Source: Minisyncoccota bacterium (GTDB lineage: Bacteria; Patescibacteriota; Minisyncoccia; Phycocordibacterales; UBA2100). Taken from it: DNA of 64,000 bases. Location of the stretch: contig OZ253947.1 in NCBI GenBank assembly GCA_965267345.1, positions 573,043 to 637,042 of the forward strand, given 5' to 3'. The position numbers were made by a program, and so were the translations under genes. Below, piece by piece: positions 1 to 64,000 of the stretch (its first letter is position 1; the number at the start of each line of letters is the position of its first letter). The notes beneath the pieces are model-generated. The model did no database searches. It was not told where the DNA came from and was given only the letters and a program-made list of their open reading frames with translations.

Positions 1-65
1 TATACGCAGTTAAGCCGTCCTACGACATAAATCGCTCAAATGACGTCAAATGAGCGCTTTAGCTA

Positions 66-1340
66 CTAAAAGTGTTTGTCAGGAATGGGGTGTTTGCGCG
101 CCAGCATGCGCACCTCTTCGCGGGCCCACTCTTTAAATGTTGCGTCATCGTGCTTGCGCAGAGTTTCAATCATCAGCTCGGCAACACGCGCACACTCTTT
201 TTCGGTAAAGCCGCGTGTGGTGATCGCGGGCGTACCAAAGCGGATACCCGAAGGCTTCATTGGTGGGTTCGGGTCATCGGCAATCACATTTTTATTCAGG
301 GTGATACCCACCGTATCGAGCACCGCTTCCGCCTCAGCGCCATTGGGACCAAGTGAGGTCACGTCGGCGAGGATAAGATGGTTACTCGTACCGCCACCAA
401 TCATACGGATATCTTCTTTAGCGAATACCTCGGCCATCGCCGCAGCGTTGCGAATCACTTGTGCGGCATAGTCTTTGAAACTCGGATGGAGTGCCTCGCC
501 AAACGCAACTGCTTTTGCTGCAACATGGTGCATGAGCGGCCCACCCTGTAACCCAGGAAAGACTGCCTTGTCTATCTGTTTTGCTCTCTCCGCATCGTCA
601 CGCACCAAAATGAGCCCACCACGCGGGCCGCGGAGCGTTTTGTGTGTTGTGGTCGTCATCACGTCAAAGCCGTGTGCAAACGGATTTTCGTGGACACCAC
701 CGGCAATGAGCCCTGCAATGTGCGCCGCATCCATGACGGCGAGTGCACCAACCTCATGAGCAATATCAGCAATCGTTTTATAGTCGAGTTCGCGACTGTA
801 CGCCGAAAAACCTGCGAGTACAATTTTCGGCTTCTCGTTTTGGGCTGTTTCGCGCAATTGGTCGTAGTCGATCTCCCCTGTGTCGACGTCCTTCATCTTG
901 TAGCGAACAAAGTTAAACACCTTCGTGATTGCAGTCACGGGATGGCCATGCGTCAGGTGGCCGCCATGTGAGAGATCCATACCTAGCACGGTGTCTCCCG
1001 GCTCGAGGAGCGCAAAGTACATCGCAAGGTTTGCGGGTGCACCGGCATGCGGCTGCACGTTTGCGTACTGACACCCAAACAGCTCTTTTGCACGATCGCG
1101 GGCAATAGTTTCTACTGCATCAGTATGCTCTTGCCCGCCGTAGTAGCGCTTGTGTGGGTACCCTTCTGAGTACTTATTGGTAAAGATTGAGCCATTTGCT
1201 TCGCGCACCGCCTTGGACACGTAGTTTTCTGACGGAATGAGCTCAAGGCCGTCTTCTTCTCGCTCCTCTTCCGCGCGAATAGCCGCGTACACATCGCCAT
1301 CCTGTGCTTCGAGAAACGGTAGCTCTTGTGGTGTCGCCAT
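66..1340 (-). CDS. glyA: serine hydroxymethyltransferase
   Basis: ORF 66..1373 translates to a full-length PLP-dependent SHMT (..VMTTTTHKTLRGPRGG..). Start trimmed to in-frame ATG (MATPQELPF) because the track start is a GTG inside the 1365-1398 terminator hairpin. Confidence 0.9.
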   Translation of the reverse strand: MATPQELPFLEAQDGDVYAAIRAEEEREEDGLELIPSENYVSKAVREANGSIFTNKYSEGYPHKRYYGGQEHTDAVETIARDRAKELFGCQYANVQPHAGAPANLAMYFALLEPGDTVLGMDLSHGGHLTHGHPVTAITKVFNFVRYKMKDVDTGEIDYDQLRETAQNEKPKIVLAGFSAYSRELDYKTIADIAHEVGALAVMDAAHIAGLIAGGVHENPFAHGFDVMTTTTHKTLRGPRGGLILVRDDAERAKQIDKAVFPGLQGGPLMHHVAAKAVAFGEALHPSFKDYAAQVIRNAAAMAEVFAKEDIRMIGGGTSNHLILADVTSLGPNGAEAEAVLDTVGITLNKNVIADDPNPPMKPSGIRFGTPAITTRGFTEKECARVAELMIETLRKHDDATFKEWAREEVRMLARKHPIPDKHF

Positions 1341-1364
1341 ATGTGCCTGCAGTATAGCACTCTC

Positions 1365-1398
1365 TCCAGACACGAAAAAACACCGCTCGGTGGCGGTG
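1365..1398. terminator. bidirectional intrinsic terminator (AAAAAACACCGC-loop-GCGGTGTTTTTT)
   Basis: Perfect GC stem flanked by A-tract and T-tract, immediately 3' of rplK. Seen in sequence. Confidence 0.7.
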
Positions 1399-1427
1399 TT
1401 TTTTCAAGCGATCTGGTCGCGGTGTCG

Positions 1428-1853
1428 CTAGTCAGTAACCTCAATACCCATCGATCGCGCAGTGCCGGCAATAATTTTTGCCGCCTGCTTCACATCGTGT
1501 GCGTTTAAGTCGTCCATTTTTTGCTCGGCAACCTCTTCGAGGTCTTTTTGTGTCACCTTGCCCACCTTCTTCGACACGTTAGTTCCTGAGCCCTTCTGCT
1601 GTCCAATCTTTTTCAGCAGCAAACGAGATGCAGGTGGTTTCTTGAGTACGAAATCAAAGCTGCGGTCGTCGTACACGTTGATGATCACCGGCAGAATGTC
1701 GCCGCCCATGTCTTTCGTCGCCTCGTTAAACTGGTTCACGAAGTCGCTGATGTTGATGCCGACCTGCCCCAATGCAGGGCCAAGCGGCGGTGCAGGCGTC
1801 GCCTTTCCGGCGGGCACTTGCAGTTTGAGTTTTCGTTCAATCTTTTTTGCCAT
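1428..1853 (-). CDS. rplK: 50S ribosomal protein L11
   Basis: 141-aa ORF with [30 protein letters not shown].., a canonical L11 sequence. Confidence 0.95.
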
Positions 1854-1872
1854 ATTTGAGCGCTAATACTAC

Positions 1873-2418
1873 CTAAATTCGCTTTACTTGCAAGAAATCA
1901 AGCTCGACGGGTGTCTCGCGGCCGAACATCGGCACCATGACTTTCACCTTGCCGCGCTCTTCGTCCACTTCCCCAACCTTTCCTTCAAGGTCTTTAAATG
2001 GTCCGTCGGCAATCACCACTGGGTCATCAACAGAGAGTTCAATTGCGTGCTTTGCCGTGTCTGACTCCATGCGCTTAAAGAGCGTGTCGACTTCTTCCTG
2101 TGCCAGTGGCACCGGCTGTGTTCCTGATCCGACAAAGCCCGTCACGCGCGGCGTGTTACGTACGACGTACCACGACTCGTCGTTCACGATCATATCAACG
2201 AGTACGTAGCCGGGATACACCTTCTCGCGCTCCTCAGTACGCTTCCCCGCTTTCACCTTAATCTTCTTCTCAGTCGGTACGATAACCTGAAAAATCTGGT
2301 CTTTCATGCCCATTGAGTCAATACGCTGGCGCAGGTTACGCGCAACCGCTTCTTCGTATCCTGAGTACGTGTGGATGACGTACCATCGTCGCTCATTTGT
2401 TTCGAGTTGTTTTCCCAT
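1873..2418 (-). CDS. nusG: transcription termination/antitermination factor NusG
   Basis: NGN domain (WYVIHTYSGYEE) and C-terminal KOW region. Start set at MGKQLETNERRWYV, which sits 1 nt after the secE stop (TAGTATG junction); the track start overlaps secE. Confidence 0.88.
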   Translation of the reverse strand: MGKQLETNERRWYVIHTYSGYEEAVARNLRQRIDSMGMKDQIFQVIVPTEKKIKVKAGKRTEEREKVYPGYVLVDMIVNDESWYVVRNTPRVTGFVGSGTQPVPLAQEEVDTLFKRMESDTAKHAIELSVDDPVVIADGPFKDLEGKVGEVDEERGKVKVMVPMFGRETPVELDFLQVKRI

Positions 2419-2419
2419 A

Positions 2420-2602
2420 CTAGATAACGGTGTCGAGTACACTGGTAAAGACGTAGTCGAATGCGCCGAGATACAATGCTGTCACGATTGACACTGCAAT
2501 AACAAGCGCGGTAAAAATCGCGGTCTGCTTCTGTGTCGGCCATGCCACGTGGGTCATTTCGCCACGTACATCCTTCACGTATTGAATAAATCGATTTGCC
2601 AT
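2420..2602 (-). CDS. secE: preprotein translocase subunit SecE
   Basis: 60-aa product MANRFIQYVKDVRGEMTHVAWPTQKQT.. with a single TM helix and conserved position upstream of nusG. The track ORF start extended into non-homologous sequence. Confidence 0.8.
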   Translation of the reverse strand: MANRFIQYVKDVRGEMTHVAWPTQKQTAIFTALVIAVSIVTALYLGAFDYVFTSVLDTVI

Positions 2603-2693
2603 AGAGTCACTAATTACGCCAAATGTAAAACGCCCTCGCGGGCGTGTTATGGAGCATAGTACCGCGATTTTAGCCAAAGTCAAGAACGCCAAA

Positions 2694-2718
2694 CGCCGCT
2701 CTGGCGAGCGGCGTTTTT
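2694..2718. terminator. intrinsic terminator after the SIMPL-domain gene
   Basis: CGCCGCTC-tggc-GAGCGGCG stem followed by TTTTT. A second shorter hairpin sits at about 2630-2645. Confidence 0.55.
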
Positions 2719-2742
2719 CGTGCGTAGCTATGCTACCGATGG

Positions 2743-3555
2743 CTAGCGAATTTCGTACACAATCGTTACGTTGGAACTCACTTCATTTTCTCCGGTTGGC
2801 ACGCTTGGTGCAACTGAGCCACCAACGGCTGCGTCTTCAAGAGCCATGTTGCGTGCCGCGTATGGCGTTGCGCGCCCCGACTCTTCATAGAAGTTCACGA
2901 CACGTACGAGGTCAACGCCAAGGTCGTTCGCAAGTACGCGTGCTTTTTCTTTCGCGTCATTAATGGCGCTGCGGCGTGCTTCCTGACGGAGTGCGTCATC
3001 GTCATCAATTTCAAATGACAATCCGCTGATGTTTGATACACCGCGTGAGCCAACACCTGAGAGCAGGCTCCCTGCCATTTCAGTGTCACGCACTTTCACG
3101 CGCACCGTTTGTGACACTTCGTAGCCAACGAGTGTACGCTCACCGCGCGGACATGGTGCGGTAATACACTGAATCTCAGGGTATTCGTAGCGCGGATACA
3201 CATTGTATCCGGTCGTTTTAATGTCCTTTTCTGCCACACCTTGTTCGTCAAGGTAGGCAATGATGTCGTTGACCGCTGTTGCAGCGGCATCCTGCGCTGT
3301 TGCCACGTCGTCAGCTTCTTCAGTGACGGTTGCGGTAAACACGGCAACATCAGGTACGGCAAGCGCTTCCCCCTGCCCCGACACCGTGATGGTGTTCGAG
3401 TTACTTGCCCCGATGTATTGATACTCTTTGAATCCATTGAGTATCTGTGTGAATAAAAACAACGAAAGGAAAACAAGGGCGAGCGCTCCTGCCTGTACGA
3501 GGTAGCGCTTGTGCTTGTCTTCGACGCCGTTGGTAAATCCCATATCCATAGACAT
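2743..3555 (-). CDS. SIMPL-domain (DUF541/BP26-like) periplasmic protein
   Basis: 270 aa with an N-terminal TM helix and a BP26/YggE-like sequence pattern (GYEVSQTVRVKVRD..). Confidence 0.7.
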   Translation of the reverse strand: MSMDMGFTNGVEDKHKRYLVQAGALALVFLSLFLFTQILNGFKEYQYIGASNSNTITVSGQGEALAVPDVAVFTATVTEEADDVATAQDAAATAVNDIIAYLDEQGVAEKDIKTTGYNVYPRYEYPEIQCITAPCPRGERTLVGYEVSQTVRVKVRDTEMAGSLLSGVGSRGVSNISGLSFEIDDDDALRQEARRSAINDAKEKARVLANDLGVDLVRVVNFYEESGRATPYAARNMALEDAAVGGSVAPSVPTGENEVSSNVTIVYEIR

Positions 3556-3624
3556 AACTAGCGTTATAATAAAACTCCTAAAAGTATAGCATTGATGACG
3601 CGTCAGTGGTCGGGCACTTACACA

Positions 3625-4152
3625 CTACTGATCGTCGGCAAGTGTCTCTGCCAATACGCGACGCATATCCGCGAGCGTCATGGGGCCGCGGGCGTGAAAA
3701 ACAATGTCGCCGGTGCGGTCGACAACGACCGTCTCGGGCATGGCCACACCTTGAATTGCCGCATAGAAGGCGTCGTTGTCGTCGAACAGAATGCGGACCG
3801 CTCCCTCGTCAATAGCGTGCTGCTCGAGGTAGGCACGTGCCGCACCGCGGCTTTCTTTGCGGTTGATCGCAAGCACCACGACACTGTCGCCGAATTCCTC
3901 CTGTATGTGTACGAAGTCTGGAAGTTCCCGCGTGCAGTAGGGGCACCACGACGCCCACGCATTAATAATGGCCACTTGCCCGCGCACTTCCTCGCGCAGC
4001 GACACTGCCTGTCCGTCAAAGGTGGTAAGCGTCACGTCGGGAAGCGGTCGGACCTCGCTCGCAGCACGCGGCGTCCACACGGCCACCACCGCGGCGGTAA
4101 TGAATACGAGCGCAATCGCGCACGCAAGCGGTATGTAGGTACGCGTGTTCAT
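3625..4152 (-). CDS. TlpA/ResA-family thiol-disulfide oxidoreductase (thioredoxin fold)
   Basis: Signal/TM helix followed by a WCPYC active-site motif in a thioredoxin-like domain. Confidence 0.8.
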   Translation of the reverse strand: MNTRTYIPLACAIALVFITAAVVAVWTPRAASEVRPLPDVTLTTFDGQAVSLREEVRGQVAIINAWASWCPYCTRELPDFVHIQEEFGDSVVVLAINRKESRGAARAYLEQHAIDEGAVRILFDDNDAFYAAIQGVAMPETVVVDRTGDIVFHARGPMTLADMRRVLAETLADDQ

Positions 4153-4169
4153 GTCCTACCAGTATACGC

Positions 4170-4197
4170 AAAAACGCGCGATGTTTCGCGCGTTTTT
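4170..4197. terminator. bidirectional intrinsic terminator (AAAAACGCGCGA-tgtt-TCGCGCGTTTTT)
   Basis: Perfect palindrome between the stop of 4216..4608 and the start of 3625..4152. Confidence 0.7.
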
Positions 4198-4215
4198 TGC
4201 TCAGAGATTCGGCTG

Positions 4216-4608
4216 TTACAGACCGATTTGGAAACCGACTGCGGCAAGGTACGCGCCAAGAATGAGCGCAAGGATACCCACGAAGACGGTGAGGTTGCGC
4301 TGACGCGCAAACAGCTTCGCCCACTTGATAAGCACACCCGGAATGAAGAAAATCAAAATTCCCTCAATGAGCATGAGCCACCCGATGAGCGTCGGTACCA
4401 CACGCCATGTCGCCTCCCAGACGTTGTGACTCAGGACAACGAGCAGGCCAAGAATGATGGCCATTGCGCCCGTTACAAACATGAGCGAGCGGTTCTTGCT
4501 CATGTCGTTCACGATTGAGACAACAAATTTGCGTCGCGCGAGCACCACGATACCTTCGAGGATCAGGTACAGTCCCATGACTTGGGCAAGCAAAAATGAA
4601 AGTTCCAT
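4216..4608 (-). CDS. small polytopic membrane protein (hypothetical)
   Basis: 130 aa with 3-4 hydrophobic helices and no recognisable catalytic motif. Confidence 0.5.
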   Translation of the reverse strand: MELSFLLAQVMGLYLILEGIVVLARRKFVVSIVNDMSKNRSLMFVTGAMAIILGLLVVLSHNVWEATWRVVPTLIGWLMLIEGILIFFIPGVLIKWAKLFARQRNLTVFVGILALILGAYLAAVGFQIGL

Positions 4609-4690
4609 ACGAATATGAAAATTAGCTGCTGATAATATAGCTAAAGTGTAGCATGGTGAACACTCTGCTACGCAACAGTGTGTGCGTAAT

Positions 4691-4767
4691 TGGGGCGAAC
4701 GATGGGACTCGAACCCACGACAACCGGAACCACAATCCGGGGCTCTACCAACTGAGCTACGTCCGCC
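4691..4767 (-). tRNA. tRNA-His (anticodon GTG)
   Basis: Cloverleaf with anticodon loop TTGTGGT. An encoded G-1 pairs with discriminator C73, and CCA is encoded in the gene. Confidence 0.85.
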
Positions 4768-4809
4768 ACTAGGCTCGTATATATACCAAATTTTGGCCGC
4801 TGACGCGAG

Positions 4810-5367
4810 CTACACAATGTAGTCAGGCGGCAACTCATCAGTGCCGGTGCGATGATTTACCAGCCGCACCAGTGCATACAGTAATGAAGAGAGTCGGTTT
4901 GCATACGCCAGCGTCCACTCAGATAACTCTCGGTCATCTGCAGTAAGCGCTACCAGTCGACGCTCGGCGCGACGCGACACCGCCCGTGCCACATCGAGCC
5001 GAGCCGAGAGCTCTGTGCCGCCGGGAACAAAAAAGCTATGAATTTCCGGAAGTTCGCCTTCAATCAGTGCAATGCGTTGCTCAATACCACGCACATGTTC
5101 TTCGGGAATGCGCTTATCGGCACCCGCGAGCTCCGCCTGAATCGTAAAGAGGTGGTGCTGCACATCAAGCAGCATGTTGGCAACGGTGCGCTCGCCGATG
5201 AGCCAGTCAACAGAACATGCTGCGCGACACCACCCCACCACGGCATTGAGTTCATCAAGTGTACCGAGTGCCTCGAATATCGCCGAGTCCTTCCCTACGC
5301 GCTTTCCTGACGGTGAGTCGAACAACTTCGTCGTGCCCTTATCTCCTTTTCCTGTGTACAGTGCCAT
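4810..5367 (-). CDS. ATP:cob(I)alamin adenosyltransferase, PduO/MMAB type
   Basis: N-terminus MALYTGKGDKGTT.. and the overall helical-bundle ATR pattern. Start trimmed to this ATG. Confidence 0.75.
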   Translation of the reverse strand: MALYTGKGDKGTTKLFDSPSGKRVGKDSAIFEALGTLDELNAVVGWCRAACSVDWLIGERTVANMLLDVQHHLFTIQAELAGADKRIPEEHVRGIEQRIALIEGELPEIHSFFVPGGTELSARLDVARAVSRRAERRLVALTADDRELSEWTLAYANRLSSLLYALVRLVNHRTGTDELPPDYIV

Positions 5368-5472
5368 GGAGGCAGTATAGCTATTTTGTGTATGAAAAGA
5401 AAATCGCCCGACATGTGCGATACGCATCTTCCGCGCTCGCCGTACGTCTAACTGTACTACGAAAACAAAATC

Positions 5473-5494
5473 AGGCAGTACGTTCATACTGCCT
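5473..5494. terminator. hairpin AGGCAGTA-cgttcat-ACTGCCT with flanking T-runs, 3' of tRNA-Leu
   Basis: Seen in sequence. Confidence 0.5.
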
Positions 5495-5507
5495 TCATTT
5501 GTTTTTG

Positions 5508-5589
5508 TGCCCAGGGCGGGACTCGAACCCGCATGCTCGAAGAGCCACGGCCCTCAACCGTGTGTGTATACCAATTCCACCACCTGGGC
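5508..5589 (-). tRNA. tRNA-Leu (anticodon GAG)
   Basis: 82 nt with a long variable arm and anticodon loop TTGAGGG. No encoded CCA. Confidence 0.85.
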
Positions 5590-5641
5590 ATGCAAAAGAG
5601 CGATGCTCGCTATTCTAACCGCTTTTGTCACTTTCGCAAAC

Positions 5642-5669
5642 AAAAAACCCGCACACAGTGCGGGTTTTT
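5642..5669. terminator. intrinsic terminator (AAAAAACCCGCAC-acag-TGCGGGTTTTT) 3' of rplS
   Basis: Perfect stem with U-tract on the minus-strand transcript. Confidence 0.7.
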
Positions 5670-5670
5670 A

Positions 5671-6474
5671 TTATTCCTCTTTTGTAGCGTTGAGTTCTTT
5701 CTGCCAATTTTCGAGCTCGTCCCACTTCCCGTCGCGTGCCATCTCTGCCTGCTCAGGCCATGTCGTCGGATCGTGCTGGGTCAGCTCTGCTGCTTCAAGT
5801 GCGCTACGGAGTGCGTCCACGTGCGCATCGGCAAGTGCCGCAAAAGTACCGAGATCTTTTTCTGCAAGTGCTTTGGCTGCATCTGCATCAATACCCGCAA
5901 TTTTGGTGAGGTCGTCGTCGGCTGCGGTCGTCTCCTCCTCCTGCGTTGCCGACGCTTCGTCTGCTGGTGCGGTATCTGTATCAGTATCACTCGCCGCTTC
6001 AGCTGCTGCCTCCTCTGCATCTTGCGCCTTTTGTGCCTGCTCCTGACGCTGTGCCTCTTCTTCCTCAGCGCGTTTGCGCTCTTCCTCAAGCTCCGCAGAA
6101 CCTTTGGTGGCAACGCTCATAAGCTTCGTGTTGCGCAAGACACGCTTCAGGTCGCGGGCGACCTTATCGCGCACAAAGTACAGTTTCGCGCGACGCACCT
6201 TCGAACGCTTCACAATCTCGATTTTATCAATTGATGGAGAGTACAGTGGGAAAATTTTCTCAACGCCAACACCGCTGGCAACTTTACGCACCGTAAAGGT
6301 ACCGCCGGCCTCTGCGCCGTGCTTCACCGCCAACACCAAACCTTCAAACGCTTGCAGGCGTGTCTTGCCCTTTTCTTCAATTTTCTGCCAGACACGAACG
6401 GTATCACCTGCCGTGATACCAAGATTGGCACGCTCGGCCATGTCAACGGGGCTGGTCATTACACTGCTGTTCAT
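5671..6474 (-). CDS. rplS: 50S ribosomal protein L19 with a ~150-aa acidic C-terminal extension
   Basis: Residues 1-115 match L19 (..[65 protein letters not shown]..). Start set at [10 protein letters not shown] by alignment logic to the canonical L19 N-terminal length. Confidence 0.85.
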
Positions 6475-6490
6475 AACGTGCGCAACTGTA

Positions 6491-7285
6491 TCACAGCTCC
6501 CCGTCAGAGGCAACGGCTGGCGCCGTTTTGAGCCGTTTGCGTGCATCAGAGAAGTCACACGGCAGTGGCGCTTCAATTACAATGCGCTCTCCTGTGGCCG
6601 GCGAGACAACGGCAATGGCACGCGCGTGCAGCGCAGGGCGCTCAAAACCCAGAATGCAGGGTCGTTTCGGTGCATACAGCGCATCACACACCAGCGGATG
6701 GTGTATCGCCTTGCAATGTACGCGGAGTTGGTGCGTGCGACCGGTTTTTGGGCTCAATTCCATATGTGTCACTGCCTGCCCGCTTTCAGTGTCTTCGTAG
6801 CGCGCGAGGACACGCCAGTGCGTTATGGCAGCGCGCAGAAAGCCGCGTTTTCCAAACTGCGCCGTCCATCGTCGCGGCTTCGTTTTTGTACGCCCAATTT
6901 CCGCGTCGATAATGCCGGTGTCGGCTTTCGGGTGGTCGTATACGAGTGCATCGTAGGTCTTTTCGACAGTACGTGCCTGAAATTGGGCCTTGAGTGCTTC
7001 AAACGCGGCTTGGGTTTTTGCAAGAATGAGTACGCCACTGGTGGTGCGGTCGAGCCGATGCACAATGCCTGACCGCGCAACAACAACCCCCTGTGGTGAC
7101 GTCCACGGCTCGCCGACATCACGCGCCTGCGGGTAGCGTGCAACAAACCAGTCAGCTACCGATGGCTCCGGTGTCCGTCCGTCGTAGTGCACAATGAGCC
7201 CCGCCGGCTTGTTAATCGCCACGAGCGCGTCATCTTCATAGAGCACAACTGGCTCATTTTCCGTACCGTCGTTCGCGCTGTTCAT
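6491..7285 (-). CDS. RluA-family pseudouridine synthase
   Basis: The [15 protein letters not shown] catalytic-Asp motif and ..THQLRVH.. are typical of RluA/RluD. Start trimmed to MNSANDG. Confidence 0.8.
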
Positions 7286-7934
7286 ATTCGTTGAGAATAC
7301 GGTGTAAATCCTCTTGCGTAAAGGCAGGCCAGTACACCTCGGGAAAAAAGAGTTCGGCATAGGCACTGTGCCAGAGCAAAAAGCCCGAGAGACGATGTTC
7401 GCCACCAGTGCGAATAATAATGTCAGGGTCGGGAAGGTTTGCACTCCACAGATGCGCCCGTAGCGTTGCTGCAGTTACATCCTCCCCTGCTGCCTGTGCC
7501 GCCTGCGCTGCGGCAACGATTTCGCGCTGGCCGCCGTATGATGCGCAGATCCAGAGGTGAAAATCATCGTACTCGCTGCTCTCCTTCTCGATGCGACGCA
7601 TTGCATCGCTGATGTCATCGGGAAATTGCTGCAGATCACCGATAAAGTGGAGCCGCACCCCTTCTTGTGCAAGACGCTCGAGTGCATCTTTGAGCGCATG
7701 GCGAAACAGCCCGAGAAGTGCGTGTACTTCCTCATTGCTCCGCTGCCAGTTTTCAGTTGAAAGCGCAAAGACCGCCAAGTGCTTCACTCCGGCCTCACGC
7801 ACCCACTGTGCGGTATGCTCGAGCGTGTCCAGACCATGCTGATGTCCGCGGACTGCTGCCAGTCCTTGCTCGCGCGCCCACCGGCGGTTGCCGTCCATAA
7901 TAATGCCGATGCAGTGTGGCGTTTTTCCACTCAT
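7254..7934 (-). CDS. uppS: isoprenyl transferase / undecaprenyl-diphosphate synthase
   Basis: IIMDGNRRWA.., ..ALSTENW.., ..IRTGGEHRLSGFLLW..: UPPS hallmark motifs. Confidence 0.9.
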   Translation of the reverse strand: MSGKTPHCIGIIMDGNRRWAREQGLAAVRGHQHGLDTLEHTAQWVREAGVKHLAVFALSTENWQRSNEEVHALLGLFRHALKDALERLAQEGVRLHFIGDLQQFPDDISDAMRRIEKESSEYDDFHLWICASYGGQREIVAAAQAAQAAGEDVTAATLRAHLWSANLPDPDIIIRTGGEHRLSGFLLWHSAYAELFFPEVYWPAFTQEDLHRILNEYEQRERRYGK

Positions 7935-7966
7935 ACCCAGACACTATATCAGAAACAGAGCGTACG

Positions 7967-7997
7967 CTGACAAAGGAAAACCCCCAAGCTCAAACGC
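7967..7997. terminator. intrinsic terminator 3' of tRNA-Val (CCCCCAAGC-tcaaac-GCTTGGGGG)
   Basis: Hairpin plus U-tract on the minus strand. Confidence 0.6.
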
Positions 7998-8019
7998 TTG
8001 GGGGCTTAGTCGCTCCATG

Positions 8020-8093
8020 TGGGCGCTGAGGGACTCGAACCCCCGGCCTACTCGGTGTAAACGAGTTGCTCTAGCCAACTGAGCTAAGCGCCC
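8020..8093 (-). tRNA. tRNA-Val (anticodon TAC)
   Basis: 74 nt with anticodon loop TTTACAC. No encoded CCA. Confidence 0.85.
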
Positions 8094-8138
8094 GATGCAC
8101 AAGAGTATATAGCTTTGCACTCAAAATACAATACTCCA

Positions 8139-9158
8139 TTAGAAAAATCCGAACAATTTTCCGATGAAGATGACGTACACAAGCAGGTAGAGTGCGCCTT
8201 CGTATGAGTGAATCCGGCGCGACATGCTCGAGATAATAAACAGAAAACTCGCAGCAACCATAAACGGCATACCGATAAGCAACGTTGCCGCATCAACCGT
8301 AAGTGTCACAAACAATCCGGGTAGGCCGATTACCAGCAAAATATTAAATACGTTCGAGCCAAAAATGTTTCCGAGTGCCACTTCATGCTTTCCTTGGGTT
8401 GCCGCCTTGAGCGACACGGCGAGTTCAGGAAGCGACGTACCAACGGCCACGGCCACCAGCGAGAGTGATCCGATGCCAATATCCAGCAATCCGGCTATCG
8501 TCACTACTGACTGCACCAAGTAGCGACCACCGATAACCAAGCCAACAAGCCCAACAATGAGTAGTATGATGTCTTTGAGTGAGAGCGCCTGGCGCTTCTG
8601 CGCCCACGTTTCCTCATCATTAAAGCCACGGATCTCAAGAGCAGATCGCTTACGCAAAAATGAAAAGAGCTGCCGAACATCATCTTGGTCGCCATTGCCG
8701 TCGCTATGCCCGTTGCGCATAGAGTAGACGAGGAACACGAAAAAAGCGGCAATGAGTAGCAATGCTTCGGTCGGTGTAACCACGCCGTCAATCGCCACGA
8801 TAACACCAAACACGGTCGCGATGGTGAGCAGTGGTATATCTAAATCGATGAGATTTTTGCTCACCGCAAGTCGCCCGCCGACCGCAGCCGAAAGACCGAT
8901 AATGAGCAGAATGTTGGCAATGTTTGAACCAAATGCATTAGCCACAACGAGCTCATCGGCGCCTTGCATAATTGCCGCAAAGGCTGAGACGAGCTCCGGT
9001 AGCGATGTGCCAATACCAACGATGACAACTCCGATCACGAACGACGATAGTCCGACGGCAAATCCAATTTTTTCAGCACCATCGAGAAACCAGTCGGCTC
9101 CTTTGACAACGAGTGCAATCGAAGCGGCAAAAATAACTGCCCAGATAAGTAGTTCCAT
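8139..9158 (-). CDS. Ca2+/cation antiporter, CaCA (YrbG-like) family
   Basis: Two internal alpha-repeats with GTSLPEL motifs and 10+ TM helices. Start set at MELLIWAV. Confidence 0.8.
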   Translation of the reverse strand: MELLIWAVIFAASIALVVKGADWFLDGAEKIGFAVGLSSFVIGVVIVGIGTSLPELVSAFAAIMQGADELVVANAFGSNIANILLIIGLSAAVGGRLAVSKNLIDLDIPLLTIATVFGVIVAIDGVVTPTEALLLIAAFFVFLVYSMRNGHSDGNGDQDDVRQLFSFLRKRSALEIRGFNDEETWAQKRQALSLKDIILLIVGLVGLVIGGRYLVQSVVTIAGLLDIGIGSLSLVAVAVGTSLPELAVSLKAATQGKHEVALGNIFGSNVFNILLVIGLPGLFVTLTVDAATLLIGMPFMVAASFLFIISSMSRRIHSYEGALYLLVYVIFIGKLFGFF

Positions 9159-9192
9159 GATGTGGCGTATGATACCACACGACACGAACACG

Positions 9193-9358
9193 AAACCGCT
9201 ATTTTGACGTCAAAATAGCGGTTTCGCACCTTGCACGAGGACCGCCCTCGTGCAAACAGAACGACTACGCACCCCATATACAATTGCATACAAGGTCGGT
9301 CCTTGTATGCGAGGGCGGGAGCAAGAAACGCAAAACACTAGGGGCATGCCCTAGTGTT
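9193..9358. repeat. array of four consecutive perfect palindromic hairpins
   Basis: The four hairpins are 9193-9224 AAACCGCTATTTTGACGTCAAAATAGCGGTTT, about 9232-9254, about 9286-9310 and 9334-9358 AACACTAGGGGCATGCCCTAGTGTT. They lie between tRNA-Arg(TCT) and the antiporter gene. Confidence 0.6.
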
Positions 9359-9370
9359 AGCGTTTCGTAG

Positions 9371-9442
9371 TGCCCCCGGTAGGATTCGAACCCACATCGA
9401 CGGGATAGAAGCCCGCTGCTCTATCCATTGAGCTACAGGGGC
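9371..9442 (-). tRNA. tRNA-Arg (anticodon TCT)
   Basis: 72 nt with anticodon loop CTTCTAT and acceptor GCCCCTG/CGGGGGC. No CCA. Confidence 0.85.
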
Positions 9443-9480
9443 ACGGAAGGATACTCCTTCGCAAGCTAACTCTAGCGGCA

Positions 9481-9825
9481 CTATCTCCCAGGGTCAATAA
9501 CTGCCGGTACGCGTTGCTGGTATGCTTCAAACGTTGCTGTTTTTGCCTCGTAGGTCTCAAGTACACGCTCGAGCTCCCCGCGCTGAATGGTCGTTGCCTC
9601 AACGCGATGTGTCGCACCGTACACACTTTCCGTATCAGCACCAATAAATGCCCACCATGCCAGCCCAACATTGATAAGCACGATAACGAGCCCGAGTAGC
9701 AGTAACGCATACCAGTGGATTGCATGTCGCGGCGTACGCTCCAATACCTGCACCATGTGCACGGCCCACGCGTACCGTGTTACGTATCCATATACTTTTT
9801 CTTGAAGAAGATTCATCATACGCAT
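9481..9825 (-). CDS. hypothetical bitopic membrane protein in the pilMNO operon
   Basis: 114 aa with one TM helix. Starts 5 nt after the pilO-like stop. Confidence 0.4.
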   Translation of the reverse strand: MRMMNLLQEKVYGYVTRYAWAVHMVQVLERTPRHAIHWYALLLLGLVIVLINVGLAWWAFIGADTESVYGATHRVEATTIQRGELERVLETYEAKTATFEAYQQRVPAVIDPGR

Positions 9826-9830
9826 CTACA

Positions 9831-10400
9831 CTACTCCCCACCTTGCGGTGCCTCAGCACGCACAGCCACTAATTCAAAAACGCCCGTCCACGTGTCACGC
9901 TGCGACTGCTGGGTGAGCTGTACGTTCACAACGTCAAGTGCCGACGGGAACGCCTCGAGTAGGGCCAGCACCTGCATGACACTCGCGAATGACCCTTCGG
10001 CATTCAGTAGCAACTCCAAATCAACAATGCGATCGTCGTCATCTCGCGAATCACCTACCTGCACTGACGAAACAATCGTTTGTGCATTCGCGTACGTGCC
10101 GAGCGATTCGATCTCTTCGAGAAACGTCACGAGCTCTGTGTCGTTTACAAAGTACGTGTTGAGTCGCGCACGCTCATCGCGCGTATCGCGCACCACACGA
10201 CGCACCGTTTGCGTGTGTGCGTTGCGCGTGGCGAGCAGTTGCGCGTCTCCGGCAACCTGCGCCGCTTGCGTGATTGTTTCGCGCTCTTGCACAAAGAGCC
10301 ACGCATACCCACCGGCACTCGCACACATCACCAGAGTGCTAAGGGCGGCAAAAATACGCAGGCGTGTATGTGACGGAAGGTGTGGCATATTACTGTTCAT
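9831..10400 (-). CDS. PilO-like type IV pilus assembly protein
   Basis: N-terminal TM helix plus a periplasmic coiled-coil/ferredoxin-like region. Its position after pilN is the main support. Confidence 0.5.
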   Translation of the reverse strand: MNSNMPHLPSHTRLRIFAALSTLVMCASAGGYAWLFVQERETITQAAQVAGDAQLLATRNAHTQTVRRVVRDTRDERARLNTYFVNDTELVTFLEEIESLGTYANAQTIVSSVQVGDSRDDDDRIVDLELLLNAEGSFASVMQVLALLEAFPSALDVVNVQLTQQSQRDTWTGVFELVAVRAEAPQGGE

Positions 10401-10938
10401 CGGTACGAACTACGACAACTGAAAATGTGGTTTCCTGAGCACTCACCAAGTCCGACACCGGCAGCGTGACGCGCGCAAATACAGGATTTTTACGCAACGT
10501 GCTCACAAATGCACTGAGGGTCTCACGGTTGCGCGCCTCCCCTGAAATGCGAAGTTGCCGTGCACCATCGTCAACACCATAGGCAATACTTGAGATGATG
10601 ATATCGGCTGCGTGCAGCTCCCAATCCTCTAGCACATCGTACACAAAGGGTGTTACAACCTCGGGAGCCATCGCATCAAGAGTACTCAGTTGCGTTTGTA
10701 CAAACCGCGCCTGTACCACGGCACTGTCTTGTCGCGTTACTTCACGGGTATCCTCCTGCAGGTCGTAGTACTGCTGTGTTTCAAGCAACATCGTGCGTGA
10801 CGAAAAATACGCAGGAACGAGTGAGGCGCTGCCGATAACAAACGCGACCGCAATAATGAGTGCGCCGACGATCACCACCCGCAGGGCGTAGTCATGTGCG
10901 AGTGCGCGTCGATACTCTGGAGGAAGAACGTTCGCCAT
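10390..10938 (-). CDS. pilN: PilN-like type IV pilus assembly protein
   Basis: Short cytoplasmic N-terminus (MANVLPPEYRR), TM helix and periplasmic domain. Overlaps the pilO start by 11 nt. Confidence 0.6.
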   Translation of the reverse strand: MANVLPPEYRRALAHDYALRVVIVGALIIAVAFVIGSASLVPAYFSSRTMLLETQQYYDLQEDTREVTRQDSAVVQARFVQTQLSTLDAMAPEVVTPFVYDVLEDWELHAADIIISSIAYGVDDGARQLRISGEARNRETLSAFVSTLRKNPVFARVTLPVSDLVSAQETTFSVVVVRTDEQ

Positions 10939-10941
10939 ACA

Positions 10942-11967
10942 CTACAAAACATCACGAAGAAGCAGCCCCGCTGCAGTGGCGTACTGCCACGAGATCGTTC
11001 GTGTTACTTCGGGGATGTGTGCGTCGACGTCGAACATGTTGTTCCACACATTGCCAACCCGCACGGGCACCTGCAGCGCTCCCGATACGTGCTCGGGCAG
11101 CCCCTTAAGCCCGACGGCACCACCACAGAGAAAAATACGTTCAATGGGCGCCGCCTTATTCCCCGCTTCATCACGTCGCGTGTCCCAGTACCGGTAGTGG
11201 CGACGTATCTCACTCACCAACTGTCGCGTGAGGTCAACGAGCGTTGAACACAGCTTCTGCTCGCTACAATCAGTAATCCCCTCGCGACGCTTAATTGCAT
11301 CAGCCTCTTCCTCAGACACTGAGTAGTACTGCATGATGGCTTCGGTGAGGGCATTACCACCAACTTTGACCGTTGTACTGAACAGCGGCGTCTGACCCGA
11401 AGCAATGGTAATGCCGGTGCGGGTGCGCCCAAAGTCAATGACCATCGATACCCCTTTTGTTCCGGCGGGAATAATCGAGCGCGCCACTGACTGCGCTTCG
11501 AGCTCAACATGCTTTACGGTAAAGCCACTTTCGGCAAAAGCCGCGCGGTATCCTTCGACAACATCTTTCGGAAATACAGTCACACTAATCTCAGTCACCT
11601 CACCGCGACGCTGCACAATATCGTAATTAAATGCGGCGTTGTTCGCGGGAATCGGCACGTGCTCGCTGAGTGAAAATTCAACCACTTGCAGAATGTCCTC
11701 GTCACGGTGTGCTGTTGGCACCTCAAGCGTGTAGAGGTACACCAACTCTTCAGGGAGTGAGATGTTTGCAAACACGCGATCATTTTCGCTATGCACTTCG
11801 CGTAGTGCCTGCGCAAGGCGCAGTTGATCCTCCACAACACCGTCGGCGATGATCCCGCGCTGCAAACGCACTGAATCAAACACTCGCGGCACGAGTCCTG
11901 CCGGTGTGTACTCGGCGTCAAGGTATTTTATTGAAGTATCGGACACATCGATACCTGCTGCCGGCAT
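10942..11967 (-). CDS. pilM: type IV pilus assembly protein PilM (actin-like ATPase fold)
   Basis: N-terminus MPAAGIDVSDTSIKYL.. and later ..GGNALTEAI.. are PilM/FtsA-like. Start chosen at MPAAG; upstream in-frame starts are possible. Confidence 0.75.
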   Translation of the reverse strand: MPAAGIDVSDTSIKYLDAEYTPAGLVPRVFDSVRLQRGIIADGVVEDQLRLAQALREVHSENDRVFANISLPEELVYLYTLEVPTAHRDEDILQVVEFSLSEHVPIPANNAAFNYDIVQRRGEVTEISVTVFPKDVVEGYRAAFAESGFTVKHVELEAQSVARSIIPAGTKGVSMVIDFGRTRTGITIASGQTPLFSTTVKVGGNALTEAIMQYYSVSEEEADAIKRREGITDCSEQKLCSTLVDLTRQLVSEIRRHYRYWDTRRDEAGNKAAPIERIFLCGGAVGLKGLPEHVSGALQVPVRVGNVWNNMFDVDAHIPEVTRTISWQYATAAGLLLRDVL

Positions 11968-12084
11968 CGAGAGAAATGCTGGTGGCGGAAAGAGCGCTGC
12001 AATGCTGTGCGTGTGCAGTCCTTGCATGCCCTCAGTATACCGTACGTCAGCACGAGGCGAACGCATGCCTGTGCACGCACACCC

Positions 12085-12669
12085 CTACCACATAAATAGG
12101 TAGATGCCGTACGCAATGAGCAACACGCTTCCCACGACAGTGCTCCAAAACCAAATGCGATTCATGATCGCGCCGGCGTGCTCGCCGAACAGCTTTACAA
12201 TGTAGCCAATGAGAAAGTAGCGCCCTCCGCGGCCGAGTATGGTGGCAAGCAAAAATATGAGGAAATTCGCCTGCGAAAAACCGGCAGCCAGCACACCGGC
12301 CTTGAAGGGAATCGGTGTAAAAGCAATGGTGAAAATAAATATAAAGAGTCCTTCGTTAATAAACTCACGCGCCTGTGCCATTTCTTCCGACAGTCCGTAC
12401 AGTGCAACGAGTTCAACACCCACTGTGTCAAACAACACTGCACCGACCACGTAGCCAAAAATGGCACCCATTACCGACGTCACCGTCGTGAGTGCGGCAA
12501 AATACACCCATCGGTGGCTTCGCACAAACGTCAGTGCAGCCAGCAGCGGGTCGGGTGGGATAAAGAAGACGCAGCTCTCGGTAAAGGAAAACACCGCAAG
12601 CCATAATCGTGCCTGCGGCCCATCGGCGCGCGCGGCAAGCCAGTCACGTGCTTTCCAAAAACGCTCCAT
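12085..12669 (-). CDS. DedA/YqaA-family membrane protein
   Basis: Polytopic protein with a DedA-like pattern (..FIPPDPLL.., ..GRGGRYFLIGY..). Start trimmed to MERFWKA. Confidence 0.65.
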   Translation of the reverse strand: MERFWKARDWLAARADGPQARLWLAVFSFTESCVFFIPPDPLLAALTFVRSHRWVYFAALTTVTSVMGAIFGYVVGAVLFDTVGVELVALYGLSEEMAQAREFINEGLFIFIFTIAFTPIPFKAGVLAAGFSQANFLIFLLATILGRGGRYFLIGYIVKLFGEHAGAIMNRIWFWSTVVGSVLLIAYGIYLFMW

Positions 12670-12670
12670 A

Positions 12671-13003
12671 CTACTTGCCCGTGGTACCGGCCGGCACCAC
12701 CACATCCGGATGCAGCAGGGCAAATGCGTCACCATCCCCCACCGCCAAGAGCATGCCGTTGCTTTCAACACCGCAAATGGTCCGCGGTGCTAGGTTGGTA
12801 ATGTACGGAAGCTGCTTCCCAACGAGGCTCGCAGCATCACGCAGTTGTGCAATGCCGGACACGATCGTCCGTGGCGCTGCTTCCCCAAAATCTACCGTGC
12901 ACTTGAGCAGTTTGTCCGTGTCGGGAATCGGTTCAGCAGCAAGAATGGTACCGATGCGAATGTCGAGCTTTTGCACCTCATCAATAGAAATGGTGTCTTT
13001 CAT
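12671..13003 (-). CDS. tRNA-binding domain protein (CsaA/YgjH-like, Myf domain)
   Basis: ..KLDIRIGTILAAEPIPDTDKLLKCTVDFGE..RTIVSGIA.. is typical of EMAP/CsaA tRNA-binding OB folds. Confidence 0.75.
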   Translation of the reverse strand: MKDTISIDEVQKLDIRIGTILAAEPIPDTDKLLKCTVDFGEAAPRTIVSGIAQLRDAASLVGKQLPYITNLAPRTICGVESNGMLLAVGDGDAFALLHPDVVVPAGTTGK

Positions 13004-13015
13004 ATACGAGGCATT

Positions 13016-13399
13016 CTATGTGCTGGCGTGCAGCTTGTCGAGAAAACTCTGTAAAATAAGAGCTGCCGCTGCGGCATCGGCGTGCGCATCAGCGCTCGAA
13101 CGCCGCGCCTGTGCCGTCGTGTAAAATTCAGGTTCGAGATGTACTGACATGCCGCGCGCTTCAAGTGCCGTAGCGCACTGATGGACTCCTTCCATGACTG
13201 CGTTCTCTTCGCCCCGGCCGGATACTGAGTGTCCGATGACGATCGCCCCCACCTGTTCGTCAACTGCAAGCTGGTAGAGCTCGTCGCAGAGTGCCGCAGA
13301 GTGTGGAACTACTGCGTGTGGAAAGGCCAGCACCCCGCCTTCATCCGACAGTGCGAGGCCGACTTTTTTTGTACCGTAATCAACGCCGAGGTAGCGCAT
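13016..13399 (-). CDS. ruvX: Holliday junction resolvase-like RNase H-fold protein YqgF/RuvX
   Basis: MRYLGVDYGTKKVGLALSD.. N-terminal motif. Confidence 0.85.
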   Translation of the reverse strand: MRYLGVDYGTKKVGLALSDEGGVLAFPHAVVPHSAALCDELYQLAVDEQVGAIVIGHSVSGRGEENAVMEGVHQCATALEARGMSVHLEPEFYTTAQARRSSADAHADAAAAALILQSFLDKLHAST

Positions 13400-13650
13400 T
13401 ACACCTGCTCTCCGTCACCATCGTCGATGGTCACGTCCTGCGCGTCGCTGCGCTTGGCAATAGCAAAAATATAGATAATCTCGAGAATCGCAACCGTGTT
13501 GAGTATCAAGATGGCAATAAACCACCACTTCTCGTGACGACGTGCGGCGAGCCATAGCGCCCACCCTTTCCACGGGAGCGTCCACAGTGTGAGTAATAGT
13601 GCGTAGAGGCCGTACTGCTGGGCCATTGCTTCAGTGAGTATCATATACAT
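13399..13650 (-). CDS. small two-TM membrane protein (hypothetical), translationally coupled to ruvX
   Basis: 83 aa. Its stop overlaps the ruvX start in a TAATG arrangement. Confidence 0.45.
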   Translation of the reverse strand: MYMILTEAMAQQYGLYALLLTLWTLPWKGWALWLAARRHEKWWFIAILILNTVAILEIIYIFAIAKRSDAQDVTIDDGDGEQV

Positions 13651-13682
13651 CTATAGTGAGCGATGAGCTCGTGTTTGTAAAG

Positions 13683-13720
13683 CACACCGCCCGAACGCAC
13701 GAGTGCGTTCGGGCGGTGTG
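13683..13720. terminator. 16-18 bp perfect hairpin 3' of tRNA-Ser
   Basis: CACACCGCCCGAACGCAC/GTGCGTTCGGGCGGTGTG. Confidence 0.55.
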
Positions 13721-13726
13721 CCCATG

Positions 13727-13809
13727 CGGAGGGAACAGGACTCGAACCTGCAAGGGCGTGAACCCGGCGGTTTTCAAGACCGCTGCCTTACCATTCGGCG
13801 CATCCCTCC
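13727..13809 (-). tRNA. tRNA-Ser (anticodon TGA)
   Basis: 83 nt with a long variable arm and anticodon loop CTTGAAA. No CCA. Confidence 0.85.
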
Positions 13810-13841
13810 ACGCGCAATACTACCAAAAACCGGCGACAATG

Positions 13842-14768
13842 CTACTCTTCTTCGTCATCGTCCTCGAGTTCCTCATCACCAAAACGACGACGGATGAATC
13901 CCCAACACACGTGAATCGCACTGGCACCGAGTACCGCAATATGACCGTAAAAAAGAATACCGTGTTCAAGGATAGTGCCCGTCACCGCAGCACCCGCAGC
14001 GGCAATTTGATGCGAGCGCCGCTCACCTTCTTCTTGTGCCGTCGGTTCAAACCCCTCGCTGGATGCTCGCTGTGCTTCAATGTCAGCAAGTGCCGCGCGC
14101 TGTTCTTGTTCATAGGTGCGCACGACTTGTGCACTTCGTTTTCGCGCATCCTCAACAGAGCCAATCACACCCCCGAGCCCTCCTTCTGATACGTCATCAG
14201 TTGCCGGTTCCGTACCCTCGTCAGCGTCGCGCTGTGCCGTCAGTCGTGCAAGGAGCTCTTGCCCGCGCTCGCTTAATGACGGTGCTGGCTCTTGTGGTGC
14301 CGGCGTCAGCGGTTCCGCGTCATCGACATCGGCAATACCGTCATTGTCATCATCACTGTCGGCATCGTTCGCGACCCCATCGCCGTCTGCATCGGGATGT
14401 ACCGTCAGTTGCTCGGTTGCAAGGACTGTATTTGTAACAGCGGTGTTGTTCGTTGGCGTAAAGGTCATGCCTACACGATACGTGCCGACGGGAAATTGAT
14501 GGGCAACCGCAATACGAGTGATGTTGTGTGCCGAGACACGCACCTCAACCGCGCGCGTGGCAATACCGTCTACCGTCAACGTGGCAATACCGGTGAGCGG
14601 CTCACTCGCTTCGTTCCGCATAACCGCATACACCGTCACGGGCGTCGCGTCAGTTACCGCCGTCTGCGAAAACCAAATCCCGTCAACCAGACCGGCCGTG
14701 TCAGCGCTCGCCACGAGCGGAGCAAGCGCTACGACACACAAACTCATTGCAACGAGCTTACGGAGCAT
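13842..14768 (-). CDS. secreted/anchored hypothetical protein with Asp-rich calcium-binding-like repeats
   Basis: Signal peptide, DADGDGVANDADSDDDNDGIADVDD (thrombospondin-type-3-like) segment, then a C-terminal TM helix and acidic tail. Confidence 0.5.
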   Translation of the reverse strand: MLRKLVAMSLCVVALAPLVASADTAGLVDGIWFSQTAVTDATPVTVYAVMRNEASEPLTGIATLTVDGIATRAVEVRVSAHNITRIAVAHQFPVGTYRVGMTFTPTNNTAVTNTVLATEQLTVHPDADGDGVANDADSDDDNDGIADVDDAEPLTPAPQEPAPSLSERGQELLARLTAQRDADEGTEPATDDVSEGGLGGVIGSVEDARKRSAQVVRTYEQEQRAALADIEAQRASSEGFEPTAQEEGERRSHQIAAAGAAVTGTILEHGILFYGHIAVLGASAIHVCWGFIRRRFGDEELEDDDEEE

Positions 14769-15783
14769 ACGTATACTCTACAATAGCTGCTGCTAATTTT
14801 TTACTATCGTGTCGAATAAACGCCGGTGGTGCCGCGTGCGCTGCCGAGGGTGCATCGGTATCCGCAGCAGAGAGCAGATCACGTCCCACACACTCGTAGG
14901 CTCCTGTCTGCACCTCAGGCGCCACAAAGGCGCCCGCTCCCTCTTGTGCTTCATACCGTGCTCGGACTCGAGCATCGGGTTCTGTCGTGTTGTACACGAG
15001 TGCATCAATAGATCGATCGGGTATGTGTGCAGCAATAGCACGGACGTAGTCATCCGCGGAGAAACCGTCGGTGAGTCCCTTTTTATTGGTAAGGTTTGCC
15101 ACAACAACAATGCGTGCCGATGTGTCCCGCAGTGCCTGCGCCATCCCGCCCACTAACAGATTCGGAATAATGCTCCCGTACAAATCACCAGGACCGATTA
15201 CCACGACATGGGCACGGGTAAGTGCCGCGAGCGCCGCTGGGTTTGCGGTCACCGGTCGGTCGGGTGCAACAGCGCGCACACCAACAGACCGCACCTGCTC
15301 GTTGTCGTCAAGGTGGTTCTCGCCGTGCAGTACTGTTCCGTTACGCAGCGTCACCACCAGCTGCATATCCCCTTCCGTTACGGGGATCACGCGGCCGTAC
15401 ACATTCAAAATCTTTCCTGCAACGGCAACGGCGCGAGAAAAACTACCTGTTGTTTTCTCAAGCGCAGACAAAAACAAGTTACCCATGTTATGGCCTGCCA
15501 AACCTCCTTCAGAAAACCGATAGCTAAAAAGTTCGCGCACTTCAGTGGTCGAACGGGCCAATGCTGCAAGACACTGCCGTACGTCGCCGGGTGGCAATAC
15601 ACCCAACTCGTCACGCAGTACCCCCGTTGAGCCGCCGCTGTCAGACATCGCAACGATAGCTGAGATAGTCACCGGGTGCTCCTTAAGCCCCGACAGCAGC
15701 ACAAAACTCCCCGTGCCGCCGCCGATGGTAACGACATGCGGGCGCGTCCGACGCCGCGTGCGTGTTTTGTGTGTGTCTGTCAT
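14758..15783 (-). CDS. yvcK: YvcK/CofD-like (UPF0052) gluconeogenesis-factor family protein
   Basis: ..VVTIGGGTGSFVLLSGLK..AIVAMSDSGGSTG.. motifs. Confidence 0.85.
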   Translation of the reverse strand: MTDTHKTRTRRRTRPHVVTIGGGTGSFVLLSGLKEHPVTISAIVAMSDSGGSTGVLRDELGVLPPGDVRQCLAALARSTTEVRELFSYRFSEGGLAGHNMGNLFLSALEKTTGSFSRAVAVAGKILNVYGRVIPVTEGDMQLVVTLRNGTVLHGENHLDDNEQVRSVGVRAVAPDRPVTANPAALAALTRAHVVVIGPGDLYGSIIPNLLVGGMAQALRDTSARIVVVANLTNKKGLTDGFSADDYVRAIAAHIPDRSIDALVYNTTEPDARVRARYEAQEGAGAFVAPEVQTGAYECVGRDLLSAADTDAPSAAHAAPPAFIRHDSKKLAAAIVEYTYAP

Positions 15784-15806
15784 AGACGGCTATTCATGCC
15801 CCTCCA

Positions 15807-15841
15807 TTGAATCGCGAATCGCTTGTGGATACAATACGTCT
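15807..15841 (+). promoter_or_regulatory. sigma70-type promoter (TTGAAT-17-TACAAT) placing the TSS at or next to the pilin ATG (leaderless)
   Basis: Consensus-like -35 and -10 hexamers. Only 6 nt separate the -10 from the ATG and there is no Shine-Dalgarno sequence. Confidence 0.6.
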
Positions 15842-16261
15842 ATGAATACAGCGCGCCGGTATCGCGGCTTCACAATCATTGAACTCCTTGTCGTCATGGC
15901 CATTATTGCCATTTTGGCATCAGGTATGCTCGCCCTATTTACCTCAACACAAGAAAAGTCGCGTGATACACGGCGCATGGAAGATGTACGCGAGCTCCAG
16001 AAAGCACTGAGTCTCTACTACATCGACAACAACCAGTACCCTGCTGCAGCAAGCACCATTGATCTCACGGGGTCAGACAGTGTCTCAACCACGTTGGTAA
16101 ACGCCGGTACAATCCCCGCAATTCCGCGCGACCCAGTGACGCCAACGTATGAATATACCTACCAGAGCGCAAGTCCGGGCACGTACACCATTACCTTCTG
16201 TCTGGAGACCGACCGCATTCCAAATTACGCTGAAGGGTGTTCAAACACCGTTACCCCTTAA
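15842..16261 (+). CDS. type IV pilin (prepilin with class III signal peptide)
   Basis: MNTARRYRGFTIIELLVVMAIIAILAS..: a G/FTxxE prepilin peptidase site plus hydrophobic alpha1 helix. Start set at the ATG directly after the promoter. Confidence 0.8.
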   Translation: MNTARRYRGFTIIELLVVMAIIAILASGMLALFTSTQEKSRDTRRMEDVRELQKALSLYYIDNNQYPAAASTIDLTGSDSVSTTLVNAGTIPAIPRDPVTPTYEYTYQSASPGTYTITFCLETDRIPNYAEGCSNTVTP

Positions 16262-16272
16262 CGGATCGACGT

Positions 16273-16737
16273 ATGCCCCGCACCATTCGCTGGGAAGCGC
16301 ACGAACACGAACATGCTGACAAAAGCGCAGACTGGTTCTGGGCGCTCGGCATTATTGTGCTGTCAGGTGCCATCACCGCACTGCTGTTTGGCAATATTCT
16401 CTTTGCGATTCTGATTGTTATTGGCGGTGCCACCATGGGGCTGCTCGGCTCAACTCCCGCACGCGTGCGCCGCTTTGCGCTCACCCCACGCGGCATCATG
16501 ATTGACGACTCGCTCTACCCCTACCAAATGCTCGCCGCATTCTGGGTGCAGCACCCCACTGCGGATACTCCCGCGATGCTCATCGTTGATGCAAATCAAT
16601 TTTTAAGCCCCCACATGATTATTCCACTGGACGATAACGATCCTGATCTCGTACGTGAATACTTGCTCGATTTTCTCCCTGAAGAAGAGCTACACGAGCC
16701 ATTTGCTCAGCGTCTTGCTGAGATGTTTGGATTGTAG
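16273..16737 (+). CDS. hypothetical membrane protein downstream of the pilin gene
   Basis: Two TM helices and no identifiable domain. Start is uncertain. Confidence 0.4.
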   Translation: MPRTIRWEAHEHEHADKSADWFWALGIIVLSGAITALLFGNILFAILIVIGGATMGLLGSTPARVRRFALTPRGIMIDDSLYPYQMLAAFWVQHPTADTPAMLIVDANQFLSPHMIIPLDDNDPDLVREYLLDFLPEEELHEPFAQRLAEMFGL

Positions 16738-16883
16738 CAACGAACGAGGTGCGGCCTTTGTTTTGTTTTACGTTCAGGTGTCAGGTTACTAAACTCACTA
16801 CGTTCGTTAAGTACCTCCTGCCCGGGCTCGTCTTCCTCGCTCCATGTACGTCGCTCGGATATGACTCCTCCTCACAAAACTAC

Positions 16884-16908
16884 AAAACGAGGCGCAGGCC
16901 TCGTTTTG
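16884..16908. terminator. bidirectional terminator AAAACGAGGC-gcag-GCCTCGTTTT 3' of tRNA-Arg(GCG)
   Basis: Perfect 10-bp stem with A/T tracts. A degenerate second copy of the GTTTTGTTTTACGTT tail lies at about 16758-16775. Confidence 0.65.
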
Positions 16909-16919
16909 TTTTACGTTTT

Positions 16920-16991
16920 GTGCTCTCGCCAGGATTCGAACCTGGATCGCAAGCTCCGCAAGCTTGTATTCTATCCATTGAACTACGAGAG
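16920..16991 (-). tRNA. tRNA-Arg (anticodon GCG, as read from the sequence)
   Basis: 72-nt cloverleaf. Anticodon stem CAAGC/GCTTG with loop TTGCGGA, giving G34-C35-G36. No CCA. Confidence 0.7.
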
Positions 16992-17057
16992 CGCCTCGCG
17001 CACCGGCGCGACTCGCCTACTGTAGCAGACCCCGCGACGTCTGCCAACTACAATACA

Positions 17058-17077
17058 GCCAGTGGCGTACCACTGGC
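17058..17077. terminator. hairpin GCCAGTGG-cgta-CCACTGGC 3' of rpsT
   Basis: Seen in sequence. Confidence 0.5.
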
Positions 17078-17100
17078 GTGTGCATCAAAAGGAGTGCGTA

Positions 17101-17364
17101 TTACGCAACGCGTGCAATTGCTTGCGCGAGGCGTGATTTCTTGCGCGAGGCGGTGTTCGGCTTGATGATGCCGCGCTTCACCGCTTTGTCGATCGCCTTG
17201 TACGCTTCAGGAAGTGCTGCCGATGCACCTTTCGCATCTTTCTGTGCCACGTGTGTCTCAACTGCTTTGACTGATTCCTTCATGGCACGTAAGCGACGCA
17301 CGTTAAAAATGCGTCGACGCTCCGCCTGCTTTACTGATTTCTTTCCTGATTTCGTTGTTGCCAT
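17101..17364 (-). CDS. rpsT: 30S ribosomal protein S20
   Basis: MATTKSGKKSVKQAERRRIFNVRRLRAMK.. is an S20 N-terminus. Start trimmed from the track ORF. Confidence 0.85.
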   Translation of the reverse strand: MATTKSGKKSVKQAERRRIFNVRRLRAMKESVKAVETHVAQKDAKGASAALPEAYKAIDKAVKRGIIKPNTASRKKSRLAQAIARVA

Positions 17365-17430
17365 AACGGGAGGCATACTACTGCATTTTTCCGCTCAGCG
17401 CAACGGTATTCCGCTGCTCGGACACCTTCG

Positions 17431-17445
17431 TGGTATTATGCGCAC
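17431..17445 (+). promoter_or_regulatory. extended -10 promoter (TGgTATTAT) 6 nt upstream of the ruvA ATG; likely leaderless
   Basis: TGnTATTAT immediately before the start with no Shine-Dalgarno sequence. Confidence 0.45.
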
Positions 17446-18009
17446 ATGATCGGACACCTGCGTGGCACAGCGCTTATGAAAGACCCCGAATATCTCGTCG
17501 TCGACGTTGGCGGTGTCGGGTACCGCGTGCACGTCCTCCCTGACGTACTTGCCAACACACCCGAGCGCGGCGAGGTGCAGCTTTGGACACACATGGTCGT
17601 GCGCGAAAATGCCCACGAGCTCTATGGCTTTTCGCAGCACGAAGAATTGCGTTTTTTTGAGCTTCTCATTGGCGTGTCCGGCGTCGGCCCGAAATCTGCG
17701 CTATCGATTCTCTCACTCGCCGATGTAGCAACACTCACGAGCGCCATTGCGTCGGGTGACACGTCCTACCTCACGAAGGTTTCGGGTATCGGCGCCAAGA
17801 GTGCAAAAAAGATTGTGCTTGAGCTCAGCGACAAATTCGGTGGCGGGGCGCACGACCCGAGTTTGCAGGCGGATACCGACACCATCGATGCGCTCGTGGC
17901 AATGGGCTACTCACAGGCAGAGGCACGCGACGCACTCAAGCACGTCTCGCGTGAGATCACCGGCTCAAGCGCACGCTTGAAAGAAGCGCTCAAACAACTT
18001 GCCGCATAG
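17446..18009 (+). CDS. ruvA: Holliday junction branch migration protein RuvA
   Basis: MIGHLRGT.. N-terminal OB domain, HhH pairs (..LIGVSGVGPKSALSIL.., ..VSGIGAKSAKKIV..) and a C-terminal domain. Confidence 0.9.
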   Translation: MIGHLRGTALMKDPEYLVVDVGGVGYRVHVLPDVLANTPERGEVQLWTHMVVRENAHELYGFSQHEELRFFELLIGVSGVGPKSALSILSLADVATLTSAIASGDTSYLTKVSGIGAKSAKKIVLELSDKFGGGAHDPSLQADTDTIDALVAMGYSQAEARDALKHVSREITGSSARLKEALKQLAA

Positions 18010-18013
18010 ACGT

Positions 18014-19288
18014 ATGAAAGAACTCATCAAACGCCTCATTCCCCCATCGGTGCTTGCAGCGCTCTTGCCGCGCTACCATCGCGCACTGGCATCACTCGGC
18101 GCGATACTCTACGGGCATCCGTCACGACGCCTCAAAGTGGTTGCGGTCACCGGCACCAAAGGTAAATCAACCGTCACTGAGCTCGTAACAGCCATTCTTG
18201 AAGAACACGGCTACACCGTCGCCCTCGCCAGCACCATTCATTTTAAAATTGCAGGCCACACACAACCAAACAAGCTCAAGATGACCATGCCGGGGCGGTT
18301 TTTCTTACAGCGCTTTCTGCGCCGTGCCGTACTCGCCGGATGTGAGTGGGCGGTGATTGAAATGACCTCAGAAGGCGCGCGCCAGTTCCGCCATCTCGGC
18401 ATCGACATGGACGCACTGATATTCACCAACATTAGCCCTGAGCATATTGAGTCACACGGATCATTCGAGAACTACCTCGCCGCAAAACTCTCAATCGGCT
18501 GCGCGCTGGAGCAGTCCTGCAAGCGCCCACGCAGCATCATCGCAAATGCCGATGATGACCATGGCGCCGACTTTCTCGCGCTTCACGTTGATCACGCACT
18601 CCCCTTCTCGCGCGACGATGCACAGCCATACCACACGAGCGAAACCGGTACCGAGATCACCTTTCAGGGCACCACAATGACGTCGGTCAGTGCGGGAGAA
18701 TTCACCATCGACAACATGCTCGCCGCGGCAACATTTGCCTACCACGTTGGTATTGCACCTGAGACAATGCGCCGTGCATTTGAACGCACGCGCGTCATTC
18801 CGGGTCGGGTTGAACACATTGACGAAGGACAGGACTTTGACGTCGTCGTGGACTACGCACACACGGCCGACTCGCTCGAAAAACTCTACCGCGCCTTTCC
18901 CAACCGAACAAAGCTCTGTGTGTTGGGTAACACCGGCGGCGGTCGTGATACGTGGAAGCGTCCTGAGATGGGTGCCATCGCCGAAAAGTACTGTGAGCGC
19001 GTCATTCTCACTGACGAAGATCCGTATGACGAAGATCCGGAAAAAATTGTACGCGATATGGTGGCGGGCATGCAGCGCGAACCGACCATTGTCATGGATC
19101 GACGACGTGCCATCCGCTACGCACTTACTCTCGCGAATGAAGACAAAGGTGATCTCGTGTTGATTAGTGGTAAAGGAACTGACCCCTACATCATGCGCGC
19201 TCGCGGCACGCGCGAGCCATGGAGCGATGCGCGTGTCGCACGCGAGGAACTGCAGCGACTTCTTGGTAAATCCGATAGTGCCGTTTAG
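18014..19288 (+). CDS. murE: Mur ligase family protein, MurE-like (UDP-MurNAc-tripeptide synthetase)
   Basis: P-loop VTGTKGKST and the Mur ligase middle and C-terminal domains. It lacks the usual N-terminal domain length, so the specific substrate is unresolved. Confidence 0.7.
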   Translation: MKELIKRLIPPSVLAALLPRYHRALASLGAILYGHPSRRLKVVAVTGTKGKSTVTELVTAILEEHGYTVALASTIHFKIAGHTQPNKLKMTMPGRFFLQRFLRRAVLAGCEWAVIEMTSEGARQFRHLGIDMDALIFTNISPEHIESHGSFENYLAAKLSIGCALEQSCKRPRSIIANADDDHGADFLALHVDHALPFSRDDAQPYHTSETGTEITFQGTTMTSVSAGEFTIDNMLAAATFAYHVGIAPETMRRAFERTRVIPGRVEHIDEGQDFDVVVDYAHTADSLEKLYRAFPNRTKLCVLGNTGGGRDTWKRPEMGAIAEKYCERVILTDEDPYDEDPEKIVRDMVAGMQREPTIVMDRRRAIRYALTLANEDKGDLVLISGKGTDPYIMRARGTREPWSDARVAREELQRLLGKSDSAV

Positions 19289-19303
19289 TATGTAGGTATT
19301 CGT

Positions 19304-20221
19304 ATGTTCCGCGCCATTTTAACTGCAGCAGGTATCCTCATTCTCCTCGTCGGTGGATGGTACCTCGTGCAAGTATTTCGCACGGCAACGGTAACCACGA
19401 ATGCACCTACGCAGTCGTCGTTTTTTGGCTCAGGCTCGCTCGCTGACTTTGGTGCACAGCTCACTGACGGACTCGGCATCTACCGCGCCACAACTGAGCC
19501 ACCAATTGTGACCACCGATGAACTTGGTGAAATTTCCCCGTCGTCCGGTTTAGTTGAAATTGTCAAAAACAGCACACCACCATCACGGAGCGACGTGGCA
19601 CGCGAGTACGTGCTGCTGCGCGCTCGAGCAGATAACGCACAACCGGTTAATATCACCAACTGGTCGCTTCAGAGTATGATCAGTGACAGCTGGTTCTCTA
19701 TTCCCCAAGGTGTTCGTGTCTACCGTGCGGGTGAGGTAAATGAACTCCACGACATTTACCTGCGTCCGGGCGAAACGGCTATTGTGGCAACAAAATCGGC
19801 ACCGGTGGGTGTGGCATTTCGCGCAAATCGCTGTTCAGGTTTTTTGGGAAGCGTCCAAGAATTCGAGCCGAAACTCACGAGCACCTGTATTGCGCCACGC
19901 GAACTACTCCCCCCAACCGTTGCAAACATCACCACGTATGGCGAAGCGTGCGTGGACTTTGCGCAAACGTTTGACAGCTGTACGTATCTCACCAGTGCAA
20001 CACCCGGCTTCGACACTCTCTCACCCGCATGCCGTGAGTACCTCCAGCCACGTCTGACGTACAATTTCTGTCTCGATACCCACGCAGCCGACGAGAACTT
20101 CTTCGCCGACAGTCACTGGCGTGTCTTCCTCGGACGCCCAGACGTCATTTGGCGAGAACACTACGAAGTAATCCGCCTCCTCGACGCACAAGGACGTACC
20201 GTTGATGCGTTCCCCTACTAG
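19304..20221 (+). CDS. hypothetical secreted/anchored protein
   Basis: N-terminal TM helix and a Cys-containing C-terminal region. No assignable domain. Confidence 0.45.
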   Translation: MFRAILTAAGILILLVGGWYLVQVFRTATVTTNAPTQSSFFGSGSLADFGAQLTDGLGIYRATTEPPIVTTDELGEISPSSGLVEIVKNSTPPSRSDVAREYVLLRARADNAQPVNITNWSLQSMISDSWFSIPQGVRVYRAGEVNELHDIYLRPGETAIVATKSAPVGVAFRANRCSGFLGSVQEFEPKLTSTCIAPRELLPPTVANITTYGEACVDFAQTFDSCTYLTSATPGFDTLSPACREYLQPRLTYNFCLDTHAADENFFADSHWRVFLGRPDVIWREHYEVIRLLDAQGRTVDAFPY

Positions 20222-20688
20222 CGTAGTGCAAACAGCATAATACCTGCTGCAACACTCACGTTGAGTGATTCTTTTGTGCCGTATTGTGGAATTTCCGTGA
20301 TAGCGTCCACCTGCTGCAGGATATCTTCAGGGATGCCGCTCACTTCATTTCCAAGCACGAGCGCGATGCACTCGTGCGCTGCCGCCGCAATGGTGCGATA
20401 CGGGAGTGCACTCTGATGCTGTTCGAGTGCGACCGTGTAGTATCCGTCTACACGGAGCTCCGTAATGAGCGGTACCGTTTCGGGTACCACCTCCCACGCG
20501 ACCTGCTGTTCAGCACCAAGTGCTGTTTTAGCAATGTCTTTCTGGGCCCGCCCAAAACGATCAATCGGTGAGGGCGTATAGCCGCTCAGGTATACGTTCT
20601 GCACCCCTGCAGCGTCGGCGGTGCGAAAAATAGCCCCGACATTGTGCGTGCTGCGGATATTGTCGAGTATGAGCACAATCTCTGTCAT
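20218..20688 (-). CDS. SpoU-family (TrmH/TrmL-like) RNA 2'-O-methyltransferase
   Basis: Minimal SPOUT fold with ..LVLGNEVSGIPEDIL.. and ..ESLNVSVAAGIMLFAL.. motifs. Start trimmed to MTEIVLILDN. Confidence 0.8.
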   Translation of the reverse strand: MTEIVLILDNIRSTHNVGAIFRTADAAGVQNVYLSGYTPSPIDRFGRAQKDIAKTALGAEQQVAWEVVPETVPLITELRVDGYYTVALEQHQSALPYRTIAAAAHECIALVLGNEVSGIPEDILQQVDAITEIPQYGTKESLNVSVAAGIMLFALR

Positions 20689-20755
20689 GTGTGGCAATCC
20701 TAGCATTTGTCACTCAGATAACGCTACTCACGCGTGCATCTCATCAGGCACGCAC

Positions 20756-20843
20756 CTGTTTCGATTAATCGAAACAGAAACAGTGCCATGCAAAAAACGC
20801 AGCTAACTGGCATCATCACAGGTGTTTCGATTAATCGAAACAC
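20756..20843. promoter_or_regulatory. two 22-bp perfect palindromes (core GTTTCGATTAATCGAAAC) 66 bp apart; candidate dimeric-regulator operators
   Basis: The two sites are 20756-20777 CTGTTTCGATTAATCGAAACAG and 20822-20843 GTGTTTCGATTAATCGAAACAC. They lie in the intergenic region upstream of the SpoU gene. Confidence 0.55.
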
Positions 20844-20915
20844 TTCTTAGAATATGCGGAGTATGTGTAGTAAGTGGCACCCCTAGGTGCGCAGGCTGTC
20901 CAAACTCGCCGACCA

Positions 20916-20950
20916 AAAAGTATTTACGTAAATAGTTACGTAAATACTTT
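20916..20950. terminator. AT-rich hairpin AAAGTATTTACGTAA-atag-TTACGTAAATACTTT 3' of tRNA-Lys
   Basis: 13-bp stem followed by a U-run on the minus strand. Confidence 0.6.
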
Positions 20951-20980
20951 AGATGCCCTAACTCCGTTTTCTTTACGTTG

Positions 20981-21053
20981 TCCGCCCGGCAGGACTCGAA
21001 CCTGCGACCGTCGGCTTAAAAGGCCGCTGCTCTACCAACTGAGCTACGGGCGG
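20981..21053 (-). tRNA. tRNA-Lys (anticodon TTT)
   Basis: 73 nt with anticodon loop CTTTTAA and acceptor CCGCCCG/CGGGCGG. No CCA. Confidence 0.8.
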
Positions 21054-21094
21054 ATTCTGGGAATATAGCACAAAGGTCGGCACTTTTAAATGCG

Positions 21095-23068
21095 CTACTC
21101 GTCAGTGAAATCAACCCGCACGTCGCGCGTCACCGTCTCGTCAAACACCGTCTGACACTCAAGTGTGTAAATTGCCGCACGAATCTGATTGTCAGGTAAT
21201 ACCGTTCTGCTGCTACTAAATGGCTCGGTCACGACGACGCCTTGCGTCTGCGCGTAGTCAAATCCGCGCGGTCCGCGTACCCGACAACTGTCCATAAACA
21301 GACTCCCCCATGCAATGCGCACGCGCTCACCGCGTGATGCTTCAGTCGGGTGCGCGGTGATGTCGTACTGCGGCTCACCAACCATCACCGTGCAGGTATT
21401 TGTACCGATCACCTTTCCTTCATCGGTACACGAAATTTTATACTCAGTATTGTGCTCGGGCGTAACCGTGAGCGTATCCGCCAAACTGCCACCGGTATCA
21501 ATATTCACGCCGCTACTGCTGTCTGCCGAGGCAATACATGCCCAGTCAATCTCTGTTTCTTCGTCCGGGCGGACAATCGACGGCTCGCAGCTCAGCCGCG
21601 GTGGATGTGCACCCGTTGGCCCTGAACCACCTTCGCCGACAAAAACGAGTGCCGAACAGGTTGTGTCGTTATCATTCGCGCCTTGGGCTGTCAGAATGTA
21701 CTCTGTCGTCTGATCAATCGTCACTTGCTGCTCACCGTTACCCGGCAAGTTGTCACCAATACCGGAAATCGACACTGATTCGGCATTAAGGGTACGCCAG
21801 CGTACGATAATAGTGTCGCCAACCACCGCATCGCGCACATTGGTGCTCAGTGCACACTGCGGCCGTCCTGAAGCCGGCGATGTGTCTTGGCGACACACAA
21901 TGCGGCCGTTCTCTGTTGTTTGCGTGTAGCCGTCGCGACACTGACGATCACGTTCGTCGCTCTCGTCACCTCCGCCGGAGAAGACGAGTCGCCCTGAAAT
22001 CGCACCGACAATTTGTCCGAGCGCCTGTCCGAATCGACTTGAGCCAAGTCCGTCAAAAATACCTGACACACCCCTGCCGACTTTACACATAAAGCCGCCG
22101 ACGCCGTCACCACATTGCGCCTGTCCTGCCCGTCCCTGCGGGATTTTGGGAACACACTTATATTCCTGTCCAATTTGCGGCAGTGTCGTCGGGGCGCCAT
22201 TCACCATTTGCTGTGAGAGCGTTGCTGTCGGATAGCAGGTCACCGCGCCGCGCCACGCACACACTCCTGCATCAGCGGCAGTGGCAGTGGCTTGTGCATT
22301 CCGCCCGTCACGCACCGCCACAAGGTTTTCGTATATCTGCTGGCACCGTGCAGGAATGGTCACCCGTCGCTGCCCCTGCTGGTTTGATTCAATCGCAACA
22401 CGACCGTCTTCATCAAACGTAAACGCCCTTCGATCAACACAAATGAGCTGCTTGAGTTCTGCCTCGCCAAGCTTGAGGGTATTTAAATCGAGAATGCGCT
22501 GTTGTGCATCTTCACGCACTGTTTCAACACGCACGTCCGATTGGCCAATACACTGTGCGAGTTGGTCAAGGGCTTTTTTAATCGGGTCGTTTGCCGTACC
22601 GTAGCAGTCAACCGGTGTCGGCACTCCGTCGGCGAGCCCGACATACGTTGTCGTACAGCGATTACGACACGCTTCCCCTGCCCCATTGAGACAGTTCTGT
22701 GTCGTGGTGCGCGACTGAACAATTCGTTGTGCAACAAAGTTCGTTGCCTGCGATGAGAGCTGTACTTCCTCACCGTCGAGGGTCCCGACACAACGTGTCG
22801 GACTTTCGCACGACAACACCAGTGGTGTACCTGAAGCAGTGCCGACGCAGCGCGTTTCGACGCACGACAAATCCTGCACGCGATCACCATTGGCATAGAG
22901 TGTCCTGTCCGCACCCACAGTTACCGTAGCGGCATCTGTCGTTTGTGTATTTTGCTGCGCGTGCGCCACGCCCACACCCGTCATCAGGAGCACGAGTGCC
23001 ATGCCGGCAACGAGACCAACGTGTATGAAGTGCGATTGGTGGCGAAGTGTACGTATCAGGTAGTGCAT
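21095..23068 (-). CDS. large Cys-rich secreted protein (hypothetical)
   Basis: 657 aa with a signal peptide and repeated ..RCVGT.. Cys motifs. Confidence 0.5.
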   Translation of the reverse strand: MHYLIRTLRHQSHFIHVGLVAGMALVLLMTGVGVAHAQQNTQTTDAATVTVGADRTLYANGDRVQDLSCVETRCVGTASGTPLVLSCESPTRCVGTLDGEEVQLSSQATNFVAQRIVQSRTTTQNCLNGAGEACRNRCTTTYVGLADGVPTPVDCYGTANDPIKKALDQLAQCIGQSDVRVETVREDAQQRILDLNTLKLGEAELKQLICVDRRAFTFDEDGRVAIESNQQGQRRVTIPARCQQIYENLVAVRDGRNAQATATAADAGVCAWRGAVTCYPTATLSQQMVNGAPTTLPQIGQEYKCVPKIPQGRAGQAQCGDGVGGFMCKVGRGVSGIFDGLGSSRFGQALGQIVGAISGRLVFSGGGDESDERDRQCRDGYTQTTENGRIVCRQDTSPASGRPQCALSTNVRDAVVGDTIIVRWRTLNAESVSISGIGDNLPGNGEQQVTIDQTTEYILTAQGANDNDTTCSALVFVGEGGSGPTGAHPPRLSCEPSIVRPDEETEIDWACIASADSSSGVNIDTGGSLADTLTVTPEHNTEYKISCTDEGKVIGTNTCTVMVGEPQYDITAHPTEASRGERVRIAWGSLFMDSCRVRGPRGFDYAQTQGVVVTEPFSSSRTVLPDNQIRAAIYTLECQTVFDETVTRDVRVDFTDE

Positions 23069-23126
23069 ACGAGCTGTCCTAATGGTAGCGGTATCCGCGT
23101 ATAAAAAATAGCGAGGTTATGCACAT

Positions 23127-24623
23127 TTATATCCCACTGCCCCGCGCCCGCTGCACCGCACCACTGCCAAGCACCCATGCGGTGCGGGGAAAGCTGCCGA
23201 GTGTGGTTGGTAATAGGCCGTTGATGATGCCGATGTAGGTGCCGCCGACAATGCTGGTGCCGGCTGCACGTGCGGTTTGTGCAACCACGGGTGTAGGTGT
23301 GCGTGGTGTGGTGGTACGTGGTACGCCGCTGGTGAACTCCACGTTGCCGGTACCGCTTTGCTGCGTGTCGGTTGGCGTGTGGGTGTCGTAGGTCACTTGA
23401 GTACTCGCACCACGTCGCACGGCCGAAAGTACACGACTCAATGGCGATACTTCCTCAGGTGCGCGGGCATATCCAGCAGTGTCAGGTGTAGTGCGCGGAG
23501 GGGCGTTCCCATTTTGCTGCTGCGGCGAGCCAATGCGCTCCTGCTCTGTTGTCACACCAAACTGCTGACCAGTATTTTGTTGCGCACCACTGTCACTGCT
23601 CCGCACCTGGGAAGGTGCGGGGCTGGAAAGGAGTGTGTCACTTGCACCGACACTGTCCCTGTCAGATACCGAAGTGCGCTCGCCTGTGGTAAACGGCTGC
23701 AGCGACAAAAATTGCTGCTCCTTTTGTGGTGCAGTAGTGTCATCAAACACTGAAGTAAACGTTGCACTCCCTCGCCCTAACGCAGGTGACGACTGTTGCA
23801 TTTGTGTCGCGGGATTAGAAAATATCGTTTGCCACAGTGACGAGGATACACTTTGTCCGAGTGCGCTCTCAAATCGTGGCGTCGTTGCGTAGTTTATACT
23901 CCCACCAACTGCCGTCCCCACCCCACTCCCGAATGCCTGTTGCCATTCCTCCGTCTGATTCGGAATCGTTCCTTCGGGACGTGGTTTCGGGATTGGAATA
24001 TCGTGGTTCGTTGCCGGCGCACCGTATTCGTACTGCTCACTGTAGTCACCGACAATGCCCTGACTGCATTTATCGGTGCCCACGAAATCATAGAGTAGTT
24101 GCCGTGCTTGTGGGTCGCTAATTTTTACAATGTCATTATACCCATACCCATCCGACCACGCGCTCTGCCGTGACCGTACATCAATATGAATAGCCCCGCT
24201 CGTGTACAGCCCGATACCGCCGTTGCAGTGATTTACGCGACGAAGCCCACAAATAGCATACGTGATGAACTCTTTCTCTTTTCCACGAGGCACCCGCACG
24301 TCGAGCGCCCGTCCATGGAGGTGCTGACTATTCGATGCACCTCTGTTTAGTGGGCAACTCGCAGACACCGTATCTTCCGTGCAGCGTTTCCCGCTGGTAA
24401 AGGCACAGTTGCCGCCAATGGCCGCACAGGCGTTCAGCACCACGTCGGTCACCTTTTCATTCGCACCCAGTTTTTGTTGCCCGAACGATTCCCAGTTGTT
24501 ATCAATGACCGCGCACCCTGCATCCTGAATCGCCGCAGGAGCACGAGGAATCTGCGCGTGCACGTCAACCGCCATTCCAAAGGCAAGAAAAACAATTACT
24601 GCTACGCTAGCAAGAACTCGCAT
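23127..24623 (-). CDS. secreted protein with an N-terminal peptidase-M15-like (Zn D,D-peptidase/VanY-like) domain, a long Ser/Thr/Gln-rich low-complexity region and a C-terminal hydrophobic segment
   Basis: Signal peptide, then ..HLHGRALDVRV.. and ..AIHIDVR.. resembling the H-x6-D and H-x-D zinc ligands of M15 peptidases. Confidence 0.5.
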   Translation of the reverse strand: MRVLASVAVIVFLAFGMAVDVHAQIPRAPAAIQDAGCAVIDNNWESFGQQKLGANEKVTDVVLNACAAIGGNCAFTSGKRCTEDTVSASCPLNRGASNSQHLHGRALDVRVPRGKEKEFITYAICGLRRVNHCNGGIGLYTSGAIHIDVRSRQSAWSDGYGYNDIVKISDPQARQLLYDFVGTDKCSQGIVGDYSEQYEYGAPATNHDIPIPKPRPEGTIPNQTEEWQQAFGSGVGTAVGGSINYATTPRFESALGQSVSSSLWQTIFSNPATQMQQSSPALGRGSATFTSVFDDTTAPQKEQQFLSLQPFTTGERTSVSDRDSVGASDTLLSSPAPSQVRSSDSGAQQNTGQQFGVTTEQERIGSPQQQNGNAPPRTTPDTAGYARAPEEVSPLSRVLSAVRRGASTQVTYDTHTPTDTQQSGTGNVEFTSGVPRTTTPRTPTPVVAQTARAAGTSIVGGTYIGIINGLLPTTLGSFPRTAWVLGSGAVQRARGSGI

Positions 24624-24642
24624 ATGTATATCATACCTTTCT

Positions 24643-24903
24643 TTATGTTCCCTGCGAGCGCGCCCTGTTGCTAGCGTACCGATATATCCCGTGCCGCTGC
24701 AACGCTACCGAGTGGGCTGGTAGTAGGTAACCGTGGGGGTATGTTTCTTGGCGCGCCGCATCTGACACGATCGGCATTGCAAACTGACGCTGCTGGTTCA
24801 GCGCTCGCGCGAGCACATTCCCGAAGGCGATAGCAAAAATGGCGCCGCTCAGCACCACTATTCTAAAGACTGCTGTATGTACCAGCGTGCGTTCACGAGC
24901 CAT
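24643..24903 (-). CDS. small hypothetical membrane protein
   Basis: 86 aa with one hydrophobic helix. Overlaps the upstream gene's stop by 11 nt; coding status is uncertain. Confidence 0.3.
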   Translation of the reverse strand: MARERTLVHTAVFRIVVLSGAIFAIAFGNVLARALNQQRQFAMPIVSDAARQETYPHGYLLPAHSVALQRHGIYRYASNRARSQGT

Positions 24904-25951
24904 TTGAGCCGAAGAGCTGCCCGAGAAAGAGGACGAAGCGCTCCCACCAACTGAGAGCCCCGCCTTCGGCGGTGCGCTCTCCTGTCGCCAATGGATTCAC
25001 CTGTCCGCCTGATTGCGCAACACCCGAGCTGCGGTAGTCACTCAAGTCATCTGTGGCGCGCTGTTCGTTGAGTGCTGCTTCGCGGCGTTGTGCATCTGCA
25101 GCGTTTTGTTCCAACTCGGCGAGTGAGAGACGGCTGTCGGCTTCAATCTGCCCCGATGACGAAAGCCCCTCGCCATTGCTTGAACTGCTCCTACCAGATA
25201 CCAAGTCGCGCAGATATTCGTACGTTGTTGATACTGAATCGGCAGGCTGACGGCGTGTCGTCTGCTGCGGTTGTGGATTCACTGAATCACCGGAGGTATT
25301 GCTGCCCCCTGAGAGCGGACCGTTGCCTGAGTCGGACGAGTCACTGCCGAGACTAAAACCGGGTTCGTACTCGTCTTCCACATCCCATGCCAATTGTGAG
25401 CTGTCGTTAAAGTTGTCGAAGCTGTCGTACTGCAGATTTGGTGTGTATGCACCGCCGGCATTGGGATAGTACGCACCTGACCCATAGTCACCTGAGCCGG
25501 AGCCACCACCGCCAAGCAAACTACCAAGCAACTGATTGGCGCCTCCAAGAATGACTCCTTGCAGCAACCCTTCGCCAAGGCCGCTCAAAAAACCCGGTGC
25601 TTCTGGATACGCATACGGTCCCGTACAGCACCCTGCAGCACACAGACCTTCAACTACACCACCAGGAACGGGCACAAAGCATACGTAGCCGTCTCTTCCG
25701 CCATTGGAAGGTGGCCCTGCTGGTTTACACGCTTGATGCACTCCGGCCGATAGTGTAACTACAGATGAGCCGCTTACCACGCCAGATGCTTCACACGCCC
25801 CCGCCGCCTGCGCTGCCATCGCCTGCCCTGACGTTCGCTCGAATGCGTAGTTAAGGGCGCGTGGTACATCACCAAAGAGAAATGTCAGTACAATCAGCGC
25901 ACCAACGAGTACTACTAGGGCAACAAGGTCTTTTGCGTAGCTACCATTCAT
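24893..25951 (-). CDS. Gly/Ser-rich membrane-anchored hypothetical protein
   Basis: N-terminal TM helix, a Cys cluster (CAAGCCTG), then low-complexity G/S/Y-rich sequence. Confidence 0.45.
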   Translation of the reverse strand: MNGSYAKDLVALVVLVGALIVLTFLFGDVPRALNYAFERTSGQAMAAQAAGACEASGVVSGSSVVTLSAGVHQACKPAGPPSNGGRDGYVCFVPVPGGVVEGLCAAGCCTGPYAYPEAPGFLSGLGEGLLQGVILGGANQLLGSLLGGGGSGSGDYGSGAYYPNAGGAYTPNLQYDSFDNFNDSSQLAWDVEDEYEPGFSLGSDSSDSGNGPLSGGSNTSGDSVNPQPQQTTRRQPADSVSTTYEYLRDLVSGRSSSSNGEGLSSSGQIEADSRLSLAELEQNAADAQRREAALNEQRATDDLSDYRSSGVAQSGGQVNPLATGERTAEGGALSWWERFVLFLGQLFGSNGS

Positions 25952-26003
25952 GTCGTATCTGTATTATAGACTAGTGCGTTCGTGTCACGCACTCTTATGC
26001 ACA

Positions 26004-26807
26004 TTATATCTGCACCGTCACTTCGTCTTCGATCACCGCTCCCGTCACCGTCTCACACGAAAGCGTAAACGTGGTGGTTTGCGTGAGTGGCGGCGATACG
26101 ACTTCACCGGAAATGCCCGTACGGCGGTACGTCGGATGGCGATCTGAGGTCAGGGCGCAATTCGTTGCCTGCGCGCTCGTCCATGCAAGATCAACCGTCT
26201 CGCCACTGCCGACACTACTGGCGCTGCTACTGAGTTCAGCAGCAACCGTTGGCAGCTCCACAGTACACGAGGCAGCCGTGTCATCGACACCGTCGACATC
26301 ATTCAAGCAGGTCACCGTGTAGGTTGTCTCCTCAGTCGGATACACACGCGTTGCGCCAAATGTCGCACCATCCGTATCAATACCCTCCCCTTCTGTCGTT
26401 GCGGCGGCATCGCGGCATGCCCACATAATAATCACCGGCTCATTAGCACCAACTGCATCGGGAACACACAACAGTGCCGGCGTGCGATTCGTCAGCGGCG
26501 TATTTTGCGCCGTCACATTCGGCGAGCCAAAGTTCAAGAGCGATGAGACGCTCGAGTTTTGCTGCAATACCGTGCTGGTGGTCTGCTGCGTCTGGAGTGA
26601 CGCATAGTTTGTATCGGCTGCCGTGTCAGCAGTGTCGTCATCGGCACCAATGCCTAAAAAGGATGATACGGGATTCCACACCGCCGCGAGATGACTCTCT
26701 GCCGCGCCGGTTGCCACCGCCGTGTCAACGCGATCGTATACGGCAACAACAAGAACGAGTGCCAGCAGCAGTGAGAGTGCTTTGAGGTGTGTGGTGAGCG
26801 TATCCAT
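26004..26807 (-). CDS. secreted hypothetical protein with Ig-like beta-rich C-terminal repeats
   Basis: Signal peptide and paired Cys in repeated ..TVTCLNDVDG../..FTLSCETVTG.. segments. Confidence 0.45.
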   Translation of the reverse strand: MDTLTTHLKALSLLLALVLVVAVYDRVDTAVATGAAESHLAAVWNPVSSFLGIGADDDTADTAADTNYASLQTQQTTSTVLQQNSSVSSLLNFGSPNVTAQNTPLTNRTPALLCVPDAVGANEPVIIMWACRDAAATTEGEGIDTDGATFGATRVYPTEETTYTVTCLNDVDGVDDTAASCTVELPTVAAELSSSASSVGSGETVDLAWTSAQATNCALTSDRHPTYRRTGISGEVVSPPLTQTTTFTLSCETVTGAVIEDEVTVQI

Positions 26808-26874
26808 TGTACAAGCAACTACGTATCCTCATGATACGAGAGCCCGCACGCTTCGCAAGACAAGTCTGTGCACA

Positions 26875-27597
26875 CTACTGCGCCAGAATGTGGCGCTCGA
26901 GTGCAATCTCAAGCGGTACACTGCGACGCCGACTCTCGGCAGGCAGCAGTGCAAACGCTGCGGCCGTTGCGCGCAGTGCCGTGGGTGAGGAAAACCGCTG
27001 TGCGTAGCGCGTTGCTTTTTGAAACGGATACGGCTTCATGCCTGCATCAGCTGCAGTCTGTACCTGCGTTGCCAGTGCCATTGATTTGTACATCCAGAGC
27101 AAAATGCCGTGAATTTCTTCATCTGAGACATTGGCGTACTTTGCTTCACGAAACAGTGTCCAGAGTTTTTTCGTATCCCCCGCCCCGAGTGCGTCGGTCA
27201 GTGCAAAAGTGTTAAATGCGCGCGACTCTTTCTCGGTTGTCGATCGGGCAAACTCCTGCATGCGCGTTGCATATTTTTCCAGTTTTTTCTTTGCGGGTGC
27301 TTTGAGCGCACCCTCGAGAACAAAGAATGGGTGCGGCGCCCCTGCAATTGCCTCAAGTGCCTCGTAGACGCGTGCCTCGCCTGCTGCCGTGCTCAACAGG
27401 TGGTCGAGGACAACCACGTACTCGCTTTTAAACAGTCCTTGGCTGCCGGTGAGCTCTTCAAAGCTCACGTCCTCGAGCATGTCGTCAGTAATGCGAAAGT
27501 AGACGGCATCAGGGTTTTCGGCAAGCATCTTTGCAACTGTTGCGTGTACCTTTTTACGCGATGCGTCCGTGTCAGATCCGTAGTAGCAATACAGCAT
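26875..27597 (-). CDS. holA: DNA polymerase III delta subunit-like protein
   Basis: N-terminal MLYCYYGSDTDAS.. (the 'lyllyGee' pattern) and overall length. Assignment is moderate. Confidence 0.55.
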   Translation of the reverse strand: MLYCYYGSDTDASRKKVHATVAKMLAENPDAVYFRITDDMLEDVSFEELTGSQGLFKSEYVVVLDHLLSTAAGEARVYEALEAIAGAPHPFFVLEGALKAPAKKKLEKYATRMQEFARSTTEKESRAFNTFALTDALGAGDTKKLWTLFREAKYANVSDEEIHGILLWMYKSMALATQVQTAADAGMKPYPFQKATRYAQRFSSPTALRATAAAFALLPAESRRRSVPLEIALERHILAQ

Positions 27598-27611
27598 GTG
27601 TATACAATAGC

Positions 27612-27644
27612 AAATACACTCAATCGCTCAAATGGCGTCATTTG
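27612..27644. terminator. hairpin AATCGCTCAAATG-gcgt-CATTTGAGCGATT 3' of polA
   Basis: 13-bp perfect stem. A related degenerate copy of the 19-mer lies at 29..47, 3' of glyA. Confidence 0.55.
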
Positions 27645-27650
27645 AGCGAT

Positions 27651-30047
27651 TTAGGCAGTGGTGACCTTCTCCATTTCACCCCAGTTTTTGCCGCGCGATA
27701 CATCAACATCAAGCGGTACGCCTTTGCGCTGCTCGTCTGGCAATACCTCCTGCATGTACGAGCGGAGTGTCGGCGTGAGCGCAGCGACATGATCAGTGTG
27801 CACTTCGTAAATGAGCTCGTCGTGTACCTGCAGCACGAGCCGTGCGTGGTCGCGCAGTCCTGCTGCTGCAATGTGTTCGTCAATGCGAATCATGGCGAGT
27901 TTAATGATGTCGGCCGACGTACCCTGAATGGGAGCGTTAATTGCCATGCGCTCTGCTGCGGCGCGAATGTGCGGCAAGTGTGACGTAATGCCGTCAAAGT
28001 AGCGGCGGCGCCCGAAAAGCGTCTGCGTGTAGCCTAGGCGCGACGCGTCGGCTTTCGTGTGGTCGATCCACTGTGCGAGCCCCGTGTACGTGGCAAAGTA
28101 TGCGTCATAAAACGCGCGAGCCTCTTTTTGTGTTGTATCGGCACCAAGGTTTCCCCGCAACGCATTCACGCCCATGCCGTAGAGAATACCGAAGTTAATC
28201 ACTTTGGCTTTGCGGCGCATTTCTTTATCGACGGCATCAACTGAGACACCGAAGACATCAGCGGCAACTGCTGTGTGAATGTCGTGCCCCTGCTCAAATG
28301 CATGCATGAGTTTGGCATCTTCTGAGAGAATCGCGGCAATGCGCAACTCAATTTGCGAGTAGTCGAGTGCGACGAGCTCATGCCGCTTCTCAGCAACGAA
28401 CGCATTGCGGATGCGCCGCCCGTAGGCCGACTTAATTGGGATGTTTTGCAAGTTGGGATGCTGCGACGCCATACGCCCCGTCGTCGTGCCTGCCTGCAGG
28501 AATTCGGCATGCAGCCGTCCGTCGTCCCCCACAGCCGCCGGTAGCGCATCAACGTACGTCGATACCAATTTTTGCAGCTCACGATACGCGAGGATGTGTT
28601 CAATAATCGGATGTTCACCGCGAAGTTTCTCGAGCTCCGACTCGCGTGTACTGCGCTGCCCCGTGGCGGTTTTCTTTTGATTTTTCGGCTTCAGCTCCAA
28701 TGTATCAAAGAGCACTTCAGCAAGCTGTTTTGGTGAGTTGATATTAAATGTCGTACCCGCTGAAGCAAACACCTGCGTTTCGATGCGCTCCAGTTCGGTG
28801 TGGTACTCCTTTGAGAGTTTCGTGAGGTACGCGGTATCAAGTCCAACACCCGTCTCGTTCATACGCGCAACAACCGGAATCAGCGGCTCCTCAATCTCGG
28901 TGAAGACACGCTCGAGGTTGCGCTCTTTGAGTGTCGTGAACACCGCCGCACGCGCGTCGGCAAATCGTTTCGTGCCCGCAAACTGTAAAATATCGTCTTT
29001 GGTTGGCGAGGTGATGTCCGATCGAATGAGCCACAGCGCAATGGCGGTGCGTCGCACTTCCTCGTCACTCACGTCCTCTTCCTCTTCGTGCTGCTCGCTC
29101 ACTGCGTCCGTTTCAATGTTGAGCAGGCGCTTCAGTCGGTCGTGCAGCGTGCGAAACTCGAGATCGGCAAAGAGTGTCAGCACTGCATCAGGATCAATCG
29201 TCTCACGCCACACTGATTCGGGGATGGCGTAGTCGACAGGCGCGTCACGTCGCACGGTTGCGAGCATTTTTGAGAAAAAGGCCTCATCTTTCCCCTCTTG
29301 CAGCAAGCCAATGATACGTTTCTTGATCCCCTTCTCCTCAAATACTGCCGCGCCCTCAGATGCCTCAAGTGCCGCGTACATATCGTCCATGCCACCGAAT
29401 TGGGTGATGAGCTCTGTGGCACTCTTTTCGCCAATACCGCGAATGCCGGGTATGTTGTCTGACGGATCGCCGCACAGCCCCTTGTAGTCAGGCAGCAGCT
29501 CAGGCCCGAATCCAAATCGCGCCCGTACAGCGTCCTCGTCATAGAGCACGGTGTCCTGAATGCCTTTACGCAGCGTGTACACGAGCACGCGATCGTCATC
29601 TACCAACTGCAGTGTGTCCATGTCGCCTGAGGCAATAATGATGCGGAGCTGCTTCGTGTCTTTCAGCTGCTCCACAATCGTTGCCAGTACGTCGTCGGCT
29701 TCGAACCCGCGCGCATCGTACAGCGGCACACCAAATGCTTCGAAAACTGTGCGGCTCTTCTCAAGCTGGGTAACCAATTCGGGCTCGGATTTCTTTCGGC
29801 CGTCTTTATATTCGGCAAATACTTCGTGACGGTGCGTCGGCTCGGGCAGGTCGTAGCAGGCGGCAATGTAGTCAGGGTTGAGCTCCTGAATAATTTTCAT
29901 GAGCATCGTCGAGAGTCCAAAAAGCGCGCCGGTGGGTTCGCCCTTGCTCGAGGAGAAGTCAGGCAGTGCGTGGTAGGCACGATGAATGATGGCGTGTGCA
30001 TCAATGAGCACGAGTGTCCGTGGATCGTCCTTTTTCTTAGCCATCAT
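27651..30047 (-). CDS. polA: DNA polymerase I
   Basis: N-terminal 5'-3' exonuclease/FEN region (..LVLIDAHAIIHRAYHA..) and C-terminal family A polymerase motifs (..DYSQIELRIAA.., ..RRKAKVINFGILYG.., ..QVHDELIYE..). Start trimmed to MMAKKK. Confidence 0.9.
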   Translation of the reverse strand: MMAKKKDDPRTLVLIDAHAIIHRAYHALPDFSSSKGEPTGALFGLSTMLMKIIQELNPDYIAACYDLPEPTHRHEVFAEYKDGRKKSEPELVTQLEKSRTVFEAFGVPLYDARGFEADDVLATIVEQLKDTKQLRIIIASGDMDTLQLVDDDRVLVYTLRKGIQDTVLYDEDAVRARFGFGPELLPDYKGLCGDPSDNIPGIRGIGEKSATELITQFGGMDDMYAALEASEGAAVFEEKGIKKRIIGLLQEGKDEAFFSKMLATVRRDAPVDYAIPESVWRETIDPDAVLTLFADLEFRTLHDRLKRLLNIETDAVSEQHEEEEDVSDEEVRRTAIALWLIRSDITSPTKDDILQFAGTKRFADARAAVFTTLKERNLERVFTEIEEPLIPVVARMNETGVGLDTAYLTKLSKEYHTELERIETQVFASAGTTFNINSPKQLAEVLFDTLELKPKNQKKTATGQRSTRESELEKLRGEHPIIEHILAYRELQKLVSTYVDALPAAVGDDGRLHAEFLQAGTTTGRMASQHPNLQNIPIKSAYGRRIRNAFVAEKRHELVALDYSQIELRIAAILSEDAKLMHAFEQGHDIHTAVAADVFGVSVDAVDKEMRRKAKVINFGILYGMGVNALRGNLGADTTQKEARAFYDAYFATYTGLAQWIDHTKADASRLGYTQTLFGRRRYFDGITSHLPHIRAAAERMAINAPIQGTSADIIKLAMIRIDEHIAAAGLRDHARLVLQVHDELIYEVHTDHVAALTPTLRSYMQEVLPDEQRKGVPLDVDVSRGKNWGEMEKVTTA

Positions 30048-30477
30048 GGGAATATGCAATGCTACGTGTGTCGTCTCCACTATAGCCAAAATACACGTGC
30101 TGCGCATCCTCGGGGATCAATCCGGCAACATGTTCAGGCCACTCAATAACAATGAGCGTTTGTGGGTCGGCACATAGCGCCTCCCAGCCGAGTACCGCCA
30201 ACTCGCGGTCGGTTTCGAGACGATACGCATCAATGTGTATGAGATGAGCAAACGGCTGGTCAGTGAGCGTGTAGGCTTTCTGGATAATAAAGGTCGGGCT
30301 AATGACCGCCTCACGCACGCCAAGTGTCCGTGCCAGTGCCTGCACAAACGTGGTCTTCCCCGCCCCTAAGTCGCCGTGCAGTGCCACAACGGTCGCGTCG
30401 TCTCTGTGTGGCGTGAGCGAGCGAGCAAAACGCGCTGCTTCCTGTTGGAATGTCTCAAGTGTATATTTCTGCGCCAT
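30037..30477 (-). CDS. tsaE: tRNA threonylcarbamoyladenosine biosynthesis protein TsaE (P-loop ATPase YjeE)
   Basis: ..VVALHGDLGAGKTTFVQALAR.. Walker A and TsaE length. Confidence 0.8.
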   Translation of the reverse strand: MAQKYTLETFQQEAARFARSLTPHRDDATVVALHGDLGAGKTTFVQALARTLGVREAVISPTFIIQKAYTLTDQPFAHLIHIDAYRLETDRELAVLGWEALCADPQTLIVIEWPEHVAGLIPEDAQHVYFGYSGDDTRSIAYSHDG

Positions 30478-30526
30478 TAGCAGCTATTGTACACGTCTTC
30501 ATCTGTATGCACATGAGCGTGATAGA

Positions 30527-32239
30527 ATGGTGCCAATGGTTCAGTTTGATGACACCAAGCAGAACGAACGCCTCTCCGAACTGTACGAACAAGAAGAGGA
30601 AACGCTGGCACGCACCCTCTCGCAGAAGTACGGCGTTGAGTATGTGGACCTCACGCGCGTCTCGATCGACACTGATGCGCTGCGCCTCGTTACTGAAGAG
30701 CAGGCCCGAAAAGTTGAAATCGCACCGTTTCGCAAAATCGGCAAAAAGGTCTTTGTCGCTATGCGCGCGCCCAATCGCACCGACTCGCTCCAAGCCATTC
30801 AGGAAATTGAGCGCCTCGGCTACCAAACGCGTCTGTTTATGGTCTCAAGTGCCTCGTTGACGCATGCATGGGAACACTACGCCGATATTTCACGCGCCAC
30901 GGCCGCCGAAAGCGGCGTGCTGAACATCTCAACTGATGAAATTGCACGCATTCGCACTGAACTCAAACGCGTCGAAGACGTACAGGAAAACGTCGACGCC
31001 ACCATCAACAGCAAAAAAACGCACCGTGTGTCGCGCGTCCTTGAGGTACTCATCGGCGGCGGTTTGGCACTGTCAGCATCCGACATCCACATTGAGCCGG
31101 AAGAAGAAGCGGTACGGGTGCGCTTTCGCCTCGACGGTGTGCTGACCGACCTGCTCACCTTCGATCACGCTACAGCAAAGCTCCTGCTCTCACGCATTAA
31201 GCTGCTCTCCGGCCTGAAGTTGAATGTTAAAAATGCCGCCCAAGACGGCCGCTTTAGTGTTGATGTTGGCGACAGTGAGATTGAAATTCGTACCTCCATC
31301 ATTCCTGGAAACTACGGCGAAACTATCGTGCTTCGTCTGCTCGACCCATCAACCATCGGCCTGCCGCTCGAGGAGCTGGGTATGGACCCATTCCTGATGG
31401 AGCTCTTTCAAGCAGAGATCAAAAAGCCAAACGGCATGATTCTCAACACCGGTCCGACGGGTTCGGGTAAAACCACGACGCTCTACGCATTCCTACGGGC
31501 GGTGAACAAACCGGGTATCAAAATCATCACACTGGAAAACCCTGTCGAGTACCACCTCTCGGGCGTTGTGCAGACACAAGTTGAAAAAGACTACACTTTC
31601 GCCTCGGGGCTGCGCAGTATTTTGCGCCAAGATCCCGACATCATTATGGTGGGTGAGATCCGCGATCCGGAAGTGGCTTCCACAGCCGTGCACGCCGCCC
31701 TGACAGGACACCTCGTCTTCTCAACGCTGCACACCAACAACGCTGCGGGCACCTTCCCACGCCTCATCGACATTCAGGTGCAGCCGGAAATCATCGGATC
31801 AGCCCTCAATATGGCTATGGCACAGCGGCTCGTGCGCAAACTCTGTCAGGAGTGCAAGAAAAAGGTGCCGCTTGATGCAGCTGCCCGTACCCACGTCCAG
31901 CGGCTGCTCACTGATATCCCCCGCCCTGAGGACTTGCCGAAAAACAAAGATAGCATGTGGGTCCCCGTCGGCTGCGACGCCTGCGGTGGCTCAGGATTCA
32001 AGGGGCGCTTGGCAGTCTTTGAAGCTATTTTAATGGACGAAAACGTCGAAAAGGCAGTCCGCAACCGACCGAGTGAACTCGACATCTGGCGCGCCGCCCG
32101 CCCGCAGGGCATTCGTCGCCTCGCTGAAGACGGTATCGACAAAGTGCTCCGCGGTATCACCTCTCTTGATGAATTAGCACGTGTTGTCGACATTGAAGAC
32201 GAAGACATGCTCCGTATGAAAGGTGTGGATAACGTGTAG
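30527..32239 (+). CDS. pilB: type IV pilus assembly ATPase PilB (GspE family secretion ATPase)
   Basis: Walker A NTGPTGSGKTTT, Asp box, His box and a tetracysteine motif (CQEC..CDACGGSG). Confidence 0.85.
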   Translation: MVPMVQFDDTKQNERLSELYEQEEETLARTLSQKYGVEYVDLTRVSIDTDALRLVTEEQARKVEIAPFRKIGKKVFVAMRAPNRTDSLQAIQEIERLGYQTRLFMVSSASLTHAWEHYADISRATAAESGVLNISTDEIARIRTELKRVEDVQENVDATINSKKTHRVSRVLEVLIGGGLALSASDIHIEPEEEAVRVRFRLDGVLTDLLTFDHATAKLLLSRIKLLSGLKLNVKNAAQDGRFSVDVGDSEIEIRTSIIPGNYGETIVLRLLDPSTIGLPLEELGMDPFLMELFQAEIKKPNGMILNTGPTGSGKTTTLYAFLRAVNKPGIKIITLENPVEYHLSGVVQTQVEKDYTFASGLRSILRQDPDIIMVGEIRDPEVASTAVHAALTGHLVFSTLHTNNAAGTFPRLIDIQVQPEIIGSALNMAMAQRLVRKLCQECKKKVPLDAAARTHVQRLLTDIPRPEDLPKNKDSMWVPVGCDACGGSGFKGRLAVFEAILMDENVEKAVRNRPSELDIWRAARPQGIRRLAEDGIDKVLRGITSLDELARVVDIEDEDMLRMKGVDNV

Positions 32240-32333
32240 CGCGACGGTGTGAGCTTCGTATACTAGCAGTAGTGTCACGGTAGAACCACGGATCGGCCGT
32301 GGCCGCTCCTTGCATAAGGAGCTTAGTGTGTGA

Positions 32334-32366
32334 GAGAAAACGCGGCTGTTGGAGCCGCGTTTTCTC
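32334..32366 (+). terminator. intrinsic terminator GAGAAAACGCGGCT-gttgg-AGCCGCGTTTTCTC 3' of pilB
   Basis: Perfect 14-bp stem. Confidence 0.6.
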
Positions 32367-32504
32367 GTGCGTGGTCCCTGCGCACCACGCTCCCCACCCT
32401 GTCAAGTTTCAAAACGCGTCGTGCATGCTATGGTGGAGATGGCTACCGGTGTAGCAAAAACACCGAGAGCTGGTCTTCGGTGTTCTTTGTATTCGGGAAT
32501 ACTA

Positions 32505-32699
32505 TTCTCTAAACGACACCCCTCACTTCAAACGCCAGTATGGCGCTTGAAGCCAGCACAGATACTGTGCATTGGCGTTTCAAGTGAGGGGCCAAGAACG
32601 CATCTGAGGATAGGCGCAGCGTAAACCACGTCGTCCTCGAAGCGACTTGTGTTGGTGTGGACCTCAATCGTTTAGAGAATACTGTTCCCGAAATCGAAT
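32505..32699. repeat. 195-bp nested inverted-repeat element (MITE-like, or structured RNA)
   Basis: A 22-bp outer IR (GGGAATACTATTCTCTAAACGA / TCGTTTAGAGAATACTGTTCCC, 2 mismatches) encloses an 18-bp IR (CCCCTCACTTCAAACGCC / GGCGTTTCAAGTGAGGGG, 1 mismatch) and a 6-bp hairpin. It sits in the 500-bp pilB-ruvB spacer. Confidence 0.55.
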
Positions 32700-32745
32700 A
32701 TGTAAAATAACCTCAGTCGCAGAACACTACCACACATGCTTTTGT

Positions 32746-33741
32746 ATGTCAATAGATTCAAAGCCTCAACAAAGCGACGATGAGAACGTATCGTTTCTCG
32801 ATAAAACACTCCGTCCCAGCAAGTGGGACGAGTATATTGGTCAATCGCGCGTGAAAGAGAACCTGTTCATCCTCCTCTCAGCAGCTCGCGAGCGCGAACA
32901 ACCACCGGAACACATCCTCTTTTACGGCCCGCCGGGACTCGGCAAGACAACACTCGCCCACCTCATCGCCCACGAGTCGGGCAGTCAGATTCGCATCACG
33001 TCAGGACCGGCCATTGAGCGTGTGGGAGACCTTGCCTCAATTCTCACGAACCTCGGCGAACGCGACATTCTCTTCATCGACGAGATCCACCGCTTAAACA
33101 AAAACATCGAAGAGGTCCTCTACCCTGCTATGGAGTCGGGCGTCCTCGACATAATTATCGGCAAAGGACCATCGGCGCGCACCATTCAGCTCGAGCTCCC
33201 GCCGTTTACCCTCATTGCCGCCACTACGCAGGTGTCGGGCATCTCGAGCCCGCTGCGGAGTCGTTTCTCGGGCGGCACCTTCCGCCTCGACTACTACACC
33301 GATGATGAGATTCGCGACATTCTCCGCCGCTCCGCCGCCATTTTAGGCGTCACGATAGAAGACGAGGCGCTCGAGGAAGTGGCAAAGCGCAGCCGCTTCA
33401 CGCCGCGTACCGCAAACTTCCTGCTGAAACGCTGCCGCGACTTCGCCCAAGTGCATAAAGGCAAACTCGACAAAGCAACCGTCAACAAAGCACTCGAGCT
33501 GCTCGATATTGACGAGCTCGGGCTCAATCATAGCGATCGCGAGATCCTGCGTACCATTATCGAAAAATTCAACGGCGGCCCTGTCGGACTCAAGACACTC
33601 GCCGCAGCGGTTTCAGAAGAACAGAGCACGATCGAAGACGTACACGAGCCGTACCTCATGCAACTCGGCCTGCTCGAGCGCACACCACGCGGTCGCGTGG
33701 CGACGCCACGCGCCTACGATCACCTTGGTCTGAGAGTTTAG
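32746..33741 (+). CDS. ruvB: Holliday junction DNA helicase RuvB
   Basis: AAA+ domain with [11 protein letters not shown] Walker A, sensor motifs and a C-terminal winged helix. Start trimmed to MSIDSKPQQ. Confidence 0.9.
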
Positions 33742-35606
33742 TTTGCGTCCTCGCCCTCCTCTTCATCGAGAACGTTTCGTGAAGTAAAGAAGTCGGCAAA
33801 GGCGCCAACTGCCTTGCGGGTCGTTTCTGTCACTGAGTCGATAAACCACGAGACAAAGTTCACGCCGTCAGTGCCTTCGTAGCGTGGTGTCTCTTCCGCG
33901 TCGCGAGCAGCAAGTGCGCCGAGTGTTGAGGTAGCACGCGTTGCCGGTGCCGGACTGGGGCGCACCCATCCGTCATAGACAGCAATGAAGTGTTCGATGG
34001 CTGTTTCGGGCAGCACGCGCTTGTCGAGCTCGGCAACAAAGGTGTCGCGCTCCACTTCTTTTGCCCGCTCCTCGCGACGTTCCTGACATGAAGCACTCGT
34101 CTCATTGACCCGACAGAAGACGGCATTTTTTGCGCGCTTCCCTTCTTCTTCAGCAACGCGCAGTGCGCGAATCGCCTCGTCTTCTACAATGAGATCCTGC
34201 AGACGGCCGAACGACTCGTTCTCGGTGTCGACACTCGTGCTTGGACCGCCAACGCGTGAGAGCGTGTAGGCAAACTGTTCTACGCGCGCGGCATTCTGTG
34301 GTACATCCATCGCCGCATCACTGGCAATCTCCTGAATTGAGCGATAGGTGCTGTTGGGTAGTGCCCCAACAGTGATGTCGCGCTGTGCTCGTGGCGCATC
34401 ATTGTAGACAACGACTGGCTGTGTGTAGGTTTGTCCTTGTGGTGTCTGACGATAGTTTGCATCAGCTGCATCACTGCCGTATAACCCGTCATTTACGCGC
34501 TGCGTTGCAATTGAGCGCACAAAGTTTCGCAATGGATCACCAACAAACTCCTGCACCAGACTACGTGCATTTCCTACTTGTTGGTTTGTCCTTAGACTTT
34601 CAAAAGCCGAATTCTGCTGCACTGAACTTCCTTGTGTTTGCAACGCAATCGCTCCTCCTTGCACTGGATTTACTGTAACACCAGATGAAACAGGAGTGAC
34701 CGGAAATCCTGAGTTTGAGTTTCGTACCAGACTTGGATTTACTGCAACAGATGTTCCGGTTACACCATGCACTTCGGTGGTTGGAACGGAGTTGGTCGAT
34801 GGAGCAGCTGAAGTATTCGAGCTGGTCACCTGAGTTGGAACGGAGTTGGTCGATGGAGGGTTTGCACTAGTAGTTTGTGTAACTTGAGTTTCGAAAGCTG
34901 CACTCCCTCCAGTTACCGACCCTCCTCCTGAGCCACCTTGTGGAGCAGGTGTATTTAGAGCGATACCCCCAGTGCCAACGCTACCTGTAGGGCACGGAAG
35001 GTCCCCACCAGTAGCTAAAATGGCCGAGGCAACGACGTAATATTTAAGGCGCCCCCAGAAGGTGTCGCTATCGATTCCAAATTTATCCTCAAGAAAGACG
35101 CAAGGCTCGAGTATGCGAGTACCATCATCCTCAAACAGTGGGTCATTTTTATATCGAATATCCTCCCTATTGTTGCCACATATATACGCCGTTTTGCCAT
35201 CATTTGTTTGCCATTGAATTTTATCTTCTGCCCCACAACCTTCATTCAAATCACTTATTGAACACTCGTACACGCACTGGTCAACACTGACTGTTTGCAC
35301 GCATGCATATTCATAGTTTGGATACCTCTCGCGAAATGGTCGGCACGCAGCCTCGCACTTAGCCTCACTGTCTTTTGCAGAACAGGTCTCGCTTACCTCA
35401 AACGGAAGAGCAGGGCTATAGTTAAGCTCTCCTTGACTACTACCTCCTAAATTCCGAAGACGATCGGAAGCGCTCGACGCTTGAGCAACTTGTGCCTCCG
35501 TCGCCCTTTCATGCAAGGCGACCGAAGAATTTGAAGTGAGGAAGATCCCCCCTATAATCAGGGTAATAACGCCCAGAAGCACAGAAACCGAATAGATTTT
35601 GTCCAT
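33738..35606 (-). CDS. large anchored/secreted hypothetical protein (Cys-rich N-terminal region, Ser/Thr-rich repeat region)
   Basis: N-terminal TM helix after [12 protein letters not shown]. Contains tandem 24-bp repeats (GTTGGAACGGAGTTGGTCGATGGAG x2 at about 34780-34862). Confidence 0.5.
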
Positions 35607-35842
35607 ACAGTCTATGGTACCGCACCTGCCAGTAGTTAGTTTAGTAGCCTGCCGCGCATTGGGGATATGCATTGACACATTCTGAGTTTAATGTAATATT
35701 ACGACAATACATTAAAATACACTTGTCAATACCCAAGGGTGCCGAGACATGTGTCCCCAACATTGTTTTCTGGTGGCTACATGTCTCCGCACCCCAAAGC
35801 CACACTGGTGATGGGCGGCGGAGAAAGCTCACGGAGGCTTGC

Positions 35843-36127
35843 ATGAAGATTGCAAATATCCTAGCGGTCGCGGTGGTAATGACAGCCTTCGCGATCCCTG
35901 CGACGCAAGCAGGAGAAGTCCAAGAGTCTCTCGAGGACGACTTCGGTGAGTACGGGTGGTGGAAGTACAATCTCTGCCCCTCGGCCTCCGAAGAGATGCG
36001 CGTGGTGTACGTGGTCACTAATACTGGGACAAAAGATCCCTCTGGGATGCCCGAGTACAAAGTGACCCGCCTCATCCCCGAATGCAGTCCTACTGGGCAG
36101 AATCAGGTTTCTTCGATTGCGCAGTAA
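35843..36127 (+). CDS. small secreted Cys-containing protein A (hypothetical)
   Basis: 94 aa with Sec signal peptide MKIANILAVAVVMTAFAIPATQA. GGAGG Shine-Dalgarno 5 nt upstream. A TTGACA-16-TAATAT promoter lies at 35672-35699. Confidence 0.55.
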   Translation: MKIANILAVAVVMTAFAIPATQAGEVQESLEDDFGEYGWWKYNLCPSASEEMRVVYVVTNTGTKDPSGMPEYKVTRLIPECSPTGQNQVSSIAQ

Positions 36128-36132
36128 CGCAG

Positions 36133-36176
36133 AGACGGGAGGACTGGATTTCGATCCGGCCCTCCCGTCTTTTTTA
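36133..36176 (+). terminator. intrinsic terminator H1: AGACGGGAGG-18 nt loop-CCTCCCGTCT-TTTTTT
   Basis: 10-bp stem plus T6, 3' of gene A. The loop contains a GGAT-TTCG-ATCC mini-hairpin. Confidence 0.7.
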
Positions 36177-36378
36177 TATTACTAAAAAAGAAACTGGCGC
36201 GGTAAGATGGTTGAGATTGACTTCTTGAGTGTATATAGTTCATTATGAGCATAAAAAAACAAAATAGTGCACGCGTCAATGGTTGATGCGCGGATGTGTG
36301 AATACCTACGTGTCTACTCACCCTCGCATTAACGCAAACCAGCGCCGCCGCGAGGGGCGGCCAAATGGAGGCCTCACA

Positions 36379-36678
36379 ATGAAGGGGTTCATCCTTGTTC
36401 TTCTGTGCATCGCGGCGGCCTTCGCGTCGCCCCTATCCACTCCGGCACATGCTGAGGAGAAGGAAGCGGCGGTGTTTTCGTACACCATTGAGGTCATCGG
36501 AGAAAGGATCGTCCTCGTCGTCGCTAAGACTGGCGAAGTGGCGGCATCCTGTCCGATTACCCAGAAGCTGGTTCCCTACAACCTCACCTGTAGCAAACTT
36601 GGAAAGGGCAACGAATGCAAAGACCCGTCCTTCAGGGTGGGCTGTGCTCCGAAAGAGCTGCACGTGCCGCAGAGGTAA
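36379..36678 (+). CDS. small secreted Cys-containing protein B (hypothetical; weak similarity to A)
   Basis: 99 aa with signal peptide MKGFILVLLCIAAAFASPLSTPAHA. GGAGG Shine-Dalgarno. Followed by a terminator at about 36690-36720. Confidence 0.55.
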   Translation: MKGFILVLLCIAAAFASPLSTPAHAEEKEAAVFSYTIEVIGERIVLVVAKTGEVAASCPITQKLVPYNLTCSKLGKGNECKDPSFRVGCAPKELHVPQR

Positions 36679-36748
36679 CAACAGCCGGCGGCGCGAAGGA
36701 AATCTGGTTTCCTTCGCGCCGTTCTATTTTATTTTTGTATCCCCGCTT

Positions 36749-37501
36749 CTACCTTTTACGCGCCACAATAATCAGACGAGGCGATTCTGGAGCGTACGCT
36801 TCTCCTTCAAAGTTTCCGAATACCTTTTCCACCGAACAGCCATACCGATCTAGCATGTCGTGCAGCTCTGGGAAAAAGTAGTGTCTCCAGGAACCCGTTT
36901 TTTCTCTTGGTTGTCCGCTTTTTACGTATCGATACGTAAGTGTATGCTGCATAGTGACTGGATCAAGCATTTGTTCAGCCTCAAACGAATCGTAGACATC
37001 CACCTGCCGCCACTGTGTGTTTGAAAACGCCACCACATCGCGCACGGGATTACGCACATCGATAACAACTTTTCCGCCCTCACGAACGCTGGTGCATATA
37101 TTTGCCACGACACGTTCGTTTTCTGCGTTCGTTCGAAAATATCCGAGTGACGAAAACAGATTAAGCGCTGCATCAAACGCACCCTCTTTTGCATACTCGC
37201 GCATGTCCGCCGTTTCGTACGAAAGGCGTTTTTGCACGTCACTGGGTAGAAGCTCTTTGGAATGATTCGCTCTTTGCAGCATACTCTCAGACGCATCAAT
37301 TCCGTGCACCATATACCCAGCCTTGGCAAGGAGCTCGTCGTGACGCCCATACCCACACGGCATATCTAAAATATGCTGCGTTGTAGCATCAAACACGTGA
37401 TCTATTAAAAAAGAAACTTGTTTCTGGGTGCGTTCGGCAGTTAAATTCCCCTCATAGAGAGAAAAATAATCTTCATCAAAATACTCTTCAGTCCAGTGCA
37501 T
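36749..37501 (-). CDS. class I SAM-dependent methyltransferase
   Basis: Rossmann SAM motif ..ILDMPCGYGRH.. and ..GGKVVIDV.. Confidence 0.75.
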   Translation of the reverse strand: MHWTEEYFDEDYFSLYEGNLTAERTQKQVSFLIDHVFDATTQHILDMPCGYGRHDELLAKAGYMVHGIDASESMLQRANHSKELLPSDVQKRLSYETADMREYAKEGAFDAALNLFSSLGYFRTNAENERVVANICTSVREGGKVVIDVRNPVRDVVAFSNTQWRQVDVYDSFEAEQMLDPVTMQHTLTYRYVKSGQPREKTGSWRHYFFPELHDMLDRYGCSVEKVFGNFEGEAYAPESPRLIIVARKR

Positions 37502-37658
37502 ACATCTACATAATGGAGCATATCATGCTGTGGGTTATGACTCACCTTTTCGTTCTTGCCCCTCAGTGTTTATAGTGTTGACACAGTCAACGGTGAGCGT
37601 ATCGTGATACTACCTACCCCACTGGTGGGATGGGAGACGTACAACAGAGGAGGTTTGC

Positions 37659-38189
37659 ATGAAAACTGCAAGCATTCTAATGGTCACTGTTGTCGCCTTA
37701 TGTACCTCGCTCTTTGAAACGTCCGCAGCGTACTCGCAGACTACCGAAAGGCTCGAGGATCTGAATACAATGCCTCGGTATGTGCAGGAGGCGTTCGCCT
37801 TCCTGCGCAAAAACGACCACGAGTCGAACGAGTGTCGCAGTTTCGAGTTGCACACATGGCCCCGCAACGTGCAAAACACACCTCATGGCGCCATGTACGA
37901 CCGCGCTTTTCGGCTCTATGCGACGTACGACGGGGTGCAGAAAGATGTGCCCAACATACCGAACCCCCTTCGCTTCGCTGCAGCAAGGGCACACCGCCAA
38001 GCAGTCGAGGAGGGTCTCTGTTCTCGGTATCGGCTCGTGCGCATGTATGTTTCAGGGTCGAGCTTCACACTCTCGTGCGATGAAACTCCCCCTGAAGTGA
38101 TCCAAAGCTTCAACACGTGGGAACCGCGGGATGACGAAGACGAGGCCGCCGAAACGCCCATGTGGACGGATCGGCTTCCTACACAGTGA
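37659..38189 (+). CDS. secreted Cys-containing protein C (hypothetical)
   Basis: 176 aa with signal peptide MKTASILMVTVVALCTSLFETSAA. Strong GAGGAGG Shine-Dalgarno. Confidence 0.6.
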   Translation: MKTASILMVTVVALCTSLFETSAAYSQTTERLEDLNTMPRYVQEAFAFLRKNDHESNECRSFELHTWPRNVQNTPHGAMYDRAFRLYATYDGVQKDVPNIPNPLRFAAARAHRQAVEEGLCSRYRLVRMYVSGSSFTLSCDETPPEVIQSFNTWEPRDDEDEAAETPMWTDRLPTQ

Positions 38190-38275
38190 CCAGCAACGGC
38201 GTGGAGAGATACATTCTCTCCACGCTGTTCTAGTGTTTAATGAATGTCTATTTCTTCGCTTGCGCGGCAGCGCAG

Positions 38276-38313
38276 AGACGGGAGGGCCGGATCGAAATCC
38301 AGTCCTCCCGTCT
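38276..38313 (-). terminator. hairpin H2: same 10-bp stem as H1 with the loop inverted, abutting the MTase-2 stop
   Basis: AGACGGGAGG / CCTCCCGTCT stem. The loop is the reverse complement of the H1 loop. No U-tract on either strand. Confidence 0.5.
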
Positions 38314-38314
38314 C

Positions 38315-38911
38315 CTACTGATTCACAAATACAACCTGCCGCACTTCGTTCACCGCCTTTGCAACCTTCGCTTCACATCGTACTTTCTCATCAAAAAGAA
38401 CTTCCCATCCTTCATATAAAGCATCAAGGTTCGAATCGTCGTCATAGAACCCACCTTCGTCAACTTTAGTTTTGTAGAAGTCGCTTTGTGTGGTGAATAT
38501 CCGATGAATATGAAAGCCTCCCTCGTCCGTCATGCGCTTTGCTTTTGCAACAAGCTCCTTGAATACGCTCTTCTCAAAATGATGCGCCACGAGTGGAAAG
38601 AATATGAGTGTATAGCTGTGAGAAAATACAAACGATCGTATATCCTGATAATGGGTAGTGATATTTTCCCCCTCGTCGTCAATAGCGCCAAAAGCAGCGG
38701 TGGAGAAATCAACCGCATCAACAACATAACCTGCATCGCGCAAAAATAAACTGGTGATCCCCTCCCCTGCACCAATATCGAGTGCGCGTCCACGAGGTAA
38801 TTCGTACTGTTCAACAATGTCTCTAAGAAAATCGCGGCTTCCTGCTCTAAAAACATTTGGATTCTTGCTGTAGAGAGAATCATAAAAATTTTTTAAGTTC
38901 ATTTTTTTCAT
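38315..38911 (-). CDS. class I SAM-dependent methyltransferase (TehB/Methyltransf_23-like)
   Basis: ..ALDIGAGEGITSLFLRDAGYVVDAVDFS.. SAM-binding motif. Start set at MKKMNLKNFY; the track ORF extends into non-coding-looking sequence. Confidence 0.7.
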   Translation of the reverse strand: MKKMNLKNFYDSLYSKNPNVFRAGSRDFLRDIVEQYELPRGRALDIGAGEGITSLFLRDAGYVVDAVDFSTAAFGAIDDEGENITTHYQDIRSFVFSHSYTLIFFPLVAHHFEKSVFKELVAKAKRMTDEGGFHIHRIFTTQSDFYKTKVDEGGFYDDDSNLDALYEGWEVLFDEKVRCEAKVAKAVNEVRQVVFVNQ

Positions 38912-39002
38912 AAATGAATTTCGTTGACCACGATATAAGTGTGCATTACCATGCACAGTACGGTCAAGTTGTGGCCGCAACGCGCAATTTGGAGGAAATT
39001 CT

Positions 39003-39422
39003 ATGAGCGCAAGCAGTTTGGCATCATTGCCAAATATCGACCTCGGCCGTGTTATGCCGCGGGTCGCGAAGGAAAATCCGGACTGGAACACCGAGCGCCT
39101 TCGTGTCGCGGAATGTGAGTATCTGCGTTTCCTGCAGCTCTGCAAAACGTTCCCCGAGCGGAAGATCTCGGCACCTCCGGATGTCGACGAAGTGTGGCAT
39201 GCGCACATGCTCGACAGCGTGCATTACATGCGCGACTGCAACAACTACTTCGGCTTCTATCTCCATCACGACCCCTGCATCGGCGAGACCGATCTGGAAA
39301 ACGCACGTGAGACGCTCGTGCTTTACGAAAACACCTATGGCACTACGGTGCCAGCGGCATGGGCTGGTCTCATGACGTGTGCAAATCCGGGACAGGGATG
39401 CGGGAGTATCCCTGTCCAGTAA
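39003..39422 (+). CDS. DUF1399-like (glycine-rich-domain-protein-like) cytoplasmic protein
   Basis: 139 aa with a ..DEVWHAHMLDS.. histidine motif. GGAGG Shine-Dalgarno. Confidence 0.5.
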   Translation: MSASSLASLPNIDLGRVMPRVAKENPDWNTERLRVAECEYLRFLQLCKTFPERKISAPPDVDEVWHAHMLDSVHYMRDCNNYFGFYLHHDPCIGETDLENARETLVLYENTYGTTVPAAWAGLMTCANPGQGCGSIPVQ

Positions 39423-39445
39423 AAAAGAGCCGCGACTCAGACTTA

Positions 39446-39473
39446 CCCCGCCACCAGACGTGGCGGGGTTTTT
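39446..39473. terminator. bidirectional terminator CCCCGCCAC-caga-GTGGCGGGG-TTTTT
   Basis: Lies between the convergent DUF1399 gene and the anti-sigma gene. Confidence 0.7.
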
Positions 39474-39474
39474 C

Positions 39475-40587
39475 TTATTGCACCAGCAGCGTACGCACCA
39501 CAAACACTTCGTGCAGCGCTGCCTCGAGCTGGCCTTGAGCCCAGAGTATATTCCCCTGTGCACGTGCCTGTTGCACCGCGGCAAAACGGCCTTCGAGTGA
39601 ATCGATACGCGCTTGAGTCTCCGCCGACACTGTCGATGCAGCTGCTACGTCCGCATACATACGCGCTCGCTCCTCTTCAAATAGTTTCAAAAGCTCCTGT
39701 ACCACCGCCTCGGTTTCAGGATCACTGCCGTATGACTCCACGGCCATGGATGTCGCCTGCTGTGTTGGTAGCGTCTCAGGCGCACGTAGTGCCATCATTT
39801 CAGGCTCGCCGCCTTCACGCATATCTGCTGCGTCTGTATCGGTGTCATCGCGCGGTGCGCTCATGAGTGCCATGGTCTGCACCTCCCCTTCTCCTGCTGA
39901 CTCCTCTTTTGCAACCACTGAGCCGCCGACACCGGTGCCATGGCCATCACCGGCAGCAGGTGCCATCATCGCCATGGTTGCTGCCTCGGGCGCTGCAGGT
40001 GCATCGAGTGTATCAGCAGCGTAGGCAACGGTTGGTGTCGCTGCGTCGCGCGTTCGTGCCGCAAAGGCAATGCGCAGCGCAGCTGCTTTTGCCGGCGCTG
40101 CTGTCTCAATTGCCGCAACGCGCTGTTGGAAGTAGTCACCCGCCTCTGCAATTGTGTTCAGAGCAATAACTTCGCGTTCACCCGTGAACGCCTCGCGCGT
40201 TGCGAGCGCTGAGGCTTCAGTGATACGTCGGTGGACACGCTCAAGCGCCCACTGCGCACGTGCCTCGTCGTTAAACAGGAATTCTCCCTGAATATCTTCA
40301 GCGGCAATTTTTACGCCGTAGAGCGTGTCACCGGGAAGGGCATCACGAGCAGCGAACGTTGCACTGCCGCTCCCCACCACAACGAGCATTAAGACAGCGA
40401 GTGTCGCAACCAGTCGATACTCGAGCAGCATGTGCAGGTACGCGCCGCGCATGCGGCGCGCTGTTTTCGGTCGCACCGGTGTGTGCTCCATATACGCATT
40501 GATTTTGTCGCGCATGCGCTCTTTCTCAGCCGTACTGAGCTGTACCGTTTTGCTGACGTCGTTAATATGTCGTTCGAATATACTCAT
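39475..40587 (-). CDS. putative anti-sigma factor (single-pass membrane protein with large Ala-rich extracytoplasmic domain)
   Basis: Immediately downstream of, and overlapping (ATGA), the ECF sigma gene. TM helix LVATLAVLMLVVV. Confidence 0.55.
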   Translation of the reverse strand: MSIFERHINDVSKTVQLSTAEKERMRDKINAYMEHTPVRPKTARRMRGAYLHMLLEYRLVATLAVLMLVVVGSGSATFAARDALPGDTLYGVKIAAEDIQGEFLFNDEARAQWALERVHRRITEASALATREAFTGEREVIALNTIAEAGDYFQQRVAAIETAAPAKAAALRIAFAARTRDAATPTVAYAADTLDAPAAPEAATMAMMAPAAGDGHGTGVGGSVVAKEESAGEGEVQTMALMSAPRDDTDTDAADMREGGEPEMMALRAPETLPTQQATSMAVESYGSDPETEAVVQELLKLFEEERARMYADVAAASTVSAETQARIDSLEGRFAAVQQARAQGNILWAQGQLEAALHEVFVVRTLLVQ

Positions 40588-41129
40588 ATAGTGTGTTCCT
40601 CATGTGCCGCAAGCGTTTGGCGCAATTTCTTCATACCGCGATTAATCCGCACTGATACGGCATTTTCAGTCTCACCCAACACGTCGGCAATCTCTTTCGG
40701 GCGCAGTTCGTCAATGTAGCGCATGACCACCACGCTGCGGTACTGATCGGGCAGTGCCCCGAGTGCTGCCTGTAAATCGTCTGACTGAAAGCGAATATTG
40801 GCTTCGTCTTCCGCACTGTCGCGGTCGCCGCTGCGCAGCTCATCAAATGAGCCTTCTTGCACACCATCATCGGCATCGAGCAGCGCGTCGAGGGACGTGC
40901 TCTTTTTTTTGCGGTACTCGTCAATGATCAGGTTGTTGAGAATACGAAACAGAAATGCGCGCTCGTTGCGTATTTCTTCTCCGCGTGCAACTTTGTCCCA
41001 TGCTTTCATAAATGCATCTTGGACCAACTCAATGGCGCGCTCGCGATTCGACACGCGGAAAACGCAGTGCCGAAACAGTGCATCTGCATGCGCTTCGTAG
41101 ACATGTGCGAAGGCCTGCTGGGTATCCAT
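40584..41129 (-). CDS. ECF (sigma-70 group 4) RNA polymerase sigma factor
   Basis: Region 2 (..FRHCVFRVSNRERAIELVQDAFMKAW..) and region 4 HTH (..LRPKEIADVLGETENAVSVRINRGMKKLR..). Confidence 0.85.
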   Translation of the reverse strand: MDTQQAFAHVYEAHADALFRHCVFRVSNRERAIELVQDAFMKAWDKVARGEEIRNERAFLFRILNNLIIDEYRKKKSTSLDALLDADDGVQEGSFDELRSGDRDSAEDEANIRFQSDDLQAALGALPDQYRSVVVMRYIDELRPKEIADVLGETENAVSVRINRGMKKLRQTLAAHEEHTI

Positions 41130-41248
41130 TGGTCTATGATATCAAAGACGCACGATATCCGCTCTTCTTTCAGAAGGATGGGTTACAGAAAAAGCACGGC
41201 ATGGTCGGTTGTTTTGGGGTGGGTGCCTAGTGTAAAATCACGACCACT

Positions 41249-41782
41249 ATGGCAGGACACAATAAATGGTCAAAAATTAAACATAAAAAGGCAGCGACCG
41301 ACGCGGCAAAGAGCAAAGTGTTCGGAAAAATGGCACGTTTGATCGCCGCTGAGTCAAAGAAGACAAACGGTGATACCTCAGCACCAAGTCTGCGCGCAGC
41401 GATTGATAAAGCACGCGCCGAAAACATGCCAAAAGACAACATCGACCGCGCCGTTGCCAAGGGTACTTCGGCAGACGCCGCGGCCATGGAGCCGATTATC
41501 TACGAAATGTACGGCCCATCGGGTACGGCGGTGCTGATTGATATCCTCACCGACAATCGCAACCGCACTGCTGCTGAAATTCGTCACCTGCTCTCAAAAA
41601 AGGGCTACGAGCTTGCGACGCCCGGCAGCGCTGCATGGGCCTTCACCAAGAATCCTGACGGCACGTACGACGCACACACAACGGTTGAAATTACCGAAGA
41701 GGACGGCGAGAAGCTCGATGCACTGCTCGAAACACTTGAAGATCACGACGACGTACAGGACGTCTACACCAACGCAGTCTAG
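41249..41782 (+). CDS. yebC: YebC/PmpR-family probable transcriptional regulator (short form)
   Basis: MAGHNKWSKIKHKKA.. and ..DVQDVYTNA.. termini. At 177 aa it lacks part of the usual middle domain. Confidence 0.8.
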   Translation: MAGHNKWSKIKHKKAATDAAKSKVFGKMARLIAAESKKTNGDTSAPSLRAAIDKARAENMPKDNIDRAVAKGTSADAAAMEPIIYEMYGPSGTAVLIDILTDNRNRTAAEIRHLLSKKGYELATPGSAAWAFTKNPDGTYDAHTTVEITEEDGEKLDALLETLEDHDDVQDVYTNAV

Positions 41783-41805
41783 CGCCGCCCTGCTACAATA
41801 GTGCT

Positions 41806-42279
41806 ATGCGCATTCTTGGTATCGATCCCGGATACGAACGGCTTGGTCTTGCCGTTGTCGACACGACCGGCTCCGGTAGCGAAACACTCGTACATAGTGA
41901 GTGCTTCCAGACCCCCGCAACACTCCCCTTTCCCGACCGCCTCGCGTCCATAGGCGCACACCTACAGGCACTCCTCGATGAGTACGCACCTGCACACGTC
42001 GCGCTTGAAAACGTTTACTTCAACACCAATCAAAAAACGGCTATGGATGTCGCAGCGGTGCGCGGCCTCATTCTCTACCTTGCTCGTGCTACCTCGCGTG
42101 AGGTGTTTGAGTACACACCGCCGCAAATTAAATCAGCTGTGGCCGGTACCGGTCGTGGCACCAAGCGTGAGGTGACGACCATGCTGCACCATCTCATACG
42201 CATCGACAAAACCATTCGCTTCGACGACGAGTATGATGCTATTGCCGTGGCACTTACCCACAGTGCCATCCACAGGTAA
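41806..42279 (+). CDS. ruvC: crossover junction endodeoxyribonuclease RuvC
   Basis: MRILGIDPGYERLGLAVVD.. RNase H-like fold with catalytic acidic residues. Confidence 0.9.
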   Translation: MRILGIDPGYERLGLAVVDTTGSGSETLVHSECFQTPATLPFPDRLASIGAHLQALLDEYAPAHVALENVYFNTNQKTAMDVAAVRGLILYLARATSREVFEYTPPQIKSAVAGTGRGTKREVTTMLHHLIRIDKTIRFDDEYDAIAVALTHSAIHR

Positions 42280-42446
42280 TCAGCGGCTGTCACCACACTA
42301 TCCCCGTACAGAGCATACGCTCTCCACAAGGTGTCCCCATATAGCTTCTGTTTATCCCCATGTTATGCAGTATTGAAAAGTGTTGAGAGTTTGGTACAAC
42401 TCAGCGTGAGGAGCATTCCTCACTTATTATCTAAGGTATGTGTACT

Positions 42447-42668
42447 ATGGTTTTTGATGACCACAACGACCACGACGAGGAGAACGAGGAGGAGTTTGAT
42501 GCGGACGCATCACTCGACGATGATGATCTGTTCGACGATGAGTCAGACGACGAAGATACTGACGACGACGGAGATGACGATGATGACGAAGAGTCAGACG
42601 ACGAAGACGAAGAAGAGGACAACGCACCGCCTGAGGTGCCGTTTAACGACGAAGAGCAGACGCTCTAG
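42447..42668 (+). CDS. extremely acidic 73-aa protein (about 70% Asp/Glu)
   Basis: MVFDDHNDHDEENEEEFDADASLDDDDLFDDESDDEDTDDDGDDDDDEESDDEDEEEDNAPPEVPFNDEEQTL, followed directly by a canonical terminator. Confidence 0.5.
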   Translation: MVFDDHNDHDEENEEEFDADASLDDDDLFDDESDDEDTDDDGDDDDDEESDDEDEEEDNAPPEVPFNDEEQTL

Positions 42669-42679
42669 CAGTACTGCAC

Positions 42680-42704
42680 AAAACCGCCCTCAAGGGGCGG
42701 TTTT
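42680..42704. terminator. bidirectional terminator AAAACCGCCC-tcaa-GGGGCGGTTTT
   Basis: Lies between the convergent acidic-protein gene and tyrS. Confidence 0.75.
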
Positions 42705-42705
42705 G

Positions 42706-43941
42706 TTATTCGTGCTCGATACGCAAAAAACGATGTTTGCCGATTTTATACACCCCTGCGGTGGCCGGTGCATCGAGCGTTGTAATTTTTGCATCAGTGT
42801 CTTTGTGCACAACGGCTCCACTGTCGACGAGTCGACGAAATGCTGTTTTCGACTCGACAAGTTCACTCCGCAACACAACAGTAACGAGCGACTCGTCGTG
42901 CGCCGCAGTGACTACGGGCATATCTTCAGGTGCATTTCCCTTCTGAAAGGCTTCAACAAAGTTGCGCTGCGCGCGATCTGCTGCTGACGCGCCGTCGTAT
43001 GAGGCTACAATCGCGTGTGCGAGCTCGCGCTTAAGGTCGCGTGGGTTCTCCCCTGCTGACAGACGCTCCTCAATTGCATCAAGATCCCTGTCCGTGCAGA
43101 GCTCAAACCCCGGAACAATCATCTCGTCAGTCCACGACATCACCTTGCCAAATTTTTCCTCAGGGGTGTCGAGGAATGAGAGCATGTTCCCCGTGGTCTT
43201 CCCCATCTTCCCGCCGCTTGCGTCAACGAGCAGCTTTGTCGGCAGCACAAACTTTTCTTTGCCGTTCATTTCTTTCATGAGGGTACGACCGGTGAGCATG
43301 TTAAACGTCTGATCGTTGCCTCCTACTTCACCGTCAACATCCATTGCGACCGCGTCGTAGCCCTGCATAAGCGGGTACAAAAATTCATGCAGGTACACAG
43401 GGCGCTCATCAGCAATGCGGCGTTGGAACAGGTCACGCTCAAGCATCTGCTGTACCGTCATTTTCGAAGCCAGCTCAATGACATCAGCAAAACTGAGTTT
43501 GTTCAGCCACGTGTGATTAAAGCGCAGTTGCGCGGCATTTGGTCCGGAAAAGTCGAGAATCTGCGCTGCTTGCTTCTGGTAGCGTCGGGCATTGTCGAGC
43601 ACTTGCTTGTGGGTGAGTTGCTGGCGTACGTCTTTTTTATCAGGGTCGCCGATACGCGCAGTGAAATCACCGATCAGTAGAATTACTTCATGGCCGAGTT
43701 CCTGAAACTGCCGTAACTTACGCAGTGGAATGGCGTGCCCGAGGTGGAGCGTCGGGCCGGTTGGGTCAATACCGAGGTACACCCGCAAGCGCTCCCCTGA
43801 GTGTAAGCGGTCGCGAATGAATTCCTCATTGGGAAAATGGCGCTCGACGCCACGAGTGAGTAAGGCGTCTATCTTTTTTTCGTCTGTAGTAACGCGGGGT
43901 TTTCTTTGTAACCACGAAAACATAGCAGAATAGTACACCAA
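42706..43941 (-). CDS. tyrS: tyrosine--tRNA ligase
   Basis: Class I HIGH (TLHLGH) and KMSKS (KMGKT) motifs, ..QGYD.. Tyr-specific region and a C-terminal S4-like domain. Confidence 0.9.
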   Translation of the reverse strand: MVYYSAMFSWLQRKPRVTTDEKKIDALLTRGVERHFPNEEFIRDRLHSGERLRVYLGIDPTGPTLHLGHAIPLRKLRQFQELGHEVILLIGDFTARIGDPDKKDVRQQLTHKQVLDNARRYQKQAAQILDFSGPNAAQLRFNHTWLNKLSFADVIELASKMTVQQMLERDLFQRRIADERPVYLHEFLYPLMQGYDAVAMDVDGEVGGNDQTFNMLTGRTLMKEMNGKEKFVLPTKLLVDASGGKMGKTTGNMLSFLDTPEEKFGKVMSWTDEMIVPGFELCTDRDLDAIEERLSAGENPRDLKRELAHAIVASYDGASAADRAQRNFVEAFQKGNAPEDMPVVTAAHDESLVTVVLRSELVESKTAFRRLVDSGAVVHKDTDAKITTLDAPATAGVYKIGKHRFLRIEHE

Positions 43942-43972
43942 TTAGCCATTCTGTGATACCGTAATTTGTACA

Positions 43973-46435
43973 ATGCGCCTCATAAAACGGATTCCGATTA
44001 AACAGGTGCTCCTCGTGAGTATCGCGGCATCGCTGCTTATTGCCAGTGCGATTTTTGTGTGGGTCGCCACACTTGAAATACCGACACTCGACGGTTTTGA
44101 AGAACGCACCATCACTCAGTCAACAAAAATCTATGATCGCACTGGTGACGTGCTCCTCTTTGATCTCCACCAAGACATTCGCCGCACTGTCGTGCCGCTT
44201 GAGGATATGTCACGCCACCTCAAAAATGCCACCATCGCGATTGAGGACGCTGAGTTTTATGAGCACAACGGCATTCGCCCGATGCGCACACTGAAAGCCG
44301 TGTACGATAACGTCGTTACGGGCGACTTGCTCGGCGGACAGGGTGGCTCAACTATCACACAGCAAGTGGTGAAGAATACGCTCCTCACGACTGACAAGAC
44401 AATTACACGTAAAGTAAAAGAGTGGATCCTCGCGCTAAAAATTGAGCAGATTCTCGCCAAAGACGACATCCTCGAGCTCTACCTCAACGAAGTACCCTAC
44501 GGCGGTAACATTTACGGTGCAGAAGAGGCGGCGAAACATTTCTTCGCTACATCGGCGGAAGAGCTCACACTGGTTGAGTCGGCGTACCTTGCGGCACTTC
44601 CGCAGGCACCGACGCGGTACTCGCCCTACGGCAATCACACCGACTTACTCGAGGAGCGTAAAAACCGCGTACTGCAGCAAATGCTCGAGAACGGTTTCAT
44701 CTCACCCGCTGAGTACGAAGAGGCCGTCGCAGCCGAGGTAGTCTTTGAACAGTACGGCGACACAAACATCAAAGCGCCGCACTTTGTGTTCTACATTCGT
44801 GAACAGCTCGAGGAAACGTACGGCCGCGAAGCGCTCTACGAAACAGGGCTGAAGGTTATCACAACCCTCAACTATGACCTCCAGCAGGCAGCTGAGGAGG
44901 TTGTTACTGAGTACGCGTACCAAAACGAAGAAGATTTTAACGCTGAAAATGCAGCGTTAGTTGCGATTGACCCGCAGACGGGTCACATTCTGGCGATGGT
45001 CGGTTCGCGCAACTACTTTGATGAAGACATCGACGGAAAATTTAATGTGGCAACCGCGCATCGCCAACCCGGTTCAACCTTTAAACCAATTGTCTACGCC
45101 ACCGCTTTTGAGCAAGGTTTCACCCCTGAAACCGTTGTTTTTGATGTGCCGACGCAGTTCTCAGTCAATTGTGAGCCAACGAACTTCAGCAGCACTGATG
45201 GCTGCTACTCTCCTGTGAACTACGACGGTGTGTTTCGTGGCCCGATGACCTTTCGTGACGCACTAGCGCAGTCGATTAACATCCCTGCGGTAAAGGCACT
45301 GTACTTGGCCGGCATCGGAAATGCGCTGACCAATGCGCGAGAGCTTGGTATTTCAACACTTACGAAAGCGCCGCGTGACTACGGACTTCCCCTCGCGCTT
45401 GGTGGTGGTGAAGTCTCACTACTTGAGCTCACGAATGCGTATGCTGCGCTCGCAAATGACGGGGTGCGGCACGAACATACCGGCATTATTCGCGTCGAAG
45501 ACGCTGCCTCGGGTGAGGTGCTTGAGGAGTACGATGAAGAGGATGTGGGTGATCAAGTTATCGCCTCTCGTGCGGCACGCCTCACCACAAGCGTGCTTAC
45601 CGACATCCAAGCGCGTGAACCGGCGTATGGTCGTAACTCGTTCTCGTTTGGGAGACAGGCGGTAGGCGTGAAAACTGGTACGACCAACGACTACCGTGAT
45701 GTGTGGATTATGGGCTACACACCGCGCATCGCTGTCGGTACGTGGGGTGGTAACAATGACAACTCCCCTATTGTAAAGCGTGTTGCAGGATTCGTACTGG
45801 CGCCAATGTGGCGTGCATTTATGGACGAGGCACTCACTATTGTGCCGTATAGTGAATTCTCTGCACTTGAGGTAGACGAAGAAGAAACCGCACTCAAGCC
45901 GGTGCTGCGAGGATTCTGGCAAGGCGCAGCGACCACAACACCTACCACGCAACCAAGTGTGCACTCTATCCTGCACTGGGTTGATAGGAGCAACCCACGC
46001 GGACCGGTGCCGAGTGATCCATCTCGCGATCCGCAGTATGTAAACTGGGAAACTGCTGTGCGTATCTGGGCACAAGAAAATGCACCACAGCTCGTCGGTA
46101 GTGGGACATTTCCAACACCTCAATTCCCACAAAACGGTACAACGCCGACAACCACCCAAGGTGAGCCATTTAGTCTCACCTACCCAGCACAGAACATGCA
46201 GCATCGAGCAGGAACACCACTTACGGCAACAGTTGGTGCGCGTGCTGATATTGAATTAGTCTCAGTGGAGTACTACCTTAATGGCGCCTACATGGGTTCG
46301 GCAACCGGCGCGCCGTTCTCAATCTCACTCGTGCCTCAGTACACCGGCACGGGTGCACACACACTCACGGCAGTTGGCTACACTAAAAATGCAGAAACTT
46401 TTACGCAGCAGGTGACATTCCATGTGACACAGTAG
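43973..46435 (+). CDS. class A penicillin-binding protein (glycosyltransferase + transpeptidase)
   Basis: GT51 motifs (EDAEFYEHNGI, ..GGSTITQQ..), transpeptidase STFK, SxN and KTGT motifs, plus a C-terminal extension. Confidence 0.9.
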   Translation: MRLIKRIPIKQVLLVSIAASLLIASAIFVWVATLEIPTLDGFEERTITQSTKIYDRTGDVLLFDLHQDIRRTVVPLEDMSRHLKNATIAIEDAEFYEHNGIRPMRTLKAVYDNVVTGDLLGGQGGSTITQQVVKNTLLTTDKTITRKVKEWILALKIEQILAKDDILELYLNEVPYGGNIYGAEEAAKHFFATSAEELTLVESAYLAALPQAPTRYSPYGNHTDLLEERKNRVLQQMLENGFISPAEYEEAVAAEVVFEQYGDTNIKAPHFVFYIREQLEETYGREALYETGLKVITTLNYDLQQAAEEVVTEYAYQNEEDFNAENAALVAIDPQTGHILAMVGSRNYFDEDIDGKFNVATAHRQPGSTFKPIVYATAFEQGFTPETVVFDVPTQFSVNCEPTNFSSTDGCYSPVNYDGVFRGPMTFRDALAQSINIPAVKALYLAGIGNALTNARELGISTLTKAPRDYGLPLALGGGEVSLLELTNAYAALANDGVRHEHTGIIRVEDAASGEVLEEYDEEDVGDQVIASRAARLTTSVLTDIQAREPAYGRNSFSFGRQAVGVKTGTTNDYRDVWIMGYTPRIAVGTWGGNNDNSPIVKRVAGFVLAPMWRAFMDEALTIVPYSEFSALEVDEEETALKPVLRGFWQGAATTTPTTQPSVHSILHWVDRSNPRGPVPSDPSRDPQYVNWETAVRIWAQENAPQLVGSGTFPTPQFPQNGTTPTTTQGEPFSLTYPAQNMQHRAGTPLTATVGARADIELVSVEYYLNGAYMGSATGAPFSISLVPQYTGTGAHTLTAVGYTKNAETFTQQVTFHVTQ

Positions 46436-46437
46436 TG

Positions 46438-46698
46438 TTAGTAAATAGCGCTGATGCAGTACGGATCCCCCAGATCTTTTTGCACACGTTCGAGAATATC
46501 GCTCTGGTGAAGGTGTATTTCGCTTTTAATCGTTGATGATGTTGAGAGGCGTACGGTTTTGTTACGTATATGCACCTGATCCTCAGGTATATCTATTTCG
46601 AGCACGTCACGAACTGCGGTGATAAACGCCTCGCGCACAACACGCTCAGGTGCTTTAAGATTTGTGTACCGCTGGAGAAAACCGCTGACTAAACGCAT
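46438..46698 (-). CDS. dciA: DUF721/DciA-like protein
   Basis: 86 aa directly downstream of dnaN, the characteristic DUF721 position. Confidence 0.55.
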   Translation of the reverse strand: MRLVSGFLQRYTNLKAPERVVREAFITAVRDVLEIDIPEDQVHIRNKTVRLSTSSTIKSEIHLHQSDILERVQKDLGDPYCISAIY

Positions 46699-46701
46699 AT
46701 A

Positions 46702-47814
46702 CTAGCGATTCATTGGCATCACCAAGTAGGTAAACGATTGATCGCCGACTGGGGTAATAATGAGTGGTTTTCCGACGCCGGCAAATGAGAGCGTGAGGCT
46801 GTCAGTCGGTATCGACTGGAGACAGTCGGCAACGTAGCGGTGGTTGAAGCTGATATCAAGCTCTGCACCAGTGAGTGTCGCCTCGAGTGAGTCAAATACC
46901 TCGCCAACATCTGCATTACGTGCGCTCATGGTGAATGTTTTCTTTTCTGGATACACATGAAGAGTGATCTGTCCGAATTTATCTGAAAAAATATGTGCTT
47001 TTTTGAGCGTATTTGCAAAATCCTCTTTTAAAAGTACGGCTTCAGTAGTGGTGTCTTTCGGAAGAATACTTCGATAGTCAGGGAATGAGCCGTCAATAAT
47101 ACGGGAGGTAATAAAGAGTGTATCCGTCTGTACTGAAAACTGATTCTCATCAATAAATACGATAAGTTCTTCGTCTGTTTTAGTATCGAGGATACGCATT
47201 AACTCAGTGGTATTTTTTGCAGGCATAATGACTGTAGGAATGTCACTATCTTCTTCACCGACGCGGTGTGGGATTTTCTTTTCTGCAAGACGAAATGAGT
47301 CGGTTGCGACAAAAAAGAGGTGATCATCCTCATGGTACATATACACACTCGCGAGTTCAGGCTTAATGAGTGAGGTTGAGGCGCTATAGAGAACCGAGCG
47401 CACACCGCTTATAAGCTTTGTCTGCTGTATTTTATACGCGGGAGCTGTTTCAGGACGTGGAATTGAAGGAAAATCCTCATATGGCACTGTTTTGATTGTT
47501 GTTTTTGCACCACCTGACGTCACCACAATCGTCCCGTCACGCTCCTCAATAGTAAGTGTGGTCGCTGATGGTGATGTTTTAAGTGTTGAGAGAAGTGTGT
47601 GTGCAGGAACAGCAACCACCCCCTCCTTCTCTACATCAACAGAAAAGGTTTTCTCAATACCGATTTCAAGGTTTGTTGCTTTTAATACAACTGTGTCTTT
47701 TTGCACATCGAATACCACACAACGAAGTACCGGAAGTGTTGCTGACTGAGCGACAATACGCGACGCGGTGTCCACAGCAGTTTCAATATCTTTTTTTAAA
47801 CACTTTAATTTCAT
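46702..47814 (-). CDS. dnaN: DNA polymerase III beta sliding clamp
   Basis: 370-aa three-domain clamp. Position downstream of dnaA. Confidence 0.9.
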   Translation of the reverse strand: MKLKCLKKDIETAVDTASRIVAQSATLPVLRCVVFDVQKDTVVLKATNLEIGIEKTFSVDVEKEGVVAVPAHTLLSTLKTSPSATTLTIEERDGTIVVTSGGAKTTIKTVPYEDFPSIPRPETAPAYKIQQTKLISGVRSVLYSASTSLIKPELASVYMYHEDDHLFFVATDSFRLAEKKIPHRVGEEDSDIPTVIMPAKNTTELMRILDTKTDEELIVFIDENQFSVQTDTLFITSRIIDGSFPDYRSILPKDTTTEAVLLKEDFANTLKKAHIFSDKFGQITLHVYPEKKTFTMSARNADVGEVFDSLEATLTGAELDISFNHRYVADCLQSIPTDSLTLSFAGVGKPLIITPVGDQSFTYLVMPMNR

Positions 47815-48060
47815 AGTTTTTTATTTTTTTCTTACGAACACCCTTATTAGTGCTGTGTGTATGTGCAGAAACACGTAATCCTCTGTGTTTCTGCACTCTC
47901 ACCACTAGAACTCGTGTGTGCTATCTGTGAACAAAGAAGGAACAGAACTGGGTATAACAACAGTGTATACCATTTGGGTGCATGAGGTGGGTATAACTCC
48001 TATGGTAGTACCCATGATTATCACCATCACACCCCAACACTTATACACAGAGAACTGAAC
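47815..48060. other. oriC part 1: AT-rich unwinding element plus DnaA-box-like 9-mers between dnaA and dnaN
   Basis: The T-rich stretch TTTTTATTTTTTCTTA sits next to the dnaN start. TTATACACA at 48041-48049 is a 1-mismatch DnaA box. Confidence 0.65.
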
Positions 48061-49425
48061 CTAATTGTGTATAAGTGTTCGGACATGATTAACCTCTTGG
48101 TCGAGGATTGGGTCAATCTTTATCTCCCCTTTCACCTTCTCACATGAGTGAATTACTGTTGTGTGGTCACGGCCACCAAGTTTTTCTCCAATACTTGGAT
48201 AGGAAATACCAAAATCTTCACGCAGGATGTACATAATGACCTGTCGCGGACGCACCACCTCTTTCTTACGCGTCTTTTTATAGATGTTTTGCTCATCTAC
48301 TTCGTAGTATTCTGCGATTTTCTTCACAACATCAACCACCGAAATATTTTTATTCGGTTTTGTGGTGTTCTTCACCACATTTTGTACCTCCTGTGTACTG
48401 AGCTCCTTACCCTTAAGTTGTGTTTTGCACATAAGGGTGTTTAAAAGCCCCTCAAGCTCACGAATGTTACCTGGAACTTCTTTTGCCATGTACTCAATTA
48501 CGTCTTGGGGCACTAAAAAGTCGTGCTGCCGTGCTTTCTCGCGCAAAATTTCAATACGTGACTCCACATCAGGGTTTGGGATCTCAGCGATCATACCGGC
48601 GCTAAACCGCCCGCGTAGGCGGTCTTCGAGTCCAAGAAGGTTATTCGGGTGCTTATCTGACGAGAAGACAATTTGTTTGTTGTTGTCGTAGAGTGCATTA
48701 AAGAGATGGAAAAGCTCTTCTTGGGTGCGCTCTTTATCGGCAACAAATTGAATGTCGTCCATGATTAGTACGTCATACTGACGGTACTTGTCTTTAAAGG
48801 TATTTCCCTTCCCTGTTTTAATCGCATTAATGAAGTCCATCACAAATCGCTCCGAGGTGACGTAAAACACCTTCCGATTCGAGTTGGTTTTCTTTAAATG
48901 GTTGCCAATCGCCTGTATCAGGTGGGTTTTACCATGTCCTGTCGCACCGTAAATAAAAAGTGGGTTGTAGGTCAGGCCTGGATTTTGAATAACCGCCTGA
49001 GCTGCGGCGTGCGCGAGCTGGTTGAAGGGGCCGACAACAAACGTATCAAAAGTGTAGCGCGGGTTAAGGTTGTCACGTCGGTCAATAAACATGTCCTGCA
49101 ACGGCATCTGATTCTGCGGCGTGGTGGTCTGTGTTGGAATACGTTGTTCCCCTGCAGCCTTTTTTGCCGCATTCTTCGTCACCACATACTCGATACCGCG
49201 GATTCTATCTTCGAATCCACGCAGTGTTTTTAAAAGAAACTTGTGATGCTTCTCTTGGAGCCAGTCTTTAACAATTTTATTTGGAACGCCGATAAATACG
49301 ATGCCCGCGTCGCGCTTAATGATGATGGTGTCCTTAAACCATGTGCGAAAACTTGCCTCTGATGTGTTCATTTCAATATGAACGAGCGTGTTTTGCCACA
49401 ATTCTTGGTCACTCAACATACGCAA
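48061..49425 (-). CDS. dnaA: chromosomal replication initiator DnaA
   Basis: AAA+ Walker [11 protein letters not shown], sensor motifs and a C-terminal DnaA-box-binding HTH (..[10 protein letters not shown]..). Confidence 0.95.
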
Positions 49426-49706
49426 AGTTTCCGTATTATATACAAGCTCTGTGGATAAGTAAAAAATGCCTCAAAATGCACTTCTATGTGGATAGTGTGG
49501 GGATAAGTAATGACGTGTACCCTACCTCACGTTTATCGCAGGTGGTGCTTACGGACAAAACTCTTAACGAGAGAGCCGTTGATACACCTGTTGCGGCGTT
49601 TATCATGACTCCGCCGACAAAAAGCAGCTTTTACATGTATGTGTATAGTAGTATCTCTATCCACAGAGTATTGCTTTTTGTCTGTTTTTGCGTAGTATGT
49701 GTCCCC
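49426..49706. other. oriC part 2: DnaA-box cluster upstream of dnaA
   Basis: Perfect TGTGGATAA at about 49450. Near-consensus boxes TGTGGATAG and TGGGGATAA at about 49487-49505. CTATCCACA at about 49666. Confidence 0.7.
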
Positions 49707-49847
49707 ATGTCAACAAAGCGAACATATCAACCAAAAAAGCGAAAGCGCCAGCGAAAGCACGGCTTTCTTTCGCGCACACTTACTGCAGCAGGTCGTCGCG
49801 TGCTACGCGCACGCCGTCGTCGCGGGCGCAAGTCTCTCGCGGTGTAG
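49707..49847 (+). CDS. rpmH: 50S ribosomal protein L34
   Basis: [46 protein letters not shown]. The track ORF was a longer upstream frame. Confidence 0.9.
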
Positions 49848-49907
49848 GAATCGTTTTGTTACCTCTCTTTCAAACAGTGTACGGGTACCGTACACTGTTT
49901 TGGTATA

Positions 49908-50234
49908 GTGCCTATGCTCAGTAAGAAGAACCGCGCCACAACACACGACATACGCGAAACACTCGGCCGACGGCATACGACACGCCACGGCTCGCACCTG
50001 TCACTGCGCTACTCACACGAGCACATCGATGCGCCACTGTGTAGTGTTGTTGTCTCAAAACGCGTCGCTCGCACCGCTGTCGCTCGCAATGCGCTCAAGC
50101 GCAAGCTCCGCGCCGCACTCAAAGAGATCGAGCACCTTCTCCCCCGCCGCACCATCATCGTGTACGCAAAAACAACAGCGCGGGATTTGTCGGTGCGGGA
50201 AGCCGCGACGGAGATACTCAACCTACTCGCGTAG
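49908..50234 (+). CDS. rnpA: ribonuclease P protein component
   Basis: Basic 108-aa protein following rpmH, with ..KRVARTAVARNALKRKLR.. RnpA motif. Confidence 0.8.
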   Translation: MPMLSKKNRATTHDIRETLGRRHTTRHGSHLSLRYSHEHIDAPLCSVVVSKRVARTAVARNALKRKLRAALKEIEHLLPRRTIIVYAKTTARDLSVREAATEILNLLA

Positions 50235-50285
50235 AGCGTTTACTTCGCCCATACTCTGCGCTACTATGCGTCGGTACTCACTACT

Positions 50286-51023
50286 ATGTTTAATACGTTC
50301 ATCTACACACCCCTGTATAACGGCCTCATCCTCTTCATCGATTTTGTGCCGTATGCCGATGTGGGCATCGCTGTTATTTTGCTCACGATTCTCGTAAAGC
50401 TCATACTCTTTCCACTGGCGCACAAGGCAGCGCACACACAAGCGCGTATGCGCACCATGGCGCCGCTCATTGAGGAGCTCAAGGAGACCTATAAAGATGA
50501 CCGTCAGCAGCAGACGCTGAAAATGATGGAGCTGTACCGTGAGCATAATGTACGGCCATTTTTTAGTCTGCTCACTATCCTCATTCAACTCCCGATTATT
50601 CTCGGGCTGTACTGGGTCTTTTTTAAGGGTGGTTTGCCAACCGTTAATCCCGACATACTCTATAGCTTTGTGCCGTTTCCCGATAACGTGAATATGCAAT
50701 TTCTCGGCCTCATTGACATGGGAAGCCGCAGTCTCCTTTTGGCAGCACTTGCCGGTCTGACACAGTTTGTGCACACCTACTTTGCGCTGCCGGCACCGGC
50801 AAAGCGCAGCGAGAATCCGTCACTTAAAGAAGATTTGGCGCGCAGCTTCCACCTTCAAATGAAATACGTCATGCCGATCATTGTTGCCGTGGTCGCCTAC
50901 ATCATCTCAGCCGCCATTGCACTCTACTGGATTACCAGCAACCTCTTTGCTATCGGCCAAGAGCTTATGGTACGCCGCCAAATTGCGAAAGCTGAGAATA
51001 CATCCGCGCATGACAACACATAA
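50286..51023 (+). CDS. yidC: membrane protein insertase YidC (short form)
   Basis: Five TM helices with the YidC/Oxa1 core pattern. Position after rnpA. Confidence 0.85.
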   Translation: MFNTFIYTPLYNGLILFIDFVPYADVGIAVILLTILVKLILFPLAHKAAHTQARMRTMAPLIEELKETYKDDRQQQTLKMMELYREHNVRPFFSLLTILIQLPIILGLYWVFFKGGLPTVNPDILYSFVPFPDNVNMQFLGLIDMGSRSLLLAALAGLTQFVHTYFALPAPAKRSENPSLKEDLARSFHLQMKYVMPIIVAVVAYIISAAIALYWITSNLFAIGQELMVRRQIAKAENTSAHDNT

Positions 51024-51456
51024 CGACATACAAACATTTATTGAAACACTTTTAACGAAACTCGGTGTTACCTTTGAGCGCATTGAGCTCGTTGAAGTTG
51101 CCGGCCAACAGCTATTTGAAATTCACACGGACGACAGCGCACAGCTGGTCGGAAATAAAGGAGCCACAATACGGGCGATAAACCACATTGTTAAGAAAGC
51201 GTTTGATGGTGACGACGCGCCCCGCTTCTCTATCGATGTAAACGGATACCAGACAAAGCGCATTGATGAGCTGAAAGAGACAGCGCGACTCTTGGCCGAT
51301 CGAGCGCGATCGCTTAAGTACAATGTTGAAATGAACCCCATGAGCTCGTATGAACGCATGATTGTTCATGCAGCGCTCACTGACGAGCCCGAAGTTACGA
51401 CTGAATCACAAGGTGAAGGACGTGAACGCCGCGTTGTCATTCGCCATACCGGCTAA
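51010..51456 (+). CDS. jag: Jag/KhpB-like RNA-binding protein (KH + R3H domains)
   Basis: ..GNKGATIRAINHIVKKA.. (KH) and ..MSSYERMIVHAALTD.. (R3H). Start trimmed to MTTHNDIQ. Confidence 0.8.
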   Translation: MTTHNDIQTFIETLLTKLGVTFERIELVEVAGQQLFEIHTDDSAQLVGNKGATIRAINHIVKKAFDGDDAPRFSIDVNGYQTKRIDELKETARLLADRARSLKYNVEMNPMSSYERMIVHAALTDEPEVTTESQGEGRERRVVIRHTG

Positions 51457-52247
51457 TTTGCGGTAGTGCATCGGCGCGCACCAATAGCTCCTCCATCGCG
51501 CGCGAGTGCCTCATCACAGAGGCTTTTTGATGTAGCGCAATGAAAACCACGCCCATCTTGATAGCACCACATTCCCGTCACATCTTCCTGTACTATCTCC
51601 CGTTGTGTGTAAAACGTTGTACCGCCGATGTTCGTGGTTGTGTTTGCCGTAAGTGGGAGTGCACAGCAAAGGTCAGACGCGCTATTTCCAATATTGCCAC
51701 ACACATTCGCATCTGCAGAAACCCAGTCAGAGCCTCGTGCAGCACATCCCTGACTGCGCGGCGTCCAGCGGGCATCTTGGTATTGTGTGCCGTACGCATT
51801 CGGCCCGACACGATTCGTAGGACCTGTGTAAGGGGTATACTCGCTTGTAGTGCGTTCAATTGTTGCACTCGGCAGTAAGAAGTTAAGTTTTAATATATCG
51901 GGATTGATTTGATTGAAAAAAAGCCAAATACCCAGCAGCATAATGAGCCCTAACACTGCTTGTCGGATGCGCTCGACACTCTCTTTTTTCCCCGAAACGG
52001 CGTCAGTGGTCATGTACTGCAACCCAGCAGTAGCGATAATAATGACCGCCAAGGAGCTGCCGATAGCAAGCGCCAAACTGAAGAGGTTGTTAAAAAAGCC
52101 CACCAAACCCTGCTGGCTAATGAGATTTGTCGCAAAATCAGTAAGCCCTTGGAAGTTACTGAGTTCTTGCGCGTATACCGCAGTCGGTAGTGCGGTAAGC
52201 GCAAACAGTGCAAAAGCGTATGTCAGGTTACGATGTTTCATTTTCAT
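51453..52247 (-). CDS. VirB2/TrbC-like pilin candidate with Cys-rich C-terminal extension
   Basis: Signal peptide (MKMKHRNLTYAFALFALTALPTAVYA), then two hydrophobic helices separated by a short loop, then a roughly 150-aa Cys-rich region. The pilin call rests on topology only. Confidence 0.4.
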   Translation of the reverse strand: MKMKHRNLTYAFALFALTALPTAVYAQELSNFQGLTDFATNLISQQGLVGFFNNLFSLALAIGSSLAVIIIATAGLQYMTTDAVSGKKESVERIRQAVLGLIMLLGIWLFFNQINPDILKLNFLLPSATIERTTSEYTPYTGPTNRVGPNAYGTQYQDARWTPRSQGCAARGSDWVSADANVCGNIGNSASDLCCALPLTANTTTNIGGTTFYTQREIVQEDVTGMWCYQDGRGFHCATSKSLCDEALARDGGAIGARRCTTAN

Positions 52248-53478
52248 TGTCAGGTGTTGGCAGTAGCAGCGACCACAGCGTTTGGTCGGTGCGATTGGTA
52301 AAGAAGACAACATCACCTGTAGCATTAAAGAAAAGCTCTTCGGCTGCAAGTGTCGTATTTACTGATGACTGTGGTGAGAAGAGTTCAATCGCTTCAACAC
52401 CCTCATCGGTGACCATGAGTTGCCAGAACGAAGTAGCAAGCTGTACGCGTCCTTTGTACCAGTCGTCAGGGTAGCGCGCCTGTGGGAATGTTGTGGGTAC
52501 GGCGCAGATGGCATGTGCTGCATCTGTTGGGTTCCATGCACACAAACTCGCAAAAGTGCGCATCGGCAACTCAGTGCGCTCTCCTGACGCCCCTTGCACG
52601 AAAAGACGTGGTGCGGCGCCATCTTCCGCACTGGTGCTATACAAAAGCACGTCACCACTTGGGCTCATGCGCGTTTCAAGTGCACTGAGTCGTGAGATAA
52701 CGGGTGTTGCTGAACTATCTGCAAGACTGATGTGCACGGCAGTTCCCGTTACACCCGCTGCTGCGTGCTGCGTCAGCACTATGGTCTCATCATTCACCCA
52801 CGCCACGTGCCACGAGCGCAGTGTCGACTCCCACGCCACTTCTGCATTGGAGCCGTCAGCGTCAACGATGACGAGATTTGCCCCGCGCGATGTCGGCTGT
52901 ACGTAGGCAAGGCGTTGCGTGTCGGGACTGCGCGCAACGCTCCGTGTGTTTGGCGGAAGTGAGGTGGTGATGTCTGTGCTCCCCACAGGTTTAATGACGG
53001 AGATAAGTCGCTCGCGCTCATCGAGGTAGCGCAGTAGCACTGAGTCTGTGTCGTCAACAAACACTGCGTCGTAGACCTGTGGAATGGTTGTCTGTGCAAT
53101 ACGTTCTGTTTCCCCGCCGCGTTGTGGCCGCGAAAAAATGTGGCCGGTTGCGCGATCGACAAAGAGTACATCTGTCGGTGTTGTGGCCGCACCGGCAACG
53201 GGCAGGTTGTATACCTGTTGCAGCTGTATTCTATCGCGTGGTGATGTCGTTGTTGCTGCCGACGTGTCTAAATCAGTGTCAGTGTCGGTACCGAAGAATC
53301 CGCCAAAAAAGCCGCTCCCGCCACTTCCTCCTGCTCCTGTGCCGGTGTACCCGACGTCTTGTGTTCCTTCGCGGAGTTGCTGTTGCTGGGTACCAATAAA
53401 GAGTGCCCACCCAATAAGCGTCACAATCAGTACGATGACAACGGCGGCGGCAATGATGTAGATGGTTCGCGTATTCAT
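52228..53478 (-). CDS. hypothetical N-terminally anchored protein, beta-rich (propeller-like)
   Basis: One TM helix and 416 aa. Part of the minus-strand T4SS-like cluster. Confidence 0.45.
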   Translation of the reverse strand: MNTRTIYIIAAAVVIVLIVTLIGWALFIGTQQQQLREGTQDVGYTGTGAGGSGGSGFFGGFFGTDTDTDLDTSAATTTSPRDRIQLQQVYNLPVAGAATTPTDVLFVDRATGHIFSRPQRGGETERIAQTTIPQVYDAVFVDDTDSVLLRYLDERERLISVIKPVGSTDITTSLPPNTRSVARSPDTQRLAYVQPTSRGANLVIVDADGSNAEVAWESTLRSWHVAWVNDETIVLTQHAAAGVTGTAVHISLADSSATPVISRLSALETRMSPSGDVLLYSTSAEDGAAPRLFVQGASGERTELPMRTFASLCAWNPTDAAHAICAVPTTFPQARYPDDWYKGRVQLATSFWQLMVTDEGVEAIELFSPQSSVNTTLAAEELFFNATGDVVFFTNRTDQTLWSLLLPTPDNENETS

Positions 53479-53481
53479 ACT

Positions 53482-54504
53482 CTAAAATCCGAATAAGGTA
53501 CGACGGGCGTCGGCTTCAAATGTAAACTGCCACTGCGCTTGTACCGACTGCAGCAGGTGATCATTGTGGTCGATTGAGAGTGAGGCGTAGGTGGTGACGT
53601 CTTCGTCGGCGTCGAGCTGAAGTGTCAGGAGTGCAGGGTTAGCTTCGTCTCCCAACACCGACGCACTGTTGATGCGCCAGTCGTAGAGCAGCACGGCATC
53701 ACTGGCGCGCTGCGCCGCCATGTAGTACGGTACCGCACTGATTTGTGTTTGGGAGGCGCCCGTAAATGTGTGGGCAGCGCCGATAGCCGTATGGTATTGA
53801 ATGCCGGTGAGCGGATCGTACTCATACAGGACGATATCAGGTTCATCAGTGCTAATGCGCGCACCTGCTGTCCCGAGCACACGCCCGTCGGCAGTGGTCA
53901 CCTCAACTGACAAAATATAGGTGCCAAGGAATTTTGGCCCCGTAAGGGCAATACCGTCAACACCCCGCCCTGATTGGTTGCCGAGTACCGTTGTGTCGCG
54001 TCGCCACGTGTAGAGCAACTCATCAGCGGCGAGACGCTCCCCGTCAGCGCTTTCTGCGTGTACGAATGCCTGTGCACGGATGGTACTGCCGCTCGTGTAG
54101 CGCGCGCGGCCACGATAAAAGGGCGGTGTGTAGGTGTCGGCTTCCCACGACACACTTACCACGGCCGGTTGCACGGTAACACTGTTGTTGAGCACGGTAC
54201 CGTCAGTCGTGCGGATGAATACTGCTAATTCACTTTGGTCGCCAAGCGCGCCGGCGACAAAAGATGTTTGCACAAGACCGATTCCTTCGGCGATGACCTC
54301 ATCGTTGAGCACCCAGATAATATCAGCAGAGCGTACGTCTTCGTCGAGCGACGAAACCGTCGCCACCACCTCTTCATTAGGGGCTGGTTGTGCGGGAGTG
54401 AGGGTGATGTCAACGCGCGAAAATGACTCAAACGGCACTTGCGCCGCCACACCAAGGGGTGCGCACAGAAGCATCACGCCTATGACAGCATGTCGGAGAA
54501 ACAT
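53482..54504 (-). CDS. hypothetical secreted protein
   Basis: Signal peptide and 340 aa. No assignable domain. Confidence 0.45.
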   Translation of the reverse strand: MFLRHAVIGVMLLCAPLGVAAQVPFESFSRVDITLTPAQPAPNEEVVATVSSLDEDVRSADIIWVLNDEVIAEGIGLVQTSFVAGALGDQSELAVFIRTTDGTVLNNSVTVQPAVVSVSWEADTYTPPFYRGRARYTSGSTIRAQAFVHAESADGERLAADELLYTWRRDTTVLGNQSGRGVDGIALTGPKFLGTYILSVEVTTADGRVLGTAGARISTDEPDIVLYEYDPLTGIQYHTAIGAAHTFTGASQTQISAVPYYMAAQRASDAVLLYDWRINSASVLGDEANPALLTLQLDADEDVTTYASLSIDHNDHLLQSVQAQWQFTFEADARRTLFGF

Positions 54505-54537
54505 GGTGCCATTATACCTCCCTTCCCCTGCTTCGTA

Positions 54538-54975
54538 TTAGGCGGCACGGGACAAGTTGCGCGGCGCGCCACGTCCGCGGCGCCCGTTGTCATTGGCAGT
54601 ACGTCGCTGCTGCGGGGCGTTTTCTTCGCGTACTTTTTCATTGTGTTCGTCATCTTCTTTTTGTATGTGGTGGACAGAATACCACGTTACTGCCGTCCAC
54701 ATCGGAAACATGCTCAGCGGCAGTGGGAGTATTTCGGCGAGCACTGCAAACCACTTTGCTACGAGGCGCTTGTGGCTTGAAAAGAGCGGAATGCCGAGTA
54801 CGCGGAACCAAATAAGAAAGACGACCGTGAGCAAGAAGGAGATAATCATATTGATCACCCAACCGAAACCAAACGGAATCCACCCCAATAGAAATTGCAA
54901 GCTGTCGCCAACAGCGGCGACACCAATGAGGAGCCCTTTCTGCATTGGCACCACGCGCTGTCGTTCTTCGTCCAT
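54538..54975 (-). CDS. hypothetical integral membrane protein
   Basis: Three to four TM helices. Immediately downstream of virB4. Confidence 0.4.
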   Translation of the reverse strand: MDEERQRVVPMQKGLLIGVAAVGDSLQFLLGWIPFGFGWVINMIISFLLTVVFLIWFRVLGIPLFSSHKRLVAKWFAVLAEILPLPLSMFPMWTAVTWYSVHHIQKEDDEHNEKVREENAPQQRRTANDNGRRGRGAPRNLSRAA

Positions 54976-54978
54976 AGG

Positions 54979-56835
54979 CTACTGGGTTGGAATATCGCGC
55001 GTCGGTGTCTGCTGCTGCGCGTCGGTGTCTGCCACTTCCTGCTTTGCTTTTTTAATTGCCAGAATTTGAGACGGGTCGGAGGTGATGATTTGGTCTTCGG
55101 TGTAACTGGCGATCACCTTAATGGCGACGTGTTTAAGGCCGGCAAAGAAAATGCCCTCCCCCACATCTGATTCAAGTAAAAGGTACTTTTCTTCGTCGGA
55201 GAGCTTAAAGGTTTCCTGAATCAGGTCAATCGAGGTCGGTGACTGACGTAGGAGAATCTGAATTGAGGAGTTAGTGATCATGGCTTTGCCGTACGAGCTG
55301 TTGAGGAAGTCGGCGACGTCTTGCGTGATGGTTGCCAGTCCGAGGTAGTACTTACGGCCACGCTTGGCAATACTGAAGAGGAATGAAGCGGTATCTTCTG
55401 ACTTCATCATCCACCATGCCTCGTCAATCACGAGCAGGCGTTTACGCAAATTTTTTCGCACCATGTTCCAGATATGGTGGGTCACGAGGTACATAGCAAC
55501 CGGCTTGAGCTCGTCTTCCATGTCGCGAATGCTGAAGACGACAAAGCGCTTGTTCATGTCGACATTCGTCGGTTGGTTGATGAAGCCCGCCCACGTACCA
55601 CGGGTATATTTCGACATGCGTTGCACGAGCGACTCAGATCCTTCCATACCCGAAAGCACGAGTTCAAAGTCTGAGAGCAGCGGCGGCTCAAGGTTCGTGA
55701 AATCAGAATCAGGGGTGATGTCTTTCAGTGCGTAGGTTTCCGTGATGGCGCGGTCGATAATCGCGTCTTCCTCAGGGGTGAGACCGCCGAGCATGATACG
55801 GAAAAGGCCGACGAGTGTGATGATGTTGTTGCGCAGCACGTCTCCCGGACTTTCGTCTTCACGCGGTACGGGTAAATCAAACGGGTTAATGTGGTGCTGG
55901 GACGAAAGTGAAATGTTGAAATAGCGCCCCCCTGTTGTTTCGGCAAGGTACTCGTACTCGCGCTCAGGGTCGATCACAATCACGTCTGCATCGAACATCA
56001 GTGAGCGAATAATCTCCAGCTTGGTCATGTACGACTTACCGGCACCCGACTTGGCGAATACGACTGAGTTGTAGTTTTCGAGACTAAAGCGGTCGAAGAG
56101 AACAAGGCTCGAGTTGTGGCGGTTAATACCGTAGAGAATACCGCGGTCGCTGGTGAGGTCGAATGAGATAAACGGAAAGATGCTCGACAGTGGTGACGAG
56201 TTGAGTTTTGAGTGCACGTCGAGCTCATCTCTGGCAATTGGCATGACGCTACGAAATCCGGGTTCCTGCTGAAACAGCGCCGGTTTGAGGTAGACAAGTC
56301 GCGACTCAAGAATGGAGCGAATCTCGGACTCCGCCTTATCAATTTCGTCGCGCGTATCGCCGTAAATGGTGAGGTAAAGACCGACTTCAAACATTTTCTC
56401 CTGTGCTTGTTGCAGACGATCACGGAGAAACTCAAGGTCGGAGTACGCGGTGTCGAGCATCGGGTCGCGCACCAGTCCCTTCTCCTCGCGGATAGCAATC
56501 TGACTCTCCACCTCGGCAACTTTCTTCTGGAATTTGCGCAACACCGTGGTGGTATCCATTGGGTGCACAAAAATAGACACATCAAACACCTTGTCGAGGT
56601 TGATGATTGGTGAAAACCATCCCGTTGTTAAGAAACGTGGATACGAAATCACAAAGAAGGTACGCGCCACCTTTTCGCCGAGGTTCAGTGCCCGTGGGGT
56701 AATCTGGAGTGCCGACGGCGCAATAACGTCTTGTAGCTCGAGAACGCCGTGTTTGTAGATCTCCTCGGGGAGAATCGGAATCGGCTCACGCGCATCCTCG
56801 TCCTTTTTCTTCGAGAAAAAATCAAACAACGCCAT
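54979..56835 (-). CDS. virB4: VirB4/TrbE/CagE-family type IV secretion ATPase
   Basis: Walker A ..VVFAKSGAGKSYMTK.., Walker B ..LLVIDEAWWM.., ..LGLATITQDVADF.. and a typical N-terminal domain (..LQITPRALNLGEKVARTFFV..). Confidence 0.85.
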   Translation of the reverse strand: MALFDFFSKKKDEDAREPIPILPEEIYKHGVLELQDVIAPSALQITPRALNLGEKVARTFFVISYPRFLTTGWFSPIINLDKVFDVSIFVHPMDTTTVLRKFQKKVAEVESQIAIREEKGLVRDPMLDTAYSDLEFLRDRLQQAQEKMFEVGLYLTIYGDTRDEIDKAESEIRSILESRLVYLKPALFQQEPGFRSVMPIARDELDVHSKLNSSPLSSIFPFISFDLTSDRGILYGINRHNSSLVLFDRFSLENYNSVVFAKSGAGKSYMTKLEIIRSLMFDADVIVIDPEREYEYLAETTGGRYFNISLSSQHHINPFDLPVPREDESPGDVLRNNIITLVGLFRIMLGGLTPEEDAIIDRAITETYALKDITPDSDFTNLEPPLLSDFELVLSGMEGSESLVQRMSKYTRGTWAGFINQPTNVDMNKRFVVFSIRDMEDELKPVAMYLVTHHIWNMVRKNLRKRLLVIDEAWWMMKSEDTASFLFSIAKRGRKYYLGLATITQDVADFLNSSYGKAMITNSSIQILLRQSPTSIDLIQETFKLSDEEKYLLLESDVGEGIFFAGLKHVAIKVIASYTEDQIITSDPSQILAIKKAKQEVADTDAQQQTPTRDIPTQ

Positions 56836-56883
56836 GAGGACATTATAGCGTACGTTACACGCTCATTAGAGAACTACTGGGCA

Positions 56884-57546
56884 CTACCGCTGGCGAGATA
56901 CCTCACTCGCCATCTGCGGCTTCTCCTGCTCTCCCGGGTTAAAGATCTTGTAGAGTAACTCAACGACCTCTTCGGTGTCGAGCTGTACGGTACGTACACC
57001 GGTACGCACCAATCCTTGCTGCACAATTGAGATACGCTGGTCGAGCTGTGAGACGTTTTCTTCGAACGTTGACTGATCGGTCGTGTCGCCCTCTTTGCCG
57101 CCGCCGACAAACGGAATGTTGCTCAAAATCCCTTTGTTGATTGCCAGTGGTGCAGGATCATACGGCACGACGACGAAAAAGTGTTTCGTCATGATGTTTG
57201 CGCCCTCAACGAAGCTGCGAATGAAGTCGATATACTCGCGAATTTGGATACGCATAAGGTCGTCCATGGTGTTTTTGTAGGCATCTTCGAGTGTCGCCAA
57301 ATAGGGACGAATATCAAGATCGCGTGACTGGATGTAGATCTGCACCGAGAAATCGAGTGAGTTAAAGAAGTTTTGGAATTGCACGATAAATGCGCTCTGC
57401 TCATCGTCACTTTTAAGGGCGAAGTTGAGTGATGACGCCATCAGTACGGCGCGCAAGCCACCGTCGCGAAGCATAACGACACCGTCGCGCACCTCTTTCA
57501 CAGGAACGAAATCTTGTGATGCTTGTGATGTAGTTTTGTTTGGCAT
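56884..57546 (-). CDS. stand-alone protein resembling the N-terminal domain of VirB4-family ATPases
   Basis: ..DFVPVKEVRDGVVMLRDGGLRAVLMASSLNFALKSDDEQ.. and ..SLDFSVQIYIQSRDLD.. parallel ..INLDKVFDVSIFVHPMD.. in the adjacent VirB4. No ATPase motifs. Confidence 0.45.
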   Translation of the reverse strand: MPNKTTSQASQDFVPVKEVRDGVVMLRDGGLRAVLMASSLNFALKSDDEQSAFIVQFQNFFNSLDFSVQIYIQSRDLDIRPYLATLEDAYKNTMDDLMRIQIREYIDFIRSFVEGANIMTKHFFVVVPYDPAPLAINKGILSNIPFVGGGKEGDTTDQSTFEENVSQLDQRISIVQQGLVRTGVRTVQLDTEEVVELLYKIFNPGEQEKPQMASEVSRQR

Positions 57547-57551
57547 ATTAC

Positions 57552-58004
57552 TTACGAGCGAGATGTGGCGTCAATGGTAGTCTCCGGCTGGCTGAGGCGA
57601 AGGCGTTCATTAATGTCGAGGCTCCACGCGAGTTCCTTCAGTTTATTCTCCGAGAGCGACGGAACGGGCACCTGACTCTCGGGCTGCACTTCGGCCTTTG
57701 TGGTGCGCTGCTGCTGTTTTTCCTGACGGTGGGCGTCCCAGAGGTAGAGTTTGCTGTGTACAAAGTACATGACACCCGCTTCCACCATTTCAATGAATGG
57801 CTTCTTGTTTATTTTAACAAATGCCAGCGCAACTGAGAGGCCCACTACTGCTGCGGCAATGGGGAGTGCGACAATGATCGGAAGTGCGCGCCAGATGAGA
57901 AATGCAAGACCGGCGCCACCCGCAAGGTAGACAAATTGTTTGAGCGTGAGCGGACCAAAAATCCGATCTTCCACTTCAATAAATTGCGGTACTTGGTACT
58001 GCAT
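57552..58004 (-). CDS. PrgI/VirB3-like small membrane protein
   Basis: N-terminus MQYQVPQFIEVEDRIFGPLTLKQFVYLAGG.. followed by two TM helices, the PrgI-family pattern. Confidence 0.6.
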   Translation of the reverse strand: MQYQVPQFIEVEDRIFGPLTLKQFVYLAGGAGLAFLIWRALPIIVALPIAAAVVGLSVALAFVKINKKPFIEMVEAGVMYFVHSKLYLWDAHRQEKQQQRTTKAEVQPESQVPVPSLSENKLKELAWSLDINERLRLSQPETTIDATSRS

Positions 58005-58030
58005 ACTGCTTTCATACTACCACGCCCACC

Positions 58031-58534
58031 CTACTCAATTGATTCACGATACGGGTCATCCTGTACATCGCGTCGCTCGAGACTGCTCTCGCCGGAGCGA
58101 TACGCTAAGCTATCAGTCGGGCGCTGCTTTTGTTCGGTGGTCGTCTGCTCAACGGCGGCTGCCTCCTCGTGTTCAGCGTGTGCATCACGGCCGCTTTGGG
58201 TAAGTTCGCGCTGCATCTGTTCGCGAATAGGTTCAAAGACTTCGTCAACGATGTCGTTAACGATTGTTTGTGCCAGTTTTTTGTCGATAGAGAGCTCACG
58301 AGCGATATTGCTCGTCATCTCTTCCGGCTCAGCAATGCCGAGTAATACGAGCAGAATCTCATTTTCAAGCAGTACCCACTGATCGAGATGAAGCTTGTGC
58401 TTCTCGGCAAGAGCGCGCATGTGCTTTGAAATATCGGCATCTTCAATTGCGCGCTGGAGTGCTACAGGAAGCGCTGCGAAGCGCTCTTCAAGTATGGTGC
58501 TGCTGTTATTCTCGGTTTGTGTGTCTTTAGGCAT
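58031..58534 (-). CDS. hypothetical cytoplasmic protein in the T4SS-like cluster
   Basis: Start set at MPKDTQTENN, 1 nt after the VirB6-like stop. The track ORF overlapped the upstream gene by 170 nt. Confidence 0.4.
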   Translation of the reverse strand: MPKDTQTENNSSTILEERFAALPVALQRAIEDADISKHMRALAEKHKLHLDQWVLLENEILLVLLGIAEPEEMTSNIARELSIDKKLAQTIVNDIVDEVFEPIREQMQRELTQSGRDAHAEHEEAAAVEQTTTEQKQRPTDSLAYRSGESSLERRDVQDDPYRESIE

Positions 58535-58535
58535 A

Positions 58536-61016
58536 CTACTCGCTTGTGTCACTTCCCTTTTGGATTCTATCGAGGCGTTTTTTAATATCTTCGAGACTCT
58601 CACTTGTTGCATCAGTATCTTTTTCCTTTGCAAGTTTAGCAGCGACAGCCTTACGCATACTCCTTGAAGGACCACCGAAGAATCCTCCCTTTTCCTTGTA
58701 TTCATTGAGCGCTTGTTGGCGTGCTAGTTTTTTGTATTCTTCACGGTGTTGCGCTTTCTCTTCGGGTGTTTCTGTTTTTTGATGCTGTTCTTGACTACTC
58801 AGTGCTTCGTCTGCCATCTCTTGAGTCATTCGGTCTGAGGTACCTGCAAACGCCTCTTGCTCTTTTTGTGTTAATCCCTTTTGTACAGCAGCAGCCTGTT
58901 GTGCAATTGCGTCGTCTTCGCCTGCAATGTCATTGCGTTTACCCTGCCCTGTGGTGTCTTTTGGCGCAGGTGGCGCTTGTGGTGTTTCTGGCGCACGCAC
59001 ATCACCAGATGGTACATCTTGAGTTGGCGCTGCTGCGCCCGCGCCGCTTGCTGCAGGCTGTGCGTCGGTATCACGCTTCTGTGCACCTTCAAGTTCAGCG
59101 TTAATTTCATCTAACCGCGCGCTCTTTTCGAGTCGCTCCTCATCAGACAATGCACTCGCGTTCGGGCTGCTCGTTTCTTGTTCGAGCCGTGCGCGTTCTC
59201 TCTCGAGTGCGGCAATGTCCGTATCAGTTAGTGGATTGCGTGCGGATGGCACACCCTGTGCTCCTGATGCTTCTCGTTTCGCGCGTTCCGCAAGGCGGTC
59301 TATCTCGTTCCCTTTACCGCCTATCTCGTTTGCTTGTTTGCGCGCCGCGTTTTCTCGTTCATCATTTTCCGTCCCCTGTTGCGTTGCGGCGTCCACCTGC
59401 GGTTCGGTAATTCGGACAGACGGTGCTTTTGTGTCGCGCTTCTCACGTGCTGCCTCATCAGGCGTTGTTTCAGACGGCATACGCTGCGGCTGCGCAAGGC
59501 CCTGCTCGCGTTCTTTTTCTCTGCGGTCGTAGTCGCTCATAAGTTCCTCAAAGCGAGTGTCTACAGGCTTTCGGGCGTAATCGGCTTCCGTTTTGATGCT
59601 TGCATCGTAACTTGGTTTTTGCTCAGGTTGCTTTATACCCAGATTCTTACCAAGCTTCGTGGTGCGAGCATCAAATGAATAACGGGAAAGATTGTTGCCA
59701 AGTCGTAGTTTTGCACGAGTGGCGATACTGTCCTGTCCCGACGCAATCTTTTCATTCGCTTCGCGGCTCCACTTCACTCCACGACCACCTAGTGTACGTC
59801 GGCCAGCCCAGCCGCCCAGCGCGGCAAAGGCGCCGAACGGTGAAACACCCCACCCGAGCGACTTTCTCGACAGATCAGTGGCAAATTTGGCACCAAACAG
59901 TGACAGCGAACTGGCGATCTGCAAAGACGCATAAAACAAACCAACCACGATGAGCGCGACCATAAGAGGTTCCCATGAGCCAATGCCTAGGGAGTCGCTG
60001 CTGGTCTCAATTACTCTCGCAATATCACCGTCAGAGAGCGTATTTGCAATATTCGAGGAAGCCCATAGGAGGAGCATAAAGACGGGTGCAAATAGCGCAT
60101 TTTTAATCAACGCGCTCCACCACTGTCCCCACCACTGTCCACCCTGTTTCGGTACGAGGTATGCGGCAAATGCCAGTGCCGAGAGTACCATCAACAGTAA
60201 AAAGACAATAGCGCGCGACAGCAGCAGTATGGTGCCGAGGAGGAATACTGCAATAAGAAGTGCGTAGAATGTCATCATAATCAGCCCGTACATAAGCACT
60301 CCTTGGATGTCACTGATGCCAGTGAGGGCATCTTGGGCACCGGTAAACCCTACTCGACCAAGTCCTGATTTTTGCAGGAAGCCCTCGGCAATAGCGATGC
60401 GACCATCACTGTCTGAGAGGTTAATTGCTTGCACAAATTGCGTTGCCGTGGCATTGGATACGTCAATAATTGCTTGCGTGAAAAACAGACTAAAGTTAAT
60501 GAGCAACGCAATGAGTACGAGGCGGATAACGAGCTGCTTAATGCCGTAGCTTTGAATGTTGAGAATAACGAGAAAGGCAATAAACACGAACAGCGCAATC
60601 ATTACGATGTTCGCGATATCACGAAACCCTTCCCATGCCGTATCGATACCACCTTGGACCGCGCCAAGTAATTCAGGGTTACCAAAATTCACGACAGTGT
60701 AGTACACAGCGTAGTCAAAACCTTCGGCAATCACCAGCATAATGTTGCCAAACATACCTGAAAGAAGGATGACGATAGTTTTTAAGGCGCCGGTTATTAG
60801 TTCGTAAAGCCCTCCACCGAAATAATTTAAAGCTTTTTCGATTATACTGGCATCCTGATCAGTGGTTTCTGCCTGAGTTTGTGCGTGTGCAAAAGCGGGG
60901 GCAACTGCCGTCTCGCTCACGGTTAGTGGCGCAAACACAGCAGGCATAAGCAGTAGCACCATCATCACACCCGCTCCGATGCGTCGCCACCACGTATGTG
61001 TCACAAAATGCGCCAT
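58536..61016 (-). CDS. VirB6/TrbL-like polytopic membrane protein with long charged C-terminal tail
   Basis: Signal/TM start, about 8 TM helices in the first roughly 400 aa, then a roughly 400-aa E/K/R/Q-rich coiled-coil-like region. Confidence 0.55.
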   Translation of the reverse strand: MAHFVTHTWWRRIGAGVMMVLLLMPAVFAPLTVSETAVAPAFAHAQTQAETTDQDASIIEKALNYFGGGLYELITGALKTIVILLSGMFGNIMLVIAEGFDYAVYYTVVNFGNPELLGAVQGGIDTAWEGFRDIANIVMIALFVFIAFLVILNIQSYGIKQLVIRLVLIALLINFSLFFTQAIIDVSNATATQFVQAINLSDSDGRIAIAEGFLQKSGLGRVGFTGAQDALTGISDIQGVLMYGLIMMTFYALLIAVFLLGTILLLSRAIVFLLLMVLSALAFAAYLVPKQGGQWWGQWWSALIKNALFAPVFMLLLWASSNIANTLSDGDIARVIETSSDSLGIGSWEPLMVALIVVGLFYASLQIASSLSLFGAKFATDLSRKSLGWGVSPFGAFAALGGWAGRRTLGGRGVKWSREANEKIASGQDSIATRAKLRLGNNLSRYSFDARTTKLGKNLGIKQPEQKPSYDASIKTEADYARKPVDTRFEELMSDYDRREKEREQGLAQPQRMPSETTPDEAAREKRDTKAPSVRITEPQVDAATQQGTENDERENAARKQANEIGGKGNEIDRLAERAKREASGAQGVPSARNPLTDTDIAALERERARLEQETSSPNASALSDEERLEKSARLDEINAELEGAQKRDTDAQPAASGAGAAAPTQDVPSGDVRAPETPQAPPAPKDTTGQGKRNDIAGEDDAIAQQAAAVQKGLTQKEQEAFAGTSDRMTQEMADEALSSQEQHQKTETPEEKAQHREEYKKLARQQALNEYKEKGGFFGGPSRSMRKAVAAKLAKEKDTDATSESLEDIKKRLDRIQKGSDTSE

Positions 61017-61019
61017 AGG

Positions 61020-63086
61020 CTATGAGGTAGGGGTTGCTACCGGTTTACACCACCCCGCTTCCCAACTTTCGCGCGTGTCCTCAAGCAGTTGTTCAGTGGC
61101 GCCTTCGAGTTCGGCCGCCTGCGTTTTTGCCTGACGCAATTGCGTGTCAGTGTGAATGAGGCGTGCACTGACGAGCGAATCAACTTGCTCGAGCAAATAG
61201 CGCTGCGCACTGCTAGACGTCGTGTTTGCCAGCGTGGTGCGAATGAGCTGTAATGCTTGGAGTGCACGGTCTGAGGTTGTTGTATTTTGCGCTATAAGTT
61301 CAATCCCAGGGGTAATGTTTTGTGCGATTATGGCGTCGGAGCGGTTTGTCGAGCGGGTGACGGTACGCTCGGCGCTGTAGGAGTTGTATGAGCCACTCAC
61401 CGTGATAGGCGGCAGTACCGATGCGGGGGTGAGTGTGACGCCGCCCGCACTCGTCTTCTTTTGTGCACTGATGGTTACGGGGTTGACGGTGCCACTGGTG
61501 TTGCGTATTTCTTGTGCAGAAAAGGTTACGGTGCCATCACCGAGATTGGCGAGTGTGATTGACGGTGTCGCCCACATCCCACTGGCAGCAAGTGTGGCCT
61601 CGACAGGATTGAGTTCGGTTTCGTCTCCTGAAAGCGTCACAGTGACGCGCGAGTCAGTGCGGGTTGCCTGTCCTTCAACAACCACGCTCGTTGCACCGGC
61701 ACTATAGTAGCCGAGTTCATCTTCAGGCAATCGCTCGGTGACGACAATTGAGATGTTACACGACGTGTTGGCGTCGTCGTCTGACTGCGTGTTGCATGCC
61801 TGCGCACGAATTTCATTACGCACGGCCGTTTTTGCTTCTTCAACTTTTTGGCTCCAACAGGTACGCTCCCATGACTGCAGCTGACGGCGGGCTTGTTGGA
61901 GGGTGGCAAGTGCTGAGTCCCACGTGTTGCTGTACTCTTCCTCGATACTCAGTGCGTTGTTGAGTGTTTGTGATGCCACACCCGTCATCGCGCCGCGTGT
62001 GCGCGAGGCGGTGTCCTGCGCCAAGCGGTCGATGTATGGCGCTTGGCCGTTGATGGCGCGCGACAAACCACTGAAGCCTTCTTGGCCGGCGAGCGCTTCG
62101 GTGCCGATATTCGCCATGAGTGTTGAAATGATCTCATCAATCTCATCGGCGCTCTCCGCCTGACGGAGGCCGGTACCGACGGTCTGGCTCAGTTGTGCCG
62201 CAATGAGGTAGCCCGGAGTTGAAATGCGACTCAAGCGTACCGTTTCGCCGTTACCAACATCAATGTCCTGTGTAGTTTCCAGTGAACGAAAGCCGTTACC
62301 CCACTGCAGTTGCGTGAGCTCCTCTTGCTGCGCGTTGCTAATTGATTGGCGTAAATAGTTTTCCGCAGTGCTGTACGCAAAGAGCGGGTTACATGCCGGC
62401 TCTGTCAGGAATGCCTGATACGCGCGCATGTACCGTTCACCACTGAGCGCACCTTGTGAAAATGCCTCAAGCTCGCTGTCGGGGAGGCTACAACGCAGGA
62501 CATGTTCCGGCGAGCGCGTCTGTTGTGAGTATGACTTAGCGAGGCTCACGCGCACATCACGACGGAACGGTCCGGGAAGGACGTCAGTTTCTGCACCGGT
62601 GATGATGCGCTCAGCTGTCGGGTCTGAAATACGCTCAAGCAAATGGAGGTTCGTATCTTCAACGTACGTCGGGTTACCGTTAAAGCCGGTATTTGCCCAG
62701 CGTACGGTGCTGCGAATCAGCGAGGAGACGAGCGTTTGGCGCATGTTGGTGTAGACACCGTCGAGCAAGCACTCTTTGTAGGTCAGCAGGCGGGTTTGGT
62801 CGAAGCTGGCATTATCAAATGTCGGCACGTGTGCACCACTCGGACCCTGCGCGCCGACAGCGCCGTACGCTGAACCCGTACAACCATACACACCGTCGCG
62901 GGAGAATCCGGAAACCTGCTGCGCTGTTGAGGTTGCATTTTCGAGGTTGCGCACATTCTGGATGACTTCCTCAAACGGATTCTCAGTAGCTTCCGCATCG
63001 TCGGTGTTCGTTTGCGCAGCAGCTGTCGCCGGCAGCACCATGCTACAGGTTACAAGGAGCGTGAGTATGTAAATGTGCAGACGCAT
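61020..63086 (-). CDS. large secreted hypothetical protein
   Basis: 688 aa with a signal peptide and Thr/Ser-rich C-terminal region. First-but-one gene of the cluster. Confidence 0.5.
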   Translation of the reverse strand: MRLHIYILTLLVTCSMVLPATAAAQTNTDDAEATENPFEEVIQNVRNLENATSTAQQVSGFSRDGVYGCTGSAYGAVGAQGPSGAHVPTFDNASFDQTRLLTYKECLLDGVYTNMRQTLVSSLIRSTVRWANTGFNGNPTYVEDTNLHLLERISDPTAERIITGAETDVLPGPFRRDVRVSLAKSYSQQTRSPEHVLRCSLPDSELEAFSQGALSGERYMRAYQAFLTEPACNPLFAYSTAENYLRQSISNAQQEELTQLQWGNGFRSLETTQDIDVGNGETVRLSRISTPGYLIAAQLSQTVGTGLRQAESADEIDEIISTLMANIGTEALAGQEGFSGLSRAINGQAPYIDRLAQDTASRTRGAMTGVASQTLNNALSIEEEYSNTWDSALATLQQARRQLQSWERTCWSQKVEEAKTAVRNEIRAQACNTQSDDDANTSCNISIVVTERLPEDELGYYSAGATSVVVEGQATRTDSRVTVTLSGDETELNPVEATLAASGMWATPSITLANLGDGTVTFSAQEIRNTSGTVNPVTISAQKKTSAGGVTLTPASVLPPITVSGSYNSYSAERTVTRSTNRSDAIIAQNITPGIELIAQNTTTSDRALQALQLIRTTLANTTSSSAQRYLLEQVDSLVSARLIHTDTQLRQAKTQAAELEGATEQLLEDTRESWEAGWCKPVATPTS

Positions 63087-63093
63087 GAATCAA

Positions 63094-64000
63094 TTATAAG
63101 CCCTCCTTAAGGGTGAAATAAATGTCGAGTTGGTTATAGGCAGCACGGATCATGTCTTCCTGTTCGATGAATTGGCGTGTTGCCACAAAGGCAAGGAGCG
63201 GATCGTCGGGTGTCTCAGCCATATCCTCGAGCACCGAAGCGAAGCGGACAAAACTGTTGATGACGTCGCGGTGTACTAGTGCCGCATCAGCGGGTACTTC
63301 CATGCGCAGCAAGTTATCGGCGATCGTGCGGTAGGTAGCGCTTGCGGCGCGCAGCTTGGCAAACTCTGCGGCATCATTCTGTTCGATTGCCCGCCCGTAC
63401 GTCGTCAATTCGTACTCGGTTACGTCGGTGATCGGAAGCATGGCCTGCTGCAAGTCGGCTTGGTAGCGTGCGATGCTCTGTGCCGAGACGTCTTCGCGCG
63501 TCGTGATATCAGCGCGCGCGTATGTCTGGACGGTATCACCAACTTGAAATTGAGCGTTTGCTGCTTCGGCAATCACGAAGTTAAACGCATCCTCATCGAA
63601 GGTCCCCTGCTGCTTTGCTTGGATGTACGTGCCAAAAATTTGTCGCGTGAGCTGGTCGGTGCGCGTCAGTGGCGTTGTGGTGCCCGTCTGTCCGTCGGTG
63701 TTGTTTGCGAGCGAGAAGGCAGCGCGCGCATTCTCAACCTCATCACCGTCGGAGATGCCGTCACCATTCGAGTCGGGGTTGTTGGGGTCGGTGCCGATGA
63801 GCGTCTCTTCCCAATCGCGCAGTCCGTCGTTGTCTGAGTCCCGCATGTACTCTTCTGACGCGAGTGCGTTTTCGTAGCTGGTGGGTGTGGCAAGCGGGGT
63901 GTCAGTTGCGTGCGGCGCAAGCACCTGCCACGCACCGACCGCAAGTAATACACCACCAAAAACAAGGGCGGCGATGACCTTACCGCTTCGAATTGGTATG
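63094..64000 (-). CDS. secreted protein with thrombospondin-type-3-like Asp repeats; 5' end runs off the window
   Basis: ..DSDNDGLRDWEETLIGTDPNNPDSNGDGISDGDE... The in-frame upstream sequence to the window edge encodes a hydrophobic signal-like segment with no stop, so the track start (GTG at 63924) is internal. Confidence 0.5.
   Translation of the reverse strand, partial: IPIRSGKVIAALVFGGVLLAVGAWQVLAPHATDTPLATPTSYENALASEEYMRDSDNDGLRDWEETLIGTDPNNPDSNGDGISDGDEVENARAAFSLANNTDGQTGTTTPLTRTDQLTRQIFGTYIQAKQQGTFDEDAFNFVIAEAANAQFQVGDTVQTYARADITTREDVSAQSIARYQADLQQAMLPITDVTEYELTTYGRAIEQNDAAEFAKLRAASATYRTIADNLLRMEVPADAALVHRDVINSFVRFASVLEDMAETPDDPLLAFVATRQFIEQEDMIRAAYNQLDIYFTLKEGL

Follow-up and report, generated by a model that had tools for sequence, protein, structure and literature searches.

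Whether the type IV secretion-like genes lying beside the replication origin of a Minisyncoccota bacterium are a mobile element that arrived there or a resident of the chromosome, and what such a machine might do for its bearer, are the questions raised by the locus considered here. The window, by which we mean the whole 64,000-nucleotide stretch that was analysed (GCA_965267345.1 OZ253947.1:573043-637042), holds 11 minus-strand ORFs between 51453 and 64000, tightly packed or overlapping, the last of which leaves the window edge; the initial annotation had counted the same 11 from jag to the edge. They belong to a type IV secretion system (T4SS) operon of at least 12 genes, transcribed towards oriC. 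The cluster is very probably the chromosomal, vertically inherited T4SS that ultra-small Patescibacteria keep beside their replication origin, a T4SS clade nested within the monoderm MPF-FATA class; the genome here is of the Kaiserbacteria type (class Paceibacteria).

Position and orientation relative to the origin

The landmarks on the origin side of the cluster are:

46702-47814, minus strand: dnaN (Pfam)
48061-49425, minus strand: dnaA (Pfam)
48041-49665: probable oriC flanking dnaA, with groups of DnaA boxes in the dnaN-dnaA and dnaA-rpmH intergenic regions (DnaA boxes, GC dip)
49708-49848, plus strand: rpmH (read from sequence)
49708-51456, plus strand: rpmH-rnpA-yidC-jag operon, convergent with the T4SS operon (Pfam: Ribonuclease_P, 60KD_IMP, R3H/KH)

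The origin probably lies around dnaA, a placement for which dnaA synteny, DnaA boxes and a weak GC skew provide the basis. Six of the 18 near-consensus DnaA boxes in the window fall within 48041-48074 and 49450-49665 (matches at 48041, 48066, 49450, 49487, 49498 and 49657), a total of 18 was reached in none of 100 shuffles, and GC content falls to 0.43 at the probable oriC. The cumulative GC skew has its minimum nearby, at about 51-52 kb; the skew is weak, and in relatives it is inconsistent. As the cluster points towards the origin, the rightward fork would meet it head-on, and the initial annotation's claim to that effect is borne out by the dnaA/dnaN map, the DnaA boxes and the skew minimum. 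Its companion claim, that the genes left of oriC run with their fork almost without exception, was overstated: once shadow ORFs are removed, 36 of the 48 genes there are co-directional, as are 74% of the coding bases, and the head-on runs include 15850-20221 (4.4 kb) and the PBP1 gene adjoining dnaN. With some 25% head-on to the left of oriC, one head-on operon is not improbable by chance, and this one stands out by measuring at least 12.5 kb and by being conserved.

Components of the operon

The genes, read from the jag end of the cluster to the window edge, are:

51453-52247, minus strand: VirB2-like T4SS pilin, 262-264 aa (PF18895; orthologues)
52228-53478, minus strand: 416-aa anchored protein with TolB-like beta-propeller (orthologue profile A5)
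53482-54504, minus strand: 340-aa secreted protein with three tandem Ig-like repeats (signal peptide; profile A4)
54538-54975, minus strand: 145-aa small polytopic membrane protein (ORF reading; GC1/2/3 pattern; L001 orthologue)
54979-56835, minus strand: VirB4-family ATPase, C-terminal motor part, 618 aa (NF045971; PF19044)
56884-57546, minus strand: TrsD-like protein, the VirB4 N-terminal domain as a separate gene, 220 aa (NF045975; NF045971; NF041427)
57552-58004, minus strand: PrgI/VirB3-like membrane protein, 150 aa (PF12666)
58031-58534, minus strand: soluble acidic helical protein, about 167 aa (ORF reading; L001 orthologue)
58536-61016, minus strand: extended VirB6/TrbL-like polytopic membrane protein, 826 aa (AF2/Foldseek; PF04610 in orthologues)
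61020-63086, minus strand: 688-aa secreted protein with helical stalk and fn3/Ig-like beta-sandwich
63094-64000, minus strand: membrane-anchored protein with bacterial TSP3 repeats, incomplete at the window edge (PF18884; open frame)

In relatives, one further cluster gene (about 305 aa), a divergent 116-aa gene, ksgA and uvrD lie beyond the TSP3 protein.

Profile-HMM searches uphold the earlier assignments of VirB4, PrgI/VirB3 and a VirB2-like pilin. The 618-aa VirB4 matches NF045971 (CD1110-family VirB4) at 367.6 bits against a cutoff of 325, over model positions 184-733 of 752, and PF19044 at E 1.1e-26; Walker A (AKSGAGKSY) and Walker B (LLVIDEAWW) motifs can be read in its translation. Homologues from Kaiserbacteria and the rest of the Paceibacteria share 73-94% identity with it, and all close homologues (73-100% identity) come from Patescibacteria or Paceibacteria genomes or metagenomes. 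The 220-aa TrsD-like protein matches the N-terminal 120 or so positions of two VirB4 models, NF045975 (43 bits) and NF045971, as well as the TrsD model NF041427, and its orthologue in a relative carries PF26593 (TraC-like). This split of VirB4 into TrsD and ATPase genes is kept in 77 of 80 loci, with TrsD lengths of 207-225 aa. Two genes upstream of virB4 lies the prgI-like gene, whose product scores 34.4 bits against PF12666 (cutoff 27) and is found in 74 of the 80 loci.

The VirB6/TrbL assignment stands in part. The 826-aa protein, laid out as a helical membrane domain of about 390 residues followed by a charged, low-complexity C-terminal tail of about 400, has no Pfam match in the window; PF04610 (TrbL) is matched by six of its 44 orthologues, and precomputed PF04610/PF19590 matches exist on homologues. 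An AF2 model of residues 1-440 (pLDDT 77) finds its best Foldseek matches in the PDB in TrwI/VirB6 of R388 (8rt9_F, 8rtd_L, 7o3v_F/J), and these are modest (probability 0.99-1.00, E 4e-3, target-normalised TM-score 0.34-0.48). Such evidence is supportive of a VirB6-fold polytopic protein, short of decisive.

The pilin, whose stop codon overlaps that of the convergent jag gene, comprises a signal peptide, a two-helix core (residues ~45-112) and a Cys-rich C-terminal extension of about 150 aa. It scores 26.5 bits against PF18895 (T4SS_pilin), 0.1 bit under the cutoff of 26.6, and 40 of its 45 positional orthologues match that family. The extension reaches at least 100 aa in 34 of the 45 and is hypervariable; relatives of the window pilin's C-terminal domain number only five among 1.84 billion representatives. 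In sister lineages the pilin extensions are peptidoglycan-active enzymes, and peptidoglycan-hydrolase domains were seen only as pilin fusions, in other species. A weak lysozyme match of the window pilin did not recur in a profile search.

The accessory proteins are poorly characterised, as the initial annotation had held. In the 416-aa protein, an N-terminal membrane anchor and a Gly/Thr/Asp-rich linker precede a TolB-like beta-propeller with conserved Cys; its orthologue profile (A5) matches TolB chains (E 8e-4, positions 195-318), one orthologue has a faint Tricorn_2nd match, and the protein, with identities of 23-30%, is found in 63 of the 80 loci. The 340-aa protein, found in 75 of 80, has a signal peptide visible in its sequence and Ig-like repeats sharing a recurring W-x-x-NG motif, and its profile (A4) matches 3shs, the Ig-like Hoc protein that decorates a capsid (E 1e-4). 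About three hydrophobic segments and only weak DUF485/DUF3810 matches mark the 145-aa protein, whose frame is preferred by the GC1/2/3 pattern to the antisense ORF 54557-55069 and has a 138-aa orthologue at the matching position in L001, a relative's locus. The acidic protein of about 167 aa lacks a TM segment and had no family match in Pfam and NCBIfam searches; its start is set at MPKDTQ, abutting the upstream gene, and its L001 orthologue is 163 aa with no overlap. Behind its signal peptide, the 688-aa protein has a helical N-terminal domain, which is conserved, and then a long antiparallel helical stalk whose tip carries an inserted fn3/Ig-like beta-sandwich; C-terminal binding modules are swapped among its orthologues, and it is a candidate surface or stalk adhesin. 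Finally, the TSP3 protein matches PF18884 (TSP3_bac, E 6.8e-9) with repeats of the calcium-binding type, has an N-terminal TM helix at 63999-63925 and remains open to the edge. Neither a VirB8-like (NTF2-fold bitopic) nor a VirB1-like (cell-wall hydrolase) protein was found among the 11 in Pfam, NCBIfam and PDB-profile searches; VirB8 is reported as largely undetectable in Patescibacteria (PMC12102498).

Insertion or inheritance

That the cluster had been inserted beside oriC was suggested in the initial annotation, and there are grounds on which a recent insertion of a mobile element (an ICE, or what is left of one) might be entertained: the VirB4, PrgI, TrsD and VirB6 families stem from monoderm conjugation machinery (PMC12102498), and the cluster runs opposite to its neighbours. 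Against this stands the comparison with 80 species-level Paceibacteria genomes, labelled Kaiser-, Taylor-, Nomura-, Zambryski-, Adlerbacteria or Paceibacter, which share the recurring order uvrD-ksgA-[cluster]-yidC...dnaA-dnaN-PBP1. In 55 of 57 informative genomes the cluster has the same position, order and orientation, with yidC downstream on the opposite strand (55/55 loci), dnaA downstream on the same strand as the cluster (48/48) and ksgA upstream (38/47).

The searches for mobility genes agree. The claim that the window lacks a relaxase, a VirD4 coupling protein (T4CP) and an integrase held up, no such domain being found in any sizeable ORF of these 64 kb of a ~644-kb genome; in L001, no relaxase or T4CP lies within 10 kb either side of virB4, and the upstream 10 kb, which has no integrase either, holds ksgA and uvrD instead. 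No tRNA or repeat flanks the cluster, all seven window tRNAs lying at 4.7-21 kb. For an ordinary ICE, as the initial annotation framed it, conserved core synteny would come with an adjacent relaxase and T4CP; the synteny is present and the adjacent genes are absent, so that the cluster qualifies neither as an ordinary ICE nor as a recent arrival.

The comparison of GC and codon usage proposed in that annotation finds that in base composition the cluster matches the remainder of the window: GC content is 0.533 in the cluster and 0.535 in co-directional genes outside it, with similar GC3. In codon usage the cluster lies 0.415 from that remainder, a distance at the upper end of the null range (0.29-0.41) that might be counted in favour of a recent arrival; this small shift is, however, what a lagging-strand C3>G3 bias would produce, and the cluster's third-position skew is consistent with a long stay on that strand. 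Conservation tells the same way: median identity is 77% for VirB4, 58% for TrsD, 48% for PrgI and 26-33% for the pilin and exported proteins, compared with 56% for DnaA, 56% for UvrD and 42% for DnaN, so that VirB4 is conserved above DnaA. Any acquisition would go back to the ancestor of the phylum (PMC12102498). A recent insertion is thus effectively refuted, its probability being negligible, and the cluster is an ancient fixture of the lineage, vertically inherited and fixed beside oriC.

Proposed mechanism and its alternatives

The picture of a minimal monoderm-type T4SS (PrgI, VirB4, VirB6 and a VirB2-like pilin) without a conjugation module is supported. Starting from the observed component identities, the lack of mobility genes nearby and the deeply shared synteny and orientation, we infer how the system may work, including pilus formation, display of the pilin extension at the surface, and the direction and nature of the substrate. 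A membrane core would consist of a hexameric VirB4 ATPase, its detached N-domain (TrsD), PrgI/VirB3 and a VirB6-like platform. In R388 the equivalent components draw VirB2 pilin out of the membrane and polymerise the pilus (PMC9259494), and by analogy a VirB2-type filament or channel could be built here across the monoderm wall. Its host-facing part would be the variable C-terminal domain of the pilin together with the fast-evolving secreted or anchored proteins (Ig-repeat, beta-propeller, helical-stalk/fn3 and TSP3), mediating contact with the host envelope and probably its breaching or exchange across it. Such a role would account for the essentiality of the homologous system in epibiotic growth: the T4SS genes SEML1_0006-0019 are essential for epibiotic growth of S. 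epibionticum, a result confined to Saccharimonadia (Wang et al. 2023, PMC10633639; review PMC12857230). As a whole this mechanism is a tentative, if reasonable, proposal; identity and mechanism taken together, the account given here is the likely best explanation.

Firstly, the cluster might yet serve functional conjugation or DNA export, its coupling protein and relaxase being encoded elsewhere in a genome of which the window is only 64 of ~644 kb. VirD4 homologues do occur in most Patescibacteria, usually far from virB4 (PMC12102498). On the other hand, of 3,035 Patescibacteria genomes only 103 had a relaxase, S. epibionticum needs its T4SS but not its distant T4CP (PMC12102498), and a strictly vertical, hyper-conserved operon without oriT context is unlike a transfer apparatus. 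As no VirD4-type coupling protein, VirB11 or relaxase lies in the cluster, DNA conjugation is most likely not its role, and we regard this alternative as very unlikely.

Secondly, the machine could import host DNA, nucleotides, lipids or other macromolecules, in the manner of Ced or ComB, and so feed an auxotrophic episymbiont. Patescibacteria lack nucleotide, lipid and amino-acid synthesis (PMC12857230, PMC10633639), the T4SS of the class ABY1 co-localises with comF, recG and radA (PMC12102498), and the absence of a T4CP suits uptake systems such as ComB. The faint similarity of VirB4 to CedB (40.1 bits against NF041017) is nevertheless far under the cutoff of 700, no CedA/CedA1/CedA2 or ComB-specific parts were found in the cluster, and an S. 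epibionticum comEC knockout lost competence and stayed viable, so that DNA uptake is non-essential there (PMC12857230). We regard import as improbable, though less so than DNA export.

Thirdly, the system may be a T4CP-independent translocator of protein effectors, like Ptl or Brucella VirB, in which the cluster's secreted proteins would be Sec-exported substrates or effectors and the pilin-like protein a membrane or channel part only. T4CP-less effector systems are known (PMC12102498, PMC12857230), several cluster proteins carry signal peptides and evolve fast, and Wang et al. favoured protein export or an alternative role (PMC10633639). No effector-like enzymatic or toxin domain, however, was found in the window's cluster proteins, and we consider this reading somewhat unlikely. 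It overlaps with the pilus and contact model rather than conflicting with it, and the present data favour neither.

Comparison with known systems

Archaeal Ced and H. pylori ComB are, like the window system, VirB4-family motors without a relaxase, which makes them conceptually attractive models for an auxotrophic symbiont. Bordetella Ptl and Brucella VirB share with it the lack of a coupling protein and a non-conjugative nature, whereas both are diderm, possess the complete VirB1-11 core and export effectors or a toxin that are known. Four proteins of the Gram-negative VirB/R388 system (Mace et al. 2022, PMC9259494), VirB2, VirB3, VirB4 and VirB6, have homologues or fold-mates here; they are the subset implicated in pilus biogenesis, and the predicted VirB6-like fold is closest to TrwI. 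The window system differs from R388 in its lack of VirB5, VirB7-11 and VirD4, in the ~400-aa charged tail of its VirB6-like protein, in the ~150-aa pilin extension and in its monoderm envelope.

With Gram-positive T4SS the cluster shares its best VirB4 model (CD1110-family, above cutoff), PrgI, the TrsD-like protein and a monoderm build without the VirB7/9/10 outer-membrane core. Unlike them, it is without a relaxase, T4CP, VirB8-like protein (PrgL/TcpC), VirB1-like hydrolase (PrgK/TrsG) or PrgB-type adhesin, has a VirB2-like pilin that those systems lack, and is chromosomal and vertically inherited, off mobile elements.

The system and its origin-side position have already been published (2023-2025), and the reading given here is not new. 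Both Quinonero-Coronel et al. 2025 (PMC12102498) and Wang et al. 2023 (PMC10633639) describe a relaxase-less, MPF-FATA-derived T4SS close to the origin, and the component set matches: VirB4, TrsD, PrgI/VirB3, VirB6 and a VirB2-like pilin are common to the Patescibacteria-clade T4SS and the window cluster, both are without a relaxase or a nearby T4CP, and in Paceibacteria the published T4SS lies near dnaA, dnaN, rnpA, rpmH and ksgA, as here (PMC12102498). Type IV pili co-occur in that clade as they do in the window, where PilM, PilN, a pilin and PilB were found; alongside the T4SS, these support the match to an episymbiont-type Patescibacteria genome that the initial annotation had drawn. S. 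epibionticum differs in having an array of six short pilins in place of a single C-terminally extended one, and in the window virB4 is not followed downstream by genes for a peptidase or a lysozyme; the accessory set of Ig-repeat, propeller, helical-stalk and TSP3 proteins also departs from published Patescibacteria T4SS. Head-on orientation and VirB4 hyper-conservation are left undiscussed in PMC12102498 and PMC10633639, and the conserved head-on orientation of the cluster, the unusually strong conservation of its VirB4 and the hypervariable pilin extensions are the small additions of the present analysis.

The secretion cluster and its components

From 51453 to the window edge run 11 consecutive minus-strand ORFs, spaced by 3–48 nt or overlapping, which constitute a real and biologically important type IV secretion system (T4SS). 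The initial annotation recognised the system correctly; its framing of the cluster as an insertion is a separate matter, and is wrong.

Genes of the cluster
51453–52247, minus strand: VirB2-like pilin (PF18895: 26.5 bits, cutoff 26.6; matched by 40 of 45 positional orthologues)
52228–53478, minus strand: membrane-anchored TolB-like beta-propeller protein (E 8e-4)
53482–54504, minus strand: secreted protein with three Ig-like repeats (profile match to Hoc, E 1e-4)
54538–54975, minus strand: small polytopic membrane protein, read as an ORF
54979–56835, minus strand: VirB4-family ATPase (NF045971, CD1110-family, 367.6 bits against a cutoff of 325; model positions 184–733 only)
56884–57546, minus strand: TrsD-like protein, the N-terminal part that the VirB4 ATPase lacks, encoded by its own gene (220 aa; similar to TrsD and to the initial ~120 positions of VirB4 models)
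57552–58004, minus strand: PrgI/VirB3 (PF12666: 34.4 bits, cutoff 27)
58031–58534, minus strand: soluble acidic protein, read as an ORF
58536–61016, minus strand: VirB6-like polytopic protein of 826 aa (no Pfam match for the window protein itself)
61020–63086, minus strand: 688-aa protein (model pLDDT 76: helical domain and a long hairpin of helices tipped by an fn3/Ig sandwich)
63094 onwards, minus strand: protein with bacterial TSP3 calcium-binding repeats (frame open to the window edge; N-terminal transmembrane helix read at 63999–63925)

The initial calls of VirB4 (NF045971), PrgI (PF12666), a VirB6-like protein (R388 TrwI fold) and a VirB2-like pilin (PF18895 in orthologues) are borne out, the last two being borderline for the window proteins themselves and leaning on their orthologues. 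The orthologue of the TrsD-like protein carries PF26593 (TraC-like). For the VirB6-like protein, TrbL/VirB6 matches occur in 6 of 44 orthologues, and there are homologues with precomputed PF04610 or PF19590 matches. As a PDB profile search returned only low-complexity or chance matches, the call rests on a fold search: when an AlphaFold2 model of the first 440 residues (pLDDT 77) was compared with the PDB, four of the five top matches were TrwI/VirB6 from the R388 T4SS (probability 0.99–1.00, E 4e-3, TM 0.34–0.48). With moderate confidence, the protein is taken to be an 'extended VirB6' with a charged tail of ~400 residues. Neither a VirB8-like nor a VirB1-like protein was found in the cluster or the rest of the window.

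Large secreted or anchored accessory proteins had been described as lacking recognisable domains, which fails for those bearing Ig-like repeats, the propeller, TSP3 repeats or the fn3/Ig tip; the small polytopic and soluble acidic proteins have no assignment. A fold search with the 688-aa protein gave generic matches only and a PDB profile search low-complexity or chance matches only; in its orthologues, the C-terminal modules are swapped for F5/8 type C, fn3 or Big_7 domains.

An ancestral operon beside the probable origin

Synteny was tabulated by tblastn across 80 loci (L007–L086) drawn from a scan of GTDB species representatives, with labels including Kaiser-, Taylor-, Nomura-, Zambryski- and Adlerbacteria and Paceibacter, among others. 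In the window, the left neighbours of the cluster are jag, yidC, rnpA and rpmH on the plus strand, followed by dnaA and dnaN on the minus strand. The same arrangement recurs in these loci: yidC lies downstream on the opposite strand in all 55 loci where it was found, dnaA lies downstream on the strand of virB4 in 48 of 48, and ksgA lies upstream in 38 of 47. It is missing in only two loci having 10 kb of downstream sequence (L038 and L084, with no yidC or dnaA within 10 kb). Recent insertion of a mobile element could draw on codon usage, where the distance of the cluster from the rest of the window (0.415) is marginally above that of null blocks (maximum 0.409); however, this distance is explained by strand-specific third-position bias, and foreign origin was rejected on this count. 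The GC content of the cluster (0.533) is close to that of co-directional genes in the window (0.535), and its coding-strand GC3 skew of −0.12 is as expected from long residence on the lagging strand. Position and composition together mark the cluster as part of the conserved core gene order of the class, neither an insertion, as the initial annotation had proposed, nor an ICE; recent insertion is unlikely. Among the VirB4 matches listed, more than 120 cluster representatives share 82–100% identity with the window protein, and those that are named belong to Kaiserbacteria, Parcubacteria or Minisyncoccia.

Domain searches of the window ORFs found no relaxase, coupling protein or integrase in the cluster or elsewhere in the window (64 kb of ~644 kb). 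A coupling protein may be encoded at a distance; conjugation is an unlikely function. In the locus of a relative whose VirB4 is 90% identical (L001), the order runs uvrD, ksgA, a divergent 116-aa gene, 13 cluster genes, convergent jag-yidC-rnpA, dnaA-dnaN, an 86-aa ORF and PBP1. Judged by this order, sequence beyond 64000 would most likely complete the TSP3 gene at its 5' end and continue with one further cluster gene and then housekeeping genes, with neither a relaxase nor a type IV coupling protein (T4CP). Of the alternative entertained at the outset, core synteny with a relaxase and T4CP immediately adjacent, the first half is observed and the second is not. Being ancient and immobile on the chromosome, the operon is better treated as part of core physiology than as a mobile element. 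Order inside the cluster varies: in loci of Nomura-, Zambryski- and Taylorbacteria type (among L020–L086) the pilin gene is flanked by those for the Ig-repeat and propeller proteins, whereas in the window and in Kaiserbacteria-type loci (L001, L007–L018) it follows the propeller gene.

Orientation depends upon where replication begins. The window contains 18 near-consensus DnaA boxes, a number reached by none of 100 shuffles, and six of them fall in the two intergenic regions flanking dnaA (48041–48074 and 49450–49665), around which GC content falls to 0.43 (48.0–49.7 kb); cumulative GC skew reaches its minimum at ~51–52 kb. Together these point to a predicted, unmapped oriC most probably at 48.0–49.7 kb, and given that position the claim that the cluster is head-on to the rightward fork stands. 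As an independent origin marker in 48 relatives, GC skew proved too weak and mixed to be of use (expected signs in 21/48 and 38/48 loci), with a window-like pattern only in the closest Kaiserbacteria-like loci and more distant relatives uninformative. The accompanying assertion that essentially every gene left of oriC is co-directional was overstated: once shadow ORFs were removed, 36 of 48 genes and 74% of coding bases ran with the fork, and the longest head-on runs reached 4.4 kb. Several plus-strand 'genes' in the greedy ORF call there were such shadows, with GC2 exceeding GC1. With only 74% of coding bases co-directional, a single head-on operon is thus not statistically remarkable in itself. 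The seven tRNA genes of the window (4694–21053) all lie on the minus strand and run with the leftward fork.

In relatives, the cluster is closely preceded by ksgA and uvrD, both on its strand (L001:1–1398 and equivalents, 38/47 loci); uvrD encodes a PcrA/UvrD-type accessory helicase, and this stretch corresponds to sequence past window coordinate 64000. The head-on block therefore extends past the T4SS operon into housekeeping genes and is not strictly T4SS-specific. On a second, weaker and speculative reading, the operon's placement, head-on beside the origin and deeply conserved, would serve a function, such as tying its expression or mutation rate to the start of replication. At the other end, jag and the pilin gene converge so closely that their stop codons overlap (51453–51456), leaving no intergenic room for terminators (the gap is 27 nt in L001); a terminator and promoter scan of this junction found no more sites than chance, and antisense read-through transcription between the jag-side and cluster operons is possible.

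Other features of the window

Type IV pilus genes are scattered across 9831–12066 (minus), 15850–16737 (plus) and 30302–32239 (plus), and comprise PilM (PF11104), PilN (PF05137, ORF 10390–10938), a prepilin (N_methyl/T2SSG) and a PilB ATPase (T2SSE and MshEN); the ORF at 9831–10400 adjoining PilN has no Pfam match and is possibly PilO-like by position. On the minus strand at 21095–27597, large ORFs of 657, 498, 352, 267 and 240 aa, the first opening with a signal- or transmembrane-like segment, have no Pfam match at E≤1e-4 (an 86-aa ORF at 24643–24903 fell outside the scan), and may be another lineage-specific envelope gene cluster. The sole compositionally odd part of the window is 33738–39208, with GC of 0.49–0.51 against 0.53–0.57 and a low GC3 of 0.45–0.46, where a 646-aa membrane protein without a Pfam match accompanies two SAM-methyltransferase genes; no integrase was found within it. 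At 39475–41129 (minus), an ECF-type sigma factor (Sigma70_r2/r4) precedes a DUF5667 protein, and the two may form a sigma/anti-sigma pair ~10 kb from the T4SS operon.

A constrained motor and a variable exterior

Median identity to the window proteins across the 80 species-level genomes is 77% for VirB4, 58% for TrsD, 48% for PrgI, 33% for the pilin and 26–31% for the exported or anchored proteins and the VirB6-like protein. Housekeeping neighbours in the same loci stand at 56% (DnaA, UvrD), 48% (PBP1, KsgA), 46% (YidC) and 42% (DnaN). With VirB4 at 77% against 56% for DnaA, and exported proteins at 26–33%, the cytoplasmic motor is among the most constrained proteins of these genomes and the outside-exposed parts are fast-evolving, a pattern that points to selection at the host interface.

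Past the two-helix VirB2-like core of the pilin, a C-terminal extension of at least 100 aa is present in 34 of 45 orthologues (median 174 aa), hypervariable and unalignable between lineages. In roughly one fifth to one quarter of orthologues it contains a Pfam peptidoglycan-active enzyme domain, encoded with the pilin core in one ORF: NlpC/P60 (5 orthologues), Amidase_5 (3), CHAP, Peptidase_M15_4, VanY and YkuD (2 each) and Extensin-like_C (1).

Extended pilins in individual loci of the 80
L050:12989–14023: pilin core at residues 83–150, NlpC/P60 at 227–327
L069:13095–14108: pilin core at residues 87–148, NlpC/P60 at 229–331
L038:13044–14111: VanY at residues 239–351
L048:13534–14619: listed among the extended pilin loci

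The extension of the window pilin is an orphan 150-aa domain with 10 cysteines and five relatives among 1.84 billion representatives. A c-type lysozyme was considered (2fbd, E 0.02) and rejected: Thr and Ala stand where the catalytic Glu and Asp would be, and the match is gone in a profile of the domain's four homologues. In F-type and VirB2 pilins the termini face outwards on the pilus, and epitopes fused to the C-terminus of F-pilin are presented at the surface; surface display of the extension domains is therefore plausible. Far more speculative, and in our estimation improbable, is that the VirB2-like pilin would be a display scaffold, every filament subunit bearing its C-terminal domain outside the T4SS pilus and the pilus itself acting as a host-wall-cutting or host-binding 'effector' in an arms race with the host. 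The pilin extensions, being enzymes in some lineages, lend themselves to direct biochemical study.

The apparatus might work as follows. A membrane complex of VirB4, TrsD, PrgI and VirB6 would polymerise the pilin, giving a filament or a channel that crosses the monoderm wall and needs no coupling protein. The host-contact surface would consist of the variable C-terminal domain of the pilin together with the Ig-repeat, propeller, TSP3 and 688-aa helical-stalk proteins. In R388, VirB2, VirB3, VirB4 and VirB6 have a role in pilus biogenesis (PMC9259494). The apparatus would thereby mediate contact-dependent exchange with the host and not conjugation. Flow through it may be outward (effectors), inward (host material) or nil, the apparatus then serving adhesion or penetration alone. 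A pilus or contact function, with protein export possible, ranks first amongst the readings, and import of host material through the T4SS second.

Comparison with published systems

Across 3,035 Patescibacteria genomes, Quinonero-Coronel et al. 2025 (PMC12102498) placed VirB4 in a monophyletic clade nested in MPF-FATA, with TrsD as its commonest companion and PrgI/VirB3, VirB6 and VirB2-like pilins also near virB4; relaxases occurred in only 103 genomes and T4CPs were seldom adjacent. The same study noted dnaA, dnaN, rnpA, ksgA and rpmH near virB4 in Paceibacteria and Microgenomatia, read as a possible gene-dosage effect. In S. epibionticum, which belongs to another class, Wang et al. 2023 (PMC10633639) showed by Tn-seq that the homologous cluster SEML1_0006–0019 is essential when the cells grow as epibionts; neither coupling nor relaxase proteins are recognisable in it. 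A 2025 review restates the essentiality and adds that comEC is dispensable for viability. Both the type of system and its origin-proximal setting on the chromosome are therefore already known.

Neither these publications nor a literature search yielded the conserved head-on orientation, the comparison of VirB4 with housekeeping conservation or the pilin–enzyme fusions. The first of these, next to oriC, makes simple high expression a less convincing reading of the gene-dosage idea in the literature. The Patescibacteria T4SS is the only T4SS reported as essential for growth, and among the few molecular handles on the life of a very large group of ultra-small, host-dependent bacteria; the window adds no new kind of system to those described, and provides a clean Kaiserbacteria-type example of one.

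What the first reader, a model, noticed from the sequence alone, without database searches (positions are those of the whole stretch)
56884..57546. Free-standing duplicate of the VirB4 N-terminal domain
The 220-aa ORF between the PrgI-like gene and virB4 carries the sequence pattern of monoderm VirB4 N-termini. Its VKEVRDGVVMLRDGGLRAVLMASSLNFALKSDDEQ and SLDFSVQIYIQSRDLD segments parallel the adjacent VirB4's LNLGEKVARTFFV..INLDKVFDVSIFVHPMD, and it has no Walker motifs. It is either a split-off or duplicated N-domain or a distinct T4SS component sharing that fold. I know of no standard T4SS nomenclature for it.
Basis: inference. Interest (0 to 1): 0.5.

Follow-up and report, generated by a model that had tools for sequence, protein, structure and literature searches.

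The report
Split-off front piece of VirB4
The 220-residue gene is not a spare copy of its neighbour's front end: it encodes the front ~200 residues that the neighbouring secretion-motor protein VirB4 lacks, made as a separate protein. This component is already described (TrsD/TraD, Pfam "TraC-like") and is common in these ultrasmall bacteria, so the finding is real but ordinary.

Summary
The ORF at 56884..57546 (-) is real and under purifying selection. It sits between a PrgI/VirB3-like gene and virB4 in about 77 of 80 related genomes.

It is not a duplicate of the adjacent VirB4 N-terminus. BLASTP gives E 0.73 and profile-profile comparison gives Prob ≤1%.

The two genes are complementary. 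On the full-length monoderm VirB4 profile (CD1110, 752 positions), the ORF covers positions 2-118 and the 618-aa VirB4 covers 184-733.

A whole lineage (Colwellbacteria-type, more than 115 protein clusters of ~790 aa) carries the two parts fused in the same order. A model of that fused protein superposes on full-length TrwK/VirB4 of plasmid R388.

The break falls at the same profile position in S. aureus pSK41 TrsD/TrsE, a Geobacillus plasmid and a haloarchaeal plasmid.

The protein already has names: TrsD/TraD, and Pfam PF26593 "TraC-like". Quiñonero-Coronel et al. 2025 report TrsD as the most abundant T4SS component in Patescibacteria, remotely homologous to the VirB4 N-terminus, with no assigned function.

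Most likely it assembles in trans with VirB4 and PrgI to complete the membrane-proximal N-terminal domain of the ATPase.

Verdict: already known, low-moderate interest.

One open lead remains. The VirB4 N-domain may be a tandem repeat of one α/β module, with the gene split at the repeat boundary.

The parts
56884..57546 (-). TrsD-like / 'TraC-like' (PF26593) protein, 220 aa. It is the free-standing first half of the VirB4 N-terminal domain. It is soluble and has no Walker motifs.
56836..56883 (-). 48-nt spacer between the ORF220 stop and the virB4 start. The virB4 ATG is in frame with ORF220, but the frame is closed three times: by ORF220's own TAG (56884-56886) and by TAA and TGA within the spacer.
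   Evidence: Sequence read. No terminator-like site on the minus strand here. In relatives the gap is 2-145 nt and the virB4 start falls in all three relative frames (30/25/25).
54979..56835 (-). Short-form VirB4 ATPase, 618 aa. It lacks the first ~180 profile positions of full-length VirB4. It begins with a short hydrophobic-basic peptide, MALFDFFSKKK.
   Evidence: Pfam P-loop_TraG, AAA_10 and DUF87. NCBIfam: CD1110 residues 31-571 map to positions 184-733 of 752; TraC-F-type residues 84-553 to positions 255-733; VirB4_CagE residues 84-555 to positions 269-726. It is 56% identical to residues 226-796 of fused P0243. The N-terminal peptide is conserved across relatives.
57552..58004 (-). PrgI-family (VirB3-like) membrane protein, 150 aa, immediately upstream. 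Its stop codon lies 5 nt before the ORF220 start.
   Evidence: PF12666, E 3.2e-8. Hydrophobic segment with KD19 2.6 at residue ~43. Conserved upstream of the ORF220 homologue in all 80 related loci, and in Geobacillus, C. difficile and pSK41 (as TrsC) contexts.
51453..52349 (-). T4SS pilin-like (VirB2-type) protein at the downstream end of the same minus-strand gene run.
   Evidence: PF18895 T4SS_pilin, E 8.6e-6 at 26.2 bits, just under the 26.6-bit cut-off. TrbC/VirB2 hit is weak.

Best explanation
ORF220 is the TrsD/TraD-type ('TraC-like', PF26593) component of the Patescibacteria/monoderm type IV secretion system. It is the first ~200 residues of the VirB4 N-terminal domain, encoded as a separate polypeptide. 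The adjacent 618-aa VirB4 is the matching remainder: the second half of the N-domain plus the ATPase domain.

Shown here:
- The two genes are complementary on full-length VirB4 profiles.
- They are fused and colinear in a sister lineage.
- The split is old, stable, under purifying selection, and falls at the same position in Staphylococcus pSK41, a Geobacillus plasmid and a haloarchaeal plasmid.

Inferred:
- The three adjacent genes prgI-ORF220-virB4 are co-translated from one transcript.
- ORF220 docks non-covalently onto VirB4 to rebuild a complete N-domain. In the R388 machine that domain is what VirB3 wraps around, and it mediates VirB4 dimerisation.
- ORF220 therefore links the ATPase hexamer to the PrgI/VirB3-like membrane anchor.
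For: Identity:
- P0001 (100% identical) and thousands of ~220-aa homologues carry PF26593 'TraC-like'.
- The NCBIfam TrsD family gives a weak hit.
- The published description of TrsD next to virB4 in Patescibacteria fits this locus.

Complementarity:
- ORF220 covers CD1110 positions 2-118 and VirB4 covers 184-733.
- Geobacillus pGspE55-1: the 318-aa protein covers positions 2-174 and the 636-aa protein starts at 183.
- pSK41 TrsE starts at position 183, and haloarchaeal pSTJ001 at 178.

Fusion evidence:
- P0243 (797 aa) equals ORF220 (38% identity, residues 1-214) plus VirB4 (56% identity, residues 226-796).
- It sits in the same PrgI...jag-yidC-rnpA-dnaA context.
- 118 of the 120 best-scoring clusters listed for P0243 (7,667 passed E <= 0.001) are fused, 775-807 aa, with PF26593 plus ATPase domains.

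Structure:
- The fused model aligns to full-length TrwK over 800-870 columns, TM 0.60-0.64, E 2e-26.

Real gene:
- Synteny holds in about 77 of 80 loci. Each has its own stop, and the virB4 start falls in all three relative frames.
- Third-codon-position differences are 0.61 against 0.24 and 0.15 at positions 1 and 2.

Role of the N-domain:
- In R388 the N-domain is residues 15-400. VirB3 wraps around it, and the dimer interface is entirely N-domain (PMC9259494).
- The T4SS gene cluster is essential in S. epibionticum (PMC10633639). The cluster's TrsD homologue is listed as essential according to PMC12102498.
Against:
- The ORF220 model is of modest quality (pLDDT 62), and TM-scores to TrwK are low (0.35-0.42).
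- The hit to the curated TrsD family is far below its cut-off (19 against 200 bits). hhalign of A1 against the single pSK41 TrsD sequence gives only Prob 3%.
- The local Pfam copy returned no hit, so PF26593 membership rests on precomputed annotation.
- The literature notes TrsD homologues not adjacent to virB4 in Gracilibacteria. In L018 virB4 lies on the other strand. Tight coupling is therefore not universal.
Confidence: 0.78

Rival explanations
1. Duplicate: ORF220 is a paralogous extra copy of the N-terminal domain that the adjacent VirB4 also carries.
For: The best, though weak, hhalign alignment reproduces one pair: ORF220 51-99 with VirB4 59-115.
Against: BLASTP E 0.73. hhalign Prob 1% and 0.6%. 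The two genes map to different, non-overlapping parts of every full-length VirB4 profile and of the fused proteins. The neighbour lacks the part ORF220 supplies, so nothing is present twice.
Confidence: 0.05
2. Pseudogene: ORF220 is a frameshifted or truncated remnant of a second virB4, or of the 5' end of the neighbouring one.
For: The virB4 ATG is in frame with ORF220 across the 48-nt spacer. One relative, L088, does show a degraded N-terminal part: residues 1-89 are in another frame and ~100 codons are missing.
Against: There are three in-frame stops between the two reading frames: ORF220's own TAG, then TAA and TGA in the spacer. Over 7,800 homologues are ~220 aa long. The two-cistron layout is conserved, with the virB4 start in all three relative frames. 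Purifying selection is strong. 2,816 clusters at 50% identity match the family. There is no second virB4 in the window.
Confidence: 0.01
3. Independent accessory factor: a VirB4-N-like protein that has acquired its own role and is not simply a structural piece of the motor. Possible roles are substrate or pilin chaperone, or a regulator of VirB4 oligomerisation.
Against: The partner VirB4 always lacks exactly this region. Fused forms show it works as part of one chain. The chaperone matches cover only ~80-90 residues of a low-confidence model.
Confidence: 0.12

Closest known systems
TrsD (pGO1) / TraD (pSK41) conjugative transfer protein, NCBIfam NF041427; the MPF_FATA 'TrsD' profile of Guglielmini et al. 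2014 as applied to Patescibacteria by Quiñonero-Coronel et al. 2025 (PMC12102498)
   Same: It is ~220 aa and is encoded between a VirB3-like gene (TrsC/PrgI) and a short VirB4 (TrsE, 672 aa). TrsE starts at the same CD1110 profile position (183) as the window's VirB4 (184). The literature calls TrsD remotely homologous to the VirB4 N-terminus and the most abundant T4SS component in Patescibacteria.
   Different: Sequence similarity is remote: 19 bits against a 200-bit cut-off, and hhalign Prob 3%. The system here is chromosomal, next to oriC, and the literature reports that most such Patescibacteria clusters lack a relaxase and many lack a nearby coupling protein, so it is probably not conjugative.
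Pfam PF26593 'TraC-like' domain
   Same: The identical database protein and all listed homologues carry this domain. In the fused proteins it is the N-terminal domain, ahead of TraC_F_IV and the P-loop domains.
   Different: None found. Here the domain makes up the whole protein.
N-terminal domain of full-length VirB4 (TrwK of R388, PDB 7O42/7O43/8RTD; CD1110-family VirB4 of Firmicutes)
   Same: Profile positions 2-118 of CD1110 and 8-159 of PRK13853 align to ORF220. TrwK is the top structural match. The fused homologue model matches TrwK end to end.
   Different: ORF220 is a separate polypeptide, covers only the first half of the N-domain, and has no ATPase domain.
Colwellbacteria-type fused VirB4 (P0243 and ~118 related clusters, ~790 aa)
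   Same: The same two parts occur in the same order in the same chromosomal context: PrgI upstream and jag-yidC-rnpA-dnaA nearby.
   Different: It is one reading frame with a short linker. The MALLDLFKKK-type peptide that heads the split VirB4s is absent.

Membership tests
Pfam PF26593 (TraC-like) | Significant match to the family HMM | tested here: met
   P0001, 100% identical over 220 aa, and all 120 listed homologues carry a precomputed PF26593.2 hit. The L001 homologue is labelled PF26593:TraC-like, unmarked, meaning E <= 1e-5. Caveat: the local Pfam-A hmmscan returned no family, so that copy apparently lacks this model.
NCBIfam NF041427 TrsD/TraD family | Score at or above the curated cut-off (200 bits) | tested here: not met
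   19 bits, E 9.7e-4, residues 8-127 on profile positions 13-142. pSK41 TrsD itself scores 227.6 bits. ORF220 is a remote relative, not a member by NCBI's threshold.
NCBIfam NF041427 TrsD/TraD family | Gene lies between a VirB3-like gene and a short-form VirB4 that lacks the first ~180 profile positions | tested here: met
   The window order is PrgI-ORF220-VirB4. pSK41 has TrsC-TrsD-TrsE. VirB4 starts at CD1110 position 184 here and TrsE at 183.
VirB4/TraC ATPase family (TIGR00929, CD1110 family) | Walker A/B P-loop ATPase domain | tested here: not met
   ORF220 has no P-loop, AAA_10 or DUF87 hit. Those domains are all in the neighbouring 618-aa protein.
VirB4/TraC ATPase family (TIGR00929, CD1110 family) | [quoted passage not shown] | tested here: met
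   [not shown]
Paralogous duplicate of the adjacent VirB4's own N-terminal region | Significant sequence or profile similarity between ORF220 and residues 1-250 of the neighbour | tested here: not met
   BLASTP E 0.73. hhalign Prob 1% and 0.6%, P 0.096.
Paralogous duplicate of the adjacent VirB4's own N-terminal region | Same 3-D fold in the two halves of the VirB4 N-domain (ancient internal repeat) | tested here: inconclusive
   The fused model shows the same order of 11 secondary-structure elements in residues 14-207 and 239-391.
Pseudogene / frameshifted virB4 remnant | Loss of coding constraint, variable truncation, or a single disrupting lesion | tested here: not met
   Codon-position differences of 0.24/0.15/0.61. 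Length is conserved at ~220 aa in thousands of homologues. The two-cistron layout occurs in all three relative frames. Three stops close the shared frame: ORF220's own TAG plus TAA and TGA in the spacer.

The most novel reading that the evidence does not exclude
The VirB4 N-terminal domain may be an ancient tandem repeat of one α/β module (βββ-α-β-αα-β-α-β-α). On this reading, the TrsD-type gene split, seen in Patescibacteria, pSK41-type plasmids, Bacillota megaplasmids and haloarchaeal plasmids, falls exactly at the repeat boundary. The free first module could be loaded onto the motor at its own stoichiometry. It might dock through the conserved MALLDLFKKK-type peptide that heads all split VirB4s and is missing from fused ones.
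Probability: 0.3. Interest if true: 0.45.

Novelty: already known. Interest (0 to 1): 0.25.

Why it matters
The T4SS-like cluster of Patescibacteria is essential for their epibiotic growth (PMC10633639), and TrsD is its most widespread component, yet it has 'no function assigned' (PMC12102498). Reading TrsD plus short VirB4 as one split VirB4 gives TrsD a concrete, testable structural role: the VirB3-proximal half of the ATPase's N-domain. It also means VirB4 length and domain content should be judged on the gene pair when annotating or building phylogenies. Natural fused and split versions provide ready-made constructs for testing the idea. This refines a known component and does not add a new kind of system.

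Tried and rejected
- Direct pairwise and profile comparison of ORF220 with the neighbour's N-terminus gave nothing significant.
- Local Pfam-A scan of ORF220 returned no family.
- phmmer and a profile search against PDB sequences found nothing relevant.
- hhalign of A1 against the single pSK41 TrsD sequence gave Prob 3%, uninformative with Neff 1.7.
- A literature search for 'PF26593' returned 0 papers. A search for 'TrsD' found no functional study beyond the Patescibacteria survey.
- Foldseek against afdb50, to ask whether short VirB4s lacking the TraC-like part are hit, could not run because the library was unavailable.
- Superposing the two halves of the N-domain was not possible because model coordinates are not exposed.
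- P0289, a 600-aa form 88% identical to fused P0243, was checked as a possible recent fission. It is a degraded gene or assembly lesion: residues 1-89 are in another frame and ~100 codons are missing.
- The promoter/terminator scan showed nothing above shuffle expectation around the gene.

Full report
**Observation**

The window holds an ATG-started 220-aa ORF at 56884..57546 on the minus strand. Its neighbours are:
- Upstream, 5 nt away: a 150-aa PrgI-family (VirB3-like) membrane protein at 57552..58004 (PF12666, E 3e-8; hydrophobic segment).
- Downstream, 48 nt away: a 618-aa VirB4 ATPase at 54979..56835 (P-loop_TraG E 1e-26, AAA_10, DUF87).

The virB4 ATG is in frame with ORF220. That frame is closed three times: by ORF220's own TAG and by TAA and TGA within the spacer. 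There is no terminator-like site between the genes on that strand. ORF220 has no ATPase-domain hit and no TM segment.

The whole minus-strand run ends in a T4SS-pilin-like gene at 51453..52349. It abuts jag, yidC, rnpA, and ORFs of the size and position of dnaA and dnaN in an AT-richer stretch, which places it next to the replication origin (compare L083).

**Is it a real gene?**

Yes.
- More than 7,800 database proteins match it, and the 120 listed are 209-238 aa.
- A profile search of 1.84 billion cluster representatives finds 2,816 clusters at E <= 1e-3.
- In 80 related species-representative genomes (Kaiserbacteria and other Paceibacteria), the order PrgI - ORF220 homologue - VirB4 is kept in about 77.
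- In those loci the homologue ends at its own stop, and virB4 starts 2-145 nt later in all three relative frames (30/25/25).
- Against the window's gene, codon positions 1, 2 and 3 differ at 0.24, 0.15 and 0.61. That is the signature of purifying selection on this frame.

The pseudogene idea is therefore refuted.

**Duplicate or split?**

Direct tests do not support that.
- BLASTP against the neighbour gives E 0.73.
- hhalign of a 94-sequence family alignment against the neighbour's first 250 residues gives Prob 1%.
- With more diverse alignments on both sides it gives Prob 0.6%, P 0.096.

The two proteins are instead complementary. On NCBIfam's full-length monoderm VirB4 model (CD1110 family, 752 positions):
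- ORF220 residues 11-126 cover positions 2-118 (E 6.6e-5).
- The 618-aa VirB4 residues 31-571 cover positions 184-733 (E 1e-109).

The VirB4_plasma, TraC-F-type and VirB4_CagE models show the same offset. There is no second virB4 or second copy of the ORF in the window.

**Fusion evidence**

The representative search turned up P0243, a 797-aa protein.
- Its residues 1-214 are 38% identical to ORF220 (E 1e-45).
- Its residues 226-796 are 56% identical to the window's VirB4 residues 30-599.
- It lies directly after a PrgI gene and close to jag-yidC-rnpA-dnaA-dnaN, the same chromosomal setting.

It is not a one-off. 118 of the 120 best-scoring clusters listed for P0243 (7,667 passed E <= 0.001) are 775-807 aa. 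They carry PF26593 together with the ATPase domains, and many are labelled Candidatus Colwellbacteria.

One of the two 600-aa exceptions, P0289, is a degraded copy, not a clean fission.

**Structure**

- The ORF220 model (26-sequence alignment) is of modest confidence: pLDDT 62.
- Even so, its top 14 Foldseek hits in the PDB are all TrwK/VirB4 of R388, with best E 7e-4.
- The fused P0243 model has pLDDT 74.5, with the TraC-like part mostly at 70-90.
- That model aligns to full-length TrwK over 800-870 columns, with TM 0.60-0.64 and E 2e-26.

So the ORF220-equivalent corresponds to the first part of the canonical VirB4 N-domain. In R388 the N-domain is residues 15-400. VirB3 wraps around it, and the VirB4 dimer interface is made entirely by it (PMC9259494).

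**The same split elsewhere**

tblastn against plasmids finds ORF220 homologues in Bacillus, Paenibacillus, Geobacillus, Clostridioides, an actinobacterium and haloarchaea.

| Context | Gene order | CD1110 profile coverage |
|---|---|---|
| Geobacillus pGspE55-1 | PrgI - 318 aa hypothetical - 636 aa DUF87 protein | 318-aa: 2-174; 636-aa: from 183 |
| C. difficile record | PrgI - 322 aa hypothetical - 640 aa ATP-binding protein | not scanned |
| Haloarchaeal pSTJ001 | homologue followed by an 853-aa VirB4 | VirB4 from 178 |
| S. aureus pSK41 | TrsC - TrsD (227 aa) - TrsE (672 aa) | TrsE from 183 |

The break point is thus conserved across very distant hosts.

All split VirB4s examined begin with a similar hydrophobic-basic peptide, which the fused proteins lack:
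- Window: MALFDFFSKKK.
- Relatives: MALLDLFKKKK.
- TrsE: MIMAFLKKKK.
- Geobacillus: MFKFKKEK.
- C. difficile: MFFKKKKEK.

**What is known**

- Pfam already has this domain as PF26593 'TraC-like'.
- NCBI names the staphylococcal protein family TrsD/TraD (NF041427). ORF220 hits it only weakly, at 19 bits against a 200-bit cut-off.
- Quiñonero-Coronel et al. 2025 (PMC12102498) state that TrsD is the most abundant T4SS component they recovered in Patescibacteria: 2,272 homologues, 1,664 of them next to virB4.
[quoted passage not shown] Southlakia epibionticum.
- They also describe the origin-proximal location.
- Wang et al. 2023 (PMC10633639) showed that the T4SS cluster is essential for epibiotic growth.
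- Neither the survey nor the T4SS nomenclature review (PMC12857230) mentions TrsD-VirB4 fusions or the complementary-halves reading. I could not search the subscription literature.

**Mechanism**

Shown: ORF220 and the neighbouring VirB4 are the two parts of one VirB4.

Inferred:
- The parts assemble in trans.
- ORF220 supplies the membrane-proximal half of the N-domain that contacts the VirB3-like PrgI protein. This is consistent with the gene order, with VirB3-VirB4 fusions at the VirB4 N-terminus in other systems (cited), and with VirB3 wrapping around the N-domain in R388.

The substrate of the whole machine is unknown. The literature argues against conjugation because most of these clusters lack a relaxase.

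**Open lead**

In the fused model, two regions have the same order of eleven secondary-structure elements, βββ-α-β-αα-β-α-β-α:
- Residues 14-207, the ORF220-equivalent.
- Residues 239-391, the start of the short VirB4.

So is the best weak hhalign alignment. The VirB4 N-domain may therefore be an ancient tandem repeat split at the repeat boundary. I could not superpose the halves, so this remains unproven.

**Verdict**

The ORF is real, and its VirB4-N-terminal character is confirmed. 'Duplicate' is wrong and 'split-off' is right. The component already has names (TrsD/TraD, PF26593) and has been reported in Patescibacteria. Novelty: already known. Interest: 0.25.

Noticed in passing
L039:5400-8969 (also L081 ~5666-9202 and L018 ~4240-680, minus strand): In three Kaiserbacteria-type relatives the virB4 reading frame is interrupted in frame at the Walker A P-loop (GAGKS) by a ~1.65-kb insert. 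Pfam calls the insert Intein_splicing (E 1e-15) plus a LAGLIDADG_3 homing endonuclease (E 1e-20), so it is an intein in VirB4. In L018 the virB4 gene also lies on the opposite strand from the TrsD-like gene.
   Followed up: partly
window 56790-56835 (-), first ~15 codons of virB4: All split-form VirB4s begin with a conserved hydrophobic-then-lysine-rich peptide. Examples: MALFDFFSKKK here, MALLDLFKKKK in relatives, MIMAFLKKKK in pSK41 TrsE, MFKFKKEK in Geobacillus, MFFKKKKEK in C. difficile. It is absent from the fused Colwellbacteria-type proteins. It may be a docking or membrane-binding peptide.
   Followed up: partly
window 46000-51500: The T4SS cluster abuts the likely replication origin. 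rnpA (49908..50234 +), yidC (50286..51023 +) and jag (50881..51456 +) are followed upstream by 454-aa and 370-aa minus-strand ORFs. These have the size and order of dnaA and dnaN in L083. G+C dips to 0.46 at 46-50 kb. This matches the origin-proximal placement reported in PMC12102498.
   Followed up: partly
window 58031-58705 (-) and 58536-61016 (-): The listed 224-aa ORF overlaps the end of the 826-aa ORF by 170 nt. In L001 the equivalent gene is 182 aa and starts just after the large gene. The true start here is probably an internal Met. Neither protein has a family hit, and the 826-aa protein has a long charged, low-complexity C-terminal half.
   Followed up: no
[not shown]
   Followed up: no
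L084:5896-6852, L086:5896-6864, L085:5638-6747: Firmicute and haloarchaeal homologues of ORF220 are longer (318-369 aa). The Geobacillus and C. difficile ones start with a hydrophobic, TM-like segment that the Patescibacteria protein lacks. The Firmicute loci also share a sigma-70 factor, a thioredoxin-fold protein and an M23 peptidase around the PrgI-TrsD-like-VirB4 core.
   Followed up: no
L088:1213-1668: In one Colwellbacteria-type MAG, the N-terminal TraC-like part of an otherwise fused VirB4 is degraded. Residues 1-89 are in a different frame and ~100 codons are missing, which leaves a called 600-aa VirB4. This is either an assembly lesion or real decay.
   Followed up: partly
P0195, P0177, P0219 (homologues of ORF220, 406-443 aa): Some free-standing TraC-like proteins carry 200-aa Pro/Ala/Gln/Thr-rich low-complexity C-terminal tails that are absent from the window's protein.
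   Followed up: no
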